DNA from: Bacilli bacterium | Lineage (GTDB): Bacteria > Bacillota_I > Bacilli_A > RFN20 > CAG-826 | Direction of reading: 5' to 3' | Assembly: GCA_017540455.1 (NCBI GenBank) | Contig: JAFYAZ010000039.1 | Location: forward strand, 5,587-69,586 | Length of the DNA: 64,000 bases | The notes under the pieces: generated by a model | The model's database searches: none | The model's input: the letters and a program-made list of their open reading frames with translations, nothing else | Told to the model about the DNA's origin: nothing | Part shown: piece after piece, positions 1-64,000 of the stretch | Numbering within the stretch: the stretch's first letter is position 1 | How the letters are laid out: the number at the start of each line of letters is the position of its first letter | Translations under genes and position numbers: made by a program

Positions 1-664
1 CGGCCACTCTCTTGATGAGGAGATAGACAAGGCCAACGAGGATGGCGATCTTGCAGGTTTCGCCTAAGGTTCCTGGGACGTTGCCAAGGAAGAGGTCGAG
101 AGGGCTATATTGTCCCCCCGCTAAATATGTTGGGCTGACGGCGACCTCGGTGACACCGGCGAACGGGGCGGTGTAATACATAGTTCCGCCGAAGCAGACT
201 TTGGCGAAGACCATGCCGACGGCGGCAGGGTTGAAAAGGTTGTTGCCGTTTCCGCCGAAGAGGAGTTTGCCGAAGGTGATGCCAGCGGCAGCGCCGATCA
301 TAAGGGCGTACCAGCTAGTGCTAGCAGGAAGAATCATCGCGAAGATGAGGGCGCTAACCAAAGCGGCCAAGAAATTGCTCATCCTGTATGAGGCGATTCC
401 GTATTTGAATCTTTCGACCAATGAGTGTTTTTGCAGATCTACCGGCATCGGATGGGTGACGAGGACGAAGATGAGCTCGGCAAGTTCCATCACGGCGACG
501 GAGATAAGAACGTTTTTAGTCGCGCCTAAAGGCCAGGCGATGAAGGAGAAGACGACGACTGGGAGAAGAGCGATGACGACGTCGAGAAGCATTCCGACGA
601 GGTTGTCTTTCCTCCTCACGTGAGGAGCGCTTTCCTTGATGATTGTGATTGTTTGGTTATCCAT
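1..664 (-). CDS. rnfD: Rnf complex subunit D (RnfD/NqrB family); C-terminal part runs off the window
   Basis: My own minus-strand translation from ATG 664-662 gives MDNQTITIIKESAPHVRRKDNLVGMLLDVVIALLPVVVFSF..., and later ...KLLFGGNGNNLFNPAAVGMVFAKV. This is a polytopic membrane protein with the GG.G.N.FNPA motif of RnfD. It starts about 10 nt after the rnfC stop, matching rnfC-rnfD order. It is absent from the ORF track because it has no stop in the window. The + ORF 201..623 is its antisense shadow. Confidence 0.75.
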   Translation of the reverse strand, partial: MDNQTITIIKESAPHVRRKDNLVGMLLDVVIALLPVVVFSFIAWPLGATKNVLISVAVMELAELIFVLVTHPMPVDLQKHSLVERFKYGIASYRMSNFLAALVSALIFAMILPASTSWYALMIGAAAGITFGKLLFGGNGNNLFNPAAVGMVFAKVCFGGTMYYTAPFAGVTEVAVSPTYLAGGQYSPLDLFLGNVPGTLGETCKIAILVGLVYLLIKRVA

Positions 665-674
665 AAGCATTCCT

Positions 675-1982
675 CTATAGTTTGGCGAGAAGTTTGGCTC
701 TTCTGACATAGTCAGTGACCTGGATCTTCGAGGTGCAGCTATAAGTGCAAAGACCGCATTCGATGCATTTGAGAGGCTCTAAGAGCTTGATCGTGTCTTT
801 GTCCATGGCCTTGACCGCGTTCATGATCTGAACCGGGCGAAGGTGGACTGGGCAAGAAAGGACGCAAGAGCCGCATCTGATGCAGTTCTCTTCCTTTGAT
901 TCATCATGGTCGAGGACGATGATCGAGGTGACGGTCTTCGTGCAGATGCAATCGTCCGATGGGATTGAGGCGCCCATCATCGGACCGCCGAGGATGAAGA
1001 CCTTCTTCCTCTCTGGGTGGACGTATCCACCGCATTTCTCGAGGATGTACTTCATTGGGGTGCCGACTCTGATCGAGAAGTTGGATGGGTATTTGATCGC
1101 ATCGCCGGTGACGGAGACGAAACGCTCAATGACCGGTTTGTTGTATTTGACGTTCTGAAGGAGGCCGACGACGGTGCTGACGTTGAAATCGACGATGCCG
1201 TATTCGCTTGGGAGATGGCCTGAGGCCACTTCGATGCCCGTCGCGCTCTTGATCATGGCGATTTCCCAGCCCTGTGGGTAGAAGTTGCCGACTGGGCAGA
1301 CCTTGATGCCGGAGTCTGGCATGGCGCGCAAGAACTCATCGTAGATGGCGATGATGTCTTTGTATTTGCTCTTGATGCAAAGCCTCGCGTCTTTGGTGCC
1401 AAAAGCCTGCTGAAGGAGCTTGATGCCTTCGATGACCTCTTCTGGCTTCTCAAGCATCATGCGCTTATCGGCGGTGATGTATGGCTCACATTCGACGCCG
1501 TTGATGAGGATGGTTTTGATCTCACGTCCTTTGGTGTCGAATTTGATGTAGGTTGGGAAGGAGGAGCCGCCTAAGCCGACTGAAGCGCATTCCTTGGCGA
1601 TTTGCATGAAGTCTTCTCTCGTGAGCTTAGCGATTTCCTCAGGGGTCCTCTCATGGACCACTGTCTCATCCTCTTCCTCTTTGAAGTCGTTTTTGATGTG
1701 GATGAAGTTCACCATCTTGCCAGAACGGTGAAGGTGTTTCTCGAAACCGAGGAAGGTGCCGCTGACGGTCGAATGGATCGGTTGGTCGAAGAATGGGCCG
1801 TGTCTCATGCCGATGACTTGGTACATCTTGACATGGTCCCCTTCTTTGATCGTTAGGTCCGCTTTCGGGCATCTTGCGTTCTCGAGGGCAATAAAAATAT
1901 CTTCTGGTTCTCCGATATCCACGGTCGGAAGGATCTCTAGAAGATTTCTTGTGTTCTCAATGTGTGTTGTCTTCGCAATCAT
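675..1982 (-). CDS. rnfC: Rnf electron-transport complex subunit C
   Basis: 435 aa. It has the GGSSFPTYIK and INGVECEPYITAD motifs and two C-terminal 4Fe-4S ferredoxin motifs (CIRCGSCVLSCP, CIECGLCTYSC), which is typical RnfC architecture. rnfD follows it. Confidence 0.85.
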   Translation of the reverse strand: MIAKTTHIENTRNLLEILPTVDIGEPEDIFIALENARCPKADLTIKEGDHVKMYQVIGMRHGPFFDQPIHSTVSGTFLGFEKHLHRSGKMVNFIHIKNDFKEEEDETVVHERTPEEIAKLTREDFMQIAKECASVGLGGSSFPTYIKFDTKGREIKTILINGVECEPYITADKRMMLEKPEEVIEGIKLLQQAFGTKDARLCIKSKYKDIIAIYDEFLRAMPDSGIKVCPVGNFYPQGWEIAMIKSATGIEVASGHLPSEYGIVDFNVSTVVGLLQNVKYNKPVIERFVSVTGDAIKYPSNFSIRVGTPMKYILEKCGGYVHPERKKVFILGGPMMGASIPSDDCICTKTVTSIIVLDHDESKEENCIRCGSCVLSCPVHLRPVQIMNAVKAMDKDTIKLLEPLKCIECGLCTYSCTSKIQVTDYVRRAKLLAKL

Positions 1983-2118
1983 TTTTGTCTCCAGCTTATG
2001 CTGGTCCGAATTTTGTACCCTAGTATTTTATCCTATCGGTAAAAAAGTAAAACCCTTTTATATCAATAAAAGAATAACGGTTTGCTTCTTTCCAAATATC
2101 TGACTTTTACTTAAGGAG

Positions 2119-2149
2119 AAAAAAGCCCCCTGCTTCTAAGGCAAAGGGC
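2119..2149 (-). terminator. intrinsic terminator downstream of the S41-like lipoprotein gene
   Basis: The minus-strand hairpin is GCCCUUUGC-cuuagaa-GCAGGGGGC, followed by a U-run (A-run 2119-2124 on +). Confidence 0.6.
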
Positions 2150-2176
2150 TATTTCATAAAGGTTTTGCAATGGTTT

Positions 2177-3880
2177 TTATTCCGCTATCGAGTTGATCGC
2201 GCTTAAGAGGGCCGCGCTATCGTAGAAGTCTTCGTAAGCAAAGTCGACGTCTGGTTCAATGCCATGCTCGATCGAGAGGAAATCCTTCTCGCCGTTTTCC
2301 TTTTCCCCGATGTGCCTCATCGTGTAGGTTGAGCTGATGGTAATGCCTGTGCCATCGGCTAAGACGAGGGAAAGGACGCTGCAGGTTCCACCGCCGGACT
2401 TCTTTCCGATGATTTTTCCTAGATTCATGTCTTTGAAGGTGCTGCTCATGAGGTTAGCGGCGCTGAAAGTGTTTATGCCGGTGAGGAGATACCAATCATA
2501 TTCGTCATATGCGTCTTCGTCCTCATAGTCGTCATCCCCATCGATATCGACGACATAGCTATCGGTGACGAATTCGTTATCTAATGTGTCATAAGTGGAT
2601 AAAGGAATCTTCTCATCGGTCAAAAAGCCAGCGACTTTTTCCATGGCCGCCAAAGAGCCACCGCCATTGAGGCTAAGATCAAGAACGATCTTATTGATTC
2701 CTCCATGGTTCTCAATCTGATTCATGCAGTAATGCATGTAGTGATATGAATCATATTTCCAAGCATCATCTTTCACGTTGTGATCTTTGTCATAGATCTG
2801 CGCGATCGTGCCTACGGAGAAAGAGTCTAAGGTGATGATGGCCATATCATCTTCGAACCTCACTTCTTCAGGACTCGTGAGCACCGCGTCCCTCAGTTCT
2901 TTCTGAATGGCTCTTCTGTCGTAGAACTCACCATAGAAATCACCGAAGTCATTTCTAGTGACTTTCGCTAAGTCAGGATCGCAATAGTAGGATGGGAGAT
3001 CGATTCTCGTATGGAGTTCGTCTAATTGCTTATAGACGATATCCTTGTATGCGGAGTAGTTATCTAGCGGTTTGGATGAATAAAGCTTATTGAGGGTGGC
3101 CTCATCAAGATAATCGATGAAATGCGTATACCCTTTCTCTTCTTTTAGGCCATAAAGAACATCAAAGGTGAAGCAAAGAGAATTGACCGCGGCTTCTCTC
3201 ATCGATTTGGTCTCTGCTTTCTTGTTGTCTACACAGTTATAGTACTGAGGAAGGTTCCTTACTTCCCCAACGGTGACGAAGATCTTTGACCCATTGTAGA
3301 AGAGATTTAGTCCACCCATTGCGCAGAAAAGGGTATTGAGGACGAAGAGAGGCAGCCAGACCATCTGATACCCATCTATGACTTCGAAGCCGTAATCATC
3401 GAGGTCAATCTCAAAAGTCGCGTCTCTATCATAAAAGTCGTTCGTTCTTTCTAAGTGTTCGTTGTAGTTGGTGCTAGAAGCTGCAGCGGAACACCAAAGG
3501 AATTCATAATAGCTAGCGGCCTTTATCGTGTTATCGGTGCTATTAAAAACAATCGGATGGGATTTTCGGTAATACAAAGTGAATATGTCATCGTAATAAT
3601 TGGTTTCATAGGAGAAATTGCCATAGTCGAAATACCCTCTGAAGGCATATAAGAACTCCCATAGTCTTACGTAAGGAACATCCTCGTATTCATTGAAATA
3701 ATGAACGTCAAGTTTGTCTCCGGCGATGTAGTAGTCATCCTCCGCCAGATTGACGATTTGCAGTTCTTTTACATAACAATCCGTTTCAGTGTCATCGACA
3801 AAGCCACAGCCAAAAGGGAAGAAGAAGCAGCTTGAAAGCAACAAAGAAGCAAGAGGGATAAGCAAGAGGCGTTTCTTCAT
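2177..3880 (-). CDS. lipoprotein, S41 (C-terminal processing/tail-specific) peptidase-like
   Basis: 567 aa. The signal is MKKRLLLIPLASLLLSSC (lipobox LSSC). The C-terminal half has LDLSLNGGGSLAAMEKVAGFL, TFSAANLMSSTF and IIGKKSGGGT, which resemble S41 peptidase core motifs (N.GG, SA.E, G..T.G.G). Confidence 0.55.
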   Translation of the reverse strand: MKKRLLLIPLASLLLSSCFFFPFGCGFVDDTETDCYVKELQIVNLAEDDYYIAGDKLDVHYFNEYEDVPYVRLWEFLYAFRGYFDYGNFSYETNYYDDIFTLYYRKSHPIVFNSTDNTIKAASYYEFLWCSAAASSTNYNEHLERTNDFYDRDATFEIDLDDYGFEVIDGYQMVWLPLFVLNTLFCAMGGLNLFYNGSKIFVTVGEVRNLPQYYNCVDNKKAETKSMREAAVNSLCFTFDVLYGLKEEKGYTHFIDYLDEATLNKLYSSKPLDNYSAYKDIVYKQLDELHTRIDLPSYYCDPDLAKVTRNDFGDFYGEFYDRRAIQKELRDAVLTSPEEVRFEDDMAIITLDSFSVGTIAQIYDKDHNVKDDAWKYDSYHYMHYCMNQIENHGGINKIVLDLSLNGGGSLAAMEKVAGFLTDEKIPLSTYDTLDNEFVTDSYVVDIDGDDDYEDEDAYDEYDWYLLTGINTFSAANLMSSTFKDMNLGKIIGKKSGGGTCSVLSLVLADGTGITISSTYTMRHIGEKENGEKDFLSIEHGIEPDVDFAYEDFYDSAALLSAINSIAE

Positions 3881-3920
3881 AGGATGATTTTACAATAAAC
3901 GCTTAACGAAAAACCATAGC

Positions 3921-3989
3921 AAAAAGCCCCCTACTACTTAAGTAAGGGGCTAATTCATGCAGGATTTGCTAGGGATTATTTGGCTTCAG
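3921..3989. repeat. 69-bp direct repeat, copy A (left boundary of inserted island)
   Basis: 3921-3989 matches 8481-8549 at a constant offset of 4560 nt, with 2 mismatches (3952 a/g, 3988 a/g). It contains the hairpin GCCCC-C-TAC...GTA-A-GGGGC with a flanking A-run, which is a minus-strand terminator. It also carries an orphan copy of the last codons plus stop (..EAK*) of gene 8536..11613. Confidence 0.9.
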
Positions 3990-3992
3990 GAT

Positions 3993-4217
3993 TTATAAGG
4001 TATCCGAATTGCCGCTTTTTTTGAGACGATCCTCATACAAAGAGAAAAGGTAGAGGGCCGATTCGCCATATAAACCCGTCTCATCGTCATCGAGCAAATC
4101 GACGACCTCGGAATCATAGAGTCTTTTTCTCGCTTCTTCGAGGCTTAAACCATATTTCTTTGCGATGAGCTCAATGGTCCCTGTTATCAATATGGTTTTT
4201 GCGATTGTGTGTCCCAT
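3993..4217 (-). CDS. small hypothetical protein (possibly DUF3791-like)
   Basis: 74 aa. Its start overlaps the stop of the upstream 105-aa gene by 1 nt. The pattern IELIAKKYGLSLEEARKRLYDSEVVDLLDDDETGLYGES resembles the small helical DUF3791-type proteins of Firmicutes. This is recalled from memory and not verified. Confidence 0.4.
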   Translation of the reverse strand: MGHTIAKTILITGTIELIAKKYGLSLEEARKRLYDSEVVDLLDDDETGLYGESALYLFSLYEDRLKKSGNSDTL

Positions 4218-4534
4218 TATTTGGTGCCTTCCGATAATCTTTTGCCAATGTATTCGTTGATTGCGTCCGCGGACATGCCGTGCATATCTTCGTAATCGTC
4301 TGATAGTTCTTTGATGACTCCATTTTCGTCGAGGTCTCTGAAAACCTCTCTGCTACTCTTTTCGGCAAAAGAGGCATATTGCTCAACGCACATAACGATG
4401 AATCTGTTAATTTCCTTATCAAGAACCATGTTGACGCGACTTTTTCCTCTAATAAGTGAACCTTCATTCAACGCTTTTTCACGTTTTTCAGCCTTCAATA
4501 AGAACGACCGATCATTGATTTTTCGTTCAGACAT
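4217..4534 (-). CDS. small hypothetical protein (possibly DUF3791-like paralog)
   Basis: 105 aa. The segment FIVMCVEQYASFAEKSSREVFRDLDENGVIKELSDDYEDMHGMS has the same helical pattern as its downstream neighbour. It is co-oriented with the helicase gene. Confidence 0.4.
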   Translation of the reverse strand: MSERKINDRSFLLKAEKREKALNEGSLIRGKSRVNMVLDKEINRFIVMCVEQYASFAEKSSREVFRDLDENGVIKELSDDYEDMHGMSADAINEYIGKRLSEGTK

Positions 4535-4624
4535 TTACATTTCCTATATTCACGTAGTAATGTTGGCATATTTTATTACGAATTTAAATACGCGATGCAT
4601 CAAATCATAGGGTCTTGAAGAGTT

Positions 4625-7600
4625 CTATCCCTTTTCTTTGTGATTACACCTTGGGAAATTATGGCATCCATAGAACGGACCATATTTACCTTTTCTTAGA
4701 ATCATGAAATCCCCACACGAAGGACATCTCTTATTTCTTAAAACGGCTTTTGCGTCATCGATCGTATAGTCACAATAAGGATAGTTCGAACAACCATAAA
4801 ACTCTTTACCATTTGACTCATTTATCCTTAAGACTAAACGTCCTTTCTTGCACCGCGGGCACGAAATATCAGTCCTCTTCTCCTCTTCCGTGTGTTTGCC
4901 ATTCAAAACGGCGCATTGATCTTTTATCTCCTCAAGGAAAATTGAAGGGTAGTACTCGTTTGCAATGATGTATGTATAGCTTCTAGTTCTCGTTAAGGCG
5001 ACGTACCATAGACGTCTTTCCTCCGCGTAATCGTATTCGCTCTTGTGACTCAAGACCAAATCAAGAAGCTCATCATCTTCCATCTTGTTTGGGAAACCAA
5101 TTCTGTCGTCGTTCGCGTTAAGAAGAATGACGTAATCCTCTTCGAGGCCTTTGGATCCATGAACTGTGCTGTAGGTTAAGTTGATATCAGGGAAGAAAGA
5201 GCACTTCAAAACCGTCTTGGTCTCGCTTGAAGCTTTGTAGTCAATGCGAATGCGGTTGTCTAACATGATGTCCTCAAGATCTCTGTTGTTTCTTCCTAAA
5301 ACAAGCACGTTCGCCTTTTCTTCTCTCCTAGAGATATCGCTTAGTACATCAAGGAAAGGTTCATACTTCTTTCTCCCTGTGTAATACATAATTTGGACGG
5401 GATTTGCTAAGTGTTTTGCGGAATTGATCTTCTTATCGTATTGTTCCGGATTCTTTTTTATGAACGGGCCAGCGATGTCTTGAAGTTCCTGTGAATTTCT
5501 ATGGGTGGTCGTTATCATCGTGATAGCCGAATCGCCAAAGTATTTTTCGAATTCCAAGAAGATACTTAGATCGCATCCTGAAAACCTGTAGATAGCTTGC
5601 CAATCGTCTCCGACTGCGAATAGCCGCGAATCGCCTTGCAAGATCAACCTCTTTAAGAACTTCATCCTACTAACGGAAATATCCTGAAATTCGTCGACGA
5701 TGATGTATTTATACTTGTAGCCTTTGCAGTTATTGAGCTCTTCAGTTGATTGAAGGATCATATCATCGAAGTCGATTTTTCCTTCTTTTGCCAAATAAGC
5801 GATGTAGTAGTCGTAAATATCTTTGACGATATCAAGGAAAAGGGACGCTCTATGCTTCTCATAAGCGTTTTTGAATGGAGAGCTCTTCAGTTTTTCAAAT
5901 CCGCTATTGTCCCTGTATGAGGCTTTGTATAAGCTCAGGAACGATCTGACTAAGTTAATAAAAGATTTGAAAGAGTATGTCTCATAGACGGAATTAAGGG
6001 CATTGAGGATTTCTTCGTCTGGAAGCGGGTGAAACTCCACTCCCCTTTCTTTCAATTGCGATTCAAGCTTTTCAAAGACGGTGCCATCTTCAAACTCGTA
6101 CGAATATGTTTCTATGCAGTCGGTCTGATATACCTTGTGGATGCCTCTTTTCCAAATCATGGAATTCACATATTGAATAGCTTCTTCCCCGGCATACTGC
6201 GAGGCCTTGCCATCCTTATCAACTCCGTAATGTTCATGATAAATTGGATAATCCTTTAATTTGAAATCTGGCATGTATTGCCTTTTGTCCAGTGTAGAAA
6301 CGTCTTTTTCATAAGGTGCTTCGTATGTGTATTTGATGCCGTTTATGAAATACCAGTTCGCAATAGCCATCTCTTCGAATGACTTAACGAGCTCCTTTTT
6401 GAGTGTCTCTTTAGAGGCAACATTATTAGACAGAGTGAGCAATTGATCTTTAAGAGTTGTGAAATCTAGGCTCTTTAGGTCTTCAAAAAGATCGCCTTCG
6501 TTCTCGTATTCTTTGTCATGCTTCATCGTGGAAAGATACAAGCCGTAGTACATAAGGATGGTTTGAAGCATGTGCGGCCTGTTTTTCATCTCTTCCCTGA
6601 AATAGGCTTCTATGATGGCTTTGTATTGATCCTCCACCATGAATGTGTGGTTACGTGCGTCTTTTAAGATATCGAGACCGATTTTATGGAATGTTCCTAC
6701 TGTTAGCCTCTGGTCTATGGCTGACACTTTTTTCTGGAGATCATCAGCAGATTTTTTTGAATACGAAAGAAGGAGGATATCATTAGGATTCACACCCTTT
6801 TTCTTCAAGAGATATTCGACCTTGCCACATATGGTAAGAGTCTTTCCGCTTCCGGCCCCCGCCACAACAAGAACTGATTTTTCATCAGTCAAAACGGCCT
6901 TTCTTTGTTCATCGTCGAGAAAGCGGCCATTAATGTCATCAAATAGTTGGTCCTTTTTGGCTCGCTCAAAGTATTCTTGGTTATGTTTTTTTACTGCTTC
7001 ATCGAGGTTTGTATGCCTTTCAAAAGCCTCGGATAAATACTCCTTGAAAGTTATTTTCTTCAGCAAATCCGCACTTTTTGATGCAGTTTCACGCTGTCTC
7101 TCACGATCTACATATTCATCTTCGGAAAAAGCAAAGAGTTCTCTATGCTGACAGAGAAGATCGTATTGGTGACAAATTTCTTCGTAACCGATTCTCACCT
7201 TCTCAATGCCACTTAAAAAGGAGGAGTATGACTTCTCGGTAATTCTATATTTCTTAAGCAAATCTGCTACTTCAAGACATTCCGAAAAGAATTCTTTGTC
7301 GGTGTGATTAGGGTTTTTGATGAATGTTTCTAAGTTCCACCACATGACCGCTTCTCTAATGCGGCCCACTTCTTTATTGTGCTCAGCTACCTTTTCAGAA
7401 AAAGCGCCATATTTCGCCTTATCTTTTTTGTACTTTTTGGGAGGAAGCAGCGTGATCTCTTCATAGATGGAAACTATTTTGGGGTCAGTCTCTTCGTTAA
7501 CGATTTCCAAAAAACGGCCCTGTTTCTTGATGTTTCTAAAATATGGCCTGAAAACAGTAAGAACTTTGAAATATAGCTTTAGCCGTCCAAAGATATTCAA
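4625..7600 (-). CDS. helicase IV/UvrD-like SF1 DNA helicase with embedded nuclease-like motif and two C-terminal topoisomerase-type C4 zinc ribbons
   Basis: 991 aa. SF1 motifs are Walker A VVAGAGSGKTLT, motif II IIVDEFQDIS, motif III VGDDWQAIYRFSG, TVHGSKGLEEDYVILL and YVALTRTRS. There is an internal YMPDFKL...YHEHYG (PD-(D/E)xK-like) segment. The C-terminus has CPRCKKGRLV..FYGCSNYPYC and CPSCGDFMIL..FYGCHNFPRC. Confidence 0.8.
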   Translation of the reverse strand: MNIFGRLKLYFKVLTVFRPYFRNIKKQGRFLEIVNEETDPKIVSIYEEITLLPPKKYKKDKAKYGAFSEKVAEHNKEVGRIREAVMWWNLETFIKNPNHTDKEFFSECLEVADLLKKYRITEKSYSSFLSGIEKVRIGYEEICHQYDLLCQHRELFAFSEDEYVDRERQRETASKSADLLKKITFKEYLSEAFERHTNLDEAVKKHNQEYFERAKKDQLFDDINGRFLDDEQRKAVLTDEKSVLVVAGAGSGKTLTICGKVEYLLKKKGVNPNDILLLSYSKKSADDLQKKVSAIDQRLTVGTFHKIGLDILKDARNHTFMVEDQYKAIIEAYFREEMKNRPHMLQTILMYYGLYLSTMKHDKEYENEGDLFEDLKSLDFTTLKDQLLTLSNNVASKETLKKELVKSFEEMAIANWYFINGIKYTYEAPYEKDVSTLDKRQYMPDFKLKDYPIYHEHYGVDKDGKASQYAGEEAIQYVNSMIWKRGIHKVYQTDCIETYSYEFEDGTVFEKLESQLKERGVEFHPLPDEEILNALNSVYETYSFKSFINLVRSFLSLYKASYRDNSGFEKLKSSPFKNAYEKHRASLFLDIVKDIYDYYIAYLAKEGKIDFDDMILQSTEELNNCKGYKYKYIIVDEFQDISVSRMKFLKRLILQGDSRLFAVGDDWQAIYRFSGCDLSIFLEFEKYFGDSAITMITTTHRNSQELQDIAGPFIKKNPEQYDKKINSAKHLANPVQIMYYTGRKKYEPFLDVLSDISRREEKANVLVLGRNNRDLEDIMLDNRIRIDYKASSETKTVLKCSFFPDINLTYSTVHGSKGLEEDYVILLNANDDRIGFPNKMEDDELLDLVLSHKSEYDYAEERRLWYVALTRTRSYTYIIANEYYPSIFLEEIKDQCAVLNGKHTEEEKRTDISCPRCKKGRLVLRINESNGKEFYGCSNYPYCDYTIDDAKAVLRNKRCPSCGDFMILRKGKYGPFYGCHNFPRCNHKEKG

Positions 7601-7616
7601 AGCTAATCACCTCAAG

Positions 7617-8354
7617 TTACTCGTTTATCATTCCTTTTTTGTAGAACTTGAGCTTTCTGCTCATGGAAGCGTTGATGTCCATGATGTCTTTCTCTTCTAA
7701 GCAGATGACGGTGACTTTGAGCTCCTTATACACCTTCATCTTGTAATTCTTCGATTTGGTGTATTCTTTGTTGCTCTCGTTGTATCCCCAGTATTCGATA
7801 TAAACATCATCTGTGTCGTCTCCATAGCCAGGGAGGCAGAAATCAGGATGAAGGTCATGATTCTCATTGGCGTCAATCGGAAGCTTTTTCTCGTAAGCGT
7901 GAGGAATGTTATGGTCAAAGAGCCAGTTGTCGATGATCATCTCGGACTTTGATTTAACGATGTGGCCGTCGGTGCAAGTGAACTTGCCCTCGTAGGAATC
8001 GTCAAGGATGGTGATGTCCTTGCATTTGTTGATCTCGACAAGCAACTTCTTATCGGCATATTTCTTGTAACAGGAAACACAGAAAAGGAATCCTGGCTTG
8101 GTTTCTTTACCGCAGGCAATGCATTTGGCAACACCCTTTTGCTCCTGAATAGGTTTTTCCTCTTTAGGCTCGACATAATCCTTGTTGAGGACTTTGCCAG
8201 TCGCTTTATCGATGAAGAGGCCTTTTTCGTTGACCACAATCTTTTCGGCCTTGAGTTCGTCGGCATGCTTGGCGCAAAGCCTGTCTTTGCGGGCATTGCC
8301 CATATAGACTCTCGTAGGTTGTCCACAGATAGGGCACTTCAACTCTTCCTTCAT
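7617..8354 (-). CDS. zinc-ribbon protein with C-terminal PD-(D/E)xK (Vsr/DUF559-like) nuclease-fold domain
   Basis: 245 aa. It has CPICG...C..H and CIACG...CVSC zinc-ribbon pairs. The C-terminal SKSEMIIDNWLFDHNIPHAYEKKL...HPDFCLP...VYIEYWGY matches the S.SE / YE / PDF / hEhhG pattern of restriction-endonuclease-fold domains. A GGGAGG RBS precedes the start, which lies 16 nt upstream of the helicase gene. Confidence 0.6.
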   Translation of the reverse strand: MKEELKCPICGQPTRVYMGNARKDRLCAKHADELKAEKIVVNEKGLFIDKATGKVLNKDYVEPKEEKPIQEQKGVAKCIACGKETKPGFLFCVSCYKKYADKKLLVEINKCKDITILDDSYEGKFTCTDGHIVKSKSEMIIDNWLFDHNIPHAYEKKLPIDANENHDLHPDFCLPGYGDDTDDVYIEYWGYNESNKEYTKSKNYKMKVYKELKVTVICLEEKDIMDINASMSRKLKFYKKGMINE

Positions 8355-8480
8355 AACGATATGCCTCCCTTGGTTGGCTTAATGGAGAACTTAAGTATCT
8401 CCATTGTTGTTTTGGTTTTCTGGAAATATATTAGCAAAAAGGAGGCGACGATTAATAGGTTTCCTTACAATCCGTTTAGA

Positions 8481-8549
8481 AAAAAGCCCCCTACTACTTA
8501 AGTAAGGGGCTGATTCATGCAGGATTTGCTAGGGATTATTTGGCTTCGG
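8481..8549. repeat. 69-bp direct repeat, copy B (right boundary of island; functional 3' end and terminator of gene 8536..11613)
   Basis: See copy A. This copy includes the stop codon at 8536-8538 and the last four codons of the 1025-aa gene. Confidence 0.9.
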
Positions 8550-11500
8550 TTGTTTTGGAGCCGTAGTTAAGAACCTTGACGAAGTCTTCCTCAGTCATTG
8601 GACGACCGAACAAGTAACCTTCAAGTCCTTTGGCGCCAAGAGAGATGGCAAGATCCCTTTGCTCAGCGTTCTCGATACCGGTGACGTAGATGTCGAAGTC
8701 GTTTCTCATCGCTGCATCTAGGAAGCGTGAGAAGTTAGCAAGCTCGTTTTCGTTCGTGGCCGCATTCCAGATGAGAGATCTCTCGGTCTTGATGATATGG
8801 ACGCCGAAGGATTTAAGGACCTCAAGAGGAACCTTATCTGGCGTGTGGTCGACACATTCGAAGACAACGCCAAGAGGCGTGAGCTCGGACATGACCTTCT
8901 TGATGGCCTCTTCCTCGTCGAGGAAGAAGGCGCTATTGATTTCAAGATGCATGTACTCACGTGGGAAGCGGTTCCTTTCGAGAATGGCTTTGACCTTCTC
9001 TGGGAATTCTGGGTCCCTAAGGGAGTCGATGGAAAGATACATCGAAAGACACTTGATGCCGACGGCTTTGAAGATGCCTGAACCATATAAGCTATAGAGC
9101 TGACCCATCATCGAGATGGCGCCGATATCGACGCGGGAGACGAGTTTTTCTTTGTTCGCGATAGGAATGAATTCACGAGGAGCGATCGGGAGTTTGTCAC
9201 GTCCATAAAGGGCGGAACGGATATCGCCTCCGATGACCTTGAGGGTGCCGCAGTCGACGATTGGCTGAGTGAGGATCGGAAGGGCGTCAGCGTCAAGCGT
9301 AGCCTGGAGGATATCGAGGATGTACTCGCTTCTCAGGGCTTTTCTTGGGTGGCGGTTTGCGACCTCGACGACATAGCCTGGGCCATAGGTCCTCTCACTT
9401 CTGATGAGCTCGTCTTTGATGGTCTGGACCATTTGCTTGGTGGTGACGATTTCAGATGGGTATGCGACGGCGCAGAAAGCGTAGTTGGCGTTGTATCTGA
9501 ATTCCCTGGCTTCAAGAGGATGGGAAAGGATCTCCGCCGCTTCTTCGACGAAGTCCATCATCTTGATCTTGGTGTAGCCCTTAAGGAGGAAGGAGATGCT
9601 ATATGTGTCGAACCTGTAAAGGAGTTCGCCATAGCCAGCATCCTGGAAGTTGGCGACGATGGAGGACATAAGCGAGTTCGCATCGGACTGCGGGAGCTCT
9701 CTTAAGGCCGCCTCGTAATCGACGAGGGAGCAAGAGACGATATAACCGCGGGCGGTCTTGGCTTTGAGCTCACGGTTGACATCGATTGAAAGAGCCTGGG
9801 CGTTCTTGATGAGGAGGGAATCATCGACAAGATGGCTTCCGGCGACAAGGCCTTGGGTCGTGCCACGCTCGATCATGATGGTCGATTCGTCGTTATTCGC
9901 TCCACGGTACTGGAGAATCGAGATCTGGGATTCGGATGGGCCGATGCTTGGGATGACACGGTGATCAGCGCCGTATCTAAGAGGGCAATGGCTGCATGGT
10001 TTGTCATGGCCTGTACGAAGTACCTTGTAGCAGATATCGCCTTCGTGAGCGCCTGGGAAGGCGTGCTTAAGGTTATCCGACATGTAAGTGATCGTATGGG
10101 TCGGACGGTCGACGGAATAGAGGTATCTGCTGGTTCTAGAGGCAAGGTTATCGAGAAGGTCATGGAGGGAATCGTCTCTCTTAGCGAGGATGTTGCCGAT
10201 GAGCATGTTGCTGAAGAAAGAGACCGCGGTCATGAAGTCTTCTTTGCTAGAAATCGAGGTTCCACTTCTCTTATTCGGAGAAAGCATGTAGATGAAACCG
10301 TAGTCGTTATTTGGGGAATCAAGGGTGGCGATGAAGAAAGACTCCATTCCTAAGGAAAGGATTGGCTCTGCGAGTTCTTTTGGAAGATCGGTGCGGGCGT
10401 TGCCGACGAACATCGTGTCTTTCTTCGCTTCGTTCACAAATGGGCCGACGAATGATAGATGGAGAACGGAACCGAAACGGGAGAAGCCTTTGTTTCCTTC
10501 GACACGAGCAGTCTCAAAGAGGAGACGGTAGTCTCTTGTCTTCTCACCATATTCATAGACGCCGGCGACTTCAAAATCGCTTTGGGTCATGAGCCACTGG
10601 ATGGCGTTCTTCAGGGCTTCGATCTCGCCTGCGTAATCCTTCGCGTGCTTGATCTCGTATTCCCATTTCTCGAAGTTGGCGAGGAAGAGAATGCGTTTGG
10701 AGGATTCGCTTAAGATGCGGTGAGGATAGTAGACGTCTTTGACGCCGTAGCTGAGATTGACTTCCCCTTCTTCTTTGAGGGCTTTCTCAGCTTCATCTAA
10801 GAAGTTATTGAGGGAGCAATACGGATAGATGACTCCGCCGATTTTGGCATGGACAAACTTCTCAACTGAAGTCGACTTATCGATCTTCAAAACGTTGAAA
10901 TTCGTGACAAATCCCTCACAAACCGTCTCTAAACCGAGGAAGGATTCGACGTTGAAGATATAAAGGGCGAGGGTCTTTTCATCGTATTTGCCAAGCATCG
11001 AATGAGGGAAGGTTTCTCTCACTTTGGCGGTCAAGGCTTCGAAGTCTTTTTCTTCGTAGGTCTTCGCGCCCTCTAAAGAGATCAAGAGGAGAGCGCTTCG
11101 ATATGAATCGTTCTTCTGGACTTCTTTCTTTAAGTTCTCGGTGAATGTCTCTTTGTCATAGACAAGACCCTGTTCGATGTCTTTATTGATAGCCTCGTCG
11201 CTAGCTTTGCCAACATAGACAAGACGGTAGTTGGAATAGTCGGCGATCGCCTGGTTCATCTGCTGCTGAATCTCAGTGAAAGCAGGGAGAACCTTGTCAT
11301 AGTCCTTGTTGATGGTCAAGAAGTTGCCATCGGCGAAGCTTCTGATCTGGGAACTGATGTCTTTGGCGAGCTTATCACCTTTCCTTGTGTAATCAAGGCC
11401 AAGATGGATGATGGTGACCGCAACCGTCAAAGCGGAGATGAGGAGGACGCCAAAACTCACCCATAAAAGGATTTTGTTCTCAAAATAGTAGGCAAATGGG

Positions 11501-11613
11501 ATGCCAACGGCCGAAATGACGAATAAGCCAAGGAAGACGGCGCCGACCACTGTCGAAGCGCGGTTCTTAAGGAAGGCCTTAAGATTGACGAGTTTGGTTT
11601 TGTTCTTTTTCAT
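8536..11613 (-). CDS. membrane protein with degenerate GGDEF-like region(s), a Cys-rich sensor segment and a degenerate (probably non-catalytic) EAL domain; candidate c-di-GMP receptor
   Basis: 1025 aa with two N-terminal TM helices. The C-terminal EAL-fold is recognisable (LTQPIVD..., REFIPIA, LEGYLFGRPM). Its key motifs are substituted: EAL becomes SAL, ELTE becomes LEINS, DDFG becomes VDHTP, and EGVE becomes TGIE. There is no GGDEF/GGEEF signature. A CYKV..PCSHCP motif sits mid-protein. Confidence 0.6.
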   Translation of the reverse strand: MKKNKTKLVNLKAFLKNRASTVVGAVFLGLFVISAVGIPFAYYFENKILLWVSFGVLLISALTVAVTIIHLGLDYTRKGDKLAKDISSQIRSFADGNFLTINKDYDKVLPAFTEIQQQMNQAIADYSNYRLVYVGKASDEAINKDIEQGLVYDKETFTENLKKEVQKNDSYRSALLLISLEGAKTYEEKDFEALTAKVRETFPHSMLGKYDEKTLALYIFNVESFLGLETVCEGFVTNFNVLKIDKSTSVEKFVHAKIGGVIYPYCSLNNFLDEAEKALKEEGEVNLSYGVKDVYYPHRILSESSKRILFLANFEKWEYEIKHAKDYAGEIEALKNAIQWLMTQSDFEVAGVYEYGEKTRDYRLLFETARVEGNKGFSRFGSVLHLSFVGPFVNEAKKDTMFVGNARTDLPKELAEPILSLGMESFFIATLDSPNNDYGFIYMLSPNKRSGTSISSKEDFMTAVSFFSNMLIGNILAKRDDSLHDLLDNLASRTSRYLYSVDRPTHTITYMSDNLKHAFPGAHEGDICYKVLRTGHDKPCSHCPLRYGADHRVIPSIGPSESQISILQYRGANNDESTIMIERGTTQGLVAGSHLVDDSLLIKNAQALSIDVNRELKAKTARGYIVSCSLVDYEAALRELPQSDANSLMSSIVANFQDAGYGELLYRFDTYSISFLLKGYTKIKMMDFVEEAAEILSHPLEAREFRYNANYAFCAVAYPSEIVTTKQMVQTIKDELIRSERTYGPGYVVEVANRHPRKALRSEYILDILQATLDADALPILTQPIVDCGTLKVIGGDIRSALYGRDKLPIAPREFIPIANKEKLVSRVDIGAISMMGQLYSLYGSGIFKAVGIKCLSMYLSIDSLRDPEFPEKVKAILERNRFPREYMHLEINSAFFLDEEEAIKKVMSELTPLGVVFECVDHTPDKVPLEVLKSFGVHIIKTERSLIWNAATNENELANFSRFLDAAMRNDFDIYVTGIENAEQRDLAISLGAKGLEGYLFGRPMTEEDFVKVLNYGSKTTEAK

Positions 11614-11624
11614 GGCCTTTCTCC

Positions 11625-12356
11625 TTATTCGTTGACATCCTCAGTGCGGGCCACGAGGATTCGGGTGATGATCTTGCCGATTGTCGGCATCATCTCTAAG
11701 CCCGTGCGGATGTAGTTGATTCTTTCGCGTTCTTTGCCCATTTGCATCGCGACGCCTTTGATGGTCAAAAGGGCGGTGTTGTTAAGATGGCAAACCATCG
11801 CGATAGCGGCGCTTGTGTTGTCGTAAGCGCGCATGTTCTCTTCTTGGACGAGGAAGTGGTTTTGGACGATGGTTGAGACCTTATTCGGCATGAAATAGAA
11901 AGAGGAACCAGAAAGAAGGAAGCCTCTTTGGACGTATCTCGTCGTCATGAGATAAGCGTTCTTCTCAGCGCGGTCATTGATAAGGTTATCGGCGACGAAG
12001 AATGGGTCTCTTCCTGGGATTTGGCCATAGACGGCCTCTTTGTTATCGGTGAAATCGATGTCAGCGTAGAAATAACGGTCGGCGATGAATAAATCCCCTT
12101 GGCGGAGTTCGTCGCTGAAGCTATAGACCGAGCCGACATTGAAGACCATGTATGGGTCGAACTTCTCGATGATGAGGGTCATGATGATGCCGGCATCAAC
12201 AAGAGATGGTCCTGTCGCGGCAACGATGCAATCCTCACGGAAAATGCTGCCCTGATAGACTTTGAAGCCTCCGGTCAGGGTCACTTCTTTCGGATTCCCC
12301 ATCTTCGCTTTGAAATAGAGGATGTCGTCGCTAGTCGTACCGATTATGGCGATCAT
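11625..12356 (-). CDS. MTA/SAH nucleosidase (Pfs/MtnN, PNP_UDP_1 fold)-like protein, divergent
   Basis: 243 aa. It aligns by eye with E. coli MtnN: IAIIGTTSDD vs IGIIGAMEEE, YGQIPGRDPFFVAD vs YGQLPGCPAGFKAD, and SAAIAMVCH vs ATAIAHVCH. The region of the catalytic ISD(V) reads VAMQMG. Its start overlaps the stop of the upstream EAL gene (ATGA). Confidence 0.55.
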   Translation of the reverse strand: MIAIIGTTSDDILYFKAKMGNPKEVTLTGGFKVYQGSIFREDCIVAATGPSLVDAGIIMTLIIEKFDPYMVFNVGSVYSFSDELRQGDLFIADRYFYADIDFTDNKEAVYGQIPGRDPFFVADNLINDRAEKNAYLMTTRYVQRGFLLSGSSFYFMPNKVSTIVQNHFLVQEENMRAYDNTSAAIAMVCHLNNTALLTIKGVAMQMGKERERINYIRTGLEMMPTIGKIITRILVARTEDVNE

Positions 12357-13927
12357 TTGGCTACCTCCCCTGCTTTCTTCTTCTCGAATGGGTTATTGCT
12401 AAGGAATCTCTGGAATTCGAATTCGCCAAGCGGGCGGCTATAGTAATAGCCTTGGACGGCGTCGATGCCAAGTTCCTTGACGATGTTCTTCTGGATCTCG
12501 GTTTCCACGCCTTCGGCGATGGTCTTCATGCCTAAGGAATGTGAGATGTCATTGATGCAACGGACAAGGTCGCGGCTCTTCTGGTCAAGCTCAACCTCAT
12601 CGATGAAGGACTTATCGATCTTAAGGGTGTCGAAAGGAATCTTCTTTAAGGAAGAGAAAGCCGAATAGCCCATACCGAAGTCATCGATTGAGGTATCAAG
12701 GTCAAGGGCTTTGATCTTTCTGATCATGGCTGAGACGAAGACGGCGTCTTGAGCGGCCATGGATTCGGTGAGCTCAATCTCAATCCATTTAGGATTGATC
12801 TCGTATTTCTCCATCGTTTCCTTATAGAAAGAGAGGATATCTGGCGCAAGAGCGGTTTTTCTGGAAAGGTTGATGGAGACCTTAGGGATACGTTTTCCTT
12901 CGGCCTTCCACTTCTTCATGTTCTTGCAGACCTGCTCGAAGACGTATTTATCGACCTCGATGATACGGCCGGATTGCTCAGCGAACGGGATGAAGAGGGA
13001 TGGAGGGAGAAGACCACGGGATGGGTGGTTCCATCTGACAAGGGCTTCAGCGCCGAAGAAGGTTTCGTCATGAAGGTCGAATTTAGGCTGATAGAAGACT
13101 TGGAGCTGCTCTTCGTTGATGGCGTTGCCTAGTTCGCTAGAAAGGGAACGTTCGCCTTCATCATCCATCATGAATTCCTCGCTATAGACGATGACGTCGC
13201 TAGAGATACGGGATGAGAGGTTATAGGTGCCGGCGATTTGGGCTTTGCTATAGACGTCTTCGAAAGGCTGGCCATGATGGGCGTGATAGACGCCGCAAAG
13301 GATAGCGACATCAGGCATTGTGCCATCTTTCTCGAGGAGATAATTGACTCTTTGGCAGATGGACTGGAGCTCTTCGATGAAAAGGGATTCCTCCCCTCCT
13401 TTTTTGATGAGGATCCAACCCTTGGTTGGGGAGAAACCATAAGCGTAGTTCTTATTGTCTTTGCCAACCGCCTCATGTATCGCGGCATATAAAGCGTCGT
13501 TGATGATACGCGGTCCTTTTTGGCCATAGATGCTACGGAGTCGGGCGATGTTTCTGACATCGAGGACGGCAAAGAGGGATTCCGCTTTCCTTCTAAGCAT
13601 CATGTAGCGATAGTTCTGCTTCAAAGCAGATTCATTGAAGATATAGATCTCCTTCGTGAAGTTGTCTTTGGCGATATCTCTATCTATCGCCGACATCGCA
13701 AGGACGTTCTGGTAGAGAAGGGAGACGACGATGAGAACGGCGTTGACGATGATGGTGACATAAAGGCTGACGATGAAACCAGGCTTGTAGTAGCCTCTGA
13801 TCATGATCGTGTAAAGGATGATTGAGGCGATGGTGTTGATGCCTAAAAGGAGATAGATGATATAGGCGTTCCTCTGGTGGGTCTTATAAGAGAAACGGGA
13901 AGCGAAAAAGTTAAGTAATCGTCTCAT
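12353..13927 (-). CDS. membrane-bound c-di-GMP phosphodiesterase (degenerate GGDEF + canonical EAL)
   Basis: 524 aa with two N-terminal TM helices. The GGDEF position reads GFSPT, so it is degenerate. The full EAL signature set is present: QPKF, EALVRW, SINLS, EIELTES, DDFGMGYS, KIDKSF, EGVET and QGYYYSRP. Its start overlaps the sipW-like stop. Confidence 0.8.
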   Translation of the reverse strand: MRRLLNFFASRFSYKTHQRNAYIIYLLLGINTIASIILYTIMIRGYYKPGFIVSLYVTIIVNAVLIVVSLLYQNVLAMSAIDRDIAKDNFTKEIYIFNESALKQNYRYMMLRRKAESLFAVLDVRNIARLRSIYGQKGPRIINDALYAAIHEAVGKDNKNYAYGFSPTKGWILIKKGGEESLFIEELQSICQRVNYLLEKDGTMPDVAILCGVYHAHHGQPFEDVYSKAQIAGTYNLSSRISSDVIVYSEEFMMDDEGERSLSSELGNAINEEQLQVFYQPKFDLHDETFFGAEALVRWNHPSRGLLPPSLFIPFAEQSGRIIEVDKYVFEQVCKNMKKWKAEGKRIPKVSINLSRKTALAPDILSFYKETMEKYEINPKWIEIELTESMAAQDAVFVSAMIRKIKALDLDTSIDDFGMGYSAFSSLKKIPFDTLKIDKSFIDEVELDQKSRDLVRCINDISHSLGMKTIAEGVETEIQKNIVKELGIDAVQGYYYSRPLGEFEFQRFLSNNPFEKKKAGEVAK

Positions 13928-14985
13928 TGCTTTTCTCCTTCCTTAGCGAATTCGGCTAAAATCTTAGCCTTCTCTTCTTGCTTTATCCTTTCAAGCTCCT
14001 CCGATTTGGCGAGTTCTTCTTTGGCTTTCTTGAATTCTTCGAGGAAGAGGGCCTTCTGCTCTTGCTTCATGGCTTCCATCTCTTTCTCGATCTCTTTTCT
14101 CATCTGGTATTTCTCTTTGAAGATGAGGACGGCTTTCTCGTCGGTTGGATCGATACCGGCGGCAAGCATCTCCGCTTTCATCTCGTCTTCCTCTTTCTTC
14201 TTCTCGACGCGGTATCCCTTGATGAAATCAACGACCGTCATGCCTCCGATGATGAGGATTGGGACGAGGATGGCGACTGGGACGAACCAGACGCTTTGGA
14301 CGGTATGGAGGACGCCTCCGAAGAAGTGGCTATGTGAGATGACGTTGCCAACGTAGTACTTCGATTGGACGGTGTCCCTATATGTTGATTCAACGGCTTT
14401 GCCGGTGACTTTGGTGTACCATTCGGCGTTGAGGTTGTCGCCGCAGGTGTAGAAAGTCATCTCGGATTTGCCACTCCAGTTAGGGATGATATGGGTGAGG
14501 GTGTGCTCTTTGTCTTCTTTTGAGCGGGTCTGGAAGGATTTGCCTTCTTCGAGCTCTACGGTTTCGCCACCAGTGAACCAGGTAATACCGCTATCGATGG
14601 TATATTCGAAGGCAGGAGAGACTTCGAAAGAGCCTTTTTCCCCTGCTTTTGCTGGGGATTCCACGATTTCGATGACACGGTGGGAGACGCAGTATCCGAT
14701 CGCGTCGCTATAGAAGGCGATGATCTCGCCGGCTTTTACATCGTTAACGTCTTTCTTCTGGATGACGACGCCTTCGCCCGCGTCAAAGGAATCAGGATTC
14801 TTCCCTTCCATTGAGTCGGTGAGGACTTCCATGAAGCTATAGCCGAAAAGAGATGGGATGCCATAGTTGTTGTTCTTGGTGATGAACATATCAATCTGAA
14901 GTCCCAAAATCAAAACGATGAGGGCACCGAGGATGATGTCCACGATCTTCGAGGCGATTTTTTTCTTCTTCTTTTGCTCTTCCAT
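13924..14985 (-). CDS. sipW: SipW-type (ER/archaeal-type, S26B) signal peptidase I with large insertions and a C-terminal TM + E/K-rich coiled-coil tail
   Basis: 353 aa. It has an N-terminal TM, the catalytic-Ser box VLTDSMEG (cf. SGSMEP), the His box SHRVIEI and the GDN box TCGDNLNAEW. A second TM (VWFVPVAILVPILIIGGMTVV) is followed by ~100 aa of KE-rich predicted coiled coil. It is about twice the length I recall for B. subtilis SipW. Confidence 0.7.
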   Translation of the reverse strand: MEEQKKKKKIASKIVDIILGALIVLILGLQIDMFITKNNNYGIPSLFGYSFMEVLTDSMEGKNPDSFDAGEGVVIQKKDVNDVKAGEIIAFYSDAIGYCVSHRVIEIVESPAKAGEKGSFEVSPAFEYTIDSGITWFTGGETVELEEGKSFQTRSKEDKEHTLTHIIPNWSGKSEMTFYTCGDNLNAEWYTKVTGKAVESTYRDTVQSKYYVGNVISHSHFFGGVLHTVQSVWFVPVAILVPILIIGGMTVVDFIKGYRVEKKKEEDEMKAEMLAAGIDPTDEKAVLIFKEKYQMRKEIEKEMEAMKQEQKALFLEEFKKAKEELAKSEELERIKQEEKAKILAEFAKEGEKQ

Positions 14986-14989
14986 CTAA

Positions 14990-17041
14990 CTATTTGGCTT
15001 TCTTGATGCGGAAAACTTTTTCTTTGCTCTCTGGCTTCTCTTCTTTGGCGTCTTTCTTCACCTTGATGAACTTCGGCGAAGCGGCTTTGTTTTGCTCAGC
15101 GTGAGGACTACCGACGAAGGTGATATGTCCGAATGGGTCGGTCTTGATTCCGCCGATATCGAGTGCGTACTTCGAATAACCCCTACGGACGCGGACCACG
15201 GTAGGCGTGATCTTCTCGATTTTTTTGCTTGGGGCGATGATGGTCACTGTCTTTCCTCTTTCTTCTTCGGAGCGTTTCTCTTTTTCGACTTCGGCAAGGC
15301 GGGCTTTGTTCTTCTCTTCTTCGGCGAGCCTTTCTTCAAGTTCGGCGATTCGTTTGGCTTGGGACTCGTTTTCCTTCTGGAGCGCCTCTAACTGTTCTTT
15401 GTCGGCGTTATATTGCTCGAGCGGAACGGTGAAGGTCTGTCCATCGGAGAGGGCTTCTTCGGAGGCTGTCTCAACTGGAGCAGACTCCCCTGCAGCTTCT
15501 TCAGCGAGTGGCTCTGGTCCTTCGACGATTGGAGCAGGTCTACCCTTGGCGAGCTCATCGGCGATCGATTCATCAAGAGGAGCGTCTTCTTGCGCCATAG
15601 CGAGGATTCTTTCGCGGGCTTCTTTGAGGAGTTCGTTTTCTCTCGCTAAACGGATCTCGGTCTCGATTCTGATTTTTTCTTCGAGCTCACGGAGTTTCTG
15701 GGCTTCTTCTTCTTGGCGTTTGGCTTCAGCCGCAGCGCGTTCTTCTTCGAGTTGCTTCTCTTCCGCTTTACGGCGTTCCATCTCGGCGATGATGGCTTCC
15801 TGATCCATGAAGTTTCTCTCTTCTTCGGCTTGTTCACGGAGCTCTTTGGCGGTGAGCATCTCGGCGGTCAGGTATTCGTTGTCGCTTTCTTTGAAGGCTT
15901 TGACCTCGTCTGGGGTCCAGGCGAAATCCTTCTCTTCTGGCTCTCTTTCTGGGGTGACAAGAAGGGATTCGTGCTCTGGGAACTGGTCGTAGCGGAACTT
16001 ATGGGAAAGGAAGGTCTCATCCTCAAGAGAAAGCATGACCTTTGGCTCAAAATGCTTGGTCATCGCTTTGGCGGATTCCTTCTCATCCTTGGTTTTGACT
16101 TTTCTGTTGTCGATGAGGTGGGTATGGAGGGTGGCCATTGAGGCAGCGGTTAACCCATAGACCTCATTGAAGTAGCTCTCATCGAATTCGCCCTTCTTCT
16201 CCTCAATATCGAAGGAGATGCCGAGTTTGGTGTATGAATCGATGAACTTCCAAAGGACCGCGACTTTGTGGTAGTCAGGGTTCTTTAAAAGGAGGTTGGT
16301 CATCTGGAGTGGTGAGTGGACACTTTTGGCGTCCTTCATCTCCTCCATGAATGGGGACTTGATATAGAAGTTGACGCGTTCGGAAAGGTTCTTGATACGG
16401 GCAAGGAGCATCTTGTTCTTCTCGTATTCGCCTTTATCGTCGGATTCGATGGAGATCTTGATGCGATTATCGACTTCGTAACGGACTCCATCGATCTCGG
16501 TCTTTGAGTGGATGAAAAGAACATCGGAGTTACGGGTCTCACCCTTATCCGAGATGAACTGGACACGTTTCTCAACGAAGAAAGTGAGTCGCTGGATGAG
16601 AGACATAAGAACGCGGTTCTCATAGATCTGCATATCGACGTCGGAGCCGATTGAGAGAATGCGTTCAGGGACGATCTGGCCTTGCTTGTTGAAGCCATGG
16701 ATATAACGGGTATGGGACGCTAGATGGCGGATGGAGGTTGAGTTGATACGCTTGGCCTGTCCTGCTAAGACGAGATCCTGCGTCTCCTTGATGAAGGTAC
16801 GAGGATGGGCGATGATGCGGTCGATCGCGTCAAAGCCGGTGTCGAGCTCGGTGACCCATTTGTCGTCGTAGGTCTTGTTTTCGTGGCGGTTCCTTTGGAA
16901 AACACTGTTCTCCCCGGTCTTCTTGATGGCCTCAACGAACGACTTGAAAGGAAGGCTTCCCTTCAAGAGGGAATCCATCTTCTTCATGTAGTCAGCATGA
17001 ACGCGCGTCAGTTTTGCGGTGTCTTTTTCCTTTTTGGCCAT
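14990..17041 (-). CDS. 683-aa coiled-coil protein, partner of the McrB-like ATPase (McrC-position; no nuclease motif seen)
   Basis: The N-terminal ~340-aa globular part contains ...DMQIYENRVLMSLIQRL..., reminiscent of the (T/P)ENR-hydrophobic motif of McrC/DUF2357 N-domains. Residues ~370-620 are an E/K/A-rich coiled coil. The C-terminus is basic. It lies immediately downstream of the McrB-like gene. Confidence 0.45.
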   Translation of the reverse strand: MAKKEKDTAKLTRVHADYMKKMDSLLKGSLPFKSFVEAIKKTGENSVFQRNRHENKTYDDKWVTELDTGFDAIDRIIAHPRTFIKETQDLVLAGQAKRINSTSIRHLASHTRYIHGFNKQGQIVPERILSIGSDVDMQIYENRVLMSLIQRLTFFVEKRVQFISDKGETRNSDVLFIHSKTEIDGVRYEVDNRIKISIESDDKGEYEKNKMLLARIKNLSERVNFYIKSPFMEEMKDAKSVHSPLQMTNLLLKNPDYHKVAVLWKFIDSYTKLGISFDIEEKKGEFDESYFNEVYGLTAASMATLHTHLIDNRKVKTKDEKESAKAMTKHFEPKVMLSLEDETFLSHKFRYDQFPEHESLLVTPEREPEEKDFAWTPDEVKAFKESDNEYLTAEMLTAKELREQAEEERNFMDQEAIIAEMERRKAEEKQLEEERAAAEAKRQEEEAQKLRELEEKIRIETEIRLARENELLKEARERILAMAQEDAPLDESIADELAKGRPAPIVEGPEPLAEEAAGESAPVETASEEALSDGQTFTVPLEQYNADKEQLEALQKENESQAKRIAELEERLAEEEKNKARLAEVEKEKRSEEERGKTVTIIAPSKKIEKITPTVVRVRRGYSKYALDIGGIKTDPFGHITFVGSPHAEQNKAASPKFIKVKKDAKEEKPESKEKVFRIKKAK

Positions 17042-17082
17042 GGTTTAAAAGAGTTTGCTCGGGGGTTTTTATAGGTTAAAGA

Positions 17083-18669
17083 TTAACCAACGTCCTTGAG
17101 GAAGCCGGCGATCTTGGCTTTGGACATCTTGAACTCGGCTTTGCCAAAGAGCTTGGTGAGCTTGGCATCGAGTTCGATTAAGTCATCGCGTAAGTGGGCG
17201 ATGTTAAGGGATTCGAATTTCTTTAAGATCTTCGTGGCGAAGATGTAGTCAACGCCTTCAAGTTCGGTTCCGCCGGTGGCGACGTAGCATGGGACGAAGG
17301 CATTGAGCTGCTTAAGAATACGGTTACCAAAGGCAAGCTTAAAGTGTTGGATGACAAAGTCATCGAGCTCAGTGAACTTCTCTAAGGTCTTTCCGGAGAT
17401 TGGGAAGTTGCTATTGGCTTCGGCATAAAGCTTCATTAAGTATTCGAATGGGAGAGGGAGACCCTCGGTGAATGGCGCTTCAAAGGCGATACCTTTGTTA
17501 TCGAAGAAGAGCGACATAGCACGGTCATAGACCTTATCGGTGATGGTGAAGGTCGAGTCATCGTTGTTCGCGGTGCCGATGAACCAGACGTTCTGAGGGA
17601 TGAGAAGCTTACCATCATGGAGGTGCTTAGGATCGTCTTTCTGCGGGGAAGAGATGAGGTCGATGTTCCAGGCCGATGGGTTAGGCATTTCCATGATGGA
17701 AAGGAATTCGGCGAAGTAGTACTCGATACGGGCGATGTTCATCTCATCGAGGACGATGAGGTTGATGTCCTCTCTGAAGGTGGATTCGTAGATGCTTCTT
17801 AAGAATTCGGTCTCGGTGAACTTCTTGGTGAAGTCGTTGTAGAAGCCTAAGAGCTCGGAACGGTCACGCCAGGAAGGCTGGACGGAGCAGATGGTGCAGT
17901 TGTTCTGGAAGAATTTCCCCAAAGCGTATGGCAAAGAGGTTTTACCTGTACCGGAAATACCTTCGAGAATGATGATCTTGCCGGTTCCCATGGAAGCGAA
18001 GAAAGCGCGCATGGCTGGGATGGTGTAATAGAGTTTGAGCTGGGAAGCGGCGTAGTTTCTGAATCTTTCGACGATTTCCTGAAGGGAGATGTCGGTTGCG
18101 TCTGCTGGAAGTTCGACATGGGTGGAAATCTCAGCGTATTTCTCGTCGACGGCGATAAGACGAGGGAATCTGACGTCTTTCTCGCCTGGGACCCCTCCTT
18201 CTTCCGTTTCTTCGGTTTCTTGAGCGTTAGAAGAGGTGGAAATCTCGCTAGAACCTCCGACAGAGATCGATTCGGATGGGGATAGGCCAAGGGAATCGAG
18301 CTGGAGGCCAAGGATTCTGTTCTTTTCTTGGGTGGCGTTATAGAGTTCGATCTGAAGGTTCTGGACTTCTTCGCGGAGTCTTTCGCGATCGATCTCGGTG
18401 CGGTAGAACTTGATGTATTTTCTAAGCAGCCAATAGATGAGGAAAACGAGTGCGCCTATCGCTGCGACGAAGAAAATGGCAAAGAGGACGAAGAAGAACC
18501 AGCCCCAGAAGCCAAAACCGCTGGCGAAATTGTCGAAAATGATTCCGTACTGGACGAAATCATCTGGGACATCGGCCCACGGGACGGCCCATCTCTGGTT
18601 CAGCCATCTGCCGAAATTGGATAATACGGCGACGACCATTTCACGAAGGTAATTGAAATAGTTTTCCAT
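17083..18669 (-). CDS. membrane-anchored McrB-family (AAA_5) AAA+ NTPase
   Basis: 528 aa. An N-terminal TM helix (FGFWGWFFFVLFAIFFVAAIGALVFLIYWLL) is followed by a short coiled coil and an acidic/Ser linker. The AAA+ core has Walker A LEGISGTGKTS and Walker B plus the McrB signature LIVLDEMNIARIEYYFAEFLSIME (cf. E. coli McrB FIIDEINRANLSKVFGEVMMLME). It also has IPQNVWFIGTANNDDS...VYDRA (cf. VPENVYIIGLMNTADRS). No DNA-binding N-domain was recognised. Confidence 0.7.
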   Translation of the reverse strand: MENYFNYLREMVVAVLSNFGRWLNQRWAVPWADVPDDFVQYGIIFDNFASGFGFWGWFFFVLFAIFFVAAIGALVFLIYWLLRKYIKFYRTEIDRERLREEVQNLQIELYNATQEKNRILGLQLDSLGLSPSESISVGGSSEISTSSNAQETEETEEGGVPGEKDVRFPRLIAVDEKYAEISTHVELPADATDISLQEIVERFRNYAASQLKLYYTIPAMRAFFASMGTGKIIILEGISGTGKTSLPYALGKFFQNNCTICSVQPSWRDRSELLGFYNDFTKKFTETEFLRSIYESTFREDINLIVLDEMNIARIEYYFAEFLSIMEMPNPSAWNIDLISSPQKDDPKHLHDGKLLIPQNVWFIGTANNDDSTFTITDKVYDRAMSLFFDNKGIAFEAPFTEGLPLPFEYLMKLYAEANSNFPISGKTLEKFTELDDFVIQHFKLAFGNRILKQLNAFVPCYVATGGTELEGVDYIFATKILKKFESLNIAHLRDDLIELDAKLTKLFGKAEFKMSKAKIAGFLKDVG

Positions 18670-18693
18670 TATTTCTCTCCTCTTTTGATGGTG

Positions 18694-19755
18694 TTAGTTG
18701 TTCGTTGGCGCCACGGTGCGGTGCTCACCCATAAAGGCGATATGCGCATTGAAGGCGGCGTTGATGAGGTCGTTGGAGCATTCTTTGTCCCAACCCTCAA
18801 GGTAGATGGTGATGACGAGTCTCTTGACCTCGTTTGGGGCGATGTAGGTCACCCACTTCTTCGTATGAAGAAGCTCGGAAAGGGAATAGGTCTCCTCTTC
18901 TTTGATCTTGAGGTTTCCTTCGCTGACCGATTTATCAAGGTTGAGATGCCTGATGCCGGCTTTCGTCTTGCCTCCGACACCTGGTTTGGCGTTGTCGTAT
19001 TCATGATGTTCGACATCATGGTCCACGGCGTCATCGTAAATCAAATTGGCGTCTTCATTATATTCCCCATACAATACTTCTTCAAAAGAAGAATTGTAAT
19101 CGATGTATCCGTCATAGAAGCTGACATCGAGGAGGCCGCCTAATTTGGTCTTGCTTCCAGTTTCGACATTCGGCTCATAAATGACATATCCATCTTCCGA
19201 GTAGAAGGACACGCGGATGGCGTCTTCAACAGAGTTGAGGGCTTCCACGCTGGTGCCGGTCTGGACAGCGGTGACCTCGTTGCGGGCGTTATTGGCTCTG
19301 ACGGAGGTGGTTGGGTCGAGATAGACATAGGTTCCAACGTCGCTAGTGAGGAAGATCTCCTGCTGGTAGAAGCCACTTGTGGCCTCGCCGGTCTCACGGT
19401 ATCCCCTGGCAGAAGGGTATTCGCTAGAGAGGGTCGGGAATCTGTCGTTAAGATAGACGCTGTTATCCTGGAACATCGAGCTCACTGGAGTGAGATAGAA
19501 TTCGCCGTCATTGGAGATGCTGTCCCCTGCTGCGAACTCGATCATGCCAAGCTCGTTTCTTTCACCGATGCGGATATCGTGGTTGGTTGCTTCAACGTGG
19601 ATGTTTCCGACGGTGAGGAAGTCAGAGACGCTGAACCAGGCGATCGTGGAGGTGACGAACGCGCTCAAAGTAAGCGAAAAAAGGGCTAAAGCAGCCCAAA
19701 GCAGGCTTTGTTGCCTGACGCCGATTTTTTTCACTCTACGTACGCGCGTAAACAA
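18694..19755 (-). CDS. exported TasA/camelysin-like protein (paralog 3) with SipW-class signal peptide
   Basis: 353 aa. The signal is ...LLWAALALFSLTLSAFVTSTIAWFSVSD (cf. TasA ..GGGTWAAFND, CalY ..GGGTFAYFSD). It shares AIRVSFYSED, YLDPTTS and the C-terminal VITIYLEGWDKEC strand with the other three paralogs. The TTG start lies unusually close to its GGGAGG, so the exact start is uncertain. Confidence 0.6.
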   Translation of the reverse strand: MFTRVRRVKKIGVRQQSLLWAALALFSLTLSAFVTSTIAWFSVSDFLTVGNIHVEATNHDIRIGERNELGMIEFAAGDSISNDGEFYLTPVSSMFQDNSVYLNDRFPTLSSEYPSARGYRETGEATSGFYQQEIFLTSDVGTYVYLDPTTSVRANNARNEVTAVQTGTSVEALNSVEDAIRVSFYSEDGYVIYEPNVETGSKTKLGGLLDVSFYDGYIDYNSSFEEVLYGEYNEDANLIYDDAVDHDVEHHEYDNAKPGVGGKTKAGIRHLNLDKSVSEGNLKIKEEETYSLSELLHTKKWVTYIAPNEVKRLVITIYLEGWDKECSNDLINAAFNAHIAFMGEHRTVAPTNN

Positions 19756-19768
19756 AATCCTCCCTTAC

Positions 19769-20797
19769 TTACTCTGAAATTTCTTCAGAAGCGTTTAACA
19801 CGCTTCCGGTCGACTCGTCTCTTGCCCAGGACTGGGTGAGGTTTTCGCTCGTGAAGTGCATCGACATCGTCAAAGCGGAACCCACAGGGTTCTCACCCAC
19901 ACAGTCGGCGTCGAAGCCTTCGAGCCAGATGACGACGGTGAAGCGTCGGATCTCACGAGGCATGAGATAGGTCTCATTCTTCATGACGATCATCGCTAAC
20001 GGATCACTTCCGTCGTCGTTAAGGAAATTCGTGCAATATCCTTTGTTCTCTTCTCTTTTCGCCGTGTATCCGTTGGTGGTCTCAGTGGTTCCGGTGATGA
20101 GCTCATTGTTCGAGGCGTTGGTCGAGAATGACTTCGCTCTGCGTGCGTATGTGCCCACCATCTCGTGCTTGAGTTCATTCTCGTCGAAGTGAGAGTCATA
20201 GACTCTGACCCTGACGATGTCCTCAATCGAACAGCTGGCATCAACGTTGGATGGTTCGGTGATGGAGGAGAAATCGATGTAGTAGTTTGCTTTTGCCATT
20301 TCGCTTGGCGAGGAGTTCCTTAAGTAGAATGTGTACTTGAAAGAATAGTCTTGGGTGTTCTCGACATCGGTCGGAGCGTTCTTGCGGCTTCCGAGGATGA
20401 CGGATTCATCGGCGACATCGGCATCGACGAAGTCCTCTTCGAGGAGATCGTCCGCGCACATCGGCGTGGTGCACTCATAACCGCCTGCCATCAGGTAAGT
20501 GGTTCTGTTTTTAAGATCGGTGCCTGAGGTGCTTGATGTGAGCGAATCACCGATCGAGAGCTCGTTTCTGACTTGCTCAAGTTTGACGGTGAATGAACCG
20601 AAGTTACGGCCTAAAAGGGCGATGATGATGAGAACGGTGAGAACGCTGATGGACACGCCTAAAATGATGGCGGCGATACGCCTTCTGCGTCTGCGCTTAA
20701 GAAAATCAGGCTCTCTTGGCTCGATCAACTTGACCGCAGAGTCGCTGCCATTATCTAAAGTAACTGTCTCAACAGGCTCTATTTGTTCCAAAACCAT
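19769..20797 (-). CDS. membrane-anchored TasA-like paralog (paralog 4); first gene of the riboswitch-controlled operon
   Basis: 342 aa. A ~40-aa cytoplasmic N-tail ending RRRRRR is followed by a TM (IAAIILGVSISVLTVLIIIALLG). The ectodomain has IVRVRVYDSH and VVIWLEGFDADC motifs shared with the paralogs. A GGAGG RBS lies 2 nt upstream of ATG 20797. Confidence 0.55.
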   Translation of the reverse strand: MVLEQIEPVETVTLDNGSDSAVKLIEPREPDFLKRRRRRRIAAIILGVSISVLTVLIIIALLGRNFGSFTVKLEQVRNELSIGDSLTSSTSGTDLKNRTTYLMAGGYECTTPMCADDLLEEDFVDADVADESVILGSRKNAPTDVENTQDYSFKYTFYLRNSSPSEMAKANYYIDFSSITEPSNVDASCSIEDIVRVRVYDSHFDENELKHEMVGTYARRAKSFSTNASNNELITGTTETTNGYTAKREENKGYCTNFLNDDGSDPLAMIVMKNETYLMPREIRRFTVVIWLEGFDADCVGENPVGSALTMSMHFTSENLTQSWARDESTGSVLNASEEISE

Positions 20798-20879
20798 AAC
20801 CTCCTTGAAAAAGGCTCTTAGCTTTGTTTGTTCAAAGCAAAACCAAAGGTTTTATGTAAGAGTATTTTAGTTCAATGAT

Positions 20880-20935
20880 GGCGAAAGAAAAACGGCGCTA
20901 CTTCTCTCTGCGCCGCCGGGACGAGGCTTTCGCCT
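20880..20935 (-). terminator. intrinsic terminator = expression platform of the c-di-GMP riboswitch
   Basis: The minus-strand RNA is CGGCGC-agagagaagua-GCGCCG followed by UUUUUCUUU (stem at + 20893-20898 / 20910-20915). It is enclosed by an outer pairing GGCGAAAG/CUUUCGCC (+ 20928-20935 / 20880-20887). It lies ~85 nt upstream of the first start codon. Confidence 0.7.
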
Positions 20936-20997
20936 ACCATCAGAATCACTTTTGTTCCAGGGCACAAGCAGAAGATTCTGGATATTCACGCTCATCG

Positions 20998-21110
20998 ACC
21001 CAGTTGCCCACTGAATCTAGAGTACTGAACTCCAGGCAACTGGCTACCACGCATATATTGCGAGGCCCTGTAGCTTTGCGTCGCCATGTTTCCATGGGTT
21101 TGCTATACAC
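20998..21110 (-). promoter_or_regulatory. c-di-GMP-I (GEMM-I) riboswitch aptamer
   Basis: The minus-strand RNA is GCGUGUAUAGCAAACC-CAUG-GAAA-CAUG-GCGACGCAAAGCUACAGGGCCUCGCAAUAUAUGCGUGGUAGCCAGUUGCC. It contains GCAAACC, a GAAA-capped stem, the near-invariant GACGCAAAGC, the second helix GCUAC...GUAGC and a trailing CAGUUGCC. This matches my memory of Vc2 and Bacillus GEMM-I sequences. Confidence 0.8.
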
Positions 21111-21114
21111 GCAT

Positions 21115-21143
21115 ATAATAGGTAAGGATTTTTACGTTGTCAA
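21115..21143 (-). promoter_or_regulatory. SigA-type promoter driving the riboswitch and operon
   Basis: The minus strand reads TTGACA (+21143-21138), a 17-nt spacer, then TATTAT (+21120-21115). The predicted TSS is a few nt before the aptamer. Confidence 0.7.
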
Positions 21144-21620
21144 GAGGGACGCACTCACTTTTTTTACAATCCTGAAAGCGTTTTCAAATTCTTTAGACAA
21201 TTTATAGTCATGCGCATCCTTATATTTATATACATACGCGCAAGAAGAGGGTCTTCTGGATCTGAGACCGGTGGTTTTGTAAAGATGAACCCCTACTTCT
21301 AGCTGGTTTTGGATTCAGATTTGACTGTTTTGAGAATTTCGTTCTTGAATTGTAAAGTTTTCTATGTTGTGAAAAGTCCACTGCCAATCGAGTATTTTAA
21401 ACTTTCTTAAAAATTGTTGAGTGTATTGCACTTGCAAAGATTCCAATCGTTATCTAAACTTATGGTGTCCTCAAAAAGGGCTCAAAAACAACTTGCCCGT
21501 TGTTCCTTCGAGAGGATGGTCGGACGATCACTCCGACGGTAAAGAAAGAAATCCATCAGAACCCAGACAATTGAAGCTGGGCTTTTCTGCTTATAAGCTT
21601 CAAGGAAGGAAATTACGATT

Positions 21621-22721
21621 ATGACCAATAGATCAAAAATGATTCTCGGCTTAGCCTCACTCCTCGGCGTCACCGCTGGTGCCACTGCTGTTTCCGGCTT
21701 TGCCTGGTTCGTTACCACCAAGACTGCTGATGTCAGCGTCACCAACATTAAAGTCTTCAATGACAACCCATCCCTCTCTGTCAGACTCGAGAACTTAGAA
21801 GGTGTCAAGCTCACTAATGATGCTGCAAACAACTTCGCCCTCAAGGCTGCCAAAGATACAACCAGCGTCGACGAAGAGTGGACTGCTGCTGCTGACCAAA
21901 CAGACTTCGTTCTCCCAACTAAACCACTTGCCGCTCCAACCGTTACTATTGACGGTGTGGTCGACACCACGCTTCATTCCTATGATGCTGCTAATAAGAC
22001 GATTCACTTCGATGCTGCTCCTGGTGCCGGCAAGAAAATCCGTGCTACCTACTATGACAAAGCTGCCTTAACCGACGTCAGCTCCTTGAATGGTAAGGAT
22101 TTCTATGATCCTACCTGGGAAACCGCCAACGAAGGTAAGAAAGCTACCTTAATTGATGACGCGGTTGCGGGCGAGCAGTACATCGCCTTCGATATGGTCT
22201 TCAGCGCTCCAACCACCGGAAGCCTCAAGGTCTATCTCAGCCAACCTTCAATCGAGGGCATCGACGAAACGAACAATACTGCTGACGCTGCTGCCGCTTC
22301 TGTTGCCCGTGTTGGTTTCTACAACGAAGATACCCACGCGAGTGTCCTTACTCTTTCTAGAAACATCGGCGACCATTACAACAAAGGCATCAGCAAAACC
22401 AAAGTTGAAAGTTACGATACCGGTAGCGGCACCGTCAATGCAAACACCGTCGACGGCCACTACACCATCGATCCAAACGTTCTTGACACCTGCACCACTC
22501 TTGCCACCCCATGTGCCACCGACTACAGCGTCATGAGCTCAGCTCCAACTTCAGGAACCGACCTTTCTAACAACTTCATCGCTCTTATCGACGGCTCAGA
22601 CGTTAGACTTCACGTCACCATTTGGCTTGAAGGAACCTCTAACACCACTGATGGAGACTACAGCGCTCCTATCGGCGGAGAAATCAACGTCACCCTCCCA
22701 ATTGTCGCCTTTGGCGCCTAA
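21621..22721 (+). CDS. exported TasA/camelysin-like fibre-subunit candidate (paralog 1), SipW-class signal peptide
   Basis: 366 aa with an AAGGAAGGA RBS. The signal is MTNRSKMILGLASLLGVTAGATAVSGFAWFVTTK. It is Thr/Ala/Asp-rich with only two Cys in the mature part. The C-terminal strand HVTIWLEGTSNT resembles the TasA C-terminal ..LQFSFEATQ. It shares LTDVSS.NG..FY.P.W, LKVYL..PSI and ARVGFYNED with paralog 2. Confidence 0.65.
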   Translation: MTNRSKMILGLASLLGVTAGATAVSGFAWFVTTKTADVSVTNIKVFNDNPSLSVRLENLEGVKLTNDAANNFALKAAKDTTSVDEEWTAAADQTDFVLPTKPLAAPTVTIDGVVDTTLHSYDAANKTIHFDAAPGAGKKIRATYYDKAALTDVSSLNGKDFYDPTWETANEGKKATLIDDAVAGEQYIAFDMVFSAPTTGSLKVYLSQPSIEGIDETNNTADAAAASVARVGFYNEDTHASVLTLSRNIGDHYNKGISKTKVESYDTGSGTVNANTVDGHYTIDPNVLDTCTTLATPCATDYSVMSSAPTSGTDLSNNFIALIDGSDVRLHVTIWLEGTSNTTDGDYSAPIGGEINVTLPIVAFGA

Positions 22722-22772
22722 TCGAGATCGATCACTCGACTTCTCAATTTCTTAATTAAGGAGAAAACAAAA

Positions 22773-23879
22773 ATGACAAAAAAATCAAAGATGATTCTTG
22801 GCCTCGCTTCCATGCTTGGCGTCTCAGCCGGTGCTGCCGCTGTTAGCGGCTTCGCCTGGTTCACCACCACCAAAAAAGCCACCGTTGATGTCACTAACAT
22901 CGGCGTCTACAGCAAGAGCAGCAACCTCAACGTTCAATACACCGCCGCTGTTAAAGGATGTATCGACGATCCTAACGATGCCTCAAGTGTTGGCGATATT
23001 AATATCATGGCTAGCGCAGAAAAGACCCAAAACTTCACTGGCGACGGAACCACCACTTCGTTCACCCTTGACTTAGAACCTTATGCAGCTCCAACCGCTA
23101 CCGTCGATGGGAATACCACTGCCGTCACTTGGACATCCGGAAAAACCATCTCATTCGCATCCGCACCTGGCAACGGCCTCCCTATCGTCGTTACCTACAA
23201 GACTCATTCAGTCTTAACAGACGTTTCTTCTGTCGATGGACAAAAGTTCTACAAACCAGTTTGGACTGCCGGAAACGAAGGCTTATATGCCACTTCAATC
23301 TTGTCTTCTGCTCTCCCGACACCAACCCTTACCGAAGGTTGGCTCTCCTTCACAATGACTCTTACCGCAAATGGTAGCAGCCCACTTAAAGTATTCCTCA
23401 ATACCCCAAGCATCACGGCCGCTACTGGTGCTACCACAGAACAACAGGACGCAAATGATGCCGCTGCGGAGATCGCCCGTGTCGCGCTTATCGAAGATGA
23501 AACCCACTATTTGGTTTTACAAAATACTAGCGTCGCTACGAACAATCTTGGCATCAACCAAACTTATGTCAACGACAACAGCTTAAAGACTAATGGCTTG
23601 TACGATTTGTCAAAACTTGCTGAAGAAGTTGATGAAGACCATTTCGCAATTCCTAACGCTTCCGACAAGAGCAATCTATCTGATGCTCCAGCGGAGAACG
23701 CTACGCAGAACTACGTTACTACTGTCCCAGCCGGCGCATCTAAAGTTATCACCGTCGCCATTTGGCTCGAAGGAACAAGCCACATCACCGCTTATACCGC
23801 TCCTTCTGGCGGTGGCAGCTATTCTGCCGATCCAGCAAACGGTATCTTCAGTGTGGCTCTCCCACTCATCGCCTTCTAA
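22773..23879 (+). CDS. exported TasA/camelysin-like fibre-subunit candidate (paralog 2), SipW-class signal peptide
   Basis: 368 aa with an AAGGAG RBS. The signal is MTKKSKMILGLASMLGVSAGAAAVSGFAWFTTTK. The C-terminal strand is ITVAIWLEGTSHIT and the C-terminus is ..LPLIAF (paralog 1 ends ..LPIVAFGA). It sits in tandem, 51 nt after paralog 1. Confidence 0.65.
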   Translation: MTKKSKMILGLASMLGVSAGAAAVSGFAWFTTTKKATVDVTNIGVYSKSSNLNVQYTAAVKGCIDDPNDASSVGDINIMASAEKTQNFTGDGTTTSFTLDLEPYAAPTATVDGNTTAVTWTSGKTISFASAPGNGLPIVVTYKTHSVLTDVSSVDGQKFYKPVWTAGNEGLYATSILSSALPTPTLTEGWLSFTMTLTANGSSPLKVFLNTPSITAATGATTEQQDANDAAAEIARVALIEDETHYLVLQNTSVATNNLGINQTYVNDNSLKTNGLYDLSKLAEEVDEDHFAIPNASDKSNLSDAPAENATQNYVTTVPAGASKVITVAIWLEGTSHITAYTAPSGGGSYSADPANGIFSVALPLIAF

Positions 23880-23899
23880 TCAACATCACTAACGATTTA

Positions 23900-23926
23900 G
23901 CCTTCCCTCACGGGAGGGCTTTTTCT
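23900..23926 (+). terminator. intrinsic terminator after the tandem TasA-like genes
   Basis: The hairpin is GCCTTCCC-tcac-GGGAGGGC (8 bp including one G-U) followed by TTTTTCTT. Confidence 0.7.
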
Positions 23927-24161
23927 TATGCCTTGTTGTGTGACTTCTCTCGGGACTTGTGTGTTCCTACACCCCCACACGAAGAAAAACGCCTCTAGAA
24001 ACAGGCCATATGAAACGATTGTCTTTTCCTTAAGGAAAATATTCGTTTTCTTTTATGACGAGGCTCTATGAGGCGTTTATGAAGGTGATTTGTGTTTGGG
24101 CGTATTTAGGCAAAAGAAAACCGGCCACTTGGACCGGTTAGTTTCTTTGTTGGATGAAGAA

Positions 24162-24545
24162 CTATTTCTCTTCCTCGGATTTCTTGGATTGGTTCCTGAT
24201 CTCCGCGAGAGCTTCTTCTCTAGCCTGTCTCTTGGCTTCTTCGAGAAGGTCGTTCTTCTCTTGATCGCTGAGCATCGATTCTCTCTTGGTCGCGTACATG
24301 ATGAGGTAAACACCATCAACGACGAAGATAAGGAAGAGAGGGAGAACAATCGTGCAAGCGAAGAGGATTGAGTTGTTCTGAAGGGTGCCGATGAATGGAC
24401 CGTTGAGATCAAGGTTCTTCTGCTGGTTCGCATTAGGATCGATCGTGACCATGACCCAGATCGAGACGATGAGACAGAAGATAATCACACACACCTCGAT
24501 TGCGGCGATGATGATAAGAGCTTTTTTGCTGAGAGGTTTATTCAT
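24162..24545 (-). CDS. small membrane protein, hypothetical
   Basis: The ORF 24162..24569 is trimmed to ATG 24545 (MNKPLSKK...), which has AAGGAA 6 nt upstream. It has two TM helices and a charged C-tail. The terminator AACCGG...CCGGTT plus a U-run lies at about 24117-24141. Confidence 0.55.
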   Translation of the reverse strand: MNKPLSKKALIIIAAIEVCVIIFCLIVSIWVMVTIDPNANQQKNLDLNGPFIGTLQNNSILFACTIVLPLFLIFVVDGVYLIMYATKRESMLSDQEKNDLLEEAKRQAREEALAEIRNQSKKSEEEK

Positions 24546-24708
24546 AAAACATTCCTTAAATCGACCCAAAAGGTCGGTGAATGGGCTTTTTTATAAGTTA
24601 ATACTAGACCATATGTATTAAAATCGCAAATATTTACGCATCTGAGCATATCATTAGGCTTATTTGGACACTCTACATATAATGGTGGTGTTCCTTAGGG
24701 ATGACGAT

Positions 24709-24846
24709 ATGAAAGACGATAACAAAAAGAGAAAGTGCTGCTGCCACACCTACTATATCGAAGGCGAGCCTTTCCTATGCTGCGAAGACGAAGAGATCAA
24801 GCCAAAGAAGAAGGCTTCTAGGAAGAAAAGCTGCCCGGCCAAATAA
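24709..24846 (+). CDS. 45-aa Cys-rich, highly charged micro-protein (hypothetical)
   Basis: The sequence is MKDDNKKRKCCCHTYYIEGEPFLCCEDEEIKPKKKASRKKSCPAK. TATAAT lies at 24680-24685 and AGGGA 7 nt before the ATG. A strong hairpin terminator follows directly. The track ORF starts earlier, at TTG 24664. Confidence 0.45.
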   Translation: MKDDNKKRKCCCHTYYIEGEPFLCCEDEEIKPKKKASRKKSCPAK

Positions 24847-24848
24847 AA

Positions 24849-24872
24849 GACCGGGTTTTCTTTTTCCCGGTC
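24849..24872. terminator. bidirectional terminator hairpin between convergent genes
   Basis: The hairpin is GACCGGG-ttttcttttt-CCCGGTC, with A/T runs on both sides. Confidence 0.65.
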
Positions 24873-24873
24873 G

Positions 24874-25248
24874 TTATTTGTTGAGGACGTTCTTCTTGAT
24901 GGCCTCGAAGGTTTCTTCGGAGAGGTCGTGCTCGACTTTGCAAGCGTCTCGGAGGGCCACTTTCTCATCAACACCAAGCTTGATGAAGATCTGACTGAGG
25001 ATCTTATGCCTCTCATACATCTTCTCAGCAATCTCTAGTCCTTTAGGGGTGAGATAGAGCTGTTGCTTTGGTCCTAGTTCGACGAATCCCCCTTGCTCAA
25101 GCTTCTTCATGGCGATCGAGACACTAGGCTTGCTATAGGAAAAAGACTTGGCGATATCGACTGCCCTTACTTCTTTGTCTCCCCTCTCTTCTTGGAGGAT
25201 GAGGATTCGCTCAAGATAATCTTCAGCGGATTCATGGGTGACAGGCAT
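24874..25248 (-). CDS. mntR: DtxR/MntR-family metal-dependent transcriptional regulator
   Basis: 124 aa. The N-terminus SAEDYLERILILQEERGDKEVRAVDIAKSFSYSKPSVSIAMKKLEQGGFV is a winged-helix region followed by a dimerisation helix. This is the typical MntR size and pattern. Confidence 0.7.
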   Translation of the reverse strand: MPVTHESAEDYLERILILQEERGDKEVRAVDIAKSFSYSKPSVSIAMKKLEQGGFVELGPKQQLYLTPKGLEIAEKMYERHKILSQIFIKLGVDEKVALRDACKVEHDLSEETFEAIKKNVLNK

Positions 25249-25406
25249 GCTTTTATTCCTCTTTTTCTAGGTATTAGTTTGGGTTTTGGGGATACCTTTG
25301 TCAAGGTAAGACGGATTTGGAAAGATGGGGTTTTGTGGGTGAAATATGAAAAAATACCCTGCAAAACAAGGTATTTCATTCAAAAAGAACAAAGATGCGA
25401 CGTATC

Positions 25407-26402
25407 TCAGAGATACACACAATCGCAACCCTCTGGCACAACAAGATGGGAGTTTCCCTCTTCGTCGAGATAGTACTCATCGCACACAAAGTCCATCACC
25501 CTTTTAATAGGGAGCAAGTAGAAAACCGTTTTTTCCGGCACATAGTATTTGAAGTCATAATCGTACTTGTCATCAAGGTCGAATAGATTCGTGCCAGTTC
25601 TTGTTCTTTCATAGACGAAACGATATTGATTGGTGAAGTATAGGGCGAATGTGCCACGATAATGGAACTGGTAGTATTTTCTATGGTCGCTCTCGTTCTT
25701 TAACGTGACGCTCTTTTGCTCTTCAGCGTAGGAAACTTCCGTTCCTGCTACCCATTTCAGATCGCTGTAGAGACCATTTGACACCACAGTGGAAGATTCG
25801 GGTCCAGCTACGCCCCATGTTTTAAAATCCGCAAGGCTGTTGCCGGTACCGAGGCTGATGCCAAGCCTTTCGAATTCTGATTCTGCGATTTTATTGACGC
25901 GGTCAATCACGTCAGCGGTGTTCTCGGTTGAAACGGGCCTACTAGGCACCGTTAAAGTGACTGTGGTGTCGCTATTTGGAGGCAAGCTAAGGATGCTGCT
26001 ATCTTCCACAGGAAGGCTGACATACTTCGCGAATTTGTATGTAAAGGTCTTTTTGTCGGTGAGCCATTCGGTGAGTGGTTCCTGCCAATACACCCAGTTG
26101 GAAAGGTAGGTTACGCGTTCCTTGTCATAATGAGCCGTTTCAACGCTTATGACGTCGCCGAAAATCTCATTGGTCGAACGCGCAAATTCAATGAGCGAGT
26201 TGCCTTTTCCGACGATATCGAAATCATTGCAGACGTCATCGGCATAGATGACGTTAGGTCCGTCCACAAACGGAGCGGATGGATCATAATAATCCGAATC
26301 CTCTATTAGAGACCGAGACTCAGGAGCTGTGCACGAAGCAAGGGAAATGAGCGCAATAACGTTGATTATCTTTTTGGCTAAACGATTCTTTTTGGCTTTC
26401 AT
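25407..26402 (-). CDS. lipoprotein, hypothetical
   Basis: The track ORF is trimmed to ATG 26402 (MKAKKNRLAKKIINVIALISLASC), with AAAGGGG upstream. Lipobox is LASC. I recognised no family. Confidence 0.6.
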   Translation of the reverse strand: MKAKKNRLAKKIINVIALISLASCTAPESRSLIEDSDYYDPSAPFVDGPNVIYADDVCNDFDIVGKGNSLIEFARSTNEIFGDVISVETAHYDKERVTYLSNWVYWQEPLTEWLTDKKTFTYKFAKYVSLPVEDSSILSLPPNSDTTVTLTVPSRPVSTENTADVIDRVNKIAESEFERLGISLGTGNSLADFKTWGVAGPESSTVVSNGLYSDLKWVAGTEVSYAEEQKSVTLKNESDHRKYYQFHYRGTFALYFTNQYRFVYERTRTGTNLFDLDDKYDYDFKYYVPEKTVFYLLPIKRVMDFVCDEYYLDEEGNSHLVVPEGCDCVYL

Positions 26403-26535
26403 ACGATTACCCCTTTCGCAAACGGTGAGATTATAGAATTTTTCGCGCGAAATAATCAAGCCGTTTAATAGGCTTTTTTTCGAGTTTGATTGTTTGCGGT
26501 ATCAAATAAAAAATACCCTGCAAAACCAAGGTATT

Positions 26536-26760
26536 TTATTCTTTATCTTCTTCTGCCTTTTCCTCAACGGGGGGCTCAGGTTTGACGTAGTTCTTTGGGC
26601 GTTCCATGAGGAAGATGAAGGTCAGGGTCGTGGCCTCGTATTTCCACATCTTGAGGGTCCAGCCTTCTTTGAAATACTCATTGGCCTCCTTTAGGGCTCC
26701 AGCGTATTCCCTATTTCTGATGAAATAGTAATCGTATTCGTTTTTCTTCTTCTTGTTCAT
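26536..26760 (-). CDS. small hypothetical protein
   Basis: 74 aa counted from ATG 26760 (MNKKKKNEYDYYF...). The start overlaps the exoA stop as ATGA, suggesting translational coupling. Confidence 0.5.
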   Translation of the reverse strand: MNKKKKNEYDYYFIRNREYAGALKEANEYFKEGWTLKMWKYEATTLTFIFLMERPKNYVKPEPPVEEKAEEDKE

Positions 26761-27521
26761 AAATCGATTTCCATTAAGACCGGGCAATGGTCGCTTCCTT
26801 TGATGTCAGAAAGGATCTTTGATTCCCTGACTTTGTTTTTGAGGGACTCACTCACGATGAAGTAGTCGATTCTCCAACCGATGTTCTTCTCTCTTGAGTT
26901 GAAACGGTATGACCACCAGGAATATTCGACATCCGTCGGATGAAGATACCTGAAGGTATCGACATATCCTTTGGAGAGGAGATTGCTGAACATGCTTCTC
27001 TCCTCATCGGTGAAGCCAGGGTTATGGTGATTGGAATCAGGGTTTTTTAAGTCGATCTCATTATGGGCGACATTGAGGTCCCCTGTATAGACGACAGGTT
27101 TCTTTTTCTCGAGTTCGGCAAAGTATTCGACGAGATCATGTTCATACTCGGTTCTGAATGGGAGGCGTTTCAGCTCTTCTCCGGAGTTAGGGACGTACGC
27201 GCCTACAAAGTAGAAGTCTTCGAATTCAAGGGTGATGACCCTTCCTTCTTCGTCGTATTTGTTATTGAGGAGGCCATAATGAACGCTTAAAGGTTCCTTC
27301 TTGGAGTAGATGGCTACCCCACTGTAACCCTTACGGACTTGGGAGGTTCTTTGATACGCGAAATATCCTTCAGGAAGGAAAGGGAATTCCTCTTTTGGGT
27401 TATCGGTGTATTTGGTTTCCTCGATGACGAAGATATCCGCGTCGAGTTTGTTGAAATCAGAGACAAAATCCTTTTTGAGGATGGCTCTAAGTCCATTGAC
27501 GTTGAATGAAACGAATCTCAT
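26757..27521 (-). CDS. exoA: exodeoxyribonuclease III (AP endonuclease, Xth/ExoA family)
   Basis: 254 aa. The pattern MRFVSFNVNGLRA...IEETK...GYSGVAIYSK...GDLNVAHNEIDL...WSYR...GWRIDY...SDHCPV is the canonical EEP-fold ExoIII signature. Confidence 0.9.
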   Translation of the reverse strand: MRFVSFNVNGLRAILKKDFVSDFNKLDADIFVIEETKYTDNPKEEFPFLPEGYFAYQRTSQVRKGYSGVAIYSKKEPLSVHYGLLNNKYDEEGRVITLEFEDFYFVGAYVPNSGEELKRLPFRTEYEHDLVEYFAELEKKKPVVYTGDLNVAHNEIDLKNPDSNHHNPGFTDEERSMFSNLLSKGYVDTFRYLHPTDVEYSWWSYRFNSREKNIGWRIDYFIVSESLKNKVRESKILSDIKGSDHCPVLMEIDL

Positions 27522-27573
27522 ATAAGGAGATTATAGCATCTCAGGCATATCTAAGAACATACGATGCGAGTTC

Positions 27574-28863
27574 TTAATCCATAAGGCATGCGATCGGTAT
27601 GACATAGACACCATCTTCTCGCTTCATGCCGTATTTTGTGCCAGTGATAACAATCTTCAAATCGGGGAGCCTCAATGGAGTTTGTTCTTCATTCTTATTG
27701 TGTTCCTTGATGAGTCTTTCTATTTCGAGCAAGTGCGCGGCGGCATCGTCAACCTCATTGTTTCCGAGTTTAAACTCCAAAAGAGCAAATCTACCATCTT
27801 TGAGATGCAACACACCATCAGCTTCCAAGCCATATCTGTCATGATAGTAAGACATTGAACCGTTCATTTTGCTTGAGTAAATCTTCAAATCCCTTATGCA
27901 CAAAGACTCAAACAAAAAGCCGAGCGTCTTAAAATCCGTATTGAAGAACGACGGATTGACACCTAAAGCCGCGACCGCTATTGATGGATCGACTAAATTT
28001 CGCTTATTGCTGGCCCTAATAGCCTCTCTAGACCTTATTGCAGGACACCATGCTGGGACATCTTCGACTATGTATAGTTTTTCTAAGGCTTGAACGTAAT
28101 CCAAGAAAGTCGGTTTGCTCATTGCTGTTGTTGATATAACGTCGCCATAAATCGTTTTCGTTTCTGCCATGGTACAGATGTTTCTGGCGTATGATCGAAG
28201 GATTTTTTCTGCCCACAAAGGATTGCGAGAAGTACCATCTATTCTCGAAATGTCCCTATGACATGTTTGGTAAAAAATATCTTCTGCTATGGCTAATTTG
28301 GCTTTCTTGGTTTTGTTCTTCAAGCTTCTTGGCCAGCCGCCTCGACAAATCGCAAAGACCAAGTCATCGAAAGAAAGCTTGGATTCAACAAATTCGAAAT
28401 CTTTTCCGTCAAAGAGATCCATAAGCGAGATGTCTCCTGTAGACTCTCCGCTTTCGTACAAACTCATAGGATACATTTTTAACGTTGATATTCTGGCCGT
28501 GCCGGTATGAGGTGTTTCGACATCGTTAGAGGAAGAACCGGTCAAAATATAAAGACCATTCTCATCGTTTCTATCATCAACGCTTTTTCTTATGGCCCCC
28601 CATATTTTGGGTGCATCTTGCCATTCGTCAAAGAGGCGAGGGTTATCGCCGATCAACAACTTTGAAGGCATGATATTCGCCGTTGCTAAATACCCATCTC
28701 GCAAATCTTCGTCTTGGAATTCGATGACGCTTCCAGCTTTTTCCTTGGCGGTGGTCGTCTTTCCGCAACCTTTTGGCCCCACGATCAAAGTCGCACCAAA
28801 AGCATCCAATTTGAATTGGAGTAAATCGTCAGCAATCCTCTTTTTGTAGTCTTTAATTTTCAT
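27574..28863 (-). CDS. ATP-binding protein (AAA_14 + DUF4143-type architecture)
   Basis: 429 aa. Walker A is IVGPKGCGKTT. The overall pattern is that of the widespread 'ATPase, AAA+ / DUF4143' family. The region is AT-rich. Confidence 0.6.
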   Translation of the reverse strand: MKIKDYKKRIADDLLQFKLDAFGATLIVGPKGCGKTTTAKEKAGSVIEFQDEDLRDGYLATANIMPSKLLIGDNPRLFDEWQDAPKIWGAIRKSVDDRNDENGLYILTGSSSNDVETPHTGTARISTLKMYPMSLYESGESTGDISLMDLFDGKDFEFVESKLSFDDLVFAICRGGWPRSLKNKTKKAKLAIAEDIFYQTCHRDISRIDGTSRNPLWAEKILRSYARNICTMAETKTIYGDVISTTAMSKPTFLDYVQALEKLYIVEDVPAWCPAIRSREAIRASNKRNLVDPSIAVAALGVNPSFFNTDFKTLGFLFESLCIRDLKIYSSKMNGSMSYYHDRYGLEADGVLHLKDGRFALLEFKLGNNEVDDAAAHLLEIERLIKEHNKNEEQTPLRLPDLKIVITGTKYGMKREDGVYVIPIACLMD

Positions 28864-29062
28864 TGGAAGGCCTCAAATTAATATTAGGTAAAAACGCCAC
28901 AAAAATCAACCATATTTTACATTTGTGCGGTGTTACGTTTTATGTTTGTGTTGTATTCCGCTTTACGTTTGTGCTGTTATACACTTTACAGATTCACAAG
29001 AATTCCAAAATGATACTATCCCCTTGTTCCCTAAGGGAACCTAATAAGTCTATAATTATGTG

Positions 29063-32000
29063 ATGAGTTTCGTCCCGCTTCATATCTATACAGGGTTTTC
29101 TTATCTTAAGAGCGCTTTGCCTGCCCAAAGGGTGCCTCTTTTGGCGAAGAAATATGGATTCGCCAAGGCCGGCATCACCGATGATGGATCGCTTTCCGGA
29201 TTCGCGCCTTTTGAACGCGCGTGCAAGGATGCGGGCGTCACACCTGTCTACGGCATGGACGCGACCATTGAGGAAGGAACTTTCACCCTCTTCGTTGAGA
29301 ATGAGGCGGGTTACAGAAATCTCCTTCATCTGACGAAGCTCGCTAGCGAAAAGAAACTGACTTTCTCTCACCTCAAAGAGAGGTCAACTGGTCTCGCTCT
29401 CGTCTATACGATGGACCCACTCCTCTTTGAGAACCGTTACCAGGCTTCTAGTGATGAACTCGCTTTAAAGATTGCTGAATACACAAAACCATTTGGCCAT
29501 GCCTATCTTGGTCTTCCATATCTCCCCCACGACCCAAAGATCGTTAATGACCTCCGTTCTTTCGCGGCCGCTCATTCATTTGAGGTCGTCGCTTTCCCTA
29601 AGATTCTCTATGAAAAGCCTGAGGATGCGATCGCTTTAGAGATCCTTCACGCGATTGCTGAGAAGACCAACCTCGAGGAGAAAGAGAAGAAAGGCGACGA
29701 ATGCTTCAGGAAGGAGGAAGACCTTTCGAAGTATTACACCCTCGAGGAGATGAAACGCACTGAAACGATTGCTTCGTTACAAAGTGAATTCAAGCTCATC
29801 ACCAAAAGAGGCGGTCTCCTTAAGTTCCATAATGACCTAGGCTTATCTAGCCCTGAATATCTCACCAAACTCGCCTTCGACGGATTAAAAGAGAAGGGAT
29901 TTGCTGAGAATAATGACTACATTAAGCGTCTCAATTACGAATTGGACGTCATCATCAAGATGGGGTATGCAGACTACTTCCTCATCGTTGCCGATTACGT
30001 CAATTGGGCGATCACCCATGGCGTCTCCGTTGGCCCTGGCCGTGGATCAGGCGCCGGTTCACTTGTCTCTTATTGTTTGGGCATCGTTACCGTTGACCCA
30101 ATCAAATACGGGCTCCTCTTTGAGCGTTTCCTCAATCCTGAGCGTATCTCCCTCCCTGATATCGACTGCGACTTCGCCGATGATAGGCGTGACCTTGTCG
30201 TCAGATACATCCAAAACAAATATGGCGAAGACCATGTCGGTTATGTTTTGACCACCCAGAATATCAAAGCCCAACAGGCCTTAAGGGATATCGGAAGGGT
30301 TTATCAGTATAGGCAAAACGAGATTGAGCTCATGTGCTCCAGCATCGTCGACCCTCGTCTCTCTTTGAGAGAGAACTACAAACGTAGCCCTAAGCTCAAA
30401 GAGCTAGTCGATTCTGACAAATACTTCCTCACCTACATCTCTCTTGCTGCGAAGATCGAAGGCATCCCAAGGCAAGCGGGCCTCCATGCCGCAGGCATCG
30501 TCGTCAATGACAAACCGTTAGAAGAATGCCTCCCGGTCATGATGGAAGAGAATATCGGTTCTGTCGCTTGCTTAGAGAAAGATTACCTCGAAGATCAAGG
30601 CTTCCTTAAGATGGACATCCTTGGACTTACTAACCTCACGATCATCGACCAAGTCATCGCGATGGTCAAAAAGAACGAAGGGATTGACCTCAATTACAGA
30701 GAACTCCCTTATGACGACGCGGAATCCATCAAGATCATCGCCGAGAACAAAACGATGGGTCTTTTCCAGCTTGAATCCGCGGGCATGAAGAAAGCGATCA
30801 GGGTTGTTCAGCCTTCATCATTCAACGATGTCGCTGCCCTTCTCGCCTTATTTAGACCAGGCCCAATGGATTCGATCGCGACATACGCGAGAAGAAAGCA
30901 TGGCCAAGAGAAGGTTCAGTACCTCGCTCCTGAACTTGAAGAAATCCTCAAAGAGACATACGGCATCATCGTCTACCAAGAGCAGATCATGAGAATCGTC
31001 CGTGAAATGGCGGGATTCTCTTATGGCCAGGCTGATATGTTTAGACGCGCCATCTCGAAGAAAGACATGGCCAAACTCGAAGCTCAGAAAGGCCTATTCA
31101 TCAAAGGCTGCTTATCTAATGGAAAGAGCCAGGCTTTGAGCGAGAAGGTCTTTGACCTTATCTTCAGGTTTGCCAACTACGGATTCAACAAAGCCCACGC
31201 CTTCTCATATGCGGTCATCACCTGTCAGATGGCTTATCTCAAGAAGCATTATCCTCGTGAGTTCTATTGCGCGATTCTTGCAAGCCAAGACCCTGCCACC
31301 ACCAAATTCAAAGACACATTAAGCGAGGTGAAAGCCTTAGGGCTTCATCTTGCCGTTCCTGATATCAATAGAAGCGAAGAATCCTTCGTCATCGAAGGAA
31401 AGGCTATCAGATTCCCTCTATCCTCCATCAAAGGACTTGGAGGACAGATCGTTGGGGCCATCCTTGATGAAAGAAGGGCGAACGGCCCATATGAGGACAT
31501 CTTCGACTTCGCGGCGAGAAACAAGAAGAACGGACTTAATCTCCCAACCCTTGTGAAGCTCATCGATGCAGGCGCTTTAGATACCTTGTACCCAAGCAGA
31601 GCCTCTCTTAGAGCGGCTTCTTCCCCTGCCATGAATTACAGCGAACTCATGTATGGCGACGATGGCCAGCAAATCCTTCTTAACATTGGGGTTTCTAAAC
31701 CTGCGATGGAAAAGAGGGAAGACGATCAGATGACCAACTTGGCCGCTGAATATGAAGCCCTTGGCATCATGGTGAGCGGTTCCCGTTTATCCTTCATCGA
31801 AGACAAACTAAAGGCCGCAAAAGTGGCTCCTTTATCAGAAATCCCCAACAAAACCGGCTCATTCTTGACCGCAGGCATCATCAAATCAGCGAGATCAATC
31901 ACCACGAAGACCGGGAAGAAGATGGCCTTCATGGAACTCTATGACGACCTTAGCGAGGCTTCCTTCATCCTCTTTGATGAGGTCTTCAATCAGAACTTCC

Positions 32001-32116
32001 CATTGCTTAAAACAGACAACATCATCCTTGTGAGAGCCCACAAGGAAACCAGAAGATATAACAATAACGGCGAAGAGTCATATGTCGTCGAAGAGGTTAG
32101 CAGCGTAGGAGACTAG
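29063..32116 (+). CDS. dnaE: DNA polymerase III alpha subunit (DnaE type)
   Basis: It has the PHP N-terminus FVPLHIYTGFSYL, GPGRGSGAGSLVSYCLGIT.VDP, PDIDCDF and FNKAHAFSYA. The track ORF starts at GTG 29060. ATG 29063 was chosen and no clear SD is present. Confidence 0.9.
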   Translation: MSFVPLHIYTGFSYLKSALPAQRVPLLAKKYGFAKAGITDDGSLSGFAPFERACKDAGVTPVYGMDATIEEGTFTLFVENEAGYRNLLHLTKLASEKKLTFSHLKERSTGLALVYTMDPLLFENRYQASSDELALKIAEYTKPFGHAYLGLPYLPHDPKIVNDLRSFAAAHSFEVVAFPKILYEKPEDAIALEILHAIAEKTNLEEKEKKGDECFRKEEDLSKYYTLEEMKRTETIASLQSEFKLITKRGGLLKFHNDLGLSSPEYLTKLAFDGLKEKGFAENNDYIKRLNYELDVIIKMGYADYFLIVADYVNWAITHGVSVGPGRGSGAGSLVSYCLGIVTVDPIKYGLLFERFLNPERISLPDIDCDFADDRRDLVVRYIQNKYGEDHVGYVLTTQNIKAQQALRDIGRVYQYRQNEIELMCSSIVDPRLSLRENYKRSPKLKELVDSDKYFLTYISLAAKIEGIPRQAGLHAAGIVVNDKPLEECLPVMMEENIGSVACLEKDYLEDQGFLKMDILGLTNLTIIDQVIAMVKKNEGIDLNYRELPYDDAESIKIIAENKTMGLFQLESAGMKKAIRVVQPSSFNDVAALLALFRPGPMDSIATYARRKHGQEKVQYLAPELEEILKETYGIIVYQEQIMRIVREMAGFSYGQADMFRRAISKKDMAKLEAQKGLFIKGCLSNGKSQALSEKVFDLIFRFANYGFNKAHAFSYAVITCQMAYLKKHYPREFYCAILASQDPATTKFKDTLSEVKALGLHLAVPDINRSEESFVIEGKAIRFPLSSIKGLGGQIVGAILDERRANGPYEDIFDFAARNKKNGLNLPTLVKLIDAGALDTLYPSRASLRAASSPAMNYSELMYGDDGQQILLNIGVSKPAMEKREDDQMTNLAAEYEALGIMVSGSRLSFIEDKLKAAKVAPLSEIPNKTGSFLTAGIIKSARSITTKTGKKMAFMELYDDLSEASFILFDEVFNQNFPLLKTDNIILVRAHKETRRYNNNGEESYVVEEVSSVGD

Positions 32117-32118
32117 TT

Positions 32119-34716
32119 ATGAAAGAAATCAAGATCATCGATGGAAATTCCCTCTTGTTCAGGGCCTACTACGCGACCGCTTACCCAGGCGCGCCTCTGA
32201 TGTCGACCAAGACTGGCATTCCAACCAATGCCGTATTCGCTTTTTCGAACATGCTCGCCAAATTCCTCTTCTCCCTCAAAGAGGGTGACAGCATCTTCAT
32301 CGGCTTCGACAAAGATGGAGACACTTTCAGAAAGCAGGAGTTTGAAGCATACAAAGCCAACAGAAAACCTTGCCCTCCTGACTTAATCAAACAGTTCCCT
32401 ATCTCTAGAGAGCTATGCAAAGTCCTCAATATCGTCTGCTACGAAGAGCATGGCATTGAGGCCGACGATATCTGCGGCACCGTCGCCAAGATGGCATCCA
32501 AAGCCGGAATGAAAGTCACCGTCTATACGAGTGACAAAGACTATCTCCAGCTTATCGACAAGAACATTTCCATCTCCTTACTCCGTAAAGGATTGAGTGA
32601 TATGGATTTGGTAACTGAAGCGAATATGGTTGAGAAATTTGGCTTCTCCCCTCTTCAGATCATCGATTACAAAGGCCTTAGAGGCGACGCATCAGACAAC
32701 CTCCCTGGCATTCCAGGCGTTGGCGAGATCACTGCCGTCAAACTCATCCAGGAATACGGATCATTCGAGAAGATCATCGAGGCCGCCCCTACTATGAAAG
32801 GCAAGATCGGCCAGAAGATCATCGAAGGCGCAGAGCAAGGCAGGATGTGCTATGAGTTAGCCACCATCAAGACCGATGCCAAACTTCCATTCCAGTTATC
32901 CGACTTCGTCTATCAGGGATATGACGCCCAAGAAGTCATGGATTTCGCCCGCAAATACGAATTAAAACAATTCCCATCAAGACTCCCGGCCAGTCAAAAG
33001 AAAGGCGAACAGACGAAGAGAGAGATTTCCTCTGAGATCGTCTCTTCCTTCAAAGGGATTGAGCTTGGTGAGAATATCGGCGTCGCTTTAGATATCGACT
33101 TTGATGAATATCATGGAGCGGAACTTAATGGCCTTTCCATCTCCACCAAAGAGAAAGCGTACTACATCTCCGAAGAGAATCTCATCAAAGATGAAGCCTT
33201 GAAGAAGATCCTTGAAGACGAATCCATCAAGAAGAACGTCTATGATGCGAAAGCCTCCATCTATGCGCTTAAGAGAGTTGGCATTGAGCTCAAAGGCATC
33301 AAGAACGATATATTGTTGGCCGCCTACCTCTTAGACAGCTCCACTTCATCCAATCCGATGATCGTATATGGCTCCTTTGGCGTCGCTCTTGATGATACGA
33401 AAGATGAGGTGTCTTTGCTCTCGTCAGCTAGACCTAACCTCACCATCCAGATGGCCTACTATTCCCTCTATCTCGAAGAGAAGATGATCAGCGGCCTTAC
33501 CGAGGTTGGGGCGATTGACCTATATCGCAATATCGAATTGCCTCTTTCCATCGTTCTAAGTGACATGGAATATGAAGGCTTCCCTCTCAAACTCGATGAC
33601 TTATATGCCTATGGCAAAGAATTCGAAAGGAAGAGAGACGCCGCGAAAGATGAGCTCACCAAATTAGCGGGCGAACCATTCAACCCTAATTCCTCAAAGC
33701 AGGTCGCTTTCATCCTTTATGAGAAGCTTGGGCTTCCCGACAGAAAGAAAGGGAGCACCGATGTCGATGCCCTTAATGATTTGCTTGGCATCCATCCAAT
33801 CATTGAGAAGCTTCTTGAATACAGGAAGTATGCGAAGCTCATGTCGACATACATCAATGGACTTGCCCCACACGTCAAAAACGACGGCAAAATCCACACG
33901 TATTTCAATCAAGCCCAGACAACGACAGGTCGTTTATCCTCCTCTTCCCCTAACCTCCAGAATATCAGCGCCCGCGACGAAGAAGGCAAGATGATCAGAA
34001 AGGCCTTCTACTATGATGACCCTGATATCTCTTTGCTCTCTTTGGACTATGGGCAAATTGAGTTAAGAATCCTCGCTGCCCTTTCTGGATGCGAGACATA
34101 TATCAACGTCTTCCAAGAAGGGCACGATGTCCACACCGAGACCGCGAAGAGGATCTTCCATACCGAAGAGGTCACCCCTCTTATGAGAAGACGTGCGAAA
34201 GCGGTCAACTTTGCTATCATCTACGGCACGACCGTCTTTGGACTTGCACAGCAGATCGGTTGTTCAAACAAAGAAGCCCAGGACATCATCCGTTCCTTCT
34301 ATCTCGCCTATCCTGAGATCAGGGAATACCTCAATTCCATCATCGAGGAATGCGAGACCAAAGGATACGTTAAGACGATGTTCGGAAGAAAGAGATATCT
34401 CCGCGATATCAATAACCCTTCCTATATGGTGAGGGAGGCCGCTAAGCGAGCGGCTTTGAACGCTCCAGTCCAAGGGACTGCCGCTGACCTCATCAAGAAC
34501 GCGATGGTCAAGATCTATGACTTCCTTAACAAGGGAGGTTACAAGACCAAGATGGTTCTTCAGATCCATGACGAACTCATCTTTGCCGTACCGAAAGAAG
34601 AGATGAACAAGATCGAACCAGAGATCGAAAGAATCATGACCGAATCCGTCGATCTCAAAGTCAAACTAACCGTTGAGAAAGGAATCGGCCATACTTGGTA
34701 TGACGCGAAGGACTAA
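32119..34716 (+). CDS. polA: DNA polymerase I
   Basis: 865 aa. The 5'-nuclease N-terminus has IDGNSLLFRAYYA and GIPGVGEITA. Pol motifs are LSLDYGQIELRILA, RRRAKAVNFAIIYG and LQIHDELIF. Confidence 0.9.
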   Translation: MKEIKIIDGNSLLFRAYYATAYPGAPLMSTKTGIPTNAVFAFSNMLAKFLFSLKEGDSIFIGFDKDGDTFRKQEFEAYKANRKPCPPDLIKQFPISRELCKVLNIVCYEEHGIEADDICGTVAKMASKAGMKVTVYTSDKDYLQLIDKNISISLLRKGLSDMDLVTEANMVEKFGFSPLQIIDYKGLRGDASDNLPGIPGVGEITAVKLIQEYGSFEKIIEAAPTMKGKIGQKIIEGAEQGRMCYELATIKTDAKLPFQLSDFVYQGYDAQEVMDFARKYELKQFPSRLPASQKKGEQTKREISSEIVSSFKGIELGENIGVALDIDFDEYHGAELNGLSISTKEKAYYISEENLIKDEALKKILEDESIKKNVYDAKASIYALKRVGIELKGIKNDILLAAYLLDSSTSSNPMIVYGSFGVALDDTKDEVSLLSSARPNLTIQMAYYSLYLEEKMISGLTEVGAIDLYRNIELPLSIVLSDMEYEGFPLKLDDLYAYGKEFERKRDAAKDELTKLAGEPFNPNSSKQVAFILYEKLGLPDRKKGSTDVDALNDLLGIHPIIEKLLEYRKYAKLMSTYINGLAPHVKNDGKIHTYFNQAQTTTGRLSSSSPNLQNISARDEEGKMIRKAFYYDDPDISLLSLDYGQIELRILAALSGCETYINVFQEGHDVHTETAKRIFHTEEVTPLMRRRAKAVNFAIIYGTTVFGLAQQIGCSNKEAQDIIRSFYLAYPEIREYLNSIIEECETKGYVKTMFGRKRYLRDINNPSYMVREAAKRAALNAPVQGTAADLIKNAMVKIYDFLNKGGYKTKMVLQIHDELIFAVPKEEMNKIEPEIERIMTESVDLKVKLTVEKGIGHTWYDAKD

Positions 34717-34718
34717 AG

Positions 34719-36104
34719 ATGCCTGAGTTACCTGAGGTTGAAACAGTCGTTAGGATTCTTAATGGCTTCGTCCCAAAGAAGGCCATCAAGGATATCCGCA
34801 TCTTCCACGAGAAGTCGGTTTTGACGCCTGCTTCTACTTTTAAGGCCGCTTTGATCGGCGAGACCTTCCTTCCTTGCACAAGGATTGGGAAGTTCATCAT
34901 CTTCCACTTAACGAATGAAAAAGTCGTCATCTCCCATCTTAGGATGGAAGGGAAATACTTTGAGGGTGAGGCAGGTCAAAAGCCTGAGAAACATGACACC
35001 CTCATCTATGACTTCACGGACGGAACTTCACTTCGTTTCAATGACGTCAGGAAGTTTGGCATCGTTGAGCTTAAGAGTGAGTCCGACTACAAGACCACCC
35101 TACCTATCTCGAAGTTAGGAAAAGAGCCTTGGGACCTTGAAGCGAAAGATCTTCATGAGTCCTTTAAGAAGATATCCGGTCCGGTGAAGAACGCTTTACT
35201 CGATCAGACGATTATCCTTGGACTAGGCAATATCTACGCGGATGAGGTGCTTTTTGCCAGCAAAATCAACCCAAAATCCCCTGCAAAAACCCTCTCAATT
35301 GCAGAATGTGGCCGAATCGTCGAGGAATCTAGAAGGATTCTTTCAGAGGCTATTAAGCAAGGCGGAAGCACGATAAGAAGCTATCACCCGAAAGAGGGTA
35401 TGAGCGGAAACATGCAAAACGAACTCCACGCCTATGGCCACGAAGGAATGAAATGTGACCGTTGCGGCATGATCATGAGAAAGATAACTCTAGGAGGCAG
35501 AGGAACGACCTATTGCCCGAAGTGTCAGCCTCTTAAAGGCAAGCCTTTCATTGTTGGAGTGACTGGTCCTATCGGTTCAGGGAAATCTTCTGTATCTGCT
35601 TACCTTAAAGACAAAGGTTTCAAAGTCTTATCCGCGGATGATATCGTCCACTCCTTATATAAGGAAGACGAAGTGAAAGACCATCTCCGTAAGAAGTTCG
35701 GAGAAAACCTATTCAAGGAAGGAGAAATCAATAAGGGTGAGCTCCTTTCCTTATTAGCAAACCCAAAAACAAGGAAGTCTTTTGAAGAATATGTCCACTC
35801 GAAAGTCTACGAAAGGATGTATTCGGAAATCGATTCAGGCAAATACAAGAAAGTGGTCGTCGATGTCCCTCTCCTCATCGGAGGGCCTTTGGAGAAAGAC
35901 TCTGACCTCATCGTCTTGATCACCGCTTCAAAAGAAGTCAGGGAGCAAAGGCTCATCAAGAGAAACGTCGACCCAAAGAAATACTTAGACCTCAATGATT
36001 CTTTCCCTCTCAGGAAAGCGAAAAAAGCCGCCTCAATCACTCTTGACGGAAGCGGCTCTTTGAAAGACTTATACAAACAACTAGATCACTTCGACCTCTT
36101 TTGA
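34719..36104 (+). CDS. mutM: fusion protein: formamidopyrimidine-DNA glycosylase (MutM/Fpg) + dephospho-CoA kinase (CoaE)
   Basis: This is a single uninterrupted 461-aa ORF. The Fpg part has MPELPEVETV..., and the zinc finger CDRCG...TTYCPKCQ ends near residue 270. CoaE follows immediately, with FIVGVTGPIGSGKSSVSAYL (P-loop) and VVVDVPLL. Confidence 0.8.
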   Translation: MPELPEVETVVRILNGFVPKKAIKDIRIFHEKSVLTPASTFKAALIGETFLPCTRIGKFIIFHLTNEKVVISHLRMEGKYFEGEAGQKPEKHDTLIYDFTDGTSLRFNDVRKFGIVELKSESDYKTTLPISKLGKEPWDLEAKDLHESFKKISGPVKNALLDQTIILGLGNIYADEVLFASKINPKSPAKTLSIAECGRIVEESRRILSEAIKQGGSTIRSYHPKEGMSGNMQNELHAYGHEGMKCDRCGMIMRKITLGGRGTTYCPKCQPLKGKPFIVGVTGPIGSGKSSVSAYLKDKGFKVLSADDIVHSLYKEDEVKDHLRKKFGENLFKEGEINKGELLSLLANPKTRKSFEEYVHSKVYERMYSEIDSGKYKKVVVDVPLLIGGPLEKDSDLIVLITASKEVREQRLIKRNVDPKKYLDLNDSFPLRKAKKAASITLDGSGSLKDLYKQLDHFDLF

Positions 36105-36991
36105 GCGAAGGTCTCTAACCCCGCTTCAAGAATAACGACTTTGTCGATATTCTTTTCGATGAGCTTGCTGACTCTTGAGCCTTCGATGTAGCTCTTATGA
36201 AGGCTATAGAGCTGCTTGATCTCATCTAGGGTGTATTGGCTGGTGAAATAGGTTCTTAAGCCTGCCCTGCTTCTTTCGGCCAAAAGAGGGAGGACGATTT
36301 GGTCACGGATGTATTCGGATTTGAATTCGTTGCCAAAGTCATCGATGACCATGGTTCCGCATCCTTCTAAAGAGGCCATGATCTTATCGAATTCCTGGCG
36401 GTTCTTGATGGCAAGGGCTTTGAGTTCGTCGAAACGTTTCGCTCCATTGATGAAGCAGACGCTTTCACCATCGGCGGCTAAACCATTAAGGACGGCAGCC
36501 AAATAATATGATTTGCCGCATCCTGAATCGCCTTTGACGAAAACCCATGGTTTTGTGCATGTTTTTGTGAAGGTCTTTGCTAAAGCGGTCCTGAGTTTCT
36601 TATATCTTTCGCCTTTGATGGATTTGCCATTTAGGTCTTTCCAGCTCTCTGGGAAGTCCTTATAGATGTAATTCTTCTCAAGGGCTTCTTTTCTCTTTGT
36701 CTCTTCACTTGGCCCAAGGGTGTAGGAAAGCTTGCCAGAGTCATCGATGCAAAGTTTCATCGTGAGACCTGGGTATGGGGCTTCGAGTTCTTTCTTTGGG
36801 TCTTCTTCCGCGTCTCTTTGGTCGAGATATGTCGCAAGAAGAGGGAGATATTTGTCGATCTCGGAATCATCGATATCGAGAGCGTGGAGCTCGTTCATAA
36901 GACGGCGGTCGTTAAGGATCTCGTCGTGGAGGCTATTTTCTTTGTTAGAAGCGCCTTTTATTTCTTTCGTGTCTTTCACAAACGTTTCCAT
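36086..36991 (-). CDS. dnaI: primosomal helicase loader DnaI
   Basis: 301 aa. Walker A is KGDSGCGKSYYLAA and Walker B is MVIDDFG. It lies downstream of the dnaB-type gene, as in Bacillus. Its 3' end overlaps the convergent mutM-coaE by 19 nt. Confidence 0.8.
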   Translation of the reverse strand: METFVKDTKEIKGASNKENSLHDEILNDRRLMNELHALDIDDSEIDKYLPLLATYLDQRDAEEDPKKELEAPYPGLTMKLCIDDSGKLSYTLGPSEETKRKEALEKNYIYKDFPESWKDLNGKSIKGERYKKLRTALAKTFTKTCTKPWVFVKGDSGCGKSYYLAAVLNGLAADGESVCFINGAKRFDELKALAIKNRQEFDKIMASLEGCGTMVIDDFGNEFKSEYIRDQIVLPLLAERSRAGLRTYFTSQYTLDEIKQLYSLHKSYIEGSRVSKLIEKNIDKVVILEAGLETFAQKRSK

Positions 36992-36995
36992 ATCT

Positions 36996-38282
36996 TTACT
37001 TCCTGCCTCTATTCTTCATAAGCGCTTCAAATTCTTCTTCGTCGATCTCTTCTTCCTCGACTTCATCCACCACTTCGGATGGCTTTTCTTCTTTGACTGG
37101 TTTCTCGACCGGTTTTGGTTCTGACTTCTTGCCGTTACGCTTGGCATGGCTACCTAAGAAGTTAAGGGCATCGAGAGCGTTCGTGATGCCTGCTCTGACG
37201 AGGGAAGCGCCTAACTTCGTTACGTAAGCGCCAGAGAGCGCGTTCTCTTGCACGCCTAATACGTAGAAGATGAGGGCGTTAGCGACATTCTCAGGGACAC
37301 CCATCTCAACGACGAGGGTGTTGATGAGTTTGACATCGCTTGGGGCTGGCTTATTGCCACGCTGGAGCTTGGTGAGGAACTGGAGGGTGGACATGTTGTC
37401 CATCATGCGGATGACCTTTGCCGTTGGAGCGTCGCCATGGATCTCACTATTAGTGGACTTGATGTGCTCCTTATGGAGATAGTCGTATTTGGCGTTTTGG
37501 ATGGCGAGCTCACTAAGATGATCGAAGTCGATTCTCTTGCCGATGACGTTTCTTGGGCGATATGAATCGGAGACGAATGAGGCCATCGCGCTTTCTTCGT
37601 AAGAATAGAGAGCGGAGATTCTGGCGATTCGCATCGATTCCTCTTTAGTGATGTAGGCTGGCTTGATTGTTGGGTTGAGTTCAATGAGAGCAGACATGAA
37701 GGCGTTGTTGTCAAAGCCAAGCTGCAAGCTTCCGAATTTCCTCTCGCCGGTCTTTGGGCCGCTTTGGATGATGGAGGCATTGCCAACATTGAGATGGAAG
37801 ACGTCGACGAACCGCTCACTGACGTTCTCAAAGCCTTCTTCGATGGTGCTTGTTTCATACTTCTTGGCGATCGCTTTGCAACCGTCTTCGCTAAGGAAGC
37901 TTCTTAAGGTGCCATATAAGAGCTCATTGCTGAAGAACTGGGCTGGGGTTCTTGGAGCCATGATTGAATAGAGATATAAGTGCTTTTTGCCAAGGATTTT
38001 GTGGTAAGTAGCCACTAAACCGACGGCTTCTAGATATGAGAGGGCGTTCTCGAGTTCGCCGCTTGATAGGCGGTACTTGCTTAGGAACTCAGAGAGAGGT
38101 TTTTGCTCCCCTCCTTTTTCGGCGATGAAAGCAAAATAGACACTCACGTTCTTGATGCCGATTATCGGGGCATAAAGATCGAGAGCGTACTCATAATCGT
38201 TGCTTGAGATAAGGCTTGTTTTCCGTATCTCAAAGATATCACTTGGGGATAATGTCGCTTTCATGGTGCCTAATCTTAGCAT
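36996..38282 (-). CDS. dnaB: replication initiation and membrane attachment protein (Bacillus DnaB / DnaD-domain helicase co-loader)
   Basis: 428 aa. The call rests on its position directly upstream of dnaI, DnaD-like repeat regions and an acidic/lysine-rich C-tail. The alternative start ATG 38264 is possible. Confidence 0.65.
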   Translation of the reverse strand: MLRLGTMKATLSPSDIFEIRKTSLISSNDYEYALDLYAPIIGIKNVSVYFAFIAEKGGEQKPLSEFLSKYRLSSGELENALSYLEAVGLVATYHKILGKKHLYLYSIMAPRTPAQFFSNELLYGTLRSFLSEDGCKAIAKKYETSTIEEGFENVSERFVDVFHLNVGNASIIQSGPKTGERKFGSLQLGFDNNAFMSALIELNPTIKPAYITKEESMRIARISALYSYEESAMASFVSDSYRPRNVIGKRIDFDHLSELAIQNAKYDYLHKEHIKSTNSEIHGDAPTAKVIRMMDNMSTLQFLTKLQRGNKPAPSDVKLINTLVVEMGVPENVANALIFYVLGVQENALSGAYVTKLGASLVRAGITNALDALNFLGSHAKRNGKKSEPKPVEKPVKEEKPSEVVDEVEEEEIDEEEFEALMKNRGRK

Positions 38283-38336
38283 TTTCTTTGTTGTCGAAAA
38301 AGGGCTTTTACTCGATTATTCCTTACTTTTTGGGAC

Positions 38337-38422
38337 TTTTCCACATAGAGGGAATTCCGCCAAATCCACACACTGACGGAAGAATGCCATCTTTGTCACA
38401 AAAGGAAATTGAGTTATCCACA
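38337..38422 (+). promoter_or_regulatory. cluster of three co-oriented DnaA-box-like 9-mers
   Basis: TTATCCACA (38414-38422) is a perfect consensus. TTTTCCACA (38337-38345) has 1 mismatch and AAATCCACA (38362-38370) has 2. The cluster lies in the divergent dnaB / pfkA intergenic region. Confidence 0.5.
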
Positions 38423-38541
38423 TTTTTATCCTCATTCTTTCGGTAGATTGTCCCCTACCTTTTATATAGATAAAAAATCTTCAAATTTGGCCCCTAAAAA
38501 ATCCTAACTATCCAGAAATATATGTAATATAATCGTTGTGA

Positions 38542-39522
<981 letters not shown>

Positions 39523-39681
39523 AAGACAAAGGGGATGCCAGTCATCTCCTTTTTTGGTTGTTTGACTTTGTCTACTGATTATTTGTATATTGGATTCCGT
39601 ATGGACAAAATCTTAGCGAAGGCTGGAATAACTACTCAATAGAAACTGGCAACGCTACAATGATAGCCTAATCGATCATCT

Positions 39682-41778
39682 ATGCTCGAAACAAAAAACC
39701 TTGGCAAAACATACCTAAACAAAGGAAAAACCACCGCTGCCCTGAAGAATATTTCGCTTTCGTTTCCTTCAACATCACTTATTGTTTTGTCTGGGCAGAG
39801 CGGCTCCGGAAAGACAACGCTTTTAAACATTCTTGGAGGGATGGATTCTCCTACAGAAGGGACCTTTTCTTTTGAAGGACTTGAAATCGAAAGAAAAACC
39901 GTCGACTCTTTCAGAAAAAACAGCATTGGCTTTGTCTTTCAGGATTACAACCTAATCGAAGATGCTTCGATAAGAGGCAACCTTAATATGGCTTTCGAAA
40001 TCAACGGAAGAAAGCCAGATGAAAAACTGATCGCCCATTATTTGAAACTCGTTCGTTTGCCTGACGAAAACGAAAGTCTTGAAGAGTTGTTAATAAAAAA
40101 GCCTAATGAACTATCTGGAGGACAAAGGCAAAGGGTCGCTATAGCTCGTGCTTTAATCAAAGAGCCTTCAGTTTTGTTGTTGGATGAGCCAACCGGTTCC
40201 TTAGACAAGGATAATTCGATCAGTCTCATCAAAGTGCTCAAAGATATTTCTAAAAACCGGCTTGTTCTGCTGTCGACTCACGACATGGACGTTGCAAGAC
40301 CATACGCTGATCGCATTATCTCTCTCAAAAACGGGGAGGTCATCGACGACAAAACTATTATCAGTCCAAACGAAACAGAACCCAATCAAGATGATAAGCG
40401 AAAGGGCTCCACTTGGTATTCCTTGCTTTGTTCTTTGAAAACCGCGTTCAGAGGAATGTTAAAGAACCCCATTCGTCTTATCAGTTCAATTATCCTTTCT
40501 TCATTGGCTTGCGGAGGACTTGGGGTCGCCTTGTCCCTGAACACCGCAGACGAAGGAAAGATTAGCATCCGAACCCAATACGAACAAAGCGATAAAAAGT
40601 TTTTCTTCGTGGGTTCCCTGTCAGAGAAGCTGGAAAACGGGGAGGCGAAAAAACGCGAATGCAGTTTTTCTAAGGAACAGAGAGAGAAACTGACGGCGTT
40701 TAACGGCGGGAACGAACCAATTTATCTATCTAAAAGCGGCGTACAGTATGACAGATCGTCAGTGATAGGCCGTTCATCTTTTAACTCAGAAAGTCCATAC
40801 GCCAGGTTCTTATTTACATCTTATGACTATGTAATGGAGATAGATGAGGAAGCAAATCAAAAAAATGGAGTCCTTACGAAAAGCGAACTGTTGAGCGAAG
40901 AGACGATGTGTAGACTCCCAGAGAATTATGGGGAAATAGCATTGACCGACATGCAAGCAGATTATTTGTATAGATACGGTTATTACAACACCGAGAACAA
41001 GGAAGAGGTTCTTTTTAGCTCATTCGATGAAATAATCGGTCAAAAAATAGATGGTCTCTCCATTACCGGCATCTTTAAAACGGAAGAAAACATTATGGAT
41101 TGGTTTGCCCTTGATGACCTAACGCCAGGCAAAAACAAAGATGCTGACTCAAAAGAAATGAGATTAGCGGCTGGTTATTCTCCTGGCAAATATTTGATAG
41201 CTAAACCTGGCTTTTCACGAGACAGAGGCAAACAGCCAACTCTTGCGATGCTTCGCTTATCGGGTAATCTTAAGAACGAATTAGCTCTACGGTCATCGCT
41301 CTCATATGACAGCGCAGACGCACATTATTCTTGTTATCTCGCCGGTAGATATAGCGGTTTCTCTTCCCGCATACAAATCATCAGCGATTTTGCTAAGGTT
41401 GTGATTTTTGGAGTCATCACATGTTTTGTCGTAATCGAAATGATTCTATCTTTGAACTTTTTTCACACAAATATAAAGGAAATGGAGAGGGAACTTGGAA
41501 TAATGAAAGCATTAGGCGCAAAAAAATCCACCACTATCACAACCATATTCACCCAAGGATTCATAATTGCCGCCATTGAATTCATACTATCTTTGGTTGT
41601 CTGCGCTATTGGAAATCTGATATTCAACCTGAAACTATCCATCTCGATACTCGAATTGTCTGCGATTCCTTTCCTAGGCATGCTCGCCCTCATCGTTTTG
41701 ACTATGCTCATCGTCTCTTCGTTCTCATCTTTGAAGGCTTTGACAAAGAAGCCAATCGATATCATTGAGAATAAATAA
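39682..41778 (+). CDS. ABC transporter, fused ATPase + FtsX/MacB-type permease
   Basis: 698 aa. Walker A is GQSGSGKTT, the signature is LSGGQRQR and Walker B is LLLDEP. The C-terminal FtsX-like helices include ELGIMKALGAKK. Confidence 0.75.
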   Translation: MLETKNLGKTYLNKGKTTAALKNISLSFPSTSLIVLSGQSGSGKTTLLNILGGMDSPTEGTFSFEGLEIERKTVDSFRKNSIGFVFQDYNLIEDASIRGNLNMAFEINGRKPDEKLIAHYLKLVRLPDENESLEELLIKKPNELSGGQRQRVAIARALIKEPSVLLLDEPTGSLDKDNSISLIKVLKDISKNRLVLLSTHDMDVARPYADRIISLKNGEVIDDKTIISPNETEPNQDDKRKGSTWYSLLCSLKTAFRGMLKNPIRLISSIILSSLACGGLGVALSLNTADEGKISIRTQYEQSDKKFFFVGSLSEKLENGEAKKRECSFSKEQREKLTAFNGGNEPIYLSKSGVQYDRSSVIGRSSFNSESPYARFLFTSYDYVMEIDEEANQKNGVLTKSELLSEETMCRLPENYGEIALTDMQADYLYRYGYYNTENKEEVLFSSFDEIIGQKIDGLSITGIFKTEENIMDWFALDDLTPGKNKDADSKEMRLAAGYSPGKYLIAKPGFSRDRGKQPTLAMLRLSGNLKNELALRSSLSYDSADAHYSCYLAGRYSGFSSRIQIISDFAKVVIFGVITCFVVIEMILSLNFFHTNIKEMERELGIMKALGAKKSTTITTIFTQGFIIAAIEFILSLVVCAIGNLIFNLKLSISILELSAIPFLGMLALIVLTMLIVSSFSSLKALTKKPIDIIENK

Positions 41779-41793
41779 AGAAAATCCTTTTTC

Positions 41794-42006
41794 TTGACAA
41801 TACGAACCTCGGTTCTAGAATGTGTTTAGCGATGACGGAGACACGCTCAAATGCCTATAGGCATATGGAGTACCACTCCTGAGCCCCTGACGATGAGCCA
41901 GGCGTTGCCTATTCGCGTTAAGAGTAGGAAAGTGCACTCGTGAGAGTGAAGCAAGGTGGTACCGCGCGGAAGCGTCCTTAAGAGAAGAGGGCGTTTTTAT
42001 TTTTTT
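41794..42006 (+). promoter_or_regulatory. promoter + Thr-specific T-box leader with terminator upstream of thrS
   Basis: The promoter is TTGACA (41794-41799), a 16-nt spacer and TAGAAT (41816-41821). The T-box sequence AAGGTGGTACCGCG lies at 41953-41966. The terminator is CGTCCT...AGGGCG plus a T-run (41973-42006). The candidate specifier ACC (Thr) lies at 41872-41874 within GGAGUACCACUCC. Confidence 0.8.
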
Positions 42007-42024
42007 CGCCCAGAAAGGTCACTT

Positions 42025-43926
42025 ATGAAGATTATCTACGAAGGAAAAGAAATCGAGATCAAAGACGAGGCCAATGGCTTTGATTTGGCCAAGGAATTCG
42101 ATAGCGAGAACAAAAACGAAGATGTCGGCTATCTCGTCGAAGAGAAGATCTACGACATGAGAATGACTTTGCCAGCCGGCAAGGAAATCAAATTCATCAA
42201 GAAAGGTTCCAAAGAGGCCTTCGAGATGCTTAACCACAGCACCTCCCATCTTATGGCCCAGGCTTTGACCCATTTATATCCAGGATGCAAATTCGGATAT
42301 GGCCCTGCTATCGATGAAGGCTATTACTATGACGTCGATTTCGGCGATGCCAAGATAACCGAAGAGGATTTCGCCAAGATCGAGGCCGAGATGAAGAAAT
42401 GCGCCAAAGAGAACAACCCATATATCCGCAAGGATATCACCGCCGATGAAGCGCGTGTTGCCTTTAAGAACAACGAATACAAGCAAGAGCTCATTGATGA
42501 ACACCAAGATGAGATGCTCACCACCTATCAGAACGGTGACTTCCTTGATTTCTGCAAAGGCCCACACATCCCATCCACCGGCATGATCAAGCACTTCAAG
42601 CTTCTTAGCGTCGCCGGCGCTTACTGGAGAGGTGACAGCAACAACAAGCAGCTCACCCGTATCTACGGCACCTCCTGGTGGAGTGAGGAAGACCTCAAAG
42701 AGCACCTCGACATATTAGAGAAGAGAAAGGCCAACGACCACCGCAAACTCGGTCGTGAGCTTGGCTTATTCATGATCACCGATTACGGTCCAGGCTTCCC
42801 ATTCTTCCTTCCAAACGGCATGACCCTCAAGAACGCCCTTATGGATTACTGGAAGAAACTCCATATCAAATACGGCTACAAGTTCATCGAGACCCCAACC
42901 ATGCTCTCCAGAGAACTCTGGGAGACCTCTGGTCACTGGGCTCACTACAAAGAGAACATGTACACCACCAAGATCGACGAGAAGGATTTCGCCATCAAGC
43001 CGATGAACTGCCCTGGCGCCATGCTCGTCTACAATAACGAAATCCACTCCTACAAAGATTTGCCTCTCCGCTTAGCGGAGACCGGCCACGTCCACCGTCA
43101 CGAAGCTAGTGGCGCTCTCAATGGCTTATTCAGAGTCCGCGCCTTCACCCAGGACGATAGCCACATCTTCGTCAGACAAGACCAGATCGAGAGCGAAGTC
43201 AAAAACATCATGAAGCTCTTCGATGAGGTTTATAGCGTCTTCGGACTTTCCTATAAGATCGTCCTTTCCACGATGCCAGATGACCATATCGGCACCGAGG
43301 AATTCTGGAAGAAGTCAGAAGAGGCTCTTGCCGCCGCATGTGAGTCTAGCGGACACGAATACAGCATCAATCCAAAAGACGGTGCCTTCTATGGTCCAAA
43401 GCTCGACTTCAAACTCAAGGACTGCATGGGCAGAACCTGGCAGTGTGGCACCATCCAGCTTGACGTCAACCTCCCACAGAGATTCAACTGCTACTACATC
43501 GACCAGAACGGTGAGAAGGTCATGCCTGTCATGCTCCACCGCGTCGTCTTCGGTTCCATCGAGAGATTCATCGGCATCATCACCGAGAACTTCGGCGGTG
43601 CCTTCCCAACCTTCCTTGCCCCAGTCCAGGTCAACCTCCTCCCAGTCAATGGCGAGGTCCATGGCGAATACGCGAAGAAACTCTATGACATCATGTCCTC
43701 TGAGGGCATCAGATGCGAGATCAGCGGTGACAACGAGAAGCTTGGCTACCGCATGAGGCAATCGATCGTCAGAAAGATCCCATTCACCCTTGTCCTTGGC
43801 GACAAAGAGATGGCCAACAACGAAGTCACCTACCGCGTCTATGGCCAAGAGAAGCAGATCACCGTCTCCTTCGAAGAATTCAAGAAGATGGTCCACCACT
43901 CAATCGAGACCTACGCTAGATATTAA
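42025..43926 (+). CDS. thrS: threonyl-tRNA synthetase
   Basis: It has the TGS N-terminus, HSTSHLMAQA, the class II core FAIKPMNCPG and HRHEASGALNGLFRVR. The start is trimmed to ATG 42025 (MKIIYEGKE) because the upstream part of the track ORF is the T-box leader. Confidence 0.9.
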   Translation: MKIIYEGKEIEIKDEANGFDLAKEFDSENKNEDVGYLVEEKIYDMRMTLPAGKEIKFIKKGSKEAFEMLNHSTSHLMAQALTHLYPGCKFGYGPAIDEGYYYDVDFGDAKITEEDFAKIEAEMKKCAKENNPYIRKDITADEARVAFKNNEYKQELIDEHQDEMLTTYQNGDFLDFCKGPHIPSTGMIKHFKLLSVAGAYWRGDSNNKQLTRIYGTSWWSEEDLKEHLDILEKRKANDHRKLGRELGLFMITDYGPGFPFFLPNGMTLKNALMDYWKKLHIKYGYKFIETPTMLSRELWETSGHWAHYKENMYTTKIDEKDFAIKPMNCPGAMLVYNNEIHSYKDLPLRLAETGHVHRHEASGALNGLFRVRAFTQDDSHIFVRQDQIESEVKNIMKLFDEVYSVFGLSYKIVLSTMPDDHIGTEEFWKKSEEALAAACESSGHEYSINPKDGAFYGPKLDFKLKDCMGRTWQCGTIQLDVNLPQRFNCYYIDQNGEKVMPVMLHRVVFGSIERFIGIITENFGGAFPTFLAPVQVNLLPVNGEVHGEYAKKLYDIMSSEGIRCEISGDNEKLGYRMRQSIVRKIPFTLVLGDKEMANNEVTYRVYGQEKQITVSFEEFKKMVHHSIETYARY

Positions 43927-44141
43927 TAGGACATATCAATCAAGGAACCTCACGGGGTTCCTTTTTTGTTATTCGCGCGTTCATTTGATAAATACGAGGG
44001 TAGCGCTTACATCAAAACAAGAAACATCTTTACAAAATGCAAAGGCATTTTTCTTAGGAAAAAGGCCATGTATCCATTTTTGGGTGGACATACACGCGTG
44101 AATGATTTTTAATAATCTAGTATTTCAGTTACGAGGTAATT

Positions 44142-45341
44142 ATGAAAAAACAATTTATTTTTCTCACTTTGCTCTCTGCTTTAGTCCTTGGATCCTGCAA
44201 CACTCCTGCGACTTCAAGCAACAGCAACGCCACCGAGACCAGCGAAGAAAGCACTGCTTCCATTGCCCTTTCTTCCATCACCGCTCCTGATTCCTTAGAT
44301 CCAGAAGCCCAGCCAGAAAACGACATCCACTCTGAGCTCCAGTACAAGTATCTTTGCGACGAGTGGGGCTCCATCAAGACTTATGTCCCAACGACCGCCG
44401 CCAGCGGTTCCAATCCAGGCAACCTTTCCTCCCCAAGAGGTTTGATCCTCGATTTCGAGGATGTCGATGATGCCGACACCTACTACATCGAAATCTCCAA
44501 GAACGCCAACTTCGAAGGCTCCAAGATCGTCACTTCCACCGAGAAGAGCTACGCCTACAAGAGCGCTGAAATCGGCGTCAACTACTACTACAGAGTCGCT
44601 TCTAGCACCGAAGGCCTTGCCACCGCTGCTACCAAGACCAAAGCTTCCGCCCTCATCGCCCCAAGAAACATTGAGGTTGGCGGTGTCGTCAACTTCCGTG
44701 ATATCGGTGGTTGGAAAACTTCCTTAGTCGAAAACGGCTACATCAAACAGGGTCTTTACTACCGCTGCGGCGAATTCAACAAGACCAGCGCCGCTAACGC
44801 CAAAAACATCACTGCCGAAGGCAAAGAGCTCATCAAAGAACTCGGCATCAAAGTCGACATCGATATGAGAGACTCTTATCGTGTCACCGCCCTCAATGGC
44901 AAATCCCCAGCTTCCAGCGACGATTGGGAGATCGAAGTCGTCAATGGCTCCATCCCATCTGGCACAGAGAGCACCCGTTTCTCCGGATTCGCCGATGTCT
45001 ACAAGAAGATCTTCGATCAGATTGCCTTAGCCGATGAGAAGCCAATCGCCCTCCACTGCGCCAACGGTGCTGACAGAACCGGTATCGTCTGCTTCTTCCT
45101 TCTTGCCCTTCTTGGTGCTAGCGAAGAAGATTGCGGCCGTGACTACTCCTTCACCAGATTCGCTGGTGAGAGAGACGTCGACCACACCGTCGAATTCGAT
45201 GGTTGGATGAACGCCACCAAAGCCTTAGAAGGTGATACCTTAGCCGAAAAGATGAAGAACCATCTTATGAGCAAAGGCATCGAAGAAGAGACTCTCGAGC
45301 ACATCCGTGAGATCTTCATCCCTGGCTACCAGGCTGCCTAA
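44142..45341 (+). CDS. lipoprotein with C-terminal protein-tyrosine/dual-specificity phosphatase-like domain
   Basis: 399 aa. The signal is MKKQFIFLTLLSALVLGSC. The CX5R active-site loop is IALHCANGADRTGIV. Confidence 0.65.
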   Translation: MKKQFIFLTLLSALVLGSCNTPATSSNSNATETSEESTASIALSSITAPDSLDPEAQPENDIHSELQYKYLCDEWGSIKTYVPTTAASGSNPGNLSSPRGLILDFEDVDDADTYYIEISKNANFEGSKIVTSTEKSYAYKSAEIGVNYYYRVASSTEGLATAATKTKASALIAPRNIEVGGVVNFRDIGGWKTSLVENGYIKQGLYYRCGEFNKTSAANAKNITAEGKELIKELGIKVDIDMRDSYRVTALNGKSPASSDDWEIEVVNGSIPSGTESTRFSGFADVYKKIFDQIALADEKPIALHCANGADRTGIVCFFLLALLGASEEDCGRDYSFTRFAGERDVDHTVEFDGWMNATKALEGDTLAEKMKNHLMSKGIEEETLEHIREIFIPGYQAA

Positions 45342-45438
45342 TTTCTCAAACAACTAAAGGGCTGCAAATCGCAGCTCTTTTTTATTGGGTCAAAAGAAAA
45401 GGAACGGGATTTGCCGCTCCTTTTTGATTTTTCTTTGT

Positions 45439-45939
45439 TTAGATTTTTGGGTTCATGGTCATGGAATTCTTTTCCATGTTGGCCTTCTCGAAGGCAAGGA
45501 TCTTTCTCTTGAGTTCCGCTCCTCCGACATAGGAGCCTAAGTTGCCGGTCTTCTGGATGACTCTATGGCATGGGACGAAGACTGGGAGAGGGTTCTTACT
45601 AAGGACTAATGCGACTTGCTTCTCAGCATTTGGCTCCCCTATCGCATCCGCGACTTCCTGATAGGTGCGGGTCTCAGCGTAAGGGATGGTCATGACATAT
45701 TCGTAGACCTTCTTGTCGAATTCGGTTCCGCCGAACCAAAGAGGATTATCGAACGAGAGTCTTTGACCGAAGAAGAACTGGTTGAGCGCAATGATTCCAT
45801 CATAGAGAGCGACAGTCTCTTCATTGATCGCGCCGATAGGATCAACAGCGCCGAACAAGAGGCTCACGATGTACTTGCCGTTTGTGACAATCGTGACGTC
45901 GCCGATTGGGGTGTCATACACTGCGTAGTGATTTGCCAT
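45439..45939 (-). CDS. ogt: methylated-DNA--protein-cysteine methyltransferase
   Basis: 166 aa. It has the PCHRVI active site and the upstream YQEVA helix-turn-helix region. Confidence 0.85.
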   Translation of the reverse strand: MANHYAVYDTPIGDVTIVTNGKYIVSLLFGAVDPIGAINEETVALYDGIIALNQFFFGQRLSFDNPLWFGGTEFDKKVYEYVMTIPYAETRTYQEVADAIGEPNAEKQVALVLSKNPLPVFVPCHRVIQKTGNLGSYVGGAELKRKILAFEKANMEKNSMTMNPKI

Positions 45940-46136
45940 TTCTTCCTCTCCTTGTTATGGGAACTAATTATACGAATTATTTTTCGCTTTTCTAGAGAAA
46001 CGCTTTAACAAGAAAAACTATTACATTTTCACCACATCTGAAATTATGGTGTGGGTTTTTGATAATTGGTTCTGTTTATATTTTTTCATACCTTTTGTCC
46101 AAAAACAATTACCCTCAATCGATTTTAATTTCCCTA

Positions 46137-46295
46137 TTGATTTTCCCGCGTATGCGAGGATAATATCCCTTGTCGATAAAGTAGAAAGCAGTTCGCCATG
46201 AACTCGCCAGACTCCCAAAGGGAATTGGCAAAGGCTACGGAGAGATCGAAAGATCACTAACGAAGCGCGTGGCGAAATTGCCACGCTATTTTATC
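46137..46295 (+). promoter_or_regulatory. promoter + leader with attenuator hairpin upstream of infC-rpmI-rplT (putative L20-leader type)
   Basis: The promoter is TTGATT (46137-46142), a 16-nt spacer and GATAAT (46159-46164). A ~140-nt leader ends in GCGTGGC-gaaatt-GCCACGC followed by TATTTTAT (46267-46295), just before the AGGAGG RBS. Confidence 0.5.
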
Positions 46296-46314
46296 GCCTT
46301 AGGAGGAAAAAACT

Positions 46315-46896
46315 ATCCCACACTTCAATCCAAACGATCGTCGCCGCCCTGAAAAGCGATTCGACCCCATCAATGAGCACATCCGTTACCCAGAGGTCCT
46401 TGTCATCGGACCAAACGGTGAACAGTTAGGCGTGATGTCCTCACAAAACGCGAACAAACTCGCGATGAGCTATGACCTTGACTTATTCTGCGTCGCTCCG
46501 AATGCGAAGCCACCGGTTTGCAAGATCCTCAACTATGGGAAATACCGTTTCGAGCAGCAAAAGCAGCAGAAAGCCTCAAAGAAGAATCAGCATGTCACTG
46601 AGATCAAAGAGGTTCAGCTCACCCCGGTCATTGGACAGCACGACCTTGAGACCAAGGCGCGCAAAGCCCGCGAATTCATCGAGAACGGCAACAAAGTCAA
46701 TTGCTGTGTCTACTTCCGCGGCCGCCAGCTTTCCCACAAGGAAGTTGGTGAGGATGTCATGAATAGGTTCCTTGCCCTCCTCGAAGACGTCTCTTCCATC
46801 GACAAAGCGCCATTCTGGGAAGAGAAACGCTACACAGTTATCTTGGCGCCATCCAAAAAGAAACAGGAGAAGAAAAATGCCGAAAATGAAAACTAA
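46315..46896 (+). CDS. infC: translation initiation factor IF-3, predicted non-canonical ATC start
   Basis: The track ORF starts at GTG 46432, but the same frame is open back to TAG 46300. That upstream stretch encodes the conserved IF-3 N-domain ..RFDPINEHIRYPEVLVIGPNGEQLGV. No ATG, GTG or TTG is available there. AGGAGG (46301-46306) lies 8 nt before ATC 46315. Confidence 0.7.
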   Translation: MPHFNPNDRRRPEKRFDPINEHIRYPEVLVIGPNGEQLGVMSSQNANKLAMSYDLDLFCVAPNAKPPVCKILNYGKYRFEQQKQQKASKKNQHVTEIKEVQLTPVIGQHDLETKARKAREFIENGNKVNCCVYFRGRQLSHKEVGEDVMNRFLALLEDVSSIDKAPFWEEKRYTVILAPSKKKQEKKNAENEN

Positions 46897-47074
46897 GAAG
46901 GGTCTGGCCAAACGTGTCAGATTCAGCGCTTCCGGTAAAGTGAAAGTGCACCACTCCAACATGGGACACCTTGCCCCACGCAAGAGCCGCAAGCAAAGAA
47001 AGCACCTTGCTATGCCAAATTACCTCAGCAAGCAAGACGAGAGAAGAGTCACCGATATGATGGTGATCAAGTAA
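46877..47074 (+). CDS. rpmI: 50S ribosomal protein L35
   Basis: MPKMKTKKGLAKRVRFSASGKVK... (65 aa), starting within the end of infC. Confidence 0.9.
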   Translation: MPKMKTKKGLAKRVRFSASGKVKVHHSNMGHLAPRKSRKQRKHLAMPNYLSKQDERRVTDMMVIK

Positions 47075-47089
47075 TAAGGAGATATCACC

Positions 47090-47467
47090 ATGGCAAGAGT
47101 TAAAAACAGCGTTGCGACCCATGCTCGTCGCAAGAAGATTTTAAAAGCTGCTTCCGGCTACAGAGGCTCCAAGCACCTTTTATTCAAGACCGCTAAGGAA
47201 CAGGTCCTTCGTGGTTACAACTACGCTTTCGTTAGCCGCAAAGATCGTAAGAGCGACTTCCGTAAGCTCTGGATCAAGCGTATCAACGCCGGCTGCCGTC
47301 AGTATGACCTCAGCTACAGCAAGTTCATGAACGGCCTTACCAAGGCTGGCATCATCAGCAAGACTGGTGAGGGCCTCAACCGTAAGATGCTCAGCGAACT
47401 CGCCATCAGCGATCCAAAAGCCTTCGGCGACCTCGTCAAGACCGCCAAGAAGGCCTTAGAGAAATAA
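47090..47467 (+). CDS. rplT: 50S ribosomal protein L20
   Basis: [29 protein letters not shown]... (125 aa). The terminator ACCGC...GCGGT plus a T-run follows. Confidence 0.92.
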
Positions 47468-47518
47468 GCTAACTTCTTCTAAAATAAATAACCGCCCAGG
47501 GAACTGAGCGGTTTTTTA

Positions 47519-48700
47519 TTATTTGTTAGCGAAGTCCACTTCTTCACCATCTTTGATCATGATGGAGTTGACGTTCTCGACGCATTCATCGAGAAGTGTT
47601 TTCCAATCAAAGAGGCTTTCGTAATATTCGCATTCGGAGATCTTCGGTTTGGTCTTCGGTTTCTTTGGCTTGAAGATGGTGCAGCAATCCTCGTATGGGC
47701 GGATGGAGATGTCATAGGTCTCTATCTCTTGCGAGAGTTTGATGATATCAAGCTTGTCGGTGACGGCGAGAGGACGGATGACAGGGAAGTTTGTGACATT
47801 ATTGATCGTGACCATGCTGTCGAGGGTTTGCGACGCAACCTGGCCGATTGATTCGCCTGAGGCGATGCCGACGCAGTTATGACGGCGGGCCACTCTTTCG
47901 GCGATGCGGTACATCATCCTTCTCATGATGGTGATGCAGTATGGCTCAGCGACGTATTGATAGATGGCGAGCTGAAGCTTGGTGAACGGGACGATGTTGA
48001 GTTTGACGCTTTCTTGGTAGACGTTGAGCTTCTTGACGATGTCTTTGAGTTTGTCGAGGACGGCGTCGCTAGTGTATGGCGGAGCGGCGAAATGGATGCA
48101 TTCGATCTTGATGCCTCTTCTAAGCATCATGTAGGCTGCGACTGGTGAATCGATGCCACCGCTAAGCATCATGAGGACTTTGCCATTCATGCCAAGCGGA
48201 TATCCTCCCGCGCCCATGTATGTGTGGCTAGAAAGATATACGGCATCTTTTCTGACGTCGACATTGAGGGTGATATCAGGATTATGGACATCGACTTTGA
48301 GGTCGGTGTTTTTTAAGATCTGGCCACCAAGGACACGGCTGAGCTCCAAGCTCTGGAGAGGATATGTTTTGTCTCCTCTCTTGGTGTTGACCTTGAAGGT
48401 CTTTCCTTCTTCGAGTTTGATGAGGGAAAGAGCGTCTTCCTTAAGCTTCTCAAGGTCCCTATCACTCTTGTAAACAAGAGAGATACGCTGGATGCCGCTG
48501 ACCTTCTGAAGACGGTTGATTAAAGGCATTGGATCGCCTTCGAATCTCACATAGGTATGGTCGTGATCGAAAGTCGTGACCGCGTTCATGCCTTTCAAGG
48601 CGTGGCGGATATTCTTATTCAGTTCTTTGACGAACATCTTGCGGTTCTCACCTTTGGTGGAGAGCTCGCCATAATGGATCATTAAGGAATCGTAGTTCAT
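47519..48700 (-). CDS. thiI: tRNA 4-thiouridine synthase ThiI
   Basis: 393 aa with THUMP-type N-terminal half and the PP-loop SGGIDSPVAA. Confidence 0.88.
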   Translation of the reverse strand: MNYDSLMIHYGELSTKGENRKMFVKELNKNIRHALKGMNAVTTFDHDHTYVRFEGDPMPLINRLQKVSGIQRISLVYKSDRDLEKLKEDALSLIKLEEGKTFKVNTKRGDKTYPLQSLELSRVLGGQILKNTDLKVDVHNPDITLNVDVRKDAVYLSSHTYMGAGGYPLGMNGKVLMMLSGGIDSPVAAYMMLRRGIKIECIHFAAPPYTSDAVLDKLKDIVKKLNVYQESVKLNIVPFTKLQLAIYQYVAEPYCITIMRRMMYRIAERVARRHNCVGIASGESIGQVASQTLDSMVTINNVTNFPVIRPLAVTDKLDIIKLSQEIETYDISIRPYEDCCTIFKPKKPKTKPKISECEYYESLFDWKTLLDECVENVNSIMIKDGEEVDFANK

Positions 48701-49827
48701 CTGTTGATGACTCCTTCTAGCACTTCTTTGAACGCTTTGACGAAGGCTTCGGCCTCTTCAAGCGTGTTTCTTTTTGAGAACGAGAGCCTAAGGGAATTGC
48801 GGGCGTCTCCTTCGCTTCTATGCATCGCGGTCAAGACACCGGAGATTGGCTCACCTTTAGAGCTACAAGCACTGACGCTAGAGACATAAATCTCTCTTTC
48901 GCTAAGAGCCTCTAGGACGACCGAGGCTTTCTTGTTTATGAGCGAGAAATTGAGGACGTATGGGGAAGCGTCTAAAGGCGAATTGAAGCGGATTTCGCTG
49001 GGGATATTCAAATTTTGACGGAGATATTTGGATATTTCCTCGACGTGCTTGAGATTGCTTTCGTAGTTCTTGAAAGCCTCTTTCACGACATAGGCTTGGG
49101 TGAGGGCGGCAGGCACATTTATGGTGCCGCTTCTGAAACCGAATTCCTGTCCACCGCCATCGTTAATCGGGGCGAACTTGATCTTGCTTAGATAGACGAG
49201 CGCGCCATCGCTCCTAAGCCCGCCGATCTTGTGGGAGCTATAGGTGAAGAGGTCGAGTTTCGAATATGGGACTTTGACCTTGCCGATCGCTTGGGTGAGG
49301 TCGCTATGGAATAAGGCTTTCGGGAACTTATGGGTGAGGTCAGCAAGAGCGGACAAATCATTGATTGAACCGGTCTCATTGTTCACGCCCATGATCGAGA
49401 CAAGGATGGTGTCCTTATCAAGAGCCTTCTCTAAGCTGGCTGGCTCGACTTTGCCTTCTTCGTTAACAGGAAGGTAAGTGACTTCAAAGCCTTCTCTTTC
49501 AAGTTCCTTGAAGGCTTCGGTGACGGAAGGATGCTCAACCGATGAGGTGATGAGCTTCGTTCCCCTGTTCTTATAGAAATGGGCGATGCCTTTGATGGCG
49601 AGGTTATTGCCTTCGGTCGCGCCGCTATTGAAGATGAGGGAATGGGTTTTGGCCAAACCAAAAGTCTCAAGGATGTCTTTCCTCGCTTTCTCTAACTGTC
49701 TATCTGCCTGACGGCCTAAGCCATGAGTGGAAGAAGGGTTGCCTGGAAAATCGGCGATCGCCTTGAGATAGAAAGATATAGCCTCTTCGAGCGGGGCTGT
49801 TGTGGCGGCGTTATCGAAATAGATCAT
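48697..49827 (-). CDS. iscS: cysteine desulfurase (NifS/IscS class V aminotransferase; NifZ-like partner of ThiI)
   Basis: 376 aa. It has the PLP-Lys motif SSHKIGG and the active-site loop SACSS. It overlaps the thiI start, as in Bacillus nifZ-thiI. Confidence 0.8.
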   Translation of the reverse strand: MIYFDNAATTAPLEEAISFYLKAIADFPGNPSSTHGLGRQADRQLEKARKDILETFGLAKTHSLIFNSGATEGNNLAIKGIAHFYKNRGTKLITSSVEHPSVTEAFKELEREGFEVTYLPVNEEGKVEPASLEKALDKDTILVSIMGVNNETGSINDLSALADLTHKFPKALFHSDLTQAIGKVKVPYSKLDLFTYSSHKIGGLRSDGALVYLSKIKFAPINDGGGQEFGFRSGTINVPAALTQAYVVKEAFKNYESNLKHVEEISKYLRQNLNIPSEIRFNSPLDASPYVLNFSLINKKASVVLEALSEREIYVSSVSACSSKGEPISGVLTAMHRSEGDARNSLRLSFSKRNTLEEAEAFVKAFKEVLEGVINR

Positions 49828-51557
49828 TTTGTGCGGCGGAAGAAGCTCTGATTATTGGAGCCAGAGACGGTTTTGGCGATGTTCTCAGCTTCGCTGAAAT
49901 AGCCATCTAAGAAGAGGGTCTCAGCTTGGGAGAGGGTAGCGTCATTGCTCGGTTCGTTGGAACGGAATCTGTTAGCGTGGACCACCGCTTGCTCAGCGCT
50001 TTCTAAGGCGAACGAATCGCTCCTAAGGGCGTTAAGGACATAATCGCCTTTGGAAGAGAGGTCGCTATAAGCGGCGTTCACTTTCTTAACATCGATTGGG
50101 GTTGTCTTAAGAGTGGTGTAAAGCTCACCGATGAGGTTAGAGACTTCCTCAAAGAGTGGGGTGTACTTGGCGGTCATCGATGGGAGATTCATCTCTCTCA
50201 CCTTAGCTTCGGCATCTCTCACGGACTCGTTATAGGTCTGGAGGGATTTGGCCGCTTTCTCGCAATCGACCTTGAGGGAACGGAGATAGGCCTGGAACTC
50301 ATTGATTTTGTCAGCCGCTTCTTTGGATTGCTCCTTGAGGGCGTTCATGCGGGAAAGAAGGATGGTGAATGGTTGCTTGGTTCCACTATGGATGAAGGTG
50401 TCGAGGTTACGCTTTGAGGTGGCAGCGGCATTGATGCAGCGGTCGATCTCAGCAAGCTTAGCCTGATCCTCTTCATCAAGGAGATAAATGCCTTTGATTT
50501 TTGGGAGGGCGTGGACCAAGTTGAGATAGTTGTTCTGGGTCTCGGTCTCTTTGCTTGAGGCTTTGAAATTGTCGGCCTCGAAAGTGGTTCTAGCGGCAAT
50601 TTCATCGTCGAATTGCTGCTGATATTTGTCGATTCTGTTTCTGATGTCGTCGAATTTCTCCTGGACGCCTTGGACATTAAGGGTCTTGACCTGGGCGATG
50701 ATGGCGTCGAGCTCATCATTCATATCCGGGATGGTTTTCTTGAGCATGATGTGGTTGAGAGGATAGCCGTCTTTGACCATCTGCTCGTAGCGTTCGGAAA
50801 GGGAATTGATCTTGTCTGGGAGGATGCTCGTGATCTGGACGCAGATATCAGGGAGGGCCTTGATGACGCTGCGGACCTTATTGACGACTGGGATGATCTT
50901 GTTCTTGTAGATGGCTTCCGCTTCTTCGTATCTGGCGTTCTCGATGTTGGCGTCAGCCTCATCAAGGAGGTCGTTGACCTTCTTGAAAAGGAGATCGAAG
51001 GAAGAGGTAAGAATCGAGAGGTCAGAGGATTTGAGATAGAATTCCTGCTTAACCTGGCGGAAGGATTCTTTGCAGCGGAGCGAGAGCGAAGAGACATTCT
51101 CCTCAACGGCGAATTTGTCTTTGAGGCCTTTGTAGAGGGATTCGACTTTCTCCTCGTACTCCCCTATCGTCTTTTTGGCGGATGGGAGATAGTTCTTAAG
51201 TTCTTTGAATCTTCTATCGGTCAAAAGATCTTTGACGGAGTTTGATGTGGCTTGGGCAAGAGCGTCCATTGAGTCACGGACGTTTTTGAAGGCGCTCGAC
51301 CAGGATGCGTATTCATCGACATAGACGAGGTTCATGCTGGAGATGGTCTCAAGCCTTCTCACGTAAGCGATGACGTCGCCAAAGAGAAGAGCGTGCTCTC
51401 TCTCGAAGCGGCTGCAAAGGTCTCTGGCTTGGGCCTTAAGGGCTAATTTCGAGAAGACGGAGAAGTAAAGCAAAACGCCAAGCCCTGCCAAAACAAGGAC
51501 GCTGACGATGATAATAGTGACGATCGCATCGGTCGGAAGTGCATCAAAAACAATCAT
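49824..51557 (-). CDS. ezrA: septation ring formation regulator EzrA
   Basis: It has a single N-terminal TM followed by ~550 aa of coiled-coil repeats. Its position upstream of nifZ-thiI matches B. subtilis. The ORF is open to 51599. ATG 51557 is preferred (GAAGG 7 nt upstream) but the start is uncertain. Confidence 0.7.
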   Translation of the reverse strand: MIVFDALPTDAIVTIIIVSVLVLAGLGVLLYFSVFSKLALKAQARDLCSRFEREHALLFGDVIAYVRRLETISSMNLVYVDEYASWSSAFKNVRDSMDALAQATSNSVKDLLTDRRFKELKNYLPSAKKTIGEYEEKVESLYKGLKDKFAVEENVSSLSLRCKESFRQVKQEFYLKSSDLSILTSSFDLLFKKVNDLLDEADANIENARYEEAEAIYKNKIIPVVNKVRSVIKALPDICVQITSILPDKINSLSERYEQMVKDGYPLNHIMLKKTIPDMNDELDAIIAQVKTLNVQGVQEKFDDIRNRIDKYQQQFDDEIAARTTFEADNFKASSKETETQNNYLNLVHALPKIKGIYLLDEEDQAKLAEIDRCINAAATSKRNLDTFIHSGTKQPFTILLSRMNALKEQSKEAADKINEFQAYLRSLKVDCEKAAKSLQTYNESVRDAEAKVREMNLPSMTAKYTPLFEEVSNLIGELYTTLKTTPIDVKKVNAAYSDLSSKGDYVLNALRSDSFALESAEQAVVHANRFRSNEPSNDATLSQAETLFLDGYFSEAENIAKTVSGSNNQSFFRRTK

Positions 51558-51638
51558 AGGTATACCTTCGTTCATAAGTGTAGCACGCTTCTCGCGCATA
51601 TACGATACACGTATTTGGGGAATTTTTAGGCCTAAATG

Positions 51639-51822
51639 TTGACAAGTGCCTTTTCAATTACTATAGTAATCCTCGCGTGAGCTAGCAGGTTGTTATGCTT
51701 CCGCCTGACGTCATTCGTTAATTGTAAAGTAAGGACGTGCTACCGTCACTGAAAGTGAATGACACCCGGGAAGCGGAAATAACCCTCCAATCTTGTTCCC
51801 GCAAAGAAAGGAGACATGAAAT
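51639..51822 (+). promoter_or_regulatory. promoter and long structured 5' leader of rpsD (possible S4 autoregulatory leader)
   Basis: The promoter is TTGACA (51639-51644), a 17-nt spacer and TATAGT (51662-51667). A ~150-nt leader precedes AAGGAG and ATG 51823. Confidence 0.45.
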
Positions 51823-52428
51823 ATGTCCAAATACGTCGGTTCCAAATGGAAACAGTCCCGTCATCTCAATTTTTCTCTTTTAGAGACCGGTGACGAACTC
51901 AAAAAGAGAGCCTATGGCCCAGGTCAGCATGGCCAAGACAGAAAGAGAAAGCCATCCGAGTACGGCGCTCAGTTAGCTGAGAAGCAGAAACTCAGAGAGC
52001 TCTACAACATCAACGAGAGACAGTTCCGCCGCCTCTTCCTCATCGCTAAGAAAGAAAAGACCGTTACCGGTTTAGCCTTCTTCCGTATCCTTGAGAGCAG
52101 ACTCGACAACTTAGTCTACCGTATGGGCTTCTCCCGCACCCGTGCCGGTGCCCGTCAGCTTGTCAACCACGGCCACATCAAGGTCAATGGCAAGAAAGTC
52201 GACATTGCTTCCTACCTCTGCAACGTCGGTGATGTCATCACCCTCAAAGAGGATTCACCACTCAAGGTTGTCAAAGAGTCCTTCGAGGGCAAGCCAACCG
52301 TCCCAGCCTACGTCACTGTTGACGCTGAGAAATTCGCTGGTACCTTCGCCCGTCTTCCAGAACGCAACGAGCTTCCAAAAGACATCAACGAAGCGATGAT
52401 CATCGAATACTACAACAGACTTCTATAA
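51823..52428 (+). CDS. rpsD: 30S ribosomal protein S4
   Basis: MSKYVGSKWKQSRHLNFSLLETG... (201 aa), with the S4 RNA-binding domain LESRLDNLVYRMGF. Confidence 0.92.
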   Translation: MSKYVGSKWKQSRHLNFSLLETGDELKKRAYGPGQHGQDRKRKPSEYGAQLAEKQKLRELYNINERQFRRLFLIAKKEKTVTGLAFFRILESRLDNLVYRMGFSRTRAGARQLVNHGHIKVNGKKVDIASYLCNVGDVITLKEDSPLKVVKESFEGKPTVPAYVTVDAEKFAGTFARLPERNELPKDINEAMIIEYYNRLL

Positions 52429-52538
52429 TCTGTTACGAAAAGTAGCAAAAGCGATCCTTCGATGGGTCGCTTTTTTCTTGCGCTTTCCAACAAAAAAGCC
52501 CCTTTTTGCAGGGGCTTTTGATGTTTTTGCTAGGGTTT

Positions 52539-53888
52539 TTAGATGCTGGCAGGAGCCTCGCTTGACTCAGAGGAGATAGGTTCTTCGACTGGCTCTTCTT
52601 CCTCAACCTCAGGGAATTCCTGAAGGACATAATCGTCAAAGGAAGCTGGCATGGTGACGGTGAGATTGTCATCGAAGGTGAAGACGGTGGTCGCACTCAT
52701 CTCGATGCTATCAAGGCCGACTTTGGACTGGCCGGCTTCGATGTCTTCCTCTTGGAGAAGGCTAGCCTTCATCTCTTCTTCATCGCAGGTCATTTTGATG
52801 CTTGTGCTCATGCCTTGGAGAGAAGTTCTTGTATAGGTGAAATGCATCTCAAGATCGAAGGTGTCGATGTAGCCGTTCACATTATCGAGTTCGGAATCGA
52901 CGTCGACTGGCATGCTGCTGACGAGACCTCCGGCCATATCCCCTGCTGTTTCCTCTAAGGTATCGGTGAACATGGTTGGGTCATCGGCTTTGATGCACAT
53001 GTCATAGACGGTCTGGCCCATCTCAGACTTTGAGGTTGTGGTGATGTTGGCACCCGCTTCCCAAAGGGACTGAATCATTGGGTCAAGCATATTGGTCCAT
53101 AAGGATTCAGCGGCGGAGCTGGAGGTAAGGAGACCGAGTATGAGGGACATGCTTGAATCGAGCTCATACTTTCCTTTGTGCTGGAAGGTGAATTCGTTTT
53201 CCCCTTCGGTTTGGGTGGTTTCCATCAAAGCCGTGAAGGCGAGATCGAAGATGCTCGATAAGCCAGTGCACTCCTGACCATTCTCATCGAGGAAGTCCCA
53301 ATAGAGGGTATCATCGGTGAAATACATATTGGCATCTTGGTTATAGGCGTTGCTCGCGCCTGGGATGAGGGTTGATAAAGCGCCTAAGACAACGGTGAGG
53401 TTATTGAGATTGATGCGCATATCTGGGTTGCCGCCTAAACCATAAGCAGCAAGAGGAGATGTGTCTTTCTTCATCTCAAAGGTCATGCTGTCAGCCTGGG
53501 CCAAGAAGTTGTTGGTCGAGGCTTTCATGAGGGAATAGTTAGGATCAGTACCAAGGACGGTGTAGGTCGAAAGACCCATCTGGACCTTTGGTTGGCTGGT
53601 GACCATGCGCATTCCATTCTTAGCGAAGGATGTGGTGAAAGCGTTGCCTAAGACGGTCGTGTTGTAGGTTCCTCTGCCACTGCTAGTCTCAGCTGGGCTA
53701 GATGGATCGGCGAGAGTCGATTGTTCTACGGAAGCGTCGGAAGCGATCGCTGAGGTCTCAGGTTCACTTGTTCCAAGGTCTACGCTGGATTCGCTAGCGA
53801 GAGAAGGCTGATTGCCTCCGTCGCACGAAGCCAAAACAAGCAACAAGCTTGCTGAGATGAGATATGGGAGTTTTGTACCTTTTTTCAT
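52539..53888 (-). CDS. lipoprotein, hypothetical
   Basis: 449 aa. The signal is MKKGTKLPYLISASLLLVLASC, followed by a Ser/Glu-rich linker and an acidic C-terminus. No family was recognised. Confidence 0.6.
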   Translation of the reverse strand: MKKGTKLPYLISASLLLVLASCDGGNQPSLASESSVDLGTSEPETSAIASDASVEQSTLADPSSPAETSSGRGTYNTTVLGNAFTTSFAKNGMRMVTSQPKVQMGLSTYTVLGTDPNYSLMKASTNNFLAQADSMTFEMKKDTSPLAAYGLGGNPDMRINLNNLTVVLGALSTLIPGASNAYNQDANMYFTDDTLYWDFLDENGQECTGLSSIFDLAFTALMETTQTEGENEFTFQHKGKYELDSSMSLILGLLTSSSAAESLWTNMLDPMIQSLWEAGANITTTSKSEMGQTVYDMCIKADDPTMFTDTLEETAGDMAGGLVSSMPVDVDSELDNVNGYIDTFDLEMHFTYTRTSLQGMSTSIKMTCDEEEMKASLLQEEDIEAGQSKVGLDSIEMSATTVFTFDDNLTVTMPASFDDYVLQEFPEVEEEEPVEEPISSESSEAPASI

Positions 53889-53912
53889 GGTGATTCCTCC
53901 TTTGCTAATTCA

Positions 53913-55163
53913 TTAGAATTCGCCTAAATAGTAATTCTTCTTTCCGCGCCTTACAATCAAGTATTTTCCTGCCATGGCATCGGCAATTGTGTAGTTCTTC
54001 ATCGCGTCGGTGACTTTCTCGCCGTTGATGGAGACGCTGTTTTGGCTGATGAAGGTACGGGCCTCGGTCTTGGACTTGGCGGCACCAAGGAGAACGAGAA
54101 GGTCGACGAGATTGATCTCAGCTGGGAGCTTGGTCTTAAGGGAACCAAGGATCTCTTCGATTTGGTTGGCGGTAAGGTTCTGGACGGCTCCGGTGAAGAG
54201 GACGCTGGACATGTTGACCGCTTCATCGGCGGCGTCTTTGCCGTGGATATCCTTGACGACTTCGTAGGCGAGTTTTTTCTGGGCGACTCTCATGCCAAGA
54301 TTGGTAAGATGCTCACGGATGACGTCTTCGATTTCGTCATGGGAGAGGAAGGTAAATACCTTAAGGTATTTGACGGCGTCCTCATCGGTGGTGTTGATGA
54401 AGTATTGATAGAGCTGATATGGGGAAGTGAGGTTACGGTCAAGGAAGAGAGCGCCTTGCTCGGATTTGCCAAACTTCTTGCCGTCGGCACGGGTGATTAA
54501 GTGAGCGGTCATGACTTCCGCTTCAGCCTCATCGCCATCGAGCTTTCTGATGAGCTCTAAGCCAGAGGTGAGGTTCCCCCACTGGTCGTTGCCACCGATC
54601 TGGATGGTCGCGCCTTCGGTCTTGCGGAGGTGATAGAAGTCGACAGACTGGAGAATCTGGTAGGAGAACTCGGTGAAGGAGATGCCCGCTTCAAGACGTG
54701 AAGAGACGATTTCCTTTGAGAGCATGTAATTGACCGAGAAGAACTTTCCGTATTCACGAAGGAAGTCGAGCATGCTCATCTTGCCAAGCCAATCGTAGTT
54801 ATTCACGATCATGCCTTTCTCTGGGTCAGAGAGGTCGATGAATCTTTCGAGCTGGTTCTTGATCGATTCGGTGTTGGCTTTGAGAACTTCCATGGACTGG
54901 AGGTTCCTTTCTTTGGATTTGCCACTTGGGTCACCGATCATGCCAGTCGCACCGCCGACAAGGGCGATGATCTTGTGTCCGGCATTCTGGAGTCTCTTGA
55001 GAATCGAGATCATGACATAGTTGCCAACGTGCATGGAAGCGGCGCTTGGGTCGAAGCCACAATAGATGGTCTGTTTGGTTGAAAAGAGTTTGCGGACATT
55101 TTCTTCGTTAGAGTATTGTTCAATGAGTCCGCGGTAATTGAGATCGTCAACAATGTTTTGCAT
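53913..55163 (-). CDS. tyrS: tyrosyl-tRNA synthetase
   Basis: 416 aa. It has a HIGH-type motif (SMHVGN), the KMSKS-type KFGKS and a C-terminal S4-like domain. Confidence 0.9.
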   Translation of the reverse strand: MQNIVDDLNYRGLIEQYSNEENVRKLFSTKQTIYCGFDPSAASMHVGNYVMISILKRLQNAGHKIIALVGGATGMIGDPSGKSKERNLQSMEVLKANTESIKNQLERFIDLSDPEKGMIVNNYDWLGKMSMLDFLREYGKFFSVNYMLSKEIVSSRLEAGISFTEFSYQILQSVDFYHLRKTEGATIQIGGNDQWGNLTSGLELIRKLDGDEAEAEVMTAHLITRADGKKFGKSEQGALFLDRNLTSPYQLYQYFINTTDEDAVKYLKVFTFLSHDEIEDVIREHLTNLGMRVAQKKLAYEVVKDIHGKDAADEAVNMSSVLFTGAVQNLTANQIEEILGSLKTKLPAEINLVDLLVLLGAAKSKTEARTFISQNSVSINGEKVTDAMKNYTIADAMAGKYLIVRRGKKNYYLGEF

Positions 55164-55380
55164 TAGTTATTTCCTCGCCCTTTTATTCTACTCGAATAAA
55201 AAACTATTTGTAGAAATATCGCTCTCTCGAAAAAAGAATTTTTTGGCATTTTCGCAAAAATAATGGGGTTTTGCTGGAAATATTTGCGTTTTTTAGGCCC
55301 TCTTTTTTCTTGATGTCCAATTCCTTTACGCGTGAGCGTCTGAATTGACAAACGACTTTTGAGGTTTTACTTTTTAGTTA

Positions 55381-57345
55381 ATGTTCACGCAGTTAAATAT
55401 CGATGCCGGACTTGCTTTCGGCGCCTTCGCTATCGCTGCCTTTTGTTTCATTTCTTCTTTGAGAAAGAACCTAAGCCGCGTTCAGCATGTAACATATTTG
55501 ATTATCTGTATCAGCTGCCTTGTCTGTCCTCTGACCAGCATCGTGGAAGAGGTATTTTTAACATTTGGCAAAGATGGCGATGGGCTTTTATGGCTCTTCA
55601 TGGGGTCAGAAGTCCTCTTCTTTTTCTTCCACTCCTTCTTAGCTCCTTCCTTTGGCTTATATGTCTTGTCCCTTAACGGCACCCTCGTAGGACGCAAGAA
55701 GAGGCTTTGGTTCATCTACTGGATCCCGGTCATGCTCGTCGAGATCGCCAATATCGCCAACATCTTCTTCCCACGCGATGCGAGACCGTTATATACGGTC
55801 ACCGTCGCAGAAGCGGGCAACTACGTCTACCAAAGAGGCGATTTCATGTTCATCTTCTACATCATCGCCGGTCTTTATGTTCTCCTTAGCCTTTTCGCCT
55901 TCATCAGAAACATCAGGGCCCTCAACGCCAGAAAGATCGTTTCGCTTTTAAGCTTCTACACCGCTACTCTCGCAGGCGTCGTCATCCAGTTCTTCTGGAA
56001 GGAAATCAAATTAGAGGCCTTCTTCGAATCCTTCTCAATCCTTGGACTTCTCATCCTCTTAGAAAGCGACACCGGCATCATCAATAACAACACCGGCTTA
56101 TATAACGAGATCGCTTTCTATAACGACAATGCGACCGCGATGGCCGCTAAACGCAAATACAGCATCATCACTTTGCAGTCCCCTGACTATTTCCAGTATC
56201 TTGAGATGCTTGGTCAAACCAACTACAACGGAATTGAGATATTGGTCGCTAGATACTTAACAAGCATTGTTAAATCTCAATATGTCTACCAACTTTCAAA
56301 CGGTGCCTTCGGCATCATGCTATACGAGGAGAAGGAATCGGACGTCGACATGATCATAGAGATGATTCAGCACAGATTCGAAGAGCCATTCGGTTATGGC
56401 GCGATCGAAGCCTCACCAAGATGGAACATCACCGTTGCGAAAGTCCCTAATGACATTGAGGATCCAAGCCAGCTCCACTACCTCTTCGCCGGAAAGAACG
56501 GAGGCTTTGAGCAGAAGGTCATCATCCGCGATAGCCTTTCCCTTAGGTTCATCAAGCGCAGAAGCAAGATCGAAGGCGCGATTGCCCGCGGCCTTAGAGA
56601 CAACAACTTCAAAGTCTATTACCAGCCAATCTGGGATGCCTCCCGCAATAAAATACTCTCTGCCGAAGCCCTTCTTAGGCTCATCGATCCTGAGCTTGGT
56701 TTCATCGGCCCAGATGAGTTCATCCCTGTCGCCGAAGAAAACGGAACCATCATTGAGCTCGGACACTGGGTTTTCGAAGAAGCCTGCAAAATGGCGAAGA
56801 AAAACGAAATCAGGAACCTCGGAATCGAGTGGCTTGAGATCAATCTCTCCGTCAATCAGCTTCCAGAGAAAGACTTGCCAGGAAGATTCCTTGAGATAGC
56901 CCATAGATTCGACCTTCCACCGTCATTCCTTAATATCGAAGTCACAGAGAGTGCAGATGCCGCGAATGATAACGAACTTGCCGACCGTATCCAAAACCTT
57001 GTTAAGGTTGGCTTCCCTCTTTCCCTTGATGACTACGGAACCGGGTATTCGAACTTCACCCGCCTCATCAAGAGCAGGTTCAGGACCATCAAGATCGACC
57101 GCTCACTCCTTCTTTCCGCTGAGCAAGGCCCGATCGGAAAATCAGTCCTCTCAAGCATCTACAAGACGATGAATGGACTTAGCTTCCGTACCATCCAGGA
57201 AGGCGTTGAGACCGAGGAGCAAAAGAACCTCATCCTCTCCTTCGGAGCCCAGATGATTCAGGGCTACTTCTTCTCTAAGCCAATTCCTGAAGAAGAGTTC
57301 ATCGAATACGTCATGAAGTTCAACAAAATCAAACACATCTCCTAA
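55381..57345 (+). CDS. polytopic membrane sensor with degenerate GGDEF-like linker and canonical EAL c-di-GMP phosphodiesterase domain
   Basis: 654 aa with ~6-7 N-terminal TM helices. EAL signatures are YQPIWD, AEALLRL, EINLS, NIEVTES, LDDYGTGYS, KIDRSL, EGVETEEQ and QGYFFSKP. There is no GGDEF motif. Confidence 0.75.
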   Translation: MFTQLNIDAGLAFGAFAIAAFCFISSLRKNLSRVQHVTYLIICISCLVCPLTSIVEEVFLTFGKDGDGLLWLFMGSEVLFFFFHSFLAPSFGLYVLSLNGTLVGRKKRLWFIYWIPVMLVEIANIANIFFPRDARPLYTVTVAEAGNYVYQRGDFMFIFYIIAGLYVLLSLFAFIRNIRALNARKIVSLLSFYTATLAGVVIQFFWKEIKLEAFFESFSILGLLILLESDTGIINNNTGLYNEIAFYNDNATAMAAKRKYSIITLQSPDYFQYLEMLGQTNYNGIEILVARYLTSIVKSQYVYQLSNGAFGIMLYEEKESDVDMIIEMIQHRFEEPFGYGAIEASPRWNITVAKVPNDIEDPSQLHYLFAGKNGGFEQKVIIRDSLSLRFIKRRSKIEGAIARGLRDNNFKVYYQPIWDASRNKILSAEALLRLIDPELGFIGPDEFIPVAEENGTIIELGHWVFEEACKMAKKNEIRNLGIEWLEINLSVNQLPEKDLPGRFLEIAHRFDLPPSFLNIEVTESADAANDNELADRIQNLVKVGFPLSLDDYGTGYSNFTRLIKSRFRTIKIDRSLLLSAEQGPIGKSVLSSIYKTMNGLSFRTIQEGVETEEQKNLILSFGAQMIQGYFFSKPIPEEEFIEYVMKFNKIKHIS

Positions 57346-57396
57346 CAAAAAAGAAAAACTCGCCCGACTTGGAGCGAGTTTTTTGTTTGCTGCTTT

Positions 57397-58398
57397 TTAT
57401 CTTTTGATGGTGCTGGAACGCTCAGTGACAAGAGGTTCGAAGCGGTAGCTCTTATCGACGAGGTCATTGTTGATGAGGTCGATGAGCATGTACATGGAAC
57501 GCTGCCCCACTTCTTGCATGTTGATATGGAGGGCGGTGATCGATGGACGGAGGATGTTGGCGTACTTGGTGCCGACAAGGGAAAGGATTTCGACATCCTC
57601 TGGGACCTTTAAGCCAACGTCGGTAGCGGCATTTTCGATAGCGGCCGCGATGGAGTCACGATAAGCGATGAAGTAGCCTTTCTTGTTGTTCTGGAAGTAT
57701 TCATAGAAATCGTGGTATGTGCGGGTGTAGGAATCGTCGCAGTTGATGACGTTATATTTCTGGCCGATTCTCTCATGGGTCTCTCTGAAGGCTTTCTCAT
57801 TGCGGGAGAGGAGACGGCCACCATCATGGACGTGGACGAAGGTCATCTGCTTGTCTCCACCCTTCTTGTAGTAGGACTCAATGAATTTGGAGAGGACATC
57901 TTCGTATGAGAAGAGAATGGAACCGACCTTGTCACCGATGATCTTCTTATTGATGACGATGGTTGGAACGCTGTAGGAATTGATCTTCATGACGTCTTCG
58001 GCATCAAGCTCATCATCGAAGATGATTGCGCCGTCAACATGGGAGGTGATGACTTTCTCAATCATTGAGAGAGCCTCTTCGCGGGAATGGGATGTGGTGA
58101 AAAGAGAAAGGACGAAGCCCTTTGTCTTAGCGACATCGGAAATGCCGGCGAGAAGGTTGGAGATATAGACGTAGTTGGCGTTAGGGATGATGACACCGAT
58201 ATTGGTCGATTTATTGGTGGCAAGGGCCTGGGCGAGTCCGCTTGGCTTATATCCGAGGCGTTTGATGGTCTCTTCGACGTTGAGGCGGGTGGCCTCAGTG
58301 ACATTGCCTTGTTTATTGATGACGCGCGAAACGGTAGCTAAAGAAACTCCGGCGGCTTGAGCGACTTGGTAGATGGTAACACGATCCTTGGTATTCAT
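57397..58398 (-). CDS. LacI/CcpA-family transcriptional regulator
   Basis: 333 aa. The HTH is VTIYQVAQAAGVSLATVSRVIN, followed by a periplasmic-binding-protein-like core. Confidence 0.85.
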   Translation of the reverse strand: MNTKDRVTIYQVAQAAGVSLATVSRVINKQGNVTEATRLNVEETIKRLGYKPSGLAQALATNKSTNIGVIIPNANYVYISNLLAGISDVAKTKGFVLSLFTTSHSREEALSMIEKVITSHVDGAIIFDDELDAEDVMKINSYSVPTIVINKKIIGDKVGSILFSYEDVLSKFIESYYKKGGDKQMTFVHVHDGGRLLSRNEKAFRETHERIGQKYNVINCDDSYTRTYHDFYEYFQNNKKGYFIAYRDSIAAAIENAATDVGLKVPEDVEILSLVGTKYANILRPSITALHINMQEVGQRSMYMLIDLINNDLVDKSYRFEPLVTERSSTIKR

Positions 58399-58449
58399 AT
58401 TGTTTCCTCCACGACAAGACCATTCTAAAAAGAAAAAATGATTAACACA

Positions 58450-58465
58450 ATGAAAATATTTTCAT
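58450..58465. promoter_or_regulatory. perfect 16-bp palindrome, candidate LacI-family operator
   Basis: ATGAAAATATTTTCAT lies ~52-67 nt upstream of the LacI-family gene start. Further TTTTCA/TGAAA half-sites occur at 58480-58500. Confidence 0.45.
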
Positions 58466-58667
58466 AAGCACGTCAAATCATTTTCAAAAGGGTGAAATTT
58501 TCGACTATTGCTATGCAAACAAAATTCGGTAATTGATTCTCGAATTGTATATGATTGGTATTTTTTCATATTTTCACTTGCGTTACGTAGATTATTTTCA
58601 AGTGTATTTCATCTATTTACATAAGAAAAAGCGGGGTTATTCCCCGCCTAATCTATGTTTTTCAGAA

Positions 58668-59273
58668 TTAACGGATGAAGAAATCCTCTCCGTCTTTGAA
58701 TGATGGGTCATCATCAAGAAGGAAAGCGTCTTTCATAGAGCCTTCAAGCCTAAGCTCAACTGGGCTAAGGACTTTGACGTCGTTATTGATGTTCTTGATG
58801 ACCGCGGCGTGGTACACGCTTCCGTCAAAGAGGATGGTTCCATCAAGCGCCACCACTACCATTGAGCCTTCTTCGATGCCTTTGAGGTTAGAGACGGTCT
58901 CATAGGTCTTTTCGCCGCACTGGAGCTTGAGGATTAAGGCTTTCTCATCAAGAGGGTGTTCTTCGGTTGAAAGAACCTTCGCGACTCTGTATCCGGAATC
59001 CTTGATCTCTGGAAGAGGGGCAAGACCTTCTCTTTCTAAGAGGGAATTGATGACCTCAAGGAGTTTGGCGTCTGGAACGAAGATGACTCCGTTGGCCTTG
59101 ATCTTCATCACATCATCGATGTGGAAGATGTTGTAGCCGACGAGTTTGTCATTCTCGCCATATAAGGCAACGACATTGTTATGGGTCTCACTCTTAAGGA
59201 CTCTGGCCTCAGGATCGATGACGATGATGAGGACATCCTTTAGGGCTGGGTGGTTGTAGAAAAGTCTATACAT
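58668..59273 (-). CDS. ytpR: tRNA-binding domain protein (YtpR-like)
   Basis: 201 aa. The C-terminal half (VAKVLSTEEHPLDEKALILKLQCGEKTYETVSN) resembles the CsaA/PheT-type tRNA_bind OB fold. Its synteny next to trmB matches Bacillus. The terminator GCGGGG..CCCCGC lies at 58626-58648. Confidence 0.55.
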   Translation of the reverse strand: MYRLFYNHPALKDVLIIVIDPEARVLKSETHNNVVALYGENDKLVGYNIFHIDDVMKIKANGVIFVPDAKLLEVINSLLEREGLAPLPEIKDSGYRVAKVLSTEEHPLDEKALILKLQCGEKTYETVSNLKGIEEGSMVVVALDGTILFDGSVYHAAVIKNINNDVKVLSPVELRLEGSMKDAFLLDDDPSFKDGEDFFIR

Positions 59274-59285
59274 ATACGCTTCTCC

Positions 59286-59903
59286 TTACTTCTTATATAT
59301 TAAGCGATAGATCGGTTTTCCTTCGCTTCTGAAGTTCCTCTCATATTCGCTCATGGCGTCATTTTCCTCGTCAAAACGATAATCTTTTTCGTCTACGAGG
59401 TTAACGAAGGCGGTTCCTTCCACTTCTTCTTTGGTGAACTCATAGAGGCCAACGTTATCAGTCTTCTGACGGAGTTCCCCTCCTTTTTCTAGAAGGGTGA
59501 GATAAGTCTCTAGACGAGGTTTGGCGGTAAGCCTTCTCTTTGAGTGCCTCTTCTTTGGCCAAGGGTCAGAGAAGTTGAGATAGATGACCTTGAAGGCTTC
59601 CTTTGGAAGGAACTCATAGACCTTGTCGAAATCCTGATAGACGATCTTGACGTTCTTAAGCTCTTTCTCAACGATCTTCTTCGCGAGAGTGCCCAAGGAA
59701 GAAACGTCTCTTTCGACGGCAAGGTAATGGTTAACAGGGTTTCTCTCTGCAAGAGAGACGATGAAATCGCCTTTGCCTGAGCCAATTTCCAAATAGAGAG
59801 GGGCGCCTTCAAAGAAAGACCTATCCTCGAAAGGAAGGGACAAGGTTATTTCTTCATGCTCTTCGATGAATGGAAGAGCCCATTTTTTGAAACGAGATCT
59901 CAC
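59286..59903 (-). CDS. trmB: tRNA (guanine46-N7)-methyltransferase
   Basis: (V)RSRFKKWALPF...LEIGSGKGDFIV...FSDPWPKKRH are TrmB motifs. The start is moved to GTG 59903, overlapping the pepV stop as GTGA. The upstream part of track ORF 59286..60017 lies inside pepV. Confidence 0.8.
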   Translation of the reverse strand: MRSRFKKWALPFIEEHEEITLSLPFEDRSFFEGAPLYLEIGSGKGDFIVSLAERNPVNHYLAVERDVSSLGTLAKKIVEKELKNVKIVYQDFDKVYEFLPKEAFKVIYLNFSDPWPKKRHSKRRLTAKPRLETYLTLLEKGGELRQKTDNVGLYEFTKEEVEGTAFVNLVDEKDYRFDEENDAMSEYERNFRSEGKPIYRLIYKK

Positions 59904-61252
59904 TTCGCGGTTCCCAATGCATGGATCGCCCTGGCGTAAATGGCGATGTCTTTGATGAAGTCTTCGATGTAGATGTATTCGTCTGGCGAATGCATGTTGC
60001 CTGGGTGGTTTGGCCACTCAGCGCCGAAAGCGACCGTATTAGGCGCTTCTTTGGCATAAGTGCCTCCGCCGATCGCAAGAGGTTTTGCGAAGAGCTTGTG
60101 GGCGCCTTTCTTGTAGGCTTTCATAAGGGTGCTGACAAGAGGTGACTTCTTATCAAAGATAAGGAGTTTGCTCTCACCTTTCTTGGTGAGCTCAAGTCCG
60201 GTAGCCTCTTGGAATTTGGCAATGAGTTCTTCTGGCTTGGCTTCTTCGCCATAACGGAAGTCGATGGTGAAGGAAAGTTTCTTGCCATCATAGTTGACGA
60301 TGCCATAGCTATAGGTGGCTTCGCCAAGCTCTTTGGAGCAGTTATATCCACCGAAGGATTTGCCATGGCAGTCCTTCATGGCTTTGGCGGCCTTAGAAAG
60401 GACTTCAAGCTTATAGAAATCACCAAGGGTCTCGAAGCAAGTGACCATGGCGTTCTCACCGAGTTCTGGGGTAGAAGCGTGGGCGGTCTTGCCAGAGAAT
60501 CTGACCATTAAGAGAGCGGAATTGTCGGTGATTTCGCACTTGACGGCCTTGTCTTTGAGGTATTTGACGAACTTGGCATCTGGTTTTAAGGTGACAAGAA
60601 CGTAGTCGCAGACGGCGTTGACGACGACACCGCCATTCATGGCGATGACCGGTCCTAATTCGCCTTCAAAGGAAGCGTCGTAACGGGTGATGCCCTTCTC
60701 GGCGTAGATAAGAGGCCAATTGGCATCTGGTGTGAAGCCGAATTTTGGAGCCTCTCCTTTGTATTCGTTGAAATAGTAGTTTAAGCAGGATGAGCCACGT
60801 TCCTCATCGCCACCGCTGACGATCTTGACGCGGAAGCCTTTGAGGAGGCCTTCGTCCTGGAGAAGCTTGACGGCCCATAGCGATGCAAGAAGCGGTCCCT
60901 TGTCGTCGCAAGCGCCTCTACCATAGATGACGCCGTCTTTGATCTCAGCGCCAAAAGGCTTGTGAGTCCATTTGCCACTCACTGGGACAACGTCGCTATG
61001 GCCATAGATGCCAACGAGCGGTCCTTCATTACCAACGGTGATCTCGGTGCAATAGCCATTGATGACCTTGCTCTTCCAACCGAAGTTGGAGCCGAGTTTG
61101 GCGAAATACTCTAAGGCTTTTTTAACGCCTAAGCCATAAGGCGCTCCCTCACCGATAGTCATCTCATCGTAGACGCTATTGATGCGGATGAAGTCTTGAA
61201 GGGCTTTGACGGCCCCTTGTTCATAGGATTTTGCTAATTTGTCGAAGTTCAC
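59900..61252 (-). CDS. pepV: M20-family dipeptidase (PepV-like)
   Basis: 450 aa with HSDVVP and GRGACDDKGP (M20 metal ligands). The length and architecture fit PepV. Confidence 0.8.
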   Translation of the reverse strand: MNFDKLAKSYEQGAVKALQDFIRINSVYDEMTIGEGAPYGLGVKKALEYFAKLGSNFGWKSKVINGYCTEITVGNEGPLVGIYGHSDVVPVSGKWTHKPFGAEIKDGVIYGRGACDDKGPLLASLWAVKLLQDEGLLKGFRVKIVSGGDEERGSSCLNYYFNEYKGEAPKFGFTPDANWPLIYAEKGITRYDASFEGELGPVIAMNGGVVVNAVCDYVLVTLKPDAKFVKYLKDKAVKCEITDNSALLMVRFSGKTAHASTPELGENAMVTCFETLGDFYKLEVLSKAAKAMKDCHGKSFGGYNCSKELGEATYSYGIVNYDGKKLSFTIDFRYGEEAKPEELIAKFQEATGLELTKKGESKLLIFDKKSPLVSTLMKAYKKGAHKLFAKPLAIGGGTYAKEAPNTVAFGAEWPNHPGNMHSPDEYIYIEDFIKDIAIYARAIHALGTAK

Positions 61253-61875
61253 TCTTTCTCTTCCTCTCTATCGTCGCTTCTGAATCTCTTTGCGACGAAC
61301 ATCGTTCCTTTACCAAGGGCTGGAGTAACGATACCAGCCAAGGTTGCCTCTCCTAACATGCCAAGCAAGATAATGATCGCAACGAACACAGTGATTCCTC
61401 CCGCGAATGGGCTTTCAGTCGATAAGAGCCCATAGGTTTCATTAGGGAAGAAGATAAATAGCGATCCAAACACAAACACCGTATGCATAACGGTAAAGGC
61501 GAAGGAGAGCAAACCCACAATAAGTGGGTTCCCGTATAGTTTAGAATTTTTGTGCAGCATGTCAAAGAACAAACCGCTCAAAAAGCCAAATAAGGCTCTT
61601 GGGAGGACGCTGATCCATGGCCAGACGAATAAAGCGTCAAAGGTTCCAGCTGGCATCGTGGTCGCTTTGATGAGTGAGCAAACGCCCATGGCGATGCCAA
61701 ATAAGAGGCCTTTTCTCCAACCAAAGAGGTAAGCCCCGAGGAGGACTGGAAGATGGAGAAGGGTGAAGCTGATGAATGGGAGGGTGATCATTCCAACATA
61801 TGGAACGAAGGTCATGGCCGCGATGATCGCGACGAAAATCGCATCGACTGCGATATCTTTAACTGTTATTTTCAT
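61249..61875 (-). CDS. ECF transporter substrate-specific (S) component; possibly pantothenate (PanT-like) given coaX linkage
   Basis: 208 aa with 5-6 TM helices. The N-terminus KDIAVDAIFVAIIAAMTFV... is typical of ECF S components. It lies 5 nt downstream of coaX and overlaps the pepV start. Confidence 0.55.
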   Translation of the reverse strand: MKITVKDIAVDAIFVAIIAAMTFVPYVGMITLPFISFTLLHLPVLLGAYLFGWRKGLLFGIAMGVCSLIKATTMPAGTFDALFVWPWISVLPRALFGFLSGLFFDMLHKNSKLYGNPLIVGLLSFAFTVMHTVFVFGSLFIFFPNETYGLLSTESPFAGGITVFVAIIILLGMLGEATLAGIVTPALGKGTMFVAKRFRSDDREEEKE

Positions 61876-61880
61876 TTCGA

Positions 61881-62645
61881 TTATTTCCTGTTCTTAAGAT
61901 TGATTGCGTATAGTCCTTCCATAAGAAGGTCTTTGTCATAGATGAATTCTGGGAGTTCATCTTTCACGTACTCGGCGTTGCCGCCCGTGAGGATCTTCGT
62001 GAGCTTATGGCCCACTGCTTTTTCGTATGCCTCAGCGAAGCCTCGCACCTGATATACGGTGCCATTGATAATGCCACTCACCATACAATCCACAGTGTTT
62101 TTGCCGTAGATTTTTGCTTTTTTGGTGAGCGAAATCTCTGGCAAAGCCGCGGTGCCGTTAACGAGGGCGTCTAGCGAAAGCCTCATGCCTGGGGCAATAG
62201 CTAAACCCGAATAAGCGCCATCTTCATCGATGTAGAGATATTTGCTCGCAGTGCCTAAGTCGGCAATGAATAGCGAGTTGCCGTATCTCTCTTTTCCTCC
62301 CACCGCATCCGCGATGAGATCGGCGCCGACCTCAGATGGGTTGTCGACGCGCATTTGGAGCCCGTTCTTAAGTCCAGGGCCAATGACCTTAGCCTTCACG
62401 TTAAATAGTTTTTGGCTAAGGCTAGTAAGAATCGTCCCTATGGAAGGGACAACCGATGAAATGATTACTTCATCGATTTCGCTTAATTCGATGTTGAGGG
62501 AAGAGAACATCAAAAGAAGGCGGGAACGGGTCTCGTCCTCGCTGCGTTTGGTGTCACTATCCATCACATAGGAACTAAGCAGTTTGTCATCGGCGAAAAG
62601 GCCGAAGTCTGTCAGGGTATTCCCGACGTCAATTGCAAGTAACAT
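61881..62645 (-). CDS. coaX: type III pantothenate kinase
   Basis: MLLAIDVGNTLTDFGLF... is the ASKHA-fold phosphate-1 motif of CoaX. The start is moved to ATG 62645 (GGAGA 8 nt upstream), whereas the track ORF starts at TTG 62690. Confidence 0.8.
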   Translation of the reverse strand: MLLAIDVGNTLTDFGLFADDKLLSSYVMDSDTKRSEDETRSRLLLMFSSLNIELSEIDEVIISSVVPSIGTILTSLSQKLFNVKAKVIGPGLKNGLQMRVDNPSEVGADLIADAVGGKERYGNSLFIADLGTASKYLYIDEDGAYSGLAIAPGMRLSLDALVNGTAALPEISLTKKAKIYGKNTVDCMVSGIINGTVYQVRGFAEAYEKAVGHKLTKILTGGNAEYVKDELPEFIYDKDLLMEGLYAINLKNRK

Positions 62646-62703
62646 TTGGTCTGTCTCCGCTCCGCTCCAAACCTTTTTGGTAGCGGGCAAGGTTATTCTA
62701 CAA

Positions 62704-62738
62704 CAAAAAACGCACCCGTGTATGTGAATTGGGTGCGT
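62704..62738 (-). terminator. intrinsic terminator after leuS
   Basis: The minus strand reads ACGCACCC-aauucacauaca-GGGUGCGU followed by UUUUUUG. Confidence 0.7.
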
Positions 62739-62753
62739 TAGTTGGACAAAAGT

Positions 62754-64000
62754 TTAGGCGACGACGATGTTGAGGATTCTTCCTGGGACGTAGATGATCT
62801 TCTTGATCTCATGTCCAGCGAGGAAGGATTGGACCTTCGCCGACTCATTGGCTTTGGCCATGACCTCATCCTGAGTGGCCTCTTTGGAGACCTCGATGAC
62901 GTCACGCATCTTGCCATTGACGGAAACGGCGAGTTTGACGGTCGTGAGGGTGATGGCTTTCTCGTCGTAAGTTGGCCACTTCTCGTAGGCGATGGAGTCT
63001 TTGTGACCAAGGAGCGACCACATCTCCTCGCCGGCGAATGGACAGACGCAAGAGAAGAGCTTCACGAAGCCTTCCAAGTAGGATTTGTAGAGGCTTTTCG
63101 CTTTATAGCAGTCATTTACGAAGACCATCATCTGGGAGATCGCGGTATTGAAATCGAGGTTCTCGAAGTCGGTGCTGACCTTCTTGACGAGGAAGTTGTA
63201 TGAGTAATCAAGCTCGTGGGAATTCTCCTCGCTGATCATCTTGGTGTATGGCTCTTCGCTCACAAGACGGAAGGCTCTTTCGATGAAGCGGGTCGCGCCA
63301 TTAAGGGATTCGGTGGACCATGGTTTCATTTCGTTAAGAGGACCGGCGAACATCTCGAAGAGACGGAGGGAATCCGCACCATTGCTGTTAACGATATCGT
63401 CTGGGTTAACAACGTTGCCACGGGATTTGGACATCTTCTCGCCATTGGCGCCAAGGATCATGCCCTGGTGATAGAGCTTCTGGAATGGCTCTTTGCATTT
63501 GACGATGCCAATGTCATAGAGGAACTTATGCCAGAAACGGGCATAGAGAAGATGGAGAACGGCGTGTTCTTGTCCACCGACATAAATGTCGACTGGGAGC
63601 CAGTGCTCAATAAGCTCTGGGTCGGCCATCGCCTTATCGTTCTGCGGATCGATATAGCGGATGTAGTACCAGGATGAGCCCGCCCACTGTGGCATGGTAT
63701 TGGTCTCACGGAGGTATTCTTTGCCATCGATGGTTGGTTTTAACCAAGCATCTGGGGCTTTCGAAAGAGGTGGCTTGCCATCTCTTGTTGGCTGATAGTC
63801 ATCAAGCTCAGGAAGGACGAGAGGAAGCTGATCCTCTGGGATTGGATATTCTTTGCCATCCTTATCCTGCATCATTGGGATTGGTTCGCCCCAGTAACGT
63901 TGTCTCGAGAAGATCCAGTCACGGAGTTTGTAATTGACGACTTCTTTGCCAGCGCCAAGCTCAACGAGCTTCTTGGTGATGGCGGCTTTCGCTTCGGCGA
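62754..64000 (-). CDS. leuS: leucyl-tRNA synthetase, C-terminal part (N-terminus beyond window)
   Basis: The frame stays open past the track start (63875) to the window edge. Upstream it reads ..YKLRDWIFSRQRYWGEPIPMMQDKDG, then KMSKSRGN (the KMSKS motif) and the C-terminal anticodon-binding domain. Confidence 0.9.
   Translation of the reverse strand, partial: AEAKAAITKKLVELGAGKEVVNYKLRDWIFSRQRYWGEPIPMMQDKDGKEYPIPEDQLPLVLPELDDYQPTRDGKPPLSKAPDAWLKPTIDGKEYLRETNTMPQWAGSSWYYIRYIDPQNDKAMADPELIEHWLPVDIYVGGQEHAVLHLLYARFWHKFLYDIGIVKCKEPFQKLYHQGMILGANGEKMSKSRGNVVNPDDIVNSNGADSLRLFEMFAGPLNEMKPWSTESLNGATRFIERAFRLVSEEPYTKMISEENSHELDYSYNFLVKKVSTDFENLDFNTAISQMMVFVNDCYKAKSLYKSYLEGFVKLFSCVCPFAGEEMWSLLGHKDSIAYEKWPTYDEKAITLTTVKLAVSVNGKMRDVIEVSKEATQDEVMAKANESAKVQSFLAGHEIKKIIYVPGRILNIVVA

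Follow-up and report, generated by a model that had tools for sequence, protein, structure and literature searches.

Dedicated SipW-type signal peptidases are encoded beside exported β-rich proteins in the tapA-sipW-tasA operon of Bacillus subtilis, at calY of B. cereus and at sipW-bsaA of C. perfringens, and the same association was found in the locus described here. Both also have signal peptides ending in G-T-x-A-x-F-like motifs, one anchor-like protein with one or more major subunits, and an output of the biofilm or adhesion type, which for our locus is predicted from its genes. In contrast to those systems, the exported proteins here are larger (340-370 aa) and carry an IWLEG motif, their peptidase is extended by an insert and a long cytoplasmic tail, and control is by a riboswitch instead of SinR/Spo0A-type regulation. 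The archaeal donor-strand filaments (Pyrobaculum AbpA, 7ueg; Sulfolobus threads of Saci_0406, 7pnb; haloarchaeal Tat-fimbriae) likewise combine β-sandwich subunits, an archaeal/SipW-type peptidase and donation of an N-terminal strand, in hosts of another domain; they are not known to include an NTPase. We know of no McrBC-like GTPase pair inside the tapA-sipW-tasA, calY or sipW-bsaA operons.

Systems of an McrB (FtsB-like TM segment plus coiled coil), an McrC (coiled coil) and a signal peptidase were named CoCoPALM by Bell et al. (eLife 2024, PMC11090510). Those authors classed them among the 'CoCoNuT-like' relatives of Type IV restriction, proposed pilus assembly in a few sentences and deferred their analysis; c-di-GMP and its riboswitch, EAL genes, TasA-like or A-W-F substrates and the membrane-anchored class that we call pB are not mentioned. 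Since its naming in 2024, no experimental study of the association has been reported. The statement of the first-pass annotation that no TasA/SipW-type locus with an McrBC-like module had been described is incorrect in view of that naming.

Gene order, leader and conservation of the locus

The following features were located in the window, the whole 64,000-nucleotide stretch of Bacilli bacterium DNA that was analysed; the seven ORFs of the first-pass annotation match its coordinates exactly, and the c-di-GMP-I riboswitch also lies where it had been placed.

24162..24569, minus strand: small protein, two TM helices and an E/K-rich tail (SipW-family HMM, 2e-08); own terminator at 24139-24119
23899..23920, plus strand: intrinsic terminator ending the pC-pD unit (9-bp stem, 6 GC pairs, T run)
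22773..23879, plus strand: pD, exported paralog of pC (ORF; AF2 model)
21621..22721, plus strand: pC, exported paralog (signal peptide ...VSGFAWF; inserted Ig-like domain; IWLEGT motif)
21115..21143, minus strand: sigma-70-type promoter (TTGACA, 17 nt, TATTAT; 11/12 consensus positions)
21032..21114, minus strand: c-di-GMP-I riboswitch aptamer in the leader of the minus-strand operon (Rfam RF01051, full length, 1-87)
20884..20917, minus strand: terminator-like hairpin in the leader (GGCGGCGC...GCGCCG plus U run; ViennaRNA folds)
19769..20797, minus strand: pB, first gene of the operon (ORF; motif and TM analysis)
18694..19755, minus strand: pA, exported β-rich protein (ORF; signal peptide ending S-T-I-A-W-F; IYLEGW motif)
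17083..18669, minus strand: McrB-like AAA+ protein (Walker A GISGTGKTS, Walker B LDEMN, signature GTANNDDST)
14990..17041, minus strand: McrC-like partner, 683 aa, without nuclease (DUF2357 via ortholog and family)
13924..14985, minus strand: SipW/archaeal-type signal peptidase I (catalytic Ser58 in TDSME, His102 in SHRV)
12353..13927, minus strand: EAL1, two-TM EAL-domain c-di-GMP phosphodiesterase (Pfam EAL, 1.8e-65)
11625..12356, minus strand: phosphorylase-superfamily gene (PNP_UDP_1, nucleosidase-like; 3.8e-16; 4-nt overlap with EAL1)
8536..11613, minus strand: EAL2, 1025 aa, two TM segments, EAL domain at the C-terminal end (Pfam EAL, 7.3e-26)

The minus-strand genes follow in the order pB, pA, McrB-like GTPase, McrC-like partner, SipW, EAL1, nucleosidase-like gene and EAL2, tightly packed with ORF overlaps and short gaps. 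Since EAL1 starts 4 nt inside the end of sipW, it belongs to the same operon, which probably extends co-directionally to 8536, with EAL2 closing the block. Transcription is predicted to begin with the first base of the aptamer, whose match to RF01051 scores 56.5 bits (gathering score 35). The locus as a whole had been placed under this riboswitch, which holds for the minus-strand operon but not for the divergently transcribed pC and pD, as the riboswitch precedes the former only. The hairpin at 20884..20917, missed by a simple terminator scan because its loop is 11 nt, is a candidate expression platform according to the folding models. For the aptamer 3′ strand CCAGUUGCC, ViennaRNA folds allow an alternative partner, GGCAACUGG, about 25 nt downstream; the ON or OFF polarity of the riboswitch was not apparent from them.

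The GTPase is encoded in at least 567 species-level genomes, and the 80 closest of at least 567 related loci were examined (RF39-like Bacilli, Acholeplasma/Paracholeplasma, Ruminococcaceae and other Clostridia), linkage counts including only loci long enough to judge. The McrC-like partner directly follows the GTPase in 74/74 loci, a SipW-like gene lies downstream of the partner in 62/62, and paralog-type genes lie upstream of the GTPase in 63/63. Co-occurrence of the pair with sipW and the paralogs had been set beforehand as the refutation test, a defence pair hitch-hiking in the operon being the alternative; the counts speak strongly against hitch-hiking, and because of them we regard the pair as an integral module. 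Downstream of the partner, an EAL gene is found within 3.5 kb in 40/55 loci, EAL2 is kept in 44/80, and a c-di-GMP-I riboswitch stands 5′ of the operon in 10 of the 14 related loci tested (directly before a pB-type gene in nine). The small protein at 24162..24569, which matches no Pfam family, resembles the C-terminal TM segment and tail of the SipW family; counterparts occur upstream of pB in many related loci, and it is a possible accessory component.

Exported proteins compared with known fibres

The A-W-F motif reported for three of the four paralogs is indeed present in pA (TIAWF), pC (GFAWF) and pD (GFAWF), whose Sec-type signal peptides end in (G/S)(T/G)-x-A-W-F; across related loci A-W-[FY] occurs in 131/159 pA-type and 17/17 pC/pD-type ORFs, too often for coincidence. 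The motif is absent from pB, which has a basic N-terminal tail, a TM helix (aa 39-57), a G-x-F-x-V strand and a β-rich ectodomain with IWLEG; 55-58 pB-type ORFs were counted across related loci. The I/V-x-I/V-(W/Y)-L-E-G motif is invariant in pA-pD, although its place is 30-45 residues short of the C terminus and not at the end itself as first described. Kinship of the four was likewise borne out in part: hhalign links pA to pB (97.5%, C-terminal 48 columns), pA to pC/pD (97%, N-terminal 57 columns) and pB to pC/pD (77%), but between the two pairs paralogy is limited to terminal modules. The middle regions vary widely, and identity is 39% between pC and pD and 23% between pA and pB. At E<=1e-3 the pA profile matches 1582 clusters of 50% identity, and no Pfam or NCBIfam model matches pA. 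In related loci one to several tandem pA-type copies precede the GTPase gene. We infer that pA is the major secreted subunit and pB a membrane-anchored base or nucleator.

A TasA/Peptidase_M73 jelly-roll had been expected for the paralogs. TasA, camelysin and Peptidase_M73 profiles matched none of them or of 60 relatives, hhalign against TasA gave a probability of 1% or less, and two Foldseek runs with the AF2 models of pA (pLDDT 79) and pD (pLDDT 87) returned nothing at E<=0.001, so that this expectation was not borne out; nor do the window proteins match TIGR04088, the signal-peptide type predicted for them (two relatives score 14.1 and 8.9 bits). The pD protein, which has the same sequence as IKQ78_04410 ('Bacilli bacterium', an NCBI MAG protein), was modelled as a β-sandwich with an inserted Ig-like domain, its N-terminal 46 residues (signal peptide and first strand) being of low confidence. 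The β-rich model of pA likewise has an N-terminal strand of low confidence. Below the threshold, matches to the fibre subunits TasA (8aur), AbpA (7ueg) and Saci_0406 (7pnb) had E 0.04-0.44 and TM 0.30-0.37, those of pA to the archaeal subunits being weak (E 0.39-0.44); amid unrelated weak matches, these donor-strand subunits were the full-length matches with the top target-normalised TM. One signal peptide matches TafE weakly (E=0.058), and the A-W-F motif has the same layout as the TasA site GTWA↓AF, which was checked against PDB 8aur. The TasA-likeness of the paralogs is unproven.

The lack of a significant match between the paralog models and known fibre subunits would suit a c-di-GMP-controlled surface coat or adhesin set without a polymeric fibre, in which pA-pD are monomeric or layer-forming and released or matured by SipW, and the FtsB-like-anchored GTPase pair is an envelope or division-site organiser or a signalling switch, not an assembly motor. 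Such a coat would also be in line with the retention of pB in the membrane and with the adhesin-like variable middle regions and Ig-like inserts. The GTPase N-terminus has an FtsB/FtsL-type TM plus coiled-coil layout, one source labels a GTPase homolog FtsL, and FtsB homology is reported for CoCoPALM (PMC11090510). With Pfam this homology was not reproduced here, DivIC/FtsB being matched weakly and in 1/28 GTPase homologs. Many carriers are Acholeplasma-like or RF39-like lineages, in which cell walls may be reduced or absent; if so, the membrane itself would anchor a coat. However, the conserved parts of the paralogs are the post-cleavage N-terminal strand and the C-terminal strand motif, as expected of strand-exchange polymers, and multiplied tandem pA-type genes with a single pB-type gene fit major, minor and anchor subunits. 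We consider a coat without fibres unlikely.

The peptidase and the membrane-anchored GTPase pair

The operon peptidase had been called S26B/SipW-type, and it is of the SipW/archaeal type, with which its invariant Ser58 and His102 agree; M59, R103 and G182 are also invariant. An insert of about 65 aa (113-175) and a GDN box lie between its N-terminal TM segment and a C-terminal one (225-243), beyond which about 100 aa form a cytoplasmic, E/K-rich tail. NCBIfam SipW (3.6e-14) and TIGR02228 (2.4e-10) match the window protein below their curated cut-offs, and orthologs in locus L068 pass TIGR02228 at 95 and 80 bits.

The AAA+ protein, probably a GTPase, starts with a hydrophobic anchor (aa 48-85), from which a short charged helix and a linker lead to the AAA+ core. 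It matches E. coli McrB in PDB (E=0.0018, aa 300-390, Walker B through the signature motif), and AAA_5 is found in 27/28 family members, and the motif columns are invariant; these data, together with a match to an McrB-type PADLOC profile, sustain the earlier description of a membrane-anchored McrB-like protein. A direct Pfam search with the 683-aa partner gave no match; its Paracholeplasma vituli ortholog (9.9e-39) matches DUF2357, the McrC N-terminal domain, at 3.6e-11, above the gathering score, and DUF2357 is the sole domain in 17/39 family members. The coiled-coil protein noted in the McrC position is thus a true McrC relative, but not coiled coil throughout: behind a DUF2357-like domain of about 300 aa (about aa 60-300) come two helical stretches rich in E/K, at about 400-490 and 545-595, and the C-terminal region is small and basic. 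Having no TM helix, it is placed in the cytoplasm.

The pair resembles CoCoPALM in its McrB-type GTPase with an N-terminal TM and coiled-coil segment, its McrC (DUF2357) homolog with coiled-coil-like helices and its tightly associated signal-peptidase-family gene, abundant in Bacillota; the NxD signature of the CoCoPALM clade is ambiguous here, as ANNDDS aligns gap-free to E. coli NTAD. With canonical McrBC and CoCoNuT it shares an AAA+ GTPase core laid out as DExN...F.E...E at Walker B and with an N-x-(x)-D signature, and the DUF2357 partner encoded immediately downstream. Unlike these, it has no DNA-binding domain and no PD-(D/E)xK or HEPN nuclease, its GTPase is membrane-anchored, and it lies inside a secretion and c-di-GMP operon of the core chromosome.

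This ancestry raises the alternative of a membrane-associated, McrBC-derived anti-phage or conflict system, CoCoNuT-like in function as well as descent. In it, the pair would sense or block invading nucleic acid or a phage at the envelope, and the role of effectors or decoys would fall to the peptidase and the secreted proteins. The GTPase matches the PADLOC 'phage defence candidate' PDC-M26A (8.5e-38), CoCoPALM is placed among Type IV restriction relatives, and the Ig-like insert of pC/pD is similar to phage tail Ig domains. However, within the AAA+ core the PADLOC match is confined to aa 204-340, and PADLOC profiles match none of the other genes of the locus; a membrane anchor replaces the McrB DNA-binding N-domain; and none of 39 partner homologs has a nuclease or other effector domain. 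The neighbours are housekeeping genes (DnaE, PolA, RnfC, UvrD-like helicase), with no defence island around the locus, the genes keep one fixed order across RF39-like Bacilli, Acholeplasma and Ruminococcaceae, identity declining gradually from 94% to 47%, and a c-di-GMP riboswitch with EAL genes is typical of adhesion or biofilm outputs. An anti-phage function therefore appears improbable to us.

A proposed route to a surface structure

The locus is a CoCoPALM-type system, a chromosomal operon of Bacillota that is vertically conserved. On balance we favour, as fairly probable, that it assembles a surface structure under c-di-GMP control, a fibre or pilus being most likely. Binding of c-di-GMP would set read-through of the leader terminator, and the precursors would be exported via Sec and cleaved by SipW at the conserved Ala of A-W-F, as TasA is at its site. 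The freed N-terminal strand (consensus x-V-x-V-T-N-I-x-V) may then enter the β-sandwich of a neighbouring subunit, with growth starting at membrane-anchored pB and with pC and pD as extra Ig-decorated subunits. In the cytoplasm, the McrB-like ring and its McrC-like activator would be linked, through charged helices, with the E/K tail found on every SipW of this family, and GTP hydrolysis by the ring may organise, gate or anchor assembly; since no NTPase is known to be required for fibres of the TasA type or for archaeal donor-strand fibres, this role is conjecture. The co-transcribed EAL phosphodiesterases would feed back on c-di-GMP. The operon itself is real and widely conserved in gut and rumen Firmicutes, where it couples a SipW-type signal peptidase and its probable secreted fibre proteins with a membrane-tethered, McrBC-derived GTPase pair.

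Organization of the locus and its leader RNA

The gene coordinates of the first-pass annotation agreed exactly with our ORF list, which places pB and pA (candidate exported paralogs), a McrB-like AAA+ GTPase, its McrC-like partner and a SipW-type signal peptidase in one minus-strand block with intergenic gaps of 4 to 41 nt. Genes for two EAL-domain c-di-GMP phosphodiesterases (EAL1 and EAL2) lie downstream of the peptidase gene, and the two further candidate exported paralogs, pC and pD, are encoded divergently in a unit closed by a good intrinsic terminator at 23899-23920.

Features of the locus, the minus-strand features in transcription order
21032-21114, minus: c-di-GMP-I riboswitch (RF01051), Rfam score 56.5 bits (gathering score 35), aligned to all 87 model positions (1-87)
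19769-20797, minus: pB, first gene of the minus-strand block
18694-19755, minus: pA, second gene
17083-18669, minus: AAA+ protein (GTPase), 528 aa, third gene
14990-17041, minus: partner, 683 aa, fourth gene
13924-14985, minus: signal peptidase, 353 aa, fifth gene
12353-13927, minus: EAL1, 4-nt overlap with the peptidase stop codon
11625-12356, minus: PNP_UDP_1 gene, 4-nt overlap with EAL1
8536-11613, minus: EAL2, next after the PNP_UDP_1 gene
21621-22721, plus: pC, divergent from the minus-strand block
22773-23879, plus: pD, divergent from the minus-strand block

The riboswitch lies 234 nt before pB on the same strand, and a promoter (TTGACA-17-TATTAT) ends 1 base upstream of the aptamer, which indicates that the riboswitch leads the minus-strand operon only and not pC/pD. 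Upstream of pC/pD no second regulatory RNA was found at E<=1 except a meaningless RgsA match. The original suggestion that the entire system is under a c-di-GMP riboswitch thus holds for the minus-strand operon but not for pC and pD. The operon leader contains a GC hairpin followed by a U run (20917-20884), and folding indicated that the leader segment GGCAACUGG could base-pair with the aptamer's 3′ strand. The terminator hairpin was retained in both the free and the aptamer-constrained folds, so that the predicted riboswitch may act as either an ON or an OFF switch.

Three neighbouring genes were noted in passing. The PNP_UDP_1 gene (phosphorylase superfamily, nucleosidase-like) sits between the two EAL genes, and its conservation elsewhere is suggested by many related loci in which ~700 nt separate the EAL1-type from the EAL2-type gene. 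The 135-aa product of 24162-24569 (minus) has two TM helices and an E/K-rich tail and matches the SipW-family HMM at 2e-08, apparently through the TM-plus-tail part and not the protease part. Many related loci have a counterpart shortly before pB, and the protein may represent an accessory component that has gone unrecognised. Just outside the system, 25407-26459 (minus) encodes a protein of 350 aa whose N-terminus looks like that of a lipoprotein (…LISLASC) and which belongs to no Pfam family.

The McrBC-like pair and its conserved neighbourhood

GTPases of the McrBC family are familiar as motors of restriction and defence. The AAA+ protein matched E. coli McrB PDB chains (E=0.0018-0.0039) over aa 300-390, a stretch that spans Walker B to the signature motif, and the PADLOC McrB-type profile at 8.5e-38, and 27 of 28 GTPase homologs matched AAA_5. 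A strongly hydrophobic anchor at aa 48-85 is followed by a charged helix, in line with the membrane-anchored McrB-family NTPase that had been proposed. The partner, which has no TM helix and no direct Pfam match, was placed through its relatives: within its first 300 residues it aligned at 9.9e-39 with the ortholog from Paracholeplasma vituli, which in turn exceeds the gathering score of DUF2357, the N-terminal domain of McrC. DUF2357 was matched by 17 of 39 partner family members (best 2.4e-12), to which the window partner is linked at 1e-29 to 1e-45, bearing out the earlier placement of this protein in the McrC position. Searching the partner family profile against PDB sequences returned low-complexity charged-helix matches only and no McrC.

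Among the 39 partner homologs no nuclease domain, including PD-(D/E)xK, was found at E<=0.01. The GTPase N-terminus is a membrane anchor. With neither the McrC nuclease nor the McrB N-terminal DNA-binding domain of McrBC Type IV restriction, the pair is in our interpretation derived from McrBC by loss of the nuclease and exchange of the DNA-binding domain for this anchor. The window partner carries E/K-rich helices at aa 400-490 and 545-595. Partner length has a median of 660 aa and a maximum of 2331 aa (long or variable examples are L020:4599-11594, L061:9017-15760 and L010:6556-11346) around a constant N-terminal DUF2357-like domain, and the variation comes from the helical region, which behaves like a variable spacer.

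By scanning one genome per species we found at least 567 genomes with a GTPase relative. Synteny was counted in the best 80 of these at least 567 loci, with all ORFs searched by phmmer and family HMMs; they derive from RF39-like 'Bacilli' MAGs (including Enteromonas and Enterosoma), Acholeplasma, Paracholeplasma, Ruminococcaceae and other Clostridia, with GTPase identities from 94% down to 47%. In every locus long enough to judge, the partner directly follows the GTPase (74/74), the partner is itself followed within 1.5 kb by a SipW-like gene (62/62), and a pA/pB/pC/pD-type gene lies on the same strand within 2.5 kb upstream of the GTPase (63/63). An EAL gene occurs within 3.5 kb downstream of the partner in 40 of 55 such loci, and 15 loci have a second SipW copy directly before the GTPase. 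Of 14 loci tested for the c-di-GMP-I riboswitch, 10 have it 5′ of the operon, nine of them directly before a pB-type gene; it went undetected in the Ruminococcaceae loci L068 and L074 and in L057 and L037.

Aptamers also occur elsewhere in some neighbourhoods: L059:2003-2223 holds a tandem pair of c-di-GMP-I and c-di-GMP-I-GGC aptamers about 2.6 kb upstream of pB, and second aptamers lie at L015:16726-16800 and L025:2847-2925 (minus). Six contigs with the Bacilli-type operon (L004, L005, L021, L038, L041 and L064) carry deposited names such as Hallerella sp., Escherichia coli, Lachnospiraceae bacterium, Paludibacteraceae bacterium and Bacteroides uniformis ('cleanbin' assemblies). With GTPase identities of 51-64% and synteny identical to that of Bacilli MAGs, these labels look like binning or naming errors.

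In the window the operon is flanked by housekeeping genes (those for DnaE, PolA, RnfC and a UvrD-like helicase). Together with the fixed synteny, this implies that the GTPase pair belongs integrally to the operon and is conserved vertically with it. The first-pass annotation would have been refuted by a pair that never accompanies sipW or TasA-like genes or that lies in defence islands, and its reading passed this test. The pair might instead have been a defence module hitch-hiking in the operon, as the first-pass annotation had allowed, a possibility that we reject on the synteny of the loci counted, the housekeeping flanks and the lack of a nuclease match among the 39 partner homologs. That the system as a whole is a membrane defence system we consider very improbable.

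Bell et al. (eLife 2024, PMC11090510) have named such systems CoCoPALM, putting off their analysis to a later paper, so the earlier statement that no locus of this kind had been described does not stand. According to these authors, the CoCoPALM GTPase is fused to an FtsB-like TM and coiled-coil N-terminus and shares with the CoCoNuT clade an NxD signature, usually followed by D or E; it is accompanied by an adjacent McrC homolog (DUF2357) with a coiled coil and by signal-peptidase-family genes. The window agrees in its McrB-like GTPase domain, coiled-coil McrC homolog and signal-peptidase link. Its invariant N368-N369-D370-D371 is readable as NxD followed by D, but ANNDDS is equally NxxD-like, aligning without gaps to McrB NTAD. 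The FtsB homology was not reproduced by Pfam for this GTPase family, in which the DivIC/FtsB model matched one of 28 homologs (E=0.034). A surface coat or adhesin set accompanied by a regulatory or division-linked GTPase, an account to which FtsB-like homology would be congenial, is in our view unlikely, though less so than a defence system.

The text of Bell et al. (PMC11090510) makes no mention of TasA, c-di-GMP, riboswitches or EAL, and the supplements examined make none of CoCoPALM; our literature search returned no follow-up paper on CoCoPALM and no paper linking SipW to a c-di-GMP riboswitch. Relative to the literature searched, four elements appear to be new: the riboswitch and EAL wiring; the putative SipW-type A-W-F substrate family with its predicted membrane-anchored pB class; the perfect synteny across orders; and the finding of cultured carriers.

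The exported proteins and their candidate peptidase

pC and pD share 39% identity and pA and pB 23%, and across the two pairs the likeness is limited to an N-terminal and a C-terminal module. The N-terminal module comprises the signal peptide, the A-W-F motif and the next strand (pA versus pC/pD, 97% over 57 columns in hhalign); the C-terminal module surrounds h-x-h-(W/Y)-L-E-G (pA-pB, 97.5%; pB-pC/pD, 77%). In related loci A-W-[FY], usually as (G/S/A)(S/T)-x-A-W-(F/Y), was found in 131 of 159 pA-type and all 17 pC/pD-type ORFs, and in none of 56 full-length pB-type ORFs, where a basic tail, TM helix and G-x-F-x-V strand take its place. The pA profile matched 1582 clusters at 50% identity (E ~1e-52 or lower among the matches listed); pA thus represents a large family without a curated Pfam or NCBIfam model.

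Direct family assignment of the four proteins was tried and abandoned, since no Pfam, NCBIfam or PADLOC model matched pA-pD and 60 pC/pD relatives gave only weak matches (DUF2460 in 14/60, fn3_5 in 6/60), both to an inserted Ig-like domain. This insert is present in pC and pD (about aa 85-145 of pD) and missing from pA and pB. Foldseek, with a probability of 1.0 across 64-72 residues, likened it to Ig-like domains of phage tails (8es4_F, 8hqo_P and 7y22_e).

In layout, the A-W-F motif matches the TasA cleavage site GTWA/AF (the TasA sequence used is identical to 8aur and 5of1, and the mature 8aur chain begins at A28), and (G/S)T-x-A-W-F resembles G-T-x-A-x-F by eye only. TasA, CalY and camelysin profiles (Peptidase_M73, NCBIfam TasA) matched neither pA-pD nor the 60 pC/pD relatives, hhalign of three family profiles against TasA gave probabilities of 1% or less, and the pC/pD family profile retrieved nothing relevant from PDB sequences. 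TIGR04088, a 34-position signal-peptide model with a cut-off of 19 bits that scores the TasA control at 42.1 bits, did not match the N-terminal peptides of window pA, pC or pD, contrary to the expectation of SipW-dependent signal peptides; only two relatives came near the threshold (L014, 14.1 bits; L003, 8.9 bits).

AF2 models were confident (pLDDT 87 for pD and 79 for pA) and beta-rich, with the N-terminal signal and first-strand region badly placed in both. Foldseek gave no match at E<=0.001 for either model against PDB, or for pA against BFVD. The sub-threshold matches included donor-strand fibre subunits for both models: the TasA fibre 8aur for pD (E=0.041, TMt 0.30), and AbpA 7ueg (E=0.39, TMt 0.32) and the Saci_0406 thread 7pnb (E=0.44, TMt 0.37) for pA. 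We take these model-based matches to fibre subunits as a lead and not as a fold assignment; the TasA/Peptidase_M73 likeness advanced for the four paralogs is unproven.

The window peptidase scored below the cut-offs of both curated models: 3.6e-14 and 52.7 bits against SipW (NF046067, cut-off 190), and 2.4e-10 and 40.5 bits against the archaeal-type signal peptidase model TIGR02228 (cut-off 51.85). These models aligned only its N-terminal 110 aa because of a lineage-specific insert of ~65 residues (aa 113-175) between the His box and the GDN box, which is missing from Acholeplasma and Ruminococcaceae orthologs. Orthologs pass TIGR02228 (L068, 95.3 and 80.2 bits; L062, 52.7 and 60.3 bits), and S58-M59, H102-R103 and the GDN-box glycine G182 are invariant in an alignment of eight family members, some of which pass that model. 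The designation as a SipW-type signal peptidase is accordingly backed by conserved catalytic Ser/His and GDN boxes, but not by the curated scores. The window protein also has a C-terminal TM helix, and a cytoplasmic E/K-rich tail is found in every family member aligned.

Proposed mechanism and biological meaning

The observation behind the first-pass annotation is confirmed as real and far beyond chance, and its system-level idea survives, but its TasA fold is not established and its claim of novelty was wrong. On balance we favour reading the locus as a CoCoPALM surface-structure system and not a defence system. In the mechanism that we propose, c-di-GMP would act on the leader to set read-through of the operon. 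pB would anchor in the membrane, pA and the separately transcribed pC and pD would be exported by Sec, and SipW would cleave pA, pC and pD at the conserved Ala of A-W-F. The freed N-terminal strand could then complete the sandwich of a neighbouring subunit, so that a fibre would grow from pB. On the cytoplasmic face, the McrB-like ring and McrC-like activator may touch the conserved SipW tail through their charged helices, with the ring spending GTP to organise, gate or anchor assembly, and the co-transcribed EAL enzymes would feed back on c-di-GMP. Strand donation and the GTPase roles are less likely than the overall reading.

TasA-type and archaeal strand-exchange fibres are not known to need an energy source for their assembly. 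We tentatively suggest, as a possibility well short of our favoured reading, that CoCoPALM might represent the first machine to use NTP in building SipW-dependent strand-exchange surface fibres. An McrBC restriction GTPase, having lost its nuclease and gained a membrane anchor, would have been co-opted to organise, gate, anchor or retract an adhesive fibre induced by c-di-GMP, and such a fibre could serve the uncultured RF39-like and Acholeplasma-like Bacilli of gut and rumen, and some Clostridia, as their main organelle of attachment. If true, a membrane-anchored pair without a nuclease, locked into an operon for secretion, would clearly exemplify the recruitment of a defence motor to cell-surface biogenesis. 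The system occurs in at least 567 species-level genomes, and its pA-type proteins fall into more than 1500 sequence clusters. These hypotheses are testable, since the cultured carriers Paracholeplasma vituli and Hominimerdicola aceti were found. The predicted riboswitch and in-operon EAL enzymes wire the system directly to c-di-GMP in several small-genome gut and rumen Bacilli. In these abundant and almost unstudied organisms it is thus likely to be a major output for adhesion or biofilm formation.

Follow-up and report, generated by a model that had tools for sequence, protein, structure and literature searches.

The window, a 64,000-nucleotide stretch of DNA, carries on its minus strand an operon in which a membrane-anchored McrB-like NTPase is followed by a 683-residue protein, the target of this analysis. 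We consider this protein to be, in all probability short of certainty, the McrC homologue of the CoCoPALM class and the partner subunit of the membrane-anchored McrB-like motor. The class was named in one paragraph, with its analysis deferred, by Bell, Sahakyan, Makarova, Wolf and Koonin (eLife 2024, PMC11090510). In the direction of transcription, the locus contains the following features.

21143-21115, minus strand: promoter-like site at the operon head (promoter scan)
21032..21114, minus strand: c-di-GMP-I riboswitch at the operon head (RF01051 at 56.5 bits; gathering score 35)
17083..18669, minus strand: partner gene, a membrane-anchored McrB-like NTPase with Walker A GISGTGKT and the motif GTAN-N-D-D (sequence, BLASTP)
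14990..17041 including the stop codon, minus strand: target gene, the probable CoCoPALM "McrC", a nuclease-less McrC homologue of 683 aa (open reading frame list and homologues)
13924..14985, minus strand: downstream gene, 4 nt past the target stop, a SipW-type signal peptidase with a cytoplasmic E/K-rich tail (NF046067)
8511-8485, minus strand: terminator-like site of the operon (terminator scan)

The 683-aa open reading frame (17041..14990) is real: it opens with ATG, and M1 is invariant across 49 aligned homologues. We found 193 homologues of the protein, whose family comprises 1445 clusters at 50% identity at E<=1e-3 and at least 988 at E<=1e-10. The target is a soluble protein without a transmembrane segment, and such a segment is found in 0/65 McrC homologues. 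Its gene lies directly after the McrB-like NTPase gene, across a gap of 41 nt, and so occupies the McrC position that the first-pass annotation had given it; the same adjacency holds wherever an McrB gene is detected beside an McrC homologue, in close and remote loci alike. The downstream SipW gene is matched by NF046067 (3.6e-14) and TIGR02228 (2.4e-10), both below their curated cut-offs.

The gene order TasA-like, TasA-like, McrB, McrC, SipW, EAL, Pfs-like, EAL is retained in 47/47 close loci, as far as each contig reaches. Among remote loci, McrB-McrC adjoins SipW and TasA-like genes in 15 of 18, with SipW immediately after McrC in 13/18 and one gene further in 3/18; in one further remote locus (L085) an McrB gene was not detected. 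Linkage to SipW, TasA-like and c-di-GMP genes spans relatives of 25-100% identity, and the conserved EAL/c-di-GMP linkage of the CoCoPALM locus is an addition to the published description.

The partner NTPase carries a transmembrane segment at about residues 55-82, after which a charged helix follows. This architecture is shared, with an N-terminal transmembrane segment in 59/59 McrB homologues, where it begins at residues 53-61. BLASTP aligns the partner with E. coli McrB at E=7e-7 over a stretch spanning Walker B to the N-T-A-D loop. Every CoCoPALM-type homologue contains GTAN[NKR]DD(STF), and the CoCoNuT-like paralogue reads GTANRDESTF (N-R-D-E). Judged by these motifs the partner NTPase belongs to the NxD clade, in which an E or a second D usually follows the motif (Bell et al., PMC11090510); in an ungapped comparison with E. 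coli McrB, its N-N-D-D can also be read as NxxD.

The N-terminal domain (residues 1-360) is the sole part of the target that is conserved throughout the family. Its features are given below; here and throughout, helices and pLDDT values of the target are AlphaFold2 (AF2) predictions.

15962..17041, minus strand: residues 1-360, globular N-domain, helical bundle with long beta strands (alignments, AF2)
16460..16831, minus strand: residues 71-194, match to PF09823 (DUF2357), profile positions 94-217 of 251 (Pfam search)
16646..16807, minus strand: residues 79-132, strongly conserved with low AF2 confidence, candidate McrB-contacting "tip" (alignment, AF2)
16613..16624, minus strand: Y140-E141-N142-R143, family signature motif opening the 36-residue helix 131-166 (alignment)
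16445..16534, minus strand: residues 170-199, predicted long two-stranded beta hairpin, stalk-like (AF2)
15974..16033, minus strand: residues 337-356, linear motif LSLEDETFLSHKFRYDQFPE, poorly ordered end of the N-domain (alignment, AF2)

The first-pass annotation had described about 340 globular N-terminal residues; the globular character stands, and the conserved part is longer, at about 355 residues. Residues 1-360 match PF09823 at 26.4 bits (E=5e-6), above the gathering cut-off of 23.3 bits, and the match recurs at 25.1 bits in a six-frame search of the whole genome. A Pfam search with the full-length 683-aa protein gave no DUF2357 match, presumably because the tail interferes. DUF2357 is also matched in 26/68 diverse relatives, with a best E-value of 5.8e-13, and in 8/22 close homologues. 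Within the domain, an alignment of 136 diverse relatives shows no change at Y140, E141 or N142 and at least 90% conservation of R143; the motif DMQIYENRVLMSLIQRL, quoted earlier as resembling the McrC N-domain motif, is present in the target and contains this conserved YENR. The segment 79-132 has pLDDT<50, and 13 of its columns are invariant in 49 sequences (P80, R81, F83, I84, A96, K97 and S103, followed by L107, A108, H110, P125, I128 and L129), and we propose it as a candidate for the McrB-contacting tip. The predicted hairpin consists of strands 170-183 and 186-199. In LSLEDETFLSHKFRYDQFPE, where AF2 confidence is low, D341 is invariant and E342, F349, Y351 and F354 are at least 90% conserved in the same number of sequences (49). 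Conserved basic residues of the N-domain are R143, R159, K208 and K253.

DUF2357 is the N-terminal domain of McrC (Bell et al., PMC11090510). The proposed structural similarity of the N-domain to McrC was not borne out by direct comparison. A Foldseek search of the AF2 N-domain against the PDB returned nothing at E<0.001, with McrC absent from the top 50; because this model is only moderate (pLDDT 71.8, pTM 0.54), the null result does not exclude similarity to McrC. Alignment by hhalign to a 26-sequence PF10117-type McrC profile gave a non-significant E=0.14, its best stretch placing the YENR helix on L-A-N106-R107 of E. coli McrC, and hhalign to E. coli McrC alone gave a non-significant probability of 0.2%. 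Searches of PDB sequences with phmmer and with a profile yielded only low-complexity noise from the charged helices. Since the PF10117 comparison is non-significant, the tie to canonical McrC rests on the Pfam DUF2357 match together with the statement of Bell et al.

The earlier reading that the target has no nuclease holds and extends to its relatives. Neither Pfam nor NCBIfam returned a nuclease family for the full-length target or for residues 1-360, and a PD-(D/E)xK or other nuclease was found in 0/68 diverse relatives. The alpha-beta-beta-beta-alpha-beta core is absent from the AF2 model within residues 195-355, and beyond residue 360 AF2 shows helices and disorder. A remnant PD-(D/E)xK site in 195-355, pairing F-D287-E-S with V-D257-A-K of E. 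coli McrC, was considered and rejected on an alignment probability of 0.2% and the helical AF2 topology. HEPN or other toxin domains were likewise not found in the target or in the 68 relatives. Nuclease loss is family-wide, which is new relative to the published CoCoPALM description.

Beyond the N-domain, the target extends into an arm with two helices, a linker and a tail.

15551..15913, minus strand: residues 377-497, helix 1, a 121-residue charged rod of constrained length (AF2, alignment)
15584..15640, minus strand: residues 468-486, distal motif E468-x3-L472-x3-R476-E-x-[IV]-x3-A483-x2-D486 (alignment)
15419..15550, minus strand: residues 498-541, a 44-aa acidic, Pro-containing disordered linker (AF2, alignment)
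15257..15418, minus strand: residues 542-595, helix 2, 54 residues (AF2)
14993..15256, minus strand: residues 596-683, basic tail, predicted to be disordered, ending KVFRIKKAK (AF2, charge)

Helix 1 is predicted at pLDDT 80-90 and is gap-free across 49 homologues, and the distance between the FP motif and E468 stays within 101-117 aa even though total length varies from 596 to 850 aa. In 49 sequences, the distal motif on this helix keeps E468, L472 and R476 without exception and A483 and D486 at 90% conservation or more; it recurs at similar positions in 28/141 diverse representatives. The linker 498-541 is hypervariable, Pro-rich and subject to indels. Counted strictly, hydrophobic occupancy of heptad a/d positions does not exceed 0.26 in helix 1 or 0.47 in helix 2, and it rises to about 0.5 when Ala is included. 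This low occupancy, with an E+K+R content of 45-54% in the arm helices, supports helical rods and not a true coiled coil. Of the coiled coil of about 250 aa that had been annotated here, the helicity thus survives, and the single coiled coil gives way to AF2 helices of 121 and 54 aa with a linker between them and weak heptads. The basic C-terminal domain annotated beyond it is indeed basic, with a net charge of +10 over residues 616-683, and is not a folded domain, as pLDDT over the tail 596-683 is about 33. The tail is conserved, at 50-98% identity, only in close relatives (at least 95% N-domain identity); beyond these, most homologues keep only its Lys/Arg-rich end. McrC homologues of 371-376 aa do without a tail; this places the conserved function in the N-domain and shows that some lineages can dispense with the arm. 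A Pfam scan of very long relatives (1001-1622 aa) for informative fusions returned DUF2357 only. Separately, isolated extra domains among the 68 relatives amount to one Rho_N and one Big_2 match.

E/K-rich helices are also seen in the sequences of the SipW tail and of the NTPase after its transmembrane segment, as had been noted earlier. The shared cytoplasmic scaffold with the SipW tail that had been drawn from them finds no support in length: McrC and SipW lengths do not co-vary (Spearman 0.14, p=0.34, n=50), and in several remote systems the SipW encoded downstream of a long-tailed McrC is short, at 194-220 aa. Nor does McrC tail length clearly co-vary with McrB length (rho 0.27, p 0.06). 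Among the sampled genomes, 69/399 carry the system, all of them in one class, and CoCoPALM is found mostly in small-genome Bacilli that often lack PBPs.

These observations are best explained overall, and we think rather likely, by a nuclease-less McrC-type activator and arm of a membrane-anchored motor in a SipW/TasA-like operon. On the model of McrBC from E. coli and T. gammatolerans, a single N-domain would enter the pore of the NTPase hexamer on the cytoplasmic side of the membrane and would stimulate nucleotide hydrolysis through a conserved basic residue, for which R143, R159, K208 and K253 are candidates. Because there is no nuclease, we infer that the motor works mechanically or as a regulator and does not cut DNA. 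The helical arm may serve as a fixed-length spacer, holding out its distal motif and basic tail towards a partner; this could be a second complex, the surface of the membrane or, for this lineage, the tail of SipW. NTP hydrolysis might then be coupled to SipW-dependent processing, export or assembly of a TasA-like surface fibre at high c-di-GMP. Put at its most specific, which is a tentative step, an exapted restriction motor could be the cytoplasmic engine or checkpoint of surface fibres, with McrC as GTPase activator and "ruler" arm, its helix of about 120 residues bearing a conserved distal motif for docking, and with the membrane-tethered McrB ring linked through it to SipW or the membrane.

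The same gene pair could instead be an anti-phage or conflict module, as its CoCoNuT relatives are, that detects infection or incoming nucleic acid at the membrane, its McrC arm relaying to non-nuclease effectors (membrane, peptidase or surface remodelling) and the fibre genes acting as effector or linked cargo. Type IV restriction ancestry points this way, as do the match of the ATPase to the PADLOC defence-candidate model PDC-M26A (8.5e-38) and the CoCoNuT-like paralogue that is often also present in genomes with the system (e.g. L083). Distribution can be read in both directions. In the genus of the window, leaving aside the genome that the window comes from, 3/11 sampled genomes carry the gene, as an accessory or defence role would allow, and in its family 10/42 do; however, the system is near-universal in some families (24/30, 7/7, 4/4 and 10/11 sampled genomes), unlike the patchy pattern typical of defence islands. 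The target itself matches no PADLOC model, nuclease, HEPN and other toxin domains were not found, as described above, the linkage to SipW, TasA-like and c-di-GMP genes is tight and ancient, and control by a c-di-GMP riboswitch is typical of lifestyle and not of defence genes. We therefore regard a defence module as unlikely.

Somewhat less probable still is a passive scaffold, in which DUF2357 would only anchor the protein to the ATPase ring, leaving hydrolysis unregulated, and the charged helices would be single alpha-helices of the ER/K-like kind, with the basic tail tethering the ring to the membrane. The weak heptad core, the E+K+R content, the constrained, ruler-like helix length, the basic disordered tail common in the family and the fast evolution of the C-terminal parts would all suit such a protein. 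Classical ER/K helices, however, have E+K+R well above the content of the target helices, and the strongest conservation (YENR, R159, K253 and 79-132) falls within the N-domain, which suits a functional interface better than a mere anchor, with minimal homologues dispensing with the tail altogether. An SMC/Rad50-kind coiled-coil protein unrelated to McrC, with a spurious DUF2357 match, was also considered and is highly improbable. One relative (P0039) bears the JGI name "DNA repair protein SbcC/Rad50", which its charged helices explain, and the negative Foldseek and hhalign comparisons with canonical McrC would fit; against this, DUF2357 scores above its curated cut-off in the target N-domain and is matched in the relatives given above, the position directly after the McrB-type NTPase is invariant, and the target has no ATPase head domain.

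McrBC is the textbook GTP-driven restriction nuclease, and here a large clade of at least 988 clusters has shed the nuclease entirely. That such a clade is firmly tied to membrane anchoring, to a signal peptidase, to secreted fibre-like proteins and to c-di-GMP control suggests re-use of the motor beyond DNA cutting. If the exaptation proposal is true, NTP hydrolysis acts as a gate on how TasA-like fibres are processed or assembled under c-di-GMP control in largely wall-less, small-genome Bacilli, and this would be the first non-defence, non-nucleic-acid function of an McrBC-type machine. CoCoPALM, so far a class in name, becomes experimentally approachable now that its constant part (the DUF2357 domain with YENR and 79-132) and its variable part (the constrained helix, distal motif and basic tail) are defined. 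The natural tail-less variants of 371-376 aa offer a ready minimal construct.

Compared with canonical McrC (PMC7680126, PMC6624300), the target shares an N-terminal domain of the DUF2357 kind, an N-R motif opening a long helix (YENR in the target, L-A-N-R in E. coli McrC) and, as in E. coli and T. gammatolerans, a gene directly downstream of that for an McrB-type NTPase. The McrC finger domain has been described as a "helical bundle with a beta-sheet stalk" (PMC7680126), and the predicted N-domain, with its helical bundle and long beta strands, appears qualitatively similar. Unlike canonical McrC, the target has no PD-(D/E)xK nuclease domain, which in E. coli McrC also mediates the McrC dimer bridging two hexamers, and it carries 320 additional residues, which make up the helices, the linker and the basic tail. 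Its partner NTPase differs from canonical McrB in being membrane-anchored and without a DNA-binding domain.

Agreement with CoCoPALM is closer. The published class has a GTPase with an N-terminal transmembrane and coiled-coil (FtsB-like) region and a coiled-coil extension "usually" fused to the McrC homologue (PMC11090510). The target locus likewise has an NxD-type McrB-like GTPase with an N-terminal transmembrane segment and helix, an associated gene of the signal-peptidase family, an McrC homologue without a PD-(D/E)xK nuclease, and long helical extensions on both McrB and McrC homologues, those of the target being predicted at pLDDT 80-90 with weak heptads. Nothing we found contradicts membership of the class. 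Our literature search found no later paper using the name. New beyond that paper are the tail-less forms of 371-376 aa, the constrained length of helix 1, the distal motif and the host range.

CoCoNuT CnuC resembles the target in its NxD-clade partner GTPase, in a DUF2357 domain with added coiled-coil-like helices and in the frequent loss or inactivation of its PD-(D/E)xK nuclease, and a CoCoNuT-like pair with a zinc-ribbon match co-occurs in a related genome (L083). In contrast to CnuC, the helices of the target follow DUF2357 and are not inserted into it; its gene shares the operon with those for a signal peptidase and secreted proteins; and for the target and its operon the searches returned none of the CoCoNuT hallmarks (Ig-like N-domain, zinc ribbon, CSD, HEPN or another nuclease as partner). 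The combination of a SipW-type peptidase with several secreted TasA-like paralogues recalls SipW-TasA/TapA of B. subtilis and SipW-BsaA/B/C of C. perfringens (PMC11580942). Those operons are without a cytoplasmic NTPase pair, and it is the McrB/McrC-derived module that distinguishes the operon described here.

The McrC homologue of the window lies in an operon that opens with a c-di-GMP riboswitch and ends at a terminator-like hairpin.

17041..14990, minus strand: ORF of 683 aa, beginning MAKKEKD (ORF listing)
Operon head: promoter-like site and c-di-GMP-I riboswitch (RF01051, 56.5 bits)
8511-8485: strong terminator-like hairpin at the operon end

The first-pass annotation placed this gene (14990-17041, 683 aa) correctly, and it is genuine; its start is supported by an invariant M1 and a conserved N-terminus in 49 aligned homologues. 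A 41-nt gap (window 17042-17082, minus strand) separates the stop codon of the 528-aa ATPase gene from the ATG and holds no obvious Shine-Dalgarno sequence (…gagcaaactcttttaaaccATG), while the gene for the 353-aa SipW-like protein starts 4 nt past the stop codon.

Composition and AlphaFold2 (AF2) models delimit a conserved, globular N-domain from residue 1 to about 356. The full-length protein has no Pfam match, and residues 1-360 alone match PF09823 (DUF2357) at 26.4 bits (gathering cut-off 23.3), with residues 71-194 aligned to profile positions 94-217 of 251. A six-frame genome search agrees and identifies the protein as the sole DUF2357 member in the 1.16-Mb genome; the family is also matched by 8 of 22 close and 26 of 68 diverse relatives (best E-value 5.8e-13). 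DUF2357 is the McrC N-terminal domain, which binds and activates McrB (Bell et al., eLife 2024, PMC11090510). The ENR-type motif quoted in the first-pass annotation is real: across 136 sequences, with identity down to 24%, Y140, E141 and N142 never vary and R143 is kept in at least 90%, so that YENR reads as the signature of the family. Another linear motif, LEDETF...KF.YDQFP (residues 337-356), is also conserved and lies in a poorly ordered stretch that closes the domain.

The AF2 models are of moderate confidence. That of the N-domain (pLDDT 71.8) predicts a helical bundle (helices 11-42, 60-78, 131-166, 206-227, 255-269 and 288-307) with long strands at 44-58, in a hairpin at 170-199, and at 275-284; the segment 79-132 is strongly conserved, yet modelled with low confidence. 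In kind, the predicted fold resembles the McrC finger domain, described as a "helical bundle, long beta-sheet stalk, loop-helix-loop tip" (PMC7680126). Foldseek with this moderate-confidence model found no match in the PDB, and hhalign stayed below significance both against E. coli McrC alone (probability 0.2) and against a PF10117-type McrC profile of 26 sequences assembled from the fetched loci (E=0.14), the latter with a single aligned stretch that places YENR on E. coli L-A-N106-R107. The proposal of a McrC/DUF2357-like N-domain thus divides: because the Pfam match passes its cut-off, the sequence assigns the protein to DUF2357, whereas its likeness to solved McrC is only suggestive, the direct comparisons being non-significant. 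No PD-(D/E)xK or other nuclease family was detected in the protein, its N-domain or the 68 diverse relatives, which bears out the core reading of a McrC-like protein without a nuclease and makes nuclease loss, as judged from sequence, a clade-wide property; the clade comprises 1445 clusters at 50% identity (E<=1e-3) or 988 (E<=1e-10). A degenerate nuclease core in residues 195-355 was also considered and rejected, since the AF2 topology there is helical with a single strand.

Beyond the N-domain extends an arm of two predicted helices, a linker and a tail.

Residues 377-497: helix 1, 121 residues (AF2, pLDDT 80-90)
Residues 498-541: acidic, Pro-containing disordered linker (composition and AF2)
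Residues 542-595: helix 2 (AF2)
Residues 596-683: basic disordered tail (pLDDT ~33; net charge +10 over 616-683)

Long charged helices (45-54% E+K+R) are indeed predicted where a coiled coil of about 250 aa had been described, but that description is overstated, because the two helices total 175 residues; their heptads are also weak, with strictly hydrophobic a/d fractions of at most 0.26 in helix 1 and 0.47 in helix 2 (about 0.5 if Ala is counted). On these models the helices are best called helical rods, a true coiled coil not being demonstrated. The "basic C-terminal domain" is likewise basic but predicted to be disordered.

Variability in the system resides in the C-terminal extension. McrC homologues span 371-1596 aa, compared with 497-572 aa for the NTPase, and at the same divergence identity is 38-47% for the McrC homologue versus 56-68% for the NTPase. 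Because natural minimal forms of 371-376 aa (loci L087 and L088) consist of the N-domain only, the arm would lie outside the core mechanism. Within the window's subfamily, helix 1 aligns among 49 homologues with at most 4% gaps, and mostly none, even at 20-29% identity, and 101-117 residues separate the F354-P355 motif from E468, against total lengths of 596 to 850. The distal end of the helix carries a (near-)invariant motif, E468-x3-L472-x3-R476-E-x-[IV]-x3-A483-x2-D486, which 28 of 141 diverse representatives share at the corresponding position and which is absent from the sampled remote families. The constrained length and the conserved patch at its far end suggest that this spacer keeps a docking site at a fixed distance from the ring.

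All sequence past residue 497 is fast-evolving and indel-rich, and in most homologues the tail ends Lys/Arg-rich. Two very long McrC homologues of 1308 and 1596 aa (L028:7974-11900 and L047:6556-11346) bear in their tails 4-6 copies of an unannotated module of about 170 aa (consensus ...ERVSIKGDLFSAHRK.LVF..LSG.HIK..LALDP..Y.DS..PVE.N...K..DTPLLFR..SDLS..RA..LI.E...); Pfam finds only DUF2357 in them. The tails of homologues P0031 (residues ~520-715), P0054 and P0071 contain short repeated beta-hairpin-like units, such as G-R-Y-V-T-F-Y-D-R-K-G-x-F-H-K-F-K-L, present four times, or G-R-K-I-K-A-E-F-I-N-S-K-G-R-R-V-V-I-Y-E-K, of which the window's protein has only a faint counterpart (VVRVRRGYSKYALDIGGIKTDPFGHITFVG); a POLO-box match in such tails arises from these repeats and is spurious.

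The alignment of the partner NTPase with E. coli McrB (E=7e-7) spans Walker B to the N-T-A-D loop, and GTAN[NKR]DD occurs in every CoCoPALM-type McrB homologue. An N-terminal TM segment is present in 59/59 McrB homologues and in 0/65 McrC homologues; the McrC homologue is cytoplasmic and soluble, and its pairing with a membrane-tethered McrB-type NTPase is obligatory. In all 47 close loci (38-99% identity) the order, as far as contigs reach, is TasA-like, TasA-like, McrB-like, McrC-like, SipW, EAL, Pfs-like, EAL. Among 18 loci fetched from remote genome families (N-domain identity 21-37%), 15 place McrB-McrC beside SipW and two to five TasA-like genes; in the whole set of 18, SipW is directly 3' of McrC in 13 and one gene further on in three. 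In these families (L080-L097) two SipW paralogues often bracket the pair, directly upstream of McrB and after McrC, and three to five TasA-like genes plus two EAL genes precede the pair; the window's lineage has a single SipW with a long tail. The operon thereby links the pair to SipW, TasA-like proteins and c-di-GMP elements. In one remote locus, L085, no McrB was detected beside the McrC homologue; SipW, EAL genes and a TasA-like gene are present there. Of the two exceptions to the arrangement, L083 holds a CoCoNuT-like pair and L093 (G244:C1:86500-99764, 7879-12244) encodes McrB-like (419 aa), McrC-like (565 aa) and McrB-like (468 aa) proteins, both McrB copies being shorter than usual; neither SipW nor TasA genes were detected in the stretch retrieved. 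A scaffold shared between the arm and the SipW tail, as once proposed, is not borne out: McrC and SipW lengths are uncorrelated (rho 0.14, p 0.34, n=50) and in several remote systems a McrC with a long tail is followed by a short SipW (194-220 aa), so any contact between them is lineage-specific at best.

Of 399 genomes sampled from the phylum, 69 carry the N-domain; every one of these is from a single class and measures 0.8-2.4 Mb. Some families have the system in nearly all genomes (24/30, 7/7, 4/4 and 10/11), but its presence is patchy in the window's family (10/42) and genus (3/11), and families whose McrC-family matches hold in-frame TGA codons yielded none. Because neither PBP transpeptidase (PF00905) nor FtsW/RodA (PF01098) was detected in the window's genome (1.16 Mb, 92% complete), the host probably has no cell wall. 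Compared across families, the system is frequent where PBPs are mostly missing, and it also occurs in PBP-bearing f15, with a tail-less McrC.

Genomes with PBP and with the system, by sampled family
f1: PBP 1/42, system 10/42
f5: PBP 1/30, system 24/30
f8: PBP 0/7, system 7/7
f10: PBP 0/4, system 4/4
f15 (tail-less form): PBP 16/16, system 7/16

Some operon contigs (L018-L024, L029, L037, L038, L048) belong to bins named Bacteroides uniformis, Escherichia coli, Faecalibacterium prausnitzii, Alistipes and others; the likeliest cause is mislabelling or contamination of these 'cleanbin' MAG records, not horizontal transfer.

By analogy with McrBC structures (PMC7680126, PMC6624300), the N-domain would insert in the pore of the NTPase hexamer and, via a conserved basic residue, activate one active site at a time. 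Since there is no nuclease, the output of the motor would be mechanical or regulatory, and its site of action may be the membrane, where it would bear on how TasA-like proteins are processed or assembled in a SipW-dependent manner; the arm would be a spacer and adaptor. The leading alternative, a defence or conflict role retained from CoCoNuT-like ancestors, draws on ancestry, the match of the ATPase to PADLOC PDC-M26A and the patchy presence in the window's own genus; yet no effector domain was detected, the linkage with secretion and c-di-GMP genes is ancient and fixed, and several families carry the system near-universally.

The nearest paralogous system to the CoCoPALM pair is of the type at locus L083 (G046:C1:1609500-1626300; genes 12650..9939 and 9946..8381, minus strand), a CoCoNuT-like pair that lacks SipW and TasA neighbours. 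Its McrB-like GTPase (903 aa) reads GTAN-R-D-E, and its 521-aa partner is related to DUF2357 and gives a weak zinc-ribbon match. Such a second pair is often present in the same small genomes. Bell et al. described a large clade in which CoCoNuT-like NxD GTPases carry a fused FtsB-like region of TM segment and coiled coil, with McrC homologues often lacking the nuclease entirely, and deferred the analysis of CoCoPALM to a future paper (PMC11090510); our literature search found no later papers using the name and none linking McrB to SipW biologically. This wholly uncharacterised class may be a case of a restriction motor exapted for a role outside defence. The window's protein matches the testable features of the published description (PMC11090510), with predicted helical rods in place of a demonstrated coiled coil, and is the McrC homologue of a CoCoPALM system, an already named class, so the first-pass observation was known in outline; the novelty here is anatomical detail, not a new kind of system.

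Follow-up and report, generated by a model that had tools for sequence, protein, structure and literature searches.

McrB-like NTPases and the locus under study

The textbook example of a restriction motor driven by GTP is McrBC. A clade of McrB relatives with an NxD motif has been treated as a whole as type IV restriction relatives by Bell et al. (eLife 2024; PMC11090510), and as of that study no McrB of the NxD branch had been characterised biochemically. In CoCoPALM, named in the same work, a McrB-like GTPase with the NxD motif carries a transmembrane (TM) plus coiled-coil domain and is associated with signal peptidases; the N-domain was claimed to be homologous to FtsB (PMC11090510). The system was left uncharacterised in a single paragraph, with the analysis deferred to a later publication (PMC11090510, section 7). 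The paper makes no mention of c-di-GMP, riboswitches or EAL proteins, nor of the secreted AWF/WLEG family and the peptidase coiled-coil tail that are described below.

We analysed a window of 64,000 nucleotides (the whole stretch of DNA, to which all positions refer) from a Bacilli bacterium (assembly GCA_017540455.1, contig JAFYAZ010000039.1). Of the elements of CoCoPALM, an NxD GTPase with TM segment and coiled coil, a DUF2357 partner with a coiled coil and a signal peptidase are all present here. The original prediction, made from the DNA letters alone, had regarded a membrane-tethered McrB-like protein in this setting as architecturally unusual; the architecture is not without precedent, as it was described and named in 2024 (PMC11090510). 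Features lie on the minus strand unless stated otherwise.

The NTPase and its McrC-like partner

The open reading frame at 17083..18669 (ATG to stop), which encodes a CoCoPALM-type McrB-like AAA+ NTPase of 528 aa, is a real gene: a strong Shine-Dalgarno sequence, AAAGAGGAGAG, is located 8-9 nt 5' of the ATG, full-length homologues of 500-533 aa with 54-98% identity are found in more than 60 genomes, and Met1 is invariant in an alignment of 31 sequences. Across these 31 homologues, Walker A (GISGTGKTS, residues 237-245; 17935..17961), the Walker B residues D308-E309 in VLDEMN (17743..17748) and the McrB signature or sensor-1 N368-N369-D370-D371 (17557..17568) do not vary; the same holds for the complete VLDE (residues 306-309), which aligns to the McrB motif, and for R383, which aligns to the RRR of McrB. 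HMMER placed NNDD (in TANNDDS) opposite the NTAD of McrB. Of the 150 nearest cluster representatives, about 130 contain the pattern N-x-D-[DE] and nine have no pattern match; by its sequence NNDD is of the NxD+D type, the variant by which the CoCoNuT/CoCoPALM branch is defined.

Two alignments to E. coli McrB that had originally been made by eye were reproduced with HMMER, in which residues 300-390 match McrB 271-354 (E 0.002-0.004); in phmmer, too, no PDB entry other than McrB was significant. The family profile matched the McrB AAA+ core over 175 positions (hmmsearch, E 4.4e-5) as its sole significant PDB sequence match, and hhalign of the NTPase family gave a probability of 96.3% for McrB (E 1.9e-9, 237 columns) against 6.3% for RavA, the latter over 47 columns of the Walker A region only. 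Pfam AAA_5 was matched by all 31 family members, the McrB model was the best NCBIfam match of the NTPase yet scored far below the model cut-off, and the PADLOC model PDC-M26A matched the core region only (E 8.5e-38). When the full-length AlphaFold2 (AF2) model (pLDDT 75.6) was compared with the PDB by Foldseek, MCM, RavA, dynein, NorQ and BrxL led the matches (E ~1e-5, TM-score ~0.3) and McrB was not among the best 50; this comparison does not discriminate among AAA+ clades, because the query included the long N-terminal helix and all matches listed were AAA+ proteins with similarly low TM-scores. The McrB-type identity of the NTPase is nevertheless well supported by the profile comparisons and by the DUF2357 family of its partner, in line with the original prediction, and the profiles place the protein with McrB and not with MoxR/RavA.

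The N-terminal part of the NTPase differs from that of a DNA reader. It contains one hydrophobic segment only (residues 48-86; 18412..18528), which reaches 3.07 on the Kyte-Doolittle scale (maximum over 19 residues), is predicted to span the membrane and is present in 120 of 120 close homologues. The N-terminal flank of this segment has a net charge of -4 and zero Lys/Arg and the C-terminal flank has seven Lys/Arg, so that an N-out/C-in topology is predicted from the positive-inside rule. AF2 models residues 53-126 as one unbroken helix comprising the TM segment and a charged stretch of about six heptads. The latter would form a cytoplasmic coiled-coil stalk (residues 87-126), followed by a disordered acidic Ser/Thr/Glu linker (about residues 127-165; stalk and linker together 18175..18411), in which residues 128-163 have a pLDDT below 50 and residues 128-165 consist of 24% Ser, 21% Glu and 8% Thr. 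No DNA-binding domain was found in residues 1-165 by Pfam and other profile searches, and the FtsB homology claimed for the CoCoPALM N-domain was not reproduced with the Pfam DivIC/FtsB models. Hydrophobic helix, heptad region and linker, the role of the helix as a TM anchor and the replacement of the DNA-reader domain by these elements had all been anticipated in the original prediction.

The gene downstream (14990..17041) encodes a McrC-like partner of 683 aa. Its N-domain (about residues 1-350) is of the DUF2357 family; residues 351-610 are an acidic stretch rich in Glu and Ala, either coiled coil or low-complexity (net charge -34, Glu 23-26%, Ala 12-14%, charged and heptad-like as judged from composition), and residues 611-683 are a basic C-tail (net +10). 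DUF2357 (PF09823) was matched by 12 of 26 partner homologues, with a best E of 4.3e-10 and scores of 28.7-42.6 bits against a Pfam gathering score of 23.3; partners from Paracholeplasma and Anaeroplasmataceae are among those above this threshold. The partner in the window itself stays below every Pfam threshold for DUF2357 and is 36-50% identical to homologues that do match. Comparison of the partner profile with E. coli McrC by hhalign was null, the AF2 model of the N-domain gave no significant PDB match and did not recover McrC in Foldseek, and the full-partner profile found only low-complexity coiled-coil matches in the PDB. Searches of Pfam, NCBIfam, PADLOC and the PDB detected no nuclease domain in the protein. 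Judged by its homologues, the partner belongs to the McrC N-terminal domain (DUF2357) family and has no detectable nuclease.

A riboswitch, secreted proteins and EAL proteins in one operon

The NTPase gene is located inside an 8-gene operon that extends from a promoter at 21143 to a terminator at 8485, with gaps of at most 41 nt and two 4-nt overlaps; no internal terminator of note was found in the intergenic gaps (4-41 nt). The promoter-like site is of the sigma-70 type (TTGACA-17-TATTAT, 11 of 12 matches; 21115..21143) and lies directly 5' of a c-di-GMP-I riboswitch aptamer (RF01051; 21032..21114), which scores 56.5 bits in Rfam against a gathering score of 35. For the expression platform, sequence inspection and ViennaRNA point to a candidate intrinsic terminator, GGCGGCGC-N11-GCGCCG followed by a U-run (20884..20917), and ViennaRNA also predicts a competing hairpin in which the 3' strand of aptamer P2 pairs with the downstream GGGCAACUGG; MFE and stepwise folding gave the terminator hairpin with the ligand-free fold as well as with the aptamer-sequestered fold. 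A same-strand aptamer was found upstream in 41 of 67 related loci, in 32 of the 40 loci whose upstream sequence extends to at least 3.5 kb, and in none of 13 relatives without a single-TM anchor; aptamers from six further loci score 47.6-62.7 bits with RF01051.

Four paralogous secreted or membrane-anchored proteins are encoded in the window. The first gene after the riboswitch (19769..20797) specifies a 342-aa protein, whose cytoplasmic N-tail terminates in RRRRRR and is followed by a single TM segment (residues 39-71) and an extracellular part with the C-terminal WLEG motif of the family, a candidate membrane-anchored paralogue of the family, and is followed by the gene for a 353-aa member (18694..19755) whose signal-anchor ends in TSTIAWFS. 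Two further members are encoded on the plus strand: a divergently oriented gene for a 366-aa protein (21621..22721), with a signal-anchor ending in SGFAWF and a C-terminal WLEG motif, which is a candidate for the major subunit, and a gene for its 368-aa paralogue (22773..23879; 38% identity). The signal-anchors of the family end in an aromatic motif, [ST]x[FYI]AW[FY], similar to the GTFA[FY]F motif of SipW-dependent signal peptides. Neither the four proteins nor their relatives nor a 9-sequence profile had a match in Pfam, NCBIfam or the PDB, similarity to TasA/Peptidase_M73 or pilins being among what was not detected there, and in a search of 5.8 billion sequences all homologues among the matches listed (120 of 123) were unannotated. 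At the level of sequence, these AWF-motif proteins are an orphan family. The operon had been predicted to be one for an exported fibre; this label is only partly shown, and "fibre" is conjectural, because the secreted proteins have no detectable likeness to TasA, pilins or solved structures.

Starting 4 nt downstream of the partner gene is a gene for a SipW/archaeal-type signal peptidase I homologue of 353 aa (13924..14985), which matches NF046067 (E 3.6e-14) and TIGR02228 (E 2.4e-10), both under the equivalog cut-offs; relatives at two other loci (L058 and L060) score above the TIGR02228 cut-off, and Peptidase_S26 is matched in L058. The protein has two TM segments, an insert in the catalytic domain and a cytoplasmic Glu/Lys-rich coiled-coil tail of about 95 aa. 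Coiled-coil tails or regions thus occur on three proteins of the operon, the NTPase, its partner and the peptidase. The next gene encodes a 524-aa EAL membrane protein (12353..13927; Pfam EAL, E 1.8e-65) with a complete-looking domain (EAL, ELTE, DDFGMG, KIDKS, EGVE and QG motifs present) that is likely a c-di-GMP phosphodiesterase. It is followed by genes for a 243-aa MTA/SAH-nucleosidase-like protein (11625..12356), conserved in 39 of 67 loci, and for a membrane protein of 1025 aa whose EAL domain is degenerate (8536..11613; Pfam EAL, E 7.3e-26) and in which, by eye, SAL replaces EAL and VDHTPD replaces DDFGTG, making it a candidate c-di-GMP receptor or inactive domain. A strong intrinsic terminator with an 11-bp stem, six G-C pairs and a T-run (8485..8511) closes the operon. 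Nucleases, HEPN proteins or other effectors were not detected in the operon with Pfam, NCBIfam, PADLOC and other profile searches, a VWA protein is absent according to Pfam and NCBIfam, and none of its genes is a division gene. In the window, the operon lies among housekeeping genes, i.e. a PHP-type replicative polymerase candidate, PolA, Fpg and EzrA.

Function and comparison with known systems

On the basis of gene neighbourhood we consider it probable that a McrBC-derived, membrane-tethered NTPase module has been recruited to the biogenesis of a c-di-GMP-regulated surface structure and does not serve in restriction. The same gene order around the NTPase-partner pair is found in about 55 genomes or loci (54-98% identity). 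When the neighbours of orthologues that keep the TM anchor were listed, as had been suggested with the original prediction, the 67 single-TM loci were found to contain SipW in 49 cases, the secreted family in about 61, EAL genes in 47 and, by iterated HMM search, the partner in 62. Among 13 relatives without a single-TM anchor, defence-island loci included, the partner was found in 10, and SipW, the secreted family and EAL in none. There are two independent parallels: a 4-TM relative was found directly after PilD-?-PilC-PilB in Borkfalkia-like Clostridia, where PilB has an MshEN domain, and in Acholeplasma and Paracholeplasma the genes preceding the pair encode a giant cadherin-like surface protein and a membrane protein with GGDEF and EAL domains. 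The original prediction had also argued against a classical modification-dependent restriction role, which we likewise consider unlikely: single-TM orthologues occur with SipW and secreted proteins, and the operon in the window has no detected nuclease. With McrB preferred over RavA and the TM segment retained, these observations leave the prediction standing at each point where it could have failed.

The most serious alternative is a defence or conflict system, in which a membrane-tethered McrBC/CoCoNuT-like module would sense phage, for example via a surface filament used as a receptor, and the secreted proteins would be sensor or decoy instead of cargo. The characterised context of the NxD McrB branch, to which the NTPase belongs, is defence, and the clade was treated accordingly by Bell et al. 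(PMC11090510); PDC-M26A is a model for defence candidates, and the closest TM-less relatives of the NTPase adjoin SF1 helicases, PP2C/kinase pairs and type I restriction-modification (R-M) genes. However, SipW, the secreted family and EAL are missing from all 13 relatives without the single-TM anchor, no nuclease, HEPN protein or other effector was detected in the operon, and the constant gene order with apparently vertical conservation across many related genomes, together with the housekeeping neighbours in the window, also speaks against this explanation, as does the combination of a c-di-GMP riboswitch with EAL genes. Such combinations are typical of lifestyle or adhesion regulons. A defence role therefore appears unlikely to us, although it retains more weight than the two explanations that follow.

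It is also conceivable, but quite improbable, that the McrB-like/DUF2357 pair forms a cassette of two genes, selfish or independent, which is functionally unconnected to the surface-protein operon around it. McrBC-type pairs are mobile, and in Acholeplasma and Paracholeplasma the pair does occur without SipW or the secreted family. Yet even with this differing cargo the neighbours are still a surface protein and a c-di-GMP enzyme, and at about 55 loci it sits between the same genes in the same position. The short gaps free of a notable internal terminator and the coiled-coil tails shared by three operon proteins, including the peptidase, are likewise at odds with an independent cassette.

It is very improbable that the NTPase acts as a AAA+ chaperone of the MoxR/RavA type or as a cell-division factor like FtsB/FtsL, despite RavA and NorQ among the top Foldseek matches, two homologues labelled "MoxR-like ATPase" and "cell division protein FtsL" by JGI, and an N-terminal TM helix plus coiled coil as in FtsB/FtsL: we rejected the former because of the poor hhalign result for RavA, limited to the Walker A region, and a DUF2357 partner in place of a VWA-domain protein, and the latter because the Pfam DivIC/FtsB models match 0 of 31 family members at E<=1, with the operon free of division genes and the predicted cytoplasmic C-terminus of the NTPase being the reverse of FtsB topology.

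If the module has indeed been recruited to surface-structure biogenesis, the NTPase would form a membrane-tethered hexameric ring, whose activity (probably that of a GTPase) would be switched on by insertion of the DUF2357 domain of the partner, as in McrBC. The coiled coils of NTPase, partner and peptidase might join the three proteins in one complex at the cytoplasmic face, which would draw on NTP hydrolysis to process, assemble or anchor the secreted proteins encoded with it, and c-di-GMP signalling would turn the operon on or off. More tentatively, and with the odds against it, CoCoPALM might be a previously unrecognised c-di-GMP-gated machine of wall-less or Mollicutes-like Bacilli that builds, anchors or retracts surface filaments of a new class, with a membrane-tethered McrB/McrC-pair motor taken from defence, a coiled-coil-wired SipW-type peptidase and AWF/WLEG proteins as substrates; if true, an immune-system motor would have given rise to a new class of NTPase for filament assembly.

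If a branch of McrBC was left without DNA reader and nuclease, acquired a membrane anchor and became fixed in a surface operon, this would mean that a defence motor has been recruited to the cell surface. Bacilli that carry the module are abundant in rumen and gut and are represented mostly by MAGs. For experiments, the conserved c-di-GMP-I riboswitch and the EAL genes provide a defined inducing signal, and Paracholeplasma vituli strain 92-19, in which the module was found (locus L068), is a candidate host for genetics.

Compared with known systems, the locus shares with E. coli McrBC the AAA+ core with Walker A, Walker B, sensor-1 Asn-x(x)-Asp and a conserved Arg, as well as the two-gene arrangement in which a McrC-family (DUF2357) protein is encoded downstream of the NTPase. 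It differs from McrBC in that the NTPase has a TM anchor instead of an N-terminal DNA-reader domain, in that its signature is NxD(D) and that of McrB is NxxD in the published classification, in that the partner has no PD-(D/E)xK nuclease and gives no hhalign match to McrC itself, and in that the operon represents a secretion and c-di-GMP context and not an R-M context. Among relatives that lack a TM segment, those of CoCoNuT (CnuB/CnuC; PADLOC PDC-M26) are nearest to the NTPase core, with 32-40% identity; their motif is N-H-D-E-T, and their partner protein is homologous to the 683-aa partner. In contrast to the TM-anchored NTPase, CnuB is devoid of TM segments and its coiled coil, about 450 aa long, is soluble, and CoCoNuT loci have helicase (CnuH-like), kinase/phosphatase and R-M neighbours, with no SipW, secreted family, EAL or riboswitch. 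The arrangement of a SipW/archaeal-type signal peptidase I beside several paralogous secreted proteins resembles tapA-sipW-tasA and sipW-bsaA; unlike in TasA operons, the secreted proteins have no detectable TasA/Peptidase_M73 similarity and the peptidase bears an extra cytoplasmic coiled-coil tail. TasA operons are not known to contain an AAA+/DUF2357 pair, and TasA-like fibres are not known to need a cytoplasmic motor, the latter being an argument against recruitment of the NTPase to such a structure. Relative to the published description of CoCoPALM, the riboswitch-headed operon, the tailed SipW-type peptidase, the two EAL proteins and the orphan AWF-motif family appear to be new.

A McrB-type core on a membrane tether

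The ORF at 17083-18669 (-), which runs from ATG to stop behind a strong Shine-Dalgarno sequence, encodes a 528-aa NTPase whose core is of an intact McrB type and is carried on a membrane tether. Two stretches of this core had been aligned by eye with E. coli McrB in the original prediction, and HMMER reproduced both (query 300-390 versus McrB 271-354). With a profile of 31 family sequences the McrB match spans the whole AAA+ core, and McrB is the only significant sequence match of this profile in the PDB (E 4.4e-5). Comparison by hhalign gave a probability of 96.3% for E. coli McrB (E 1.9e-9, 237 columns) and of 6.3%, restricted to the Walker A region, for E. coli RavA. All 31 family members match Pfam AAA_5, and the Walker A (GISGTGKTS), Walker B (VLDE) and sensor-1 (TANNDDS) signatures are invariant in the family alignment, as is R383, which is aligned with the RRR of McrB. 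A Foldseek search with the full-length AF2 model (pLDDT 75.6) returned generic AAA+ neighbours only, with McrB outside the top 50, which we do not read as contradicting the McrB assignment.

Residues 48-86 form a single hydrophobic segment (Kyte-Doolittle 19-residue maximum 3.07), and a segment of this kind is present in all 120 close homologues examined. The 20 residues preceding it have a net charge of -4 and zero Lys/Arg, the 20 following it carry seven Lys/Arg; by the positive-inside rule an N-out/C-in orientation is therefore predicted, which would place the NTPase domain in the cytoplasm. The AF2 model shows one helix over residues 53-126, which takes in the TM segment together with a charged stretch of coiled coil, and residues 128-163 are a disordered acidic linker rich in Ser, Glu and Thr; a DNA-reader domain is absent. 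This is the N-terminus that had been described at the outset (hydrophobic helix, heptad stretch and acidic linker in place of a DNA reader), and both the observation of a membrane-anchored McrB-like protein and its interpretation as speaking against restriction proved correct.

Full-length homologues fall into more than 8000 clusters at 90% identity, the best 120 all measuring 458-533 aa. Among GTDB representative genomes, carriers are mostly rumen and gut MAGs labelled "Bacilli bacterium", "Erysipelotrichaceae" or "Mollicutes", together with Ca. Enteromonas and Enterosoma, and further include Acholeplasma, Anaeroplasma and Paracholeplasma vituli. In these genomes we collected 80 NTPase loci, 67 with a single-TM NTPase and 13 with other relatives.

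The operon, the partner protein and the secreted family

The NTPase gene is the third of eight minus-strand genes with intergenic gaps of at most 41 nt and two 4-nt overlaps; a near-consensus promoter bounds the unit at one end (21143-21115, -), a strong terminator at the other (8511-8485, -). Two genes of a secreted family (342 aa, 20797-19769; 353 aa, 19755-18694) precede it, and it is followed by genes for its partner (683 aa, 17041-14990), a SipW/archaeal-type signal peptidase (14985-13924), a membrane EAL protein (524 aa, 13927-12353), an MTA/SAH-nucleosidase-like protein (243 aa, 12356-11625), which is kept as an operon member in 39 of the 67 single-TM loci, and a membrane protein with a degenerate EAL domain (1025 aa, 11613-8536).

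The partner belongs to the DUF2357 family (the McrC N-terminal domain) and lacks a recognisable nuclease. The 683-aa protein itself yields zero Pfam family matches; DUF2357 is matched by 12 of 26 homologues at 36-50% identity, with scores exceeding the gathering threshold, among them the partners of Paracholeplasma and Anaeroplasmataceae. An iterated HMM search places this family next to the NTPase in 62/67 single-TM loci and 10/13 other loci. Residues 351-610 are acidic, Glu/Ala-rich and of coiled-coil or low-complexity character (net charge -34), and residues 611-683 are basic. Profile searches with Pfam, NCBIfam, PADLOC and the PDB detected no nuclease domain, and neither Foldseek with an AF2 model of the N-domain nor hhalign against McrC provided structure-based support for a likeness to McrC.

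The signal peptidase has two TM segments and an insertion in its catalytic domain; it is unusually long (353 aa), and its NCBIfam scores lie under the equivalog cut-offs. Its second TM segment is followed by a cytoplasmic Glu/Lys-rich coiled-coil tail of ~95 aa, so that three operon proteins have cytoplasmic coiled coils. The secreted proteins of the operon (18694-20797, -) form one orphan family with two divergently encoded proteins of 366 and 368 aa (21621-23879, +), as indicated by BLAST and a common C-terminal WLEG motif. Three of the four have a signal-anchor ending [ST]x[FYI]AW[FY], which is found in 43 proteins from 32 loci. The 342-aa member differs in having a cytoplasmic tail of poly-Arg and a TM segment that looks uncleaved, and may serve as a membrane anchor. 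Searches of Pfam, NCBIfam and the PDB gave no link of the family to TasA or any known family, and the 120 listed of its 123 database homologues are all unannotated.

Two further features of the surroundings deserve mention. A 429-aa AAA_14/DUF4143 ATPase (27574-28863, -) is encoded at a distance of ~4 kb from the two divergently encoded secreted proteins. Positions 4000-8400 have a GC content of ~0.41 compared to ~0.49 in the flanks and encode a UvrD-like helicase of 991 aa (4625-7600, -), with Top1-type zinc ribbons at its C-terminus, and a protein of 245 aa (7617-8354, -), which shows Cys pairs resembling zinc ribbons and has zero family matches; this segment may be a separate acquired module.

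Cyclic di-GMP elements

A c-di-GMP-I riboswitch aptamer is located at the operon head (21032-21114, -; 56.5 bits versus a gathering score of 35), and its expression platform has a candidate terminator as well as a competing hairpin. ViennaRNA folds form the terminator hairpin both without ligand and with the aptamer sequestered, and do not distinguish ON from OFF control. A 110-aa ORF on the opposite strand (20875-21207, +) overlaps riboswitch and promoter and is almost certainly spurious. Seven examples were used to build a covariance model, which detected 47 aptamers in related loci. An upstream aptamer on the same strand is present in 41/67 single-TM loci (L005, L007, L008, L017, L025, L051, L060 and ~35 further), in 32 of the 40 for which 3.5 kb or more of upstream sequence is available, and in none of the 13 other relatives. 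Second copies occur in L029, L038 and L041, and also directly before AWF-motif secreted genes in L025 (aptamer 2847-2925, -; gene 2815-2009, -) and L035 (19926-20003, +; 20024-20881, +), which would therefore be under c-di-GMP control of their own.

EAL genes are found in 47 of the 67 single-TM loci. The 524-aa EAL protein keeps all catalytic motifs, and from its sequence the domain looks catalytically complete. In the 1025-aa protein SAL replaces EAL and VDHTPD replaces DDFGTG, as judged by eye, and because of these replacements it is possibly a c-di-GMP receptor and not an enzyme. A third membrane EAL protein (654 aa, EAL E 2e-58) is encoded at 55381-57345 (+). Among the window proteins scanned, none gave a Pfam match to a GGDEF cyclase domain.

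Proposed role and relation to known systems

In Borkfalkia-like Clostridia (L070 4392-11131, +; L067 3554-6940, +; L069) a 544-aa McrB-like NTPase with ~4 TM segments is encoded directly after PilD (A24), a 417-aa ORF, PilC (T2SSF) and PilB (T2SSE), the last carrying MshEN, a c-di-GMP-binding domain. In Paracholeplasma vituli (L068 25-13150, +; from the named strain 92-19) and Acholeplasma sp. (L061 3-10015, +) a giant surface protein with cadherin-like repeats (2778 aa in the former) and a TM GGDEF-EAL protein are encoded ahead of the single-TM NTPase/DUF2357 pair; SipW and AWF proteins are absent from both loci. These two independent contexts point the same way as the operon.

NTPase and partner keep a fixed place beside the SipW-type peptidase, the secreted proteins and the c-di-GMP elements. 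By analogy with McrBC structures, the NTPase would hexamerise and the DUF2357 domain of the partner would enter the ring and stimulate hydrolysis. The genomic context suggests that coiled coils may unite NTPase, partner and peptidase into a complex at the cytoplasmic membrane face, which, under control of c-di-GMP, could couple the hydrolysis of NTP to the processing, assembly or anchoring of secreted-family proteins. The main rival, a role in defence, is favoured by ancestry, but no effector was detected, the synteny is conserved in a housekeeping-like manner and regulation involves a second messenger; we consider it unlikely.

The nearest TM-less relatives of the NTPase are CoCoNuT-type, which explains the strong PADLOC PDC-M26A match to its core. 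They include proteins of 765-830 aa in Acinetobacter, Agitococcus, Flavobacteriaceae and Limisphaerales whose N-terminal part is a coiled coil of ~450 aa, and their neighbours are SF1 helicases, pairs of a kinase and a PP2C protein, and type I R-M genes. Five CoCoNuT-like loci (L072, L076, L078, L079, L080) combine such a coiled-coil McrB-like protein (765-830 aa) and a McrC-like protein with a PP2C-like/kinase-like pair, an SF1 helicase of ~1100 aa and a ~510-aa protein; the Acinetobacter cluster adjoins type I R-M genes. Hydrophobic segments are present at the N-terminus of 86 of the 150 nearest 50%-cluster representatives; the other 64 lack them and show long charged N-termini. Clostridia and CAG:307-type genomes (L071, L073, L074, L075, L077) encode McrB-like NTPases of 757-935 aa with at least six N-terminal TM segments, each with a ~500-aa partner next downstream, which in L071 matches DUF2357; this polytopic variant is absent from the available text of Bell et al. 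(eLife 2024, PMC11090510).

The architecture described here is of a kind named in 2024 and still uncharacterised. The available text of Bell et al. (PMC11090510) describes CoCoPALM as an NxD-motif McrB-like GTPase fused to an FtsB-like TM and coiled-coil domain, with coiled coils in both the McrB and McrC homologues and associated signal-peptidase-family proteins, and defers its analysis to a later publication; our literature search found no such follow-up. Our locus shows every one of these features apart from a homology to FtsB, which was not recovered with Pfam models of the NTPase N-domain's supposed relatives and which would imply a topology opposite to the predicted one. That text mentions neither c-di-GMP nor riboswitches or EAL domains. 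The conserved linkage to a c-di-GMP riboswitch and EAL proteins, the peptidase with its coiled-coil tail and the secreted orphan family appear to be new detail, and provide concrete experimental handles.
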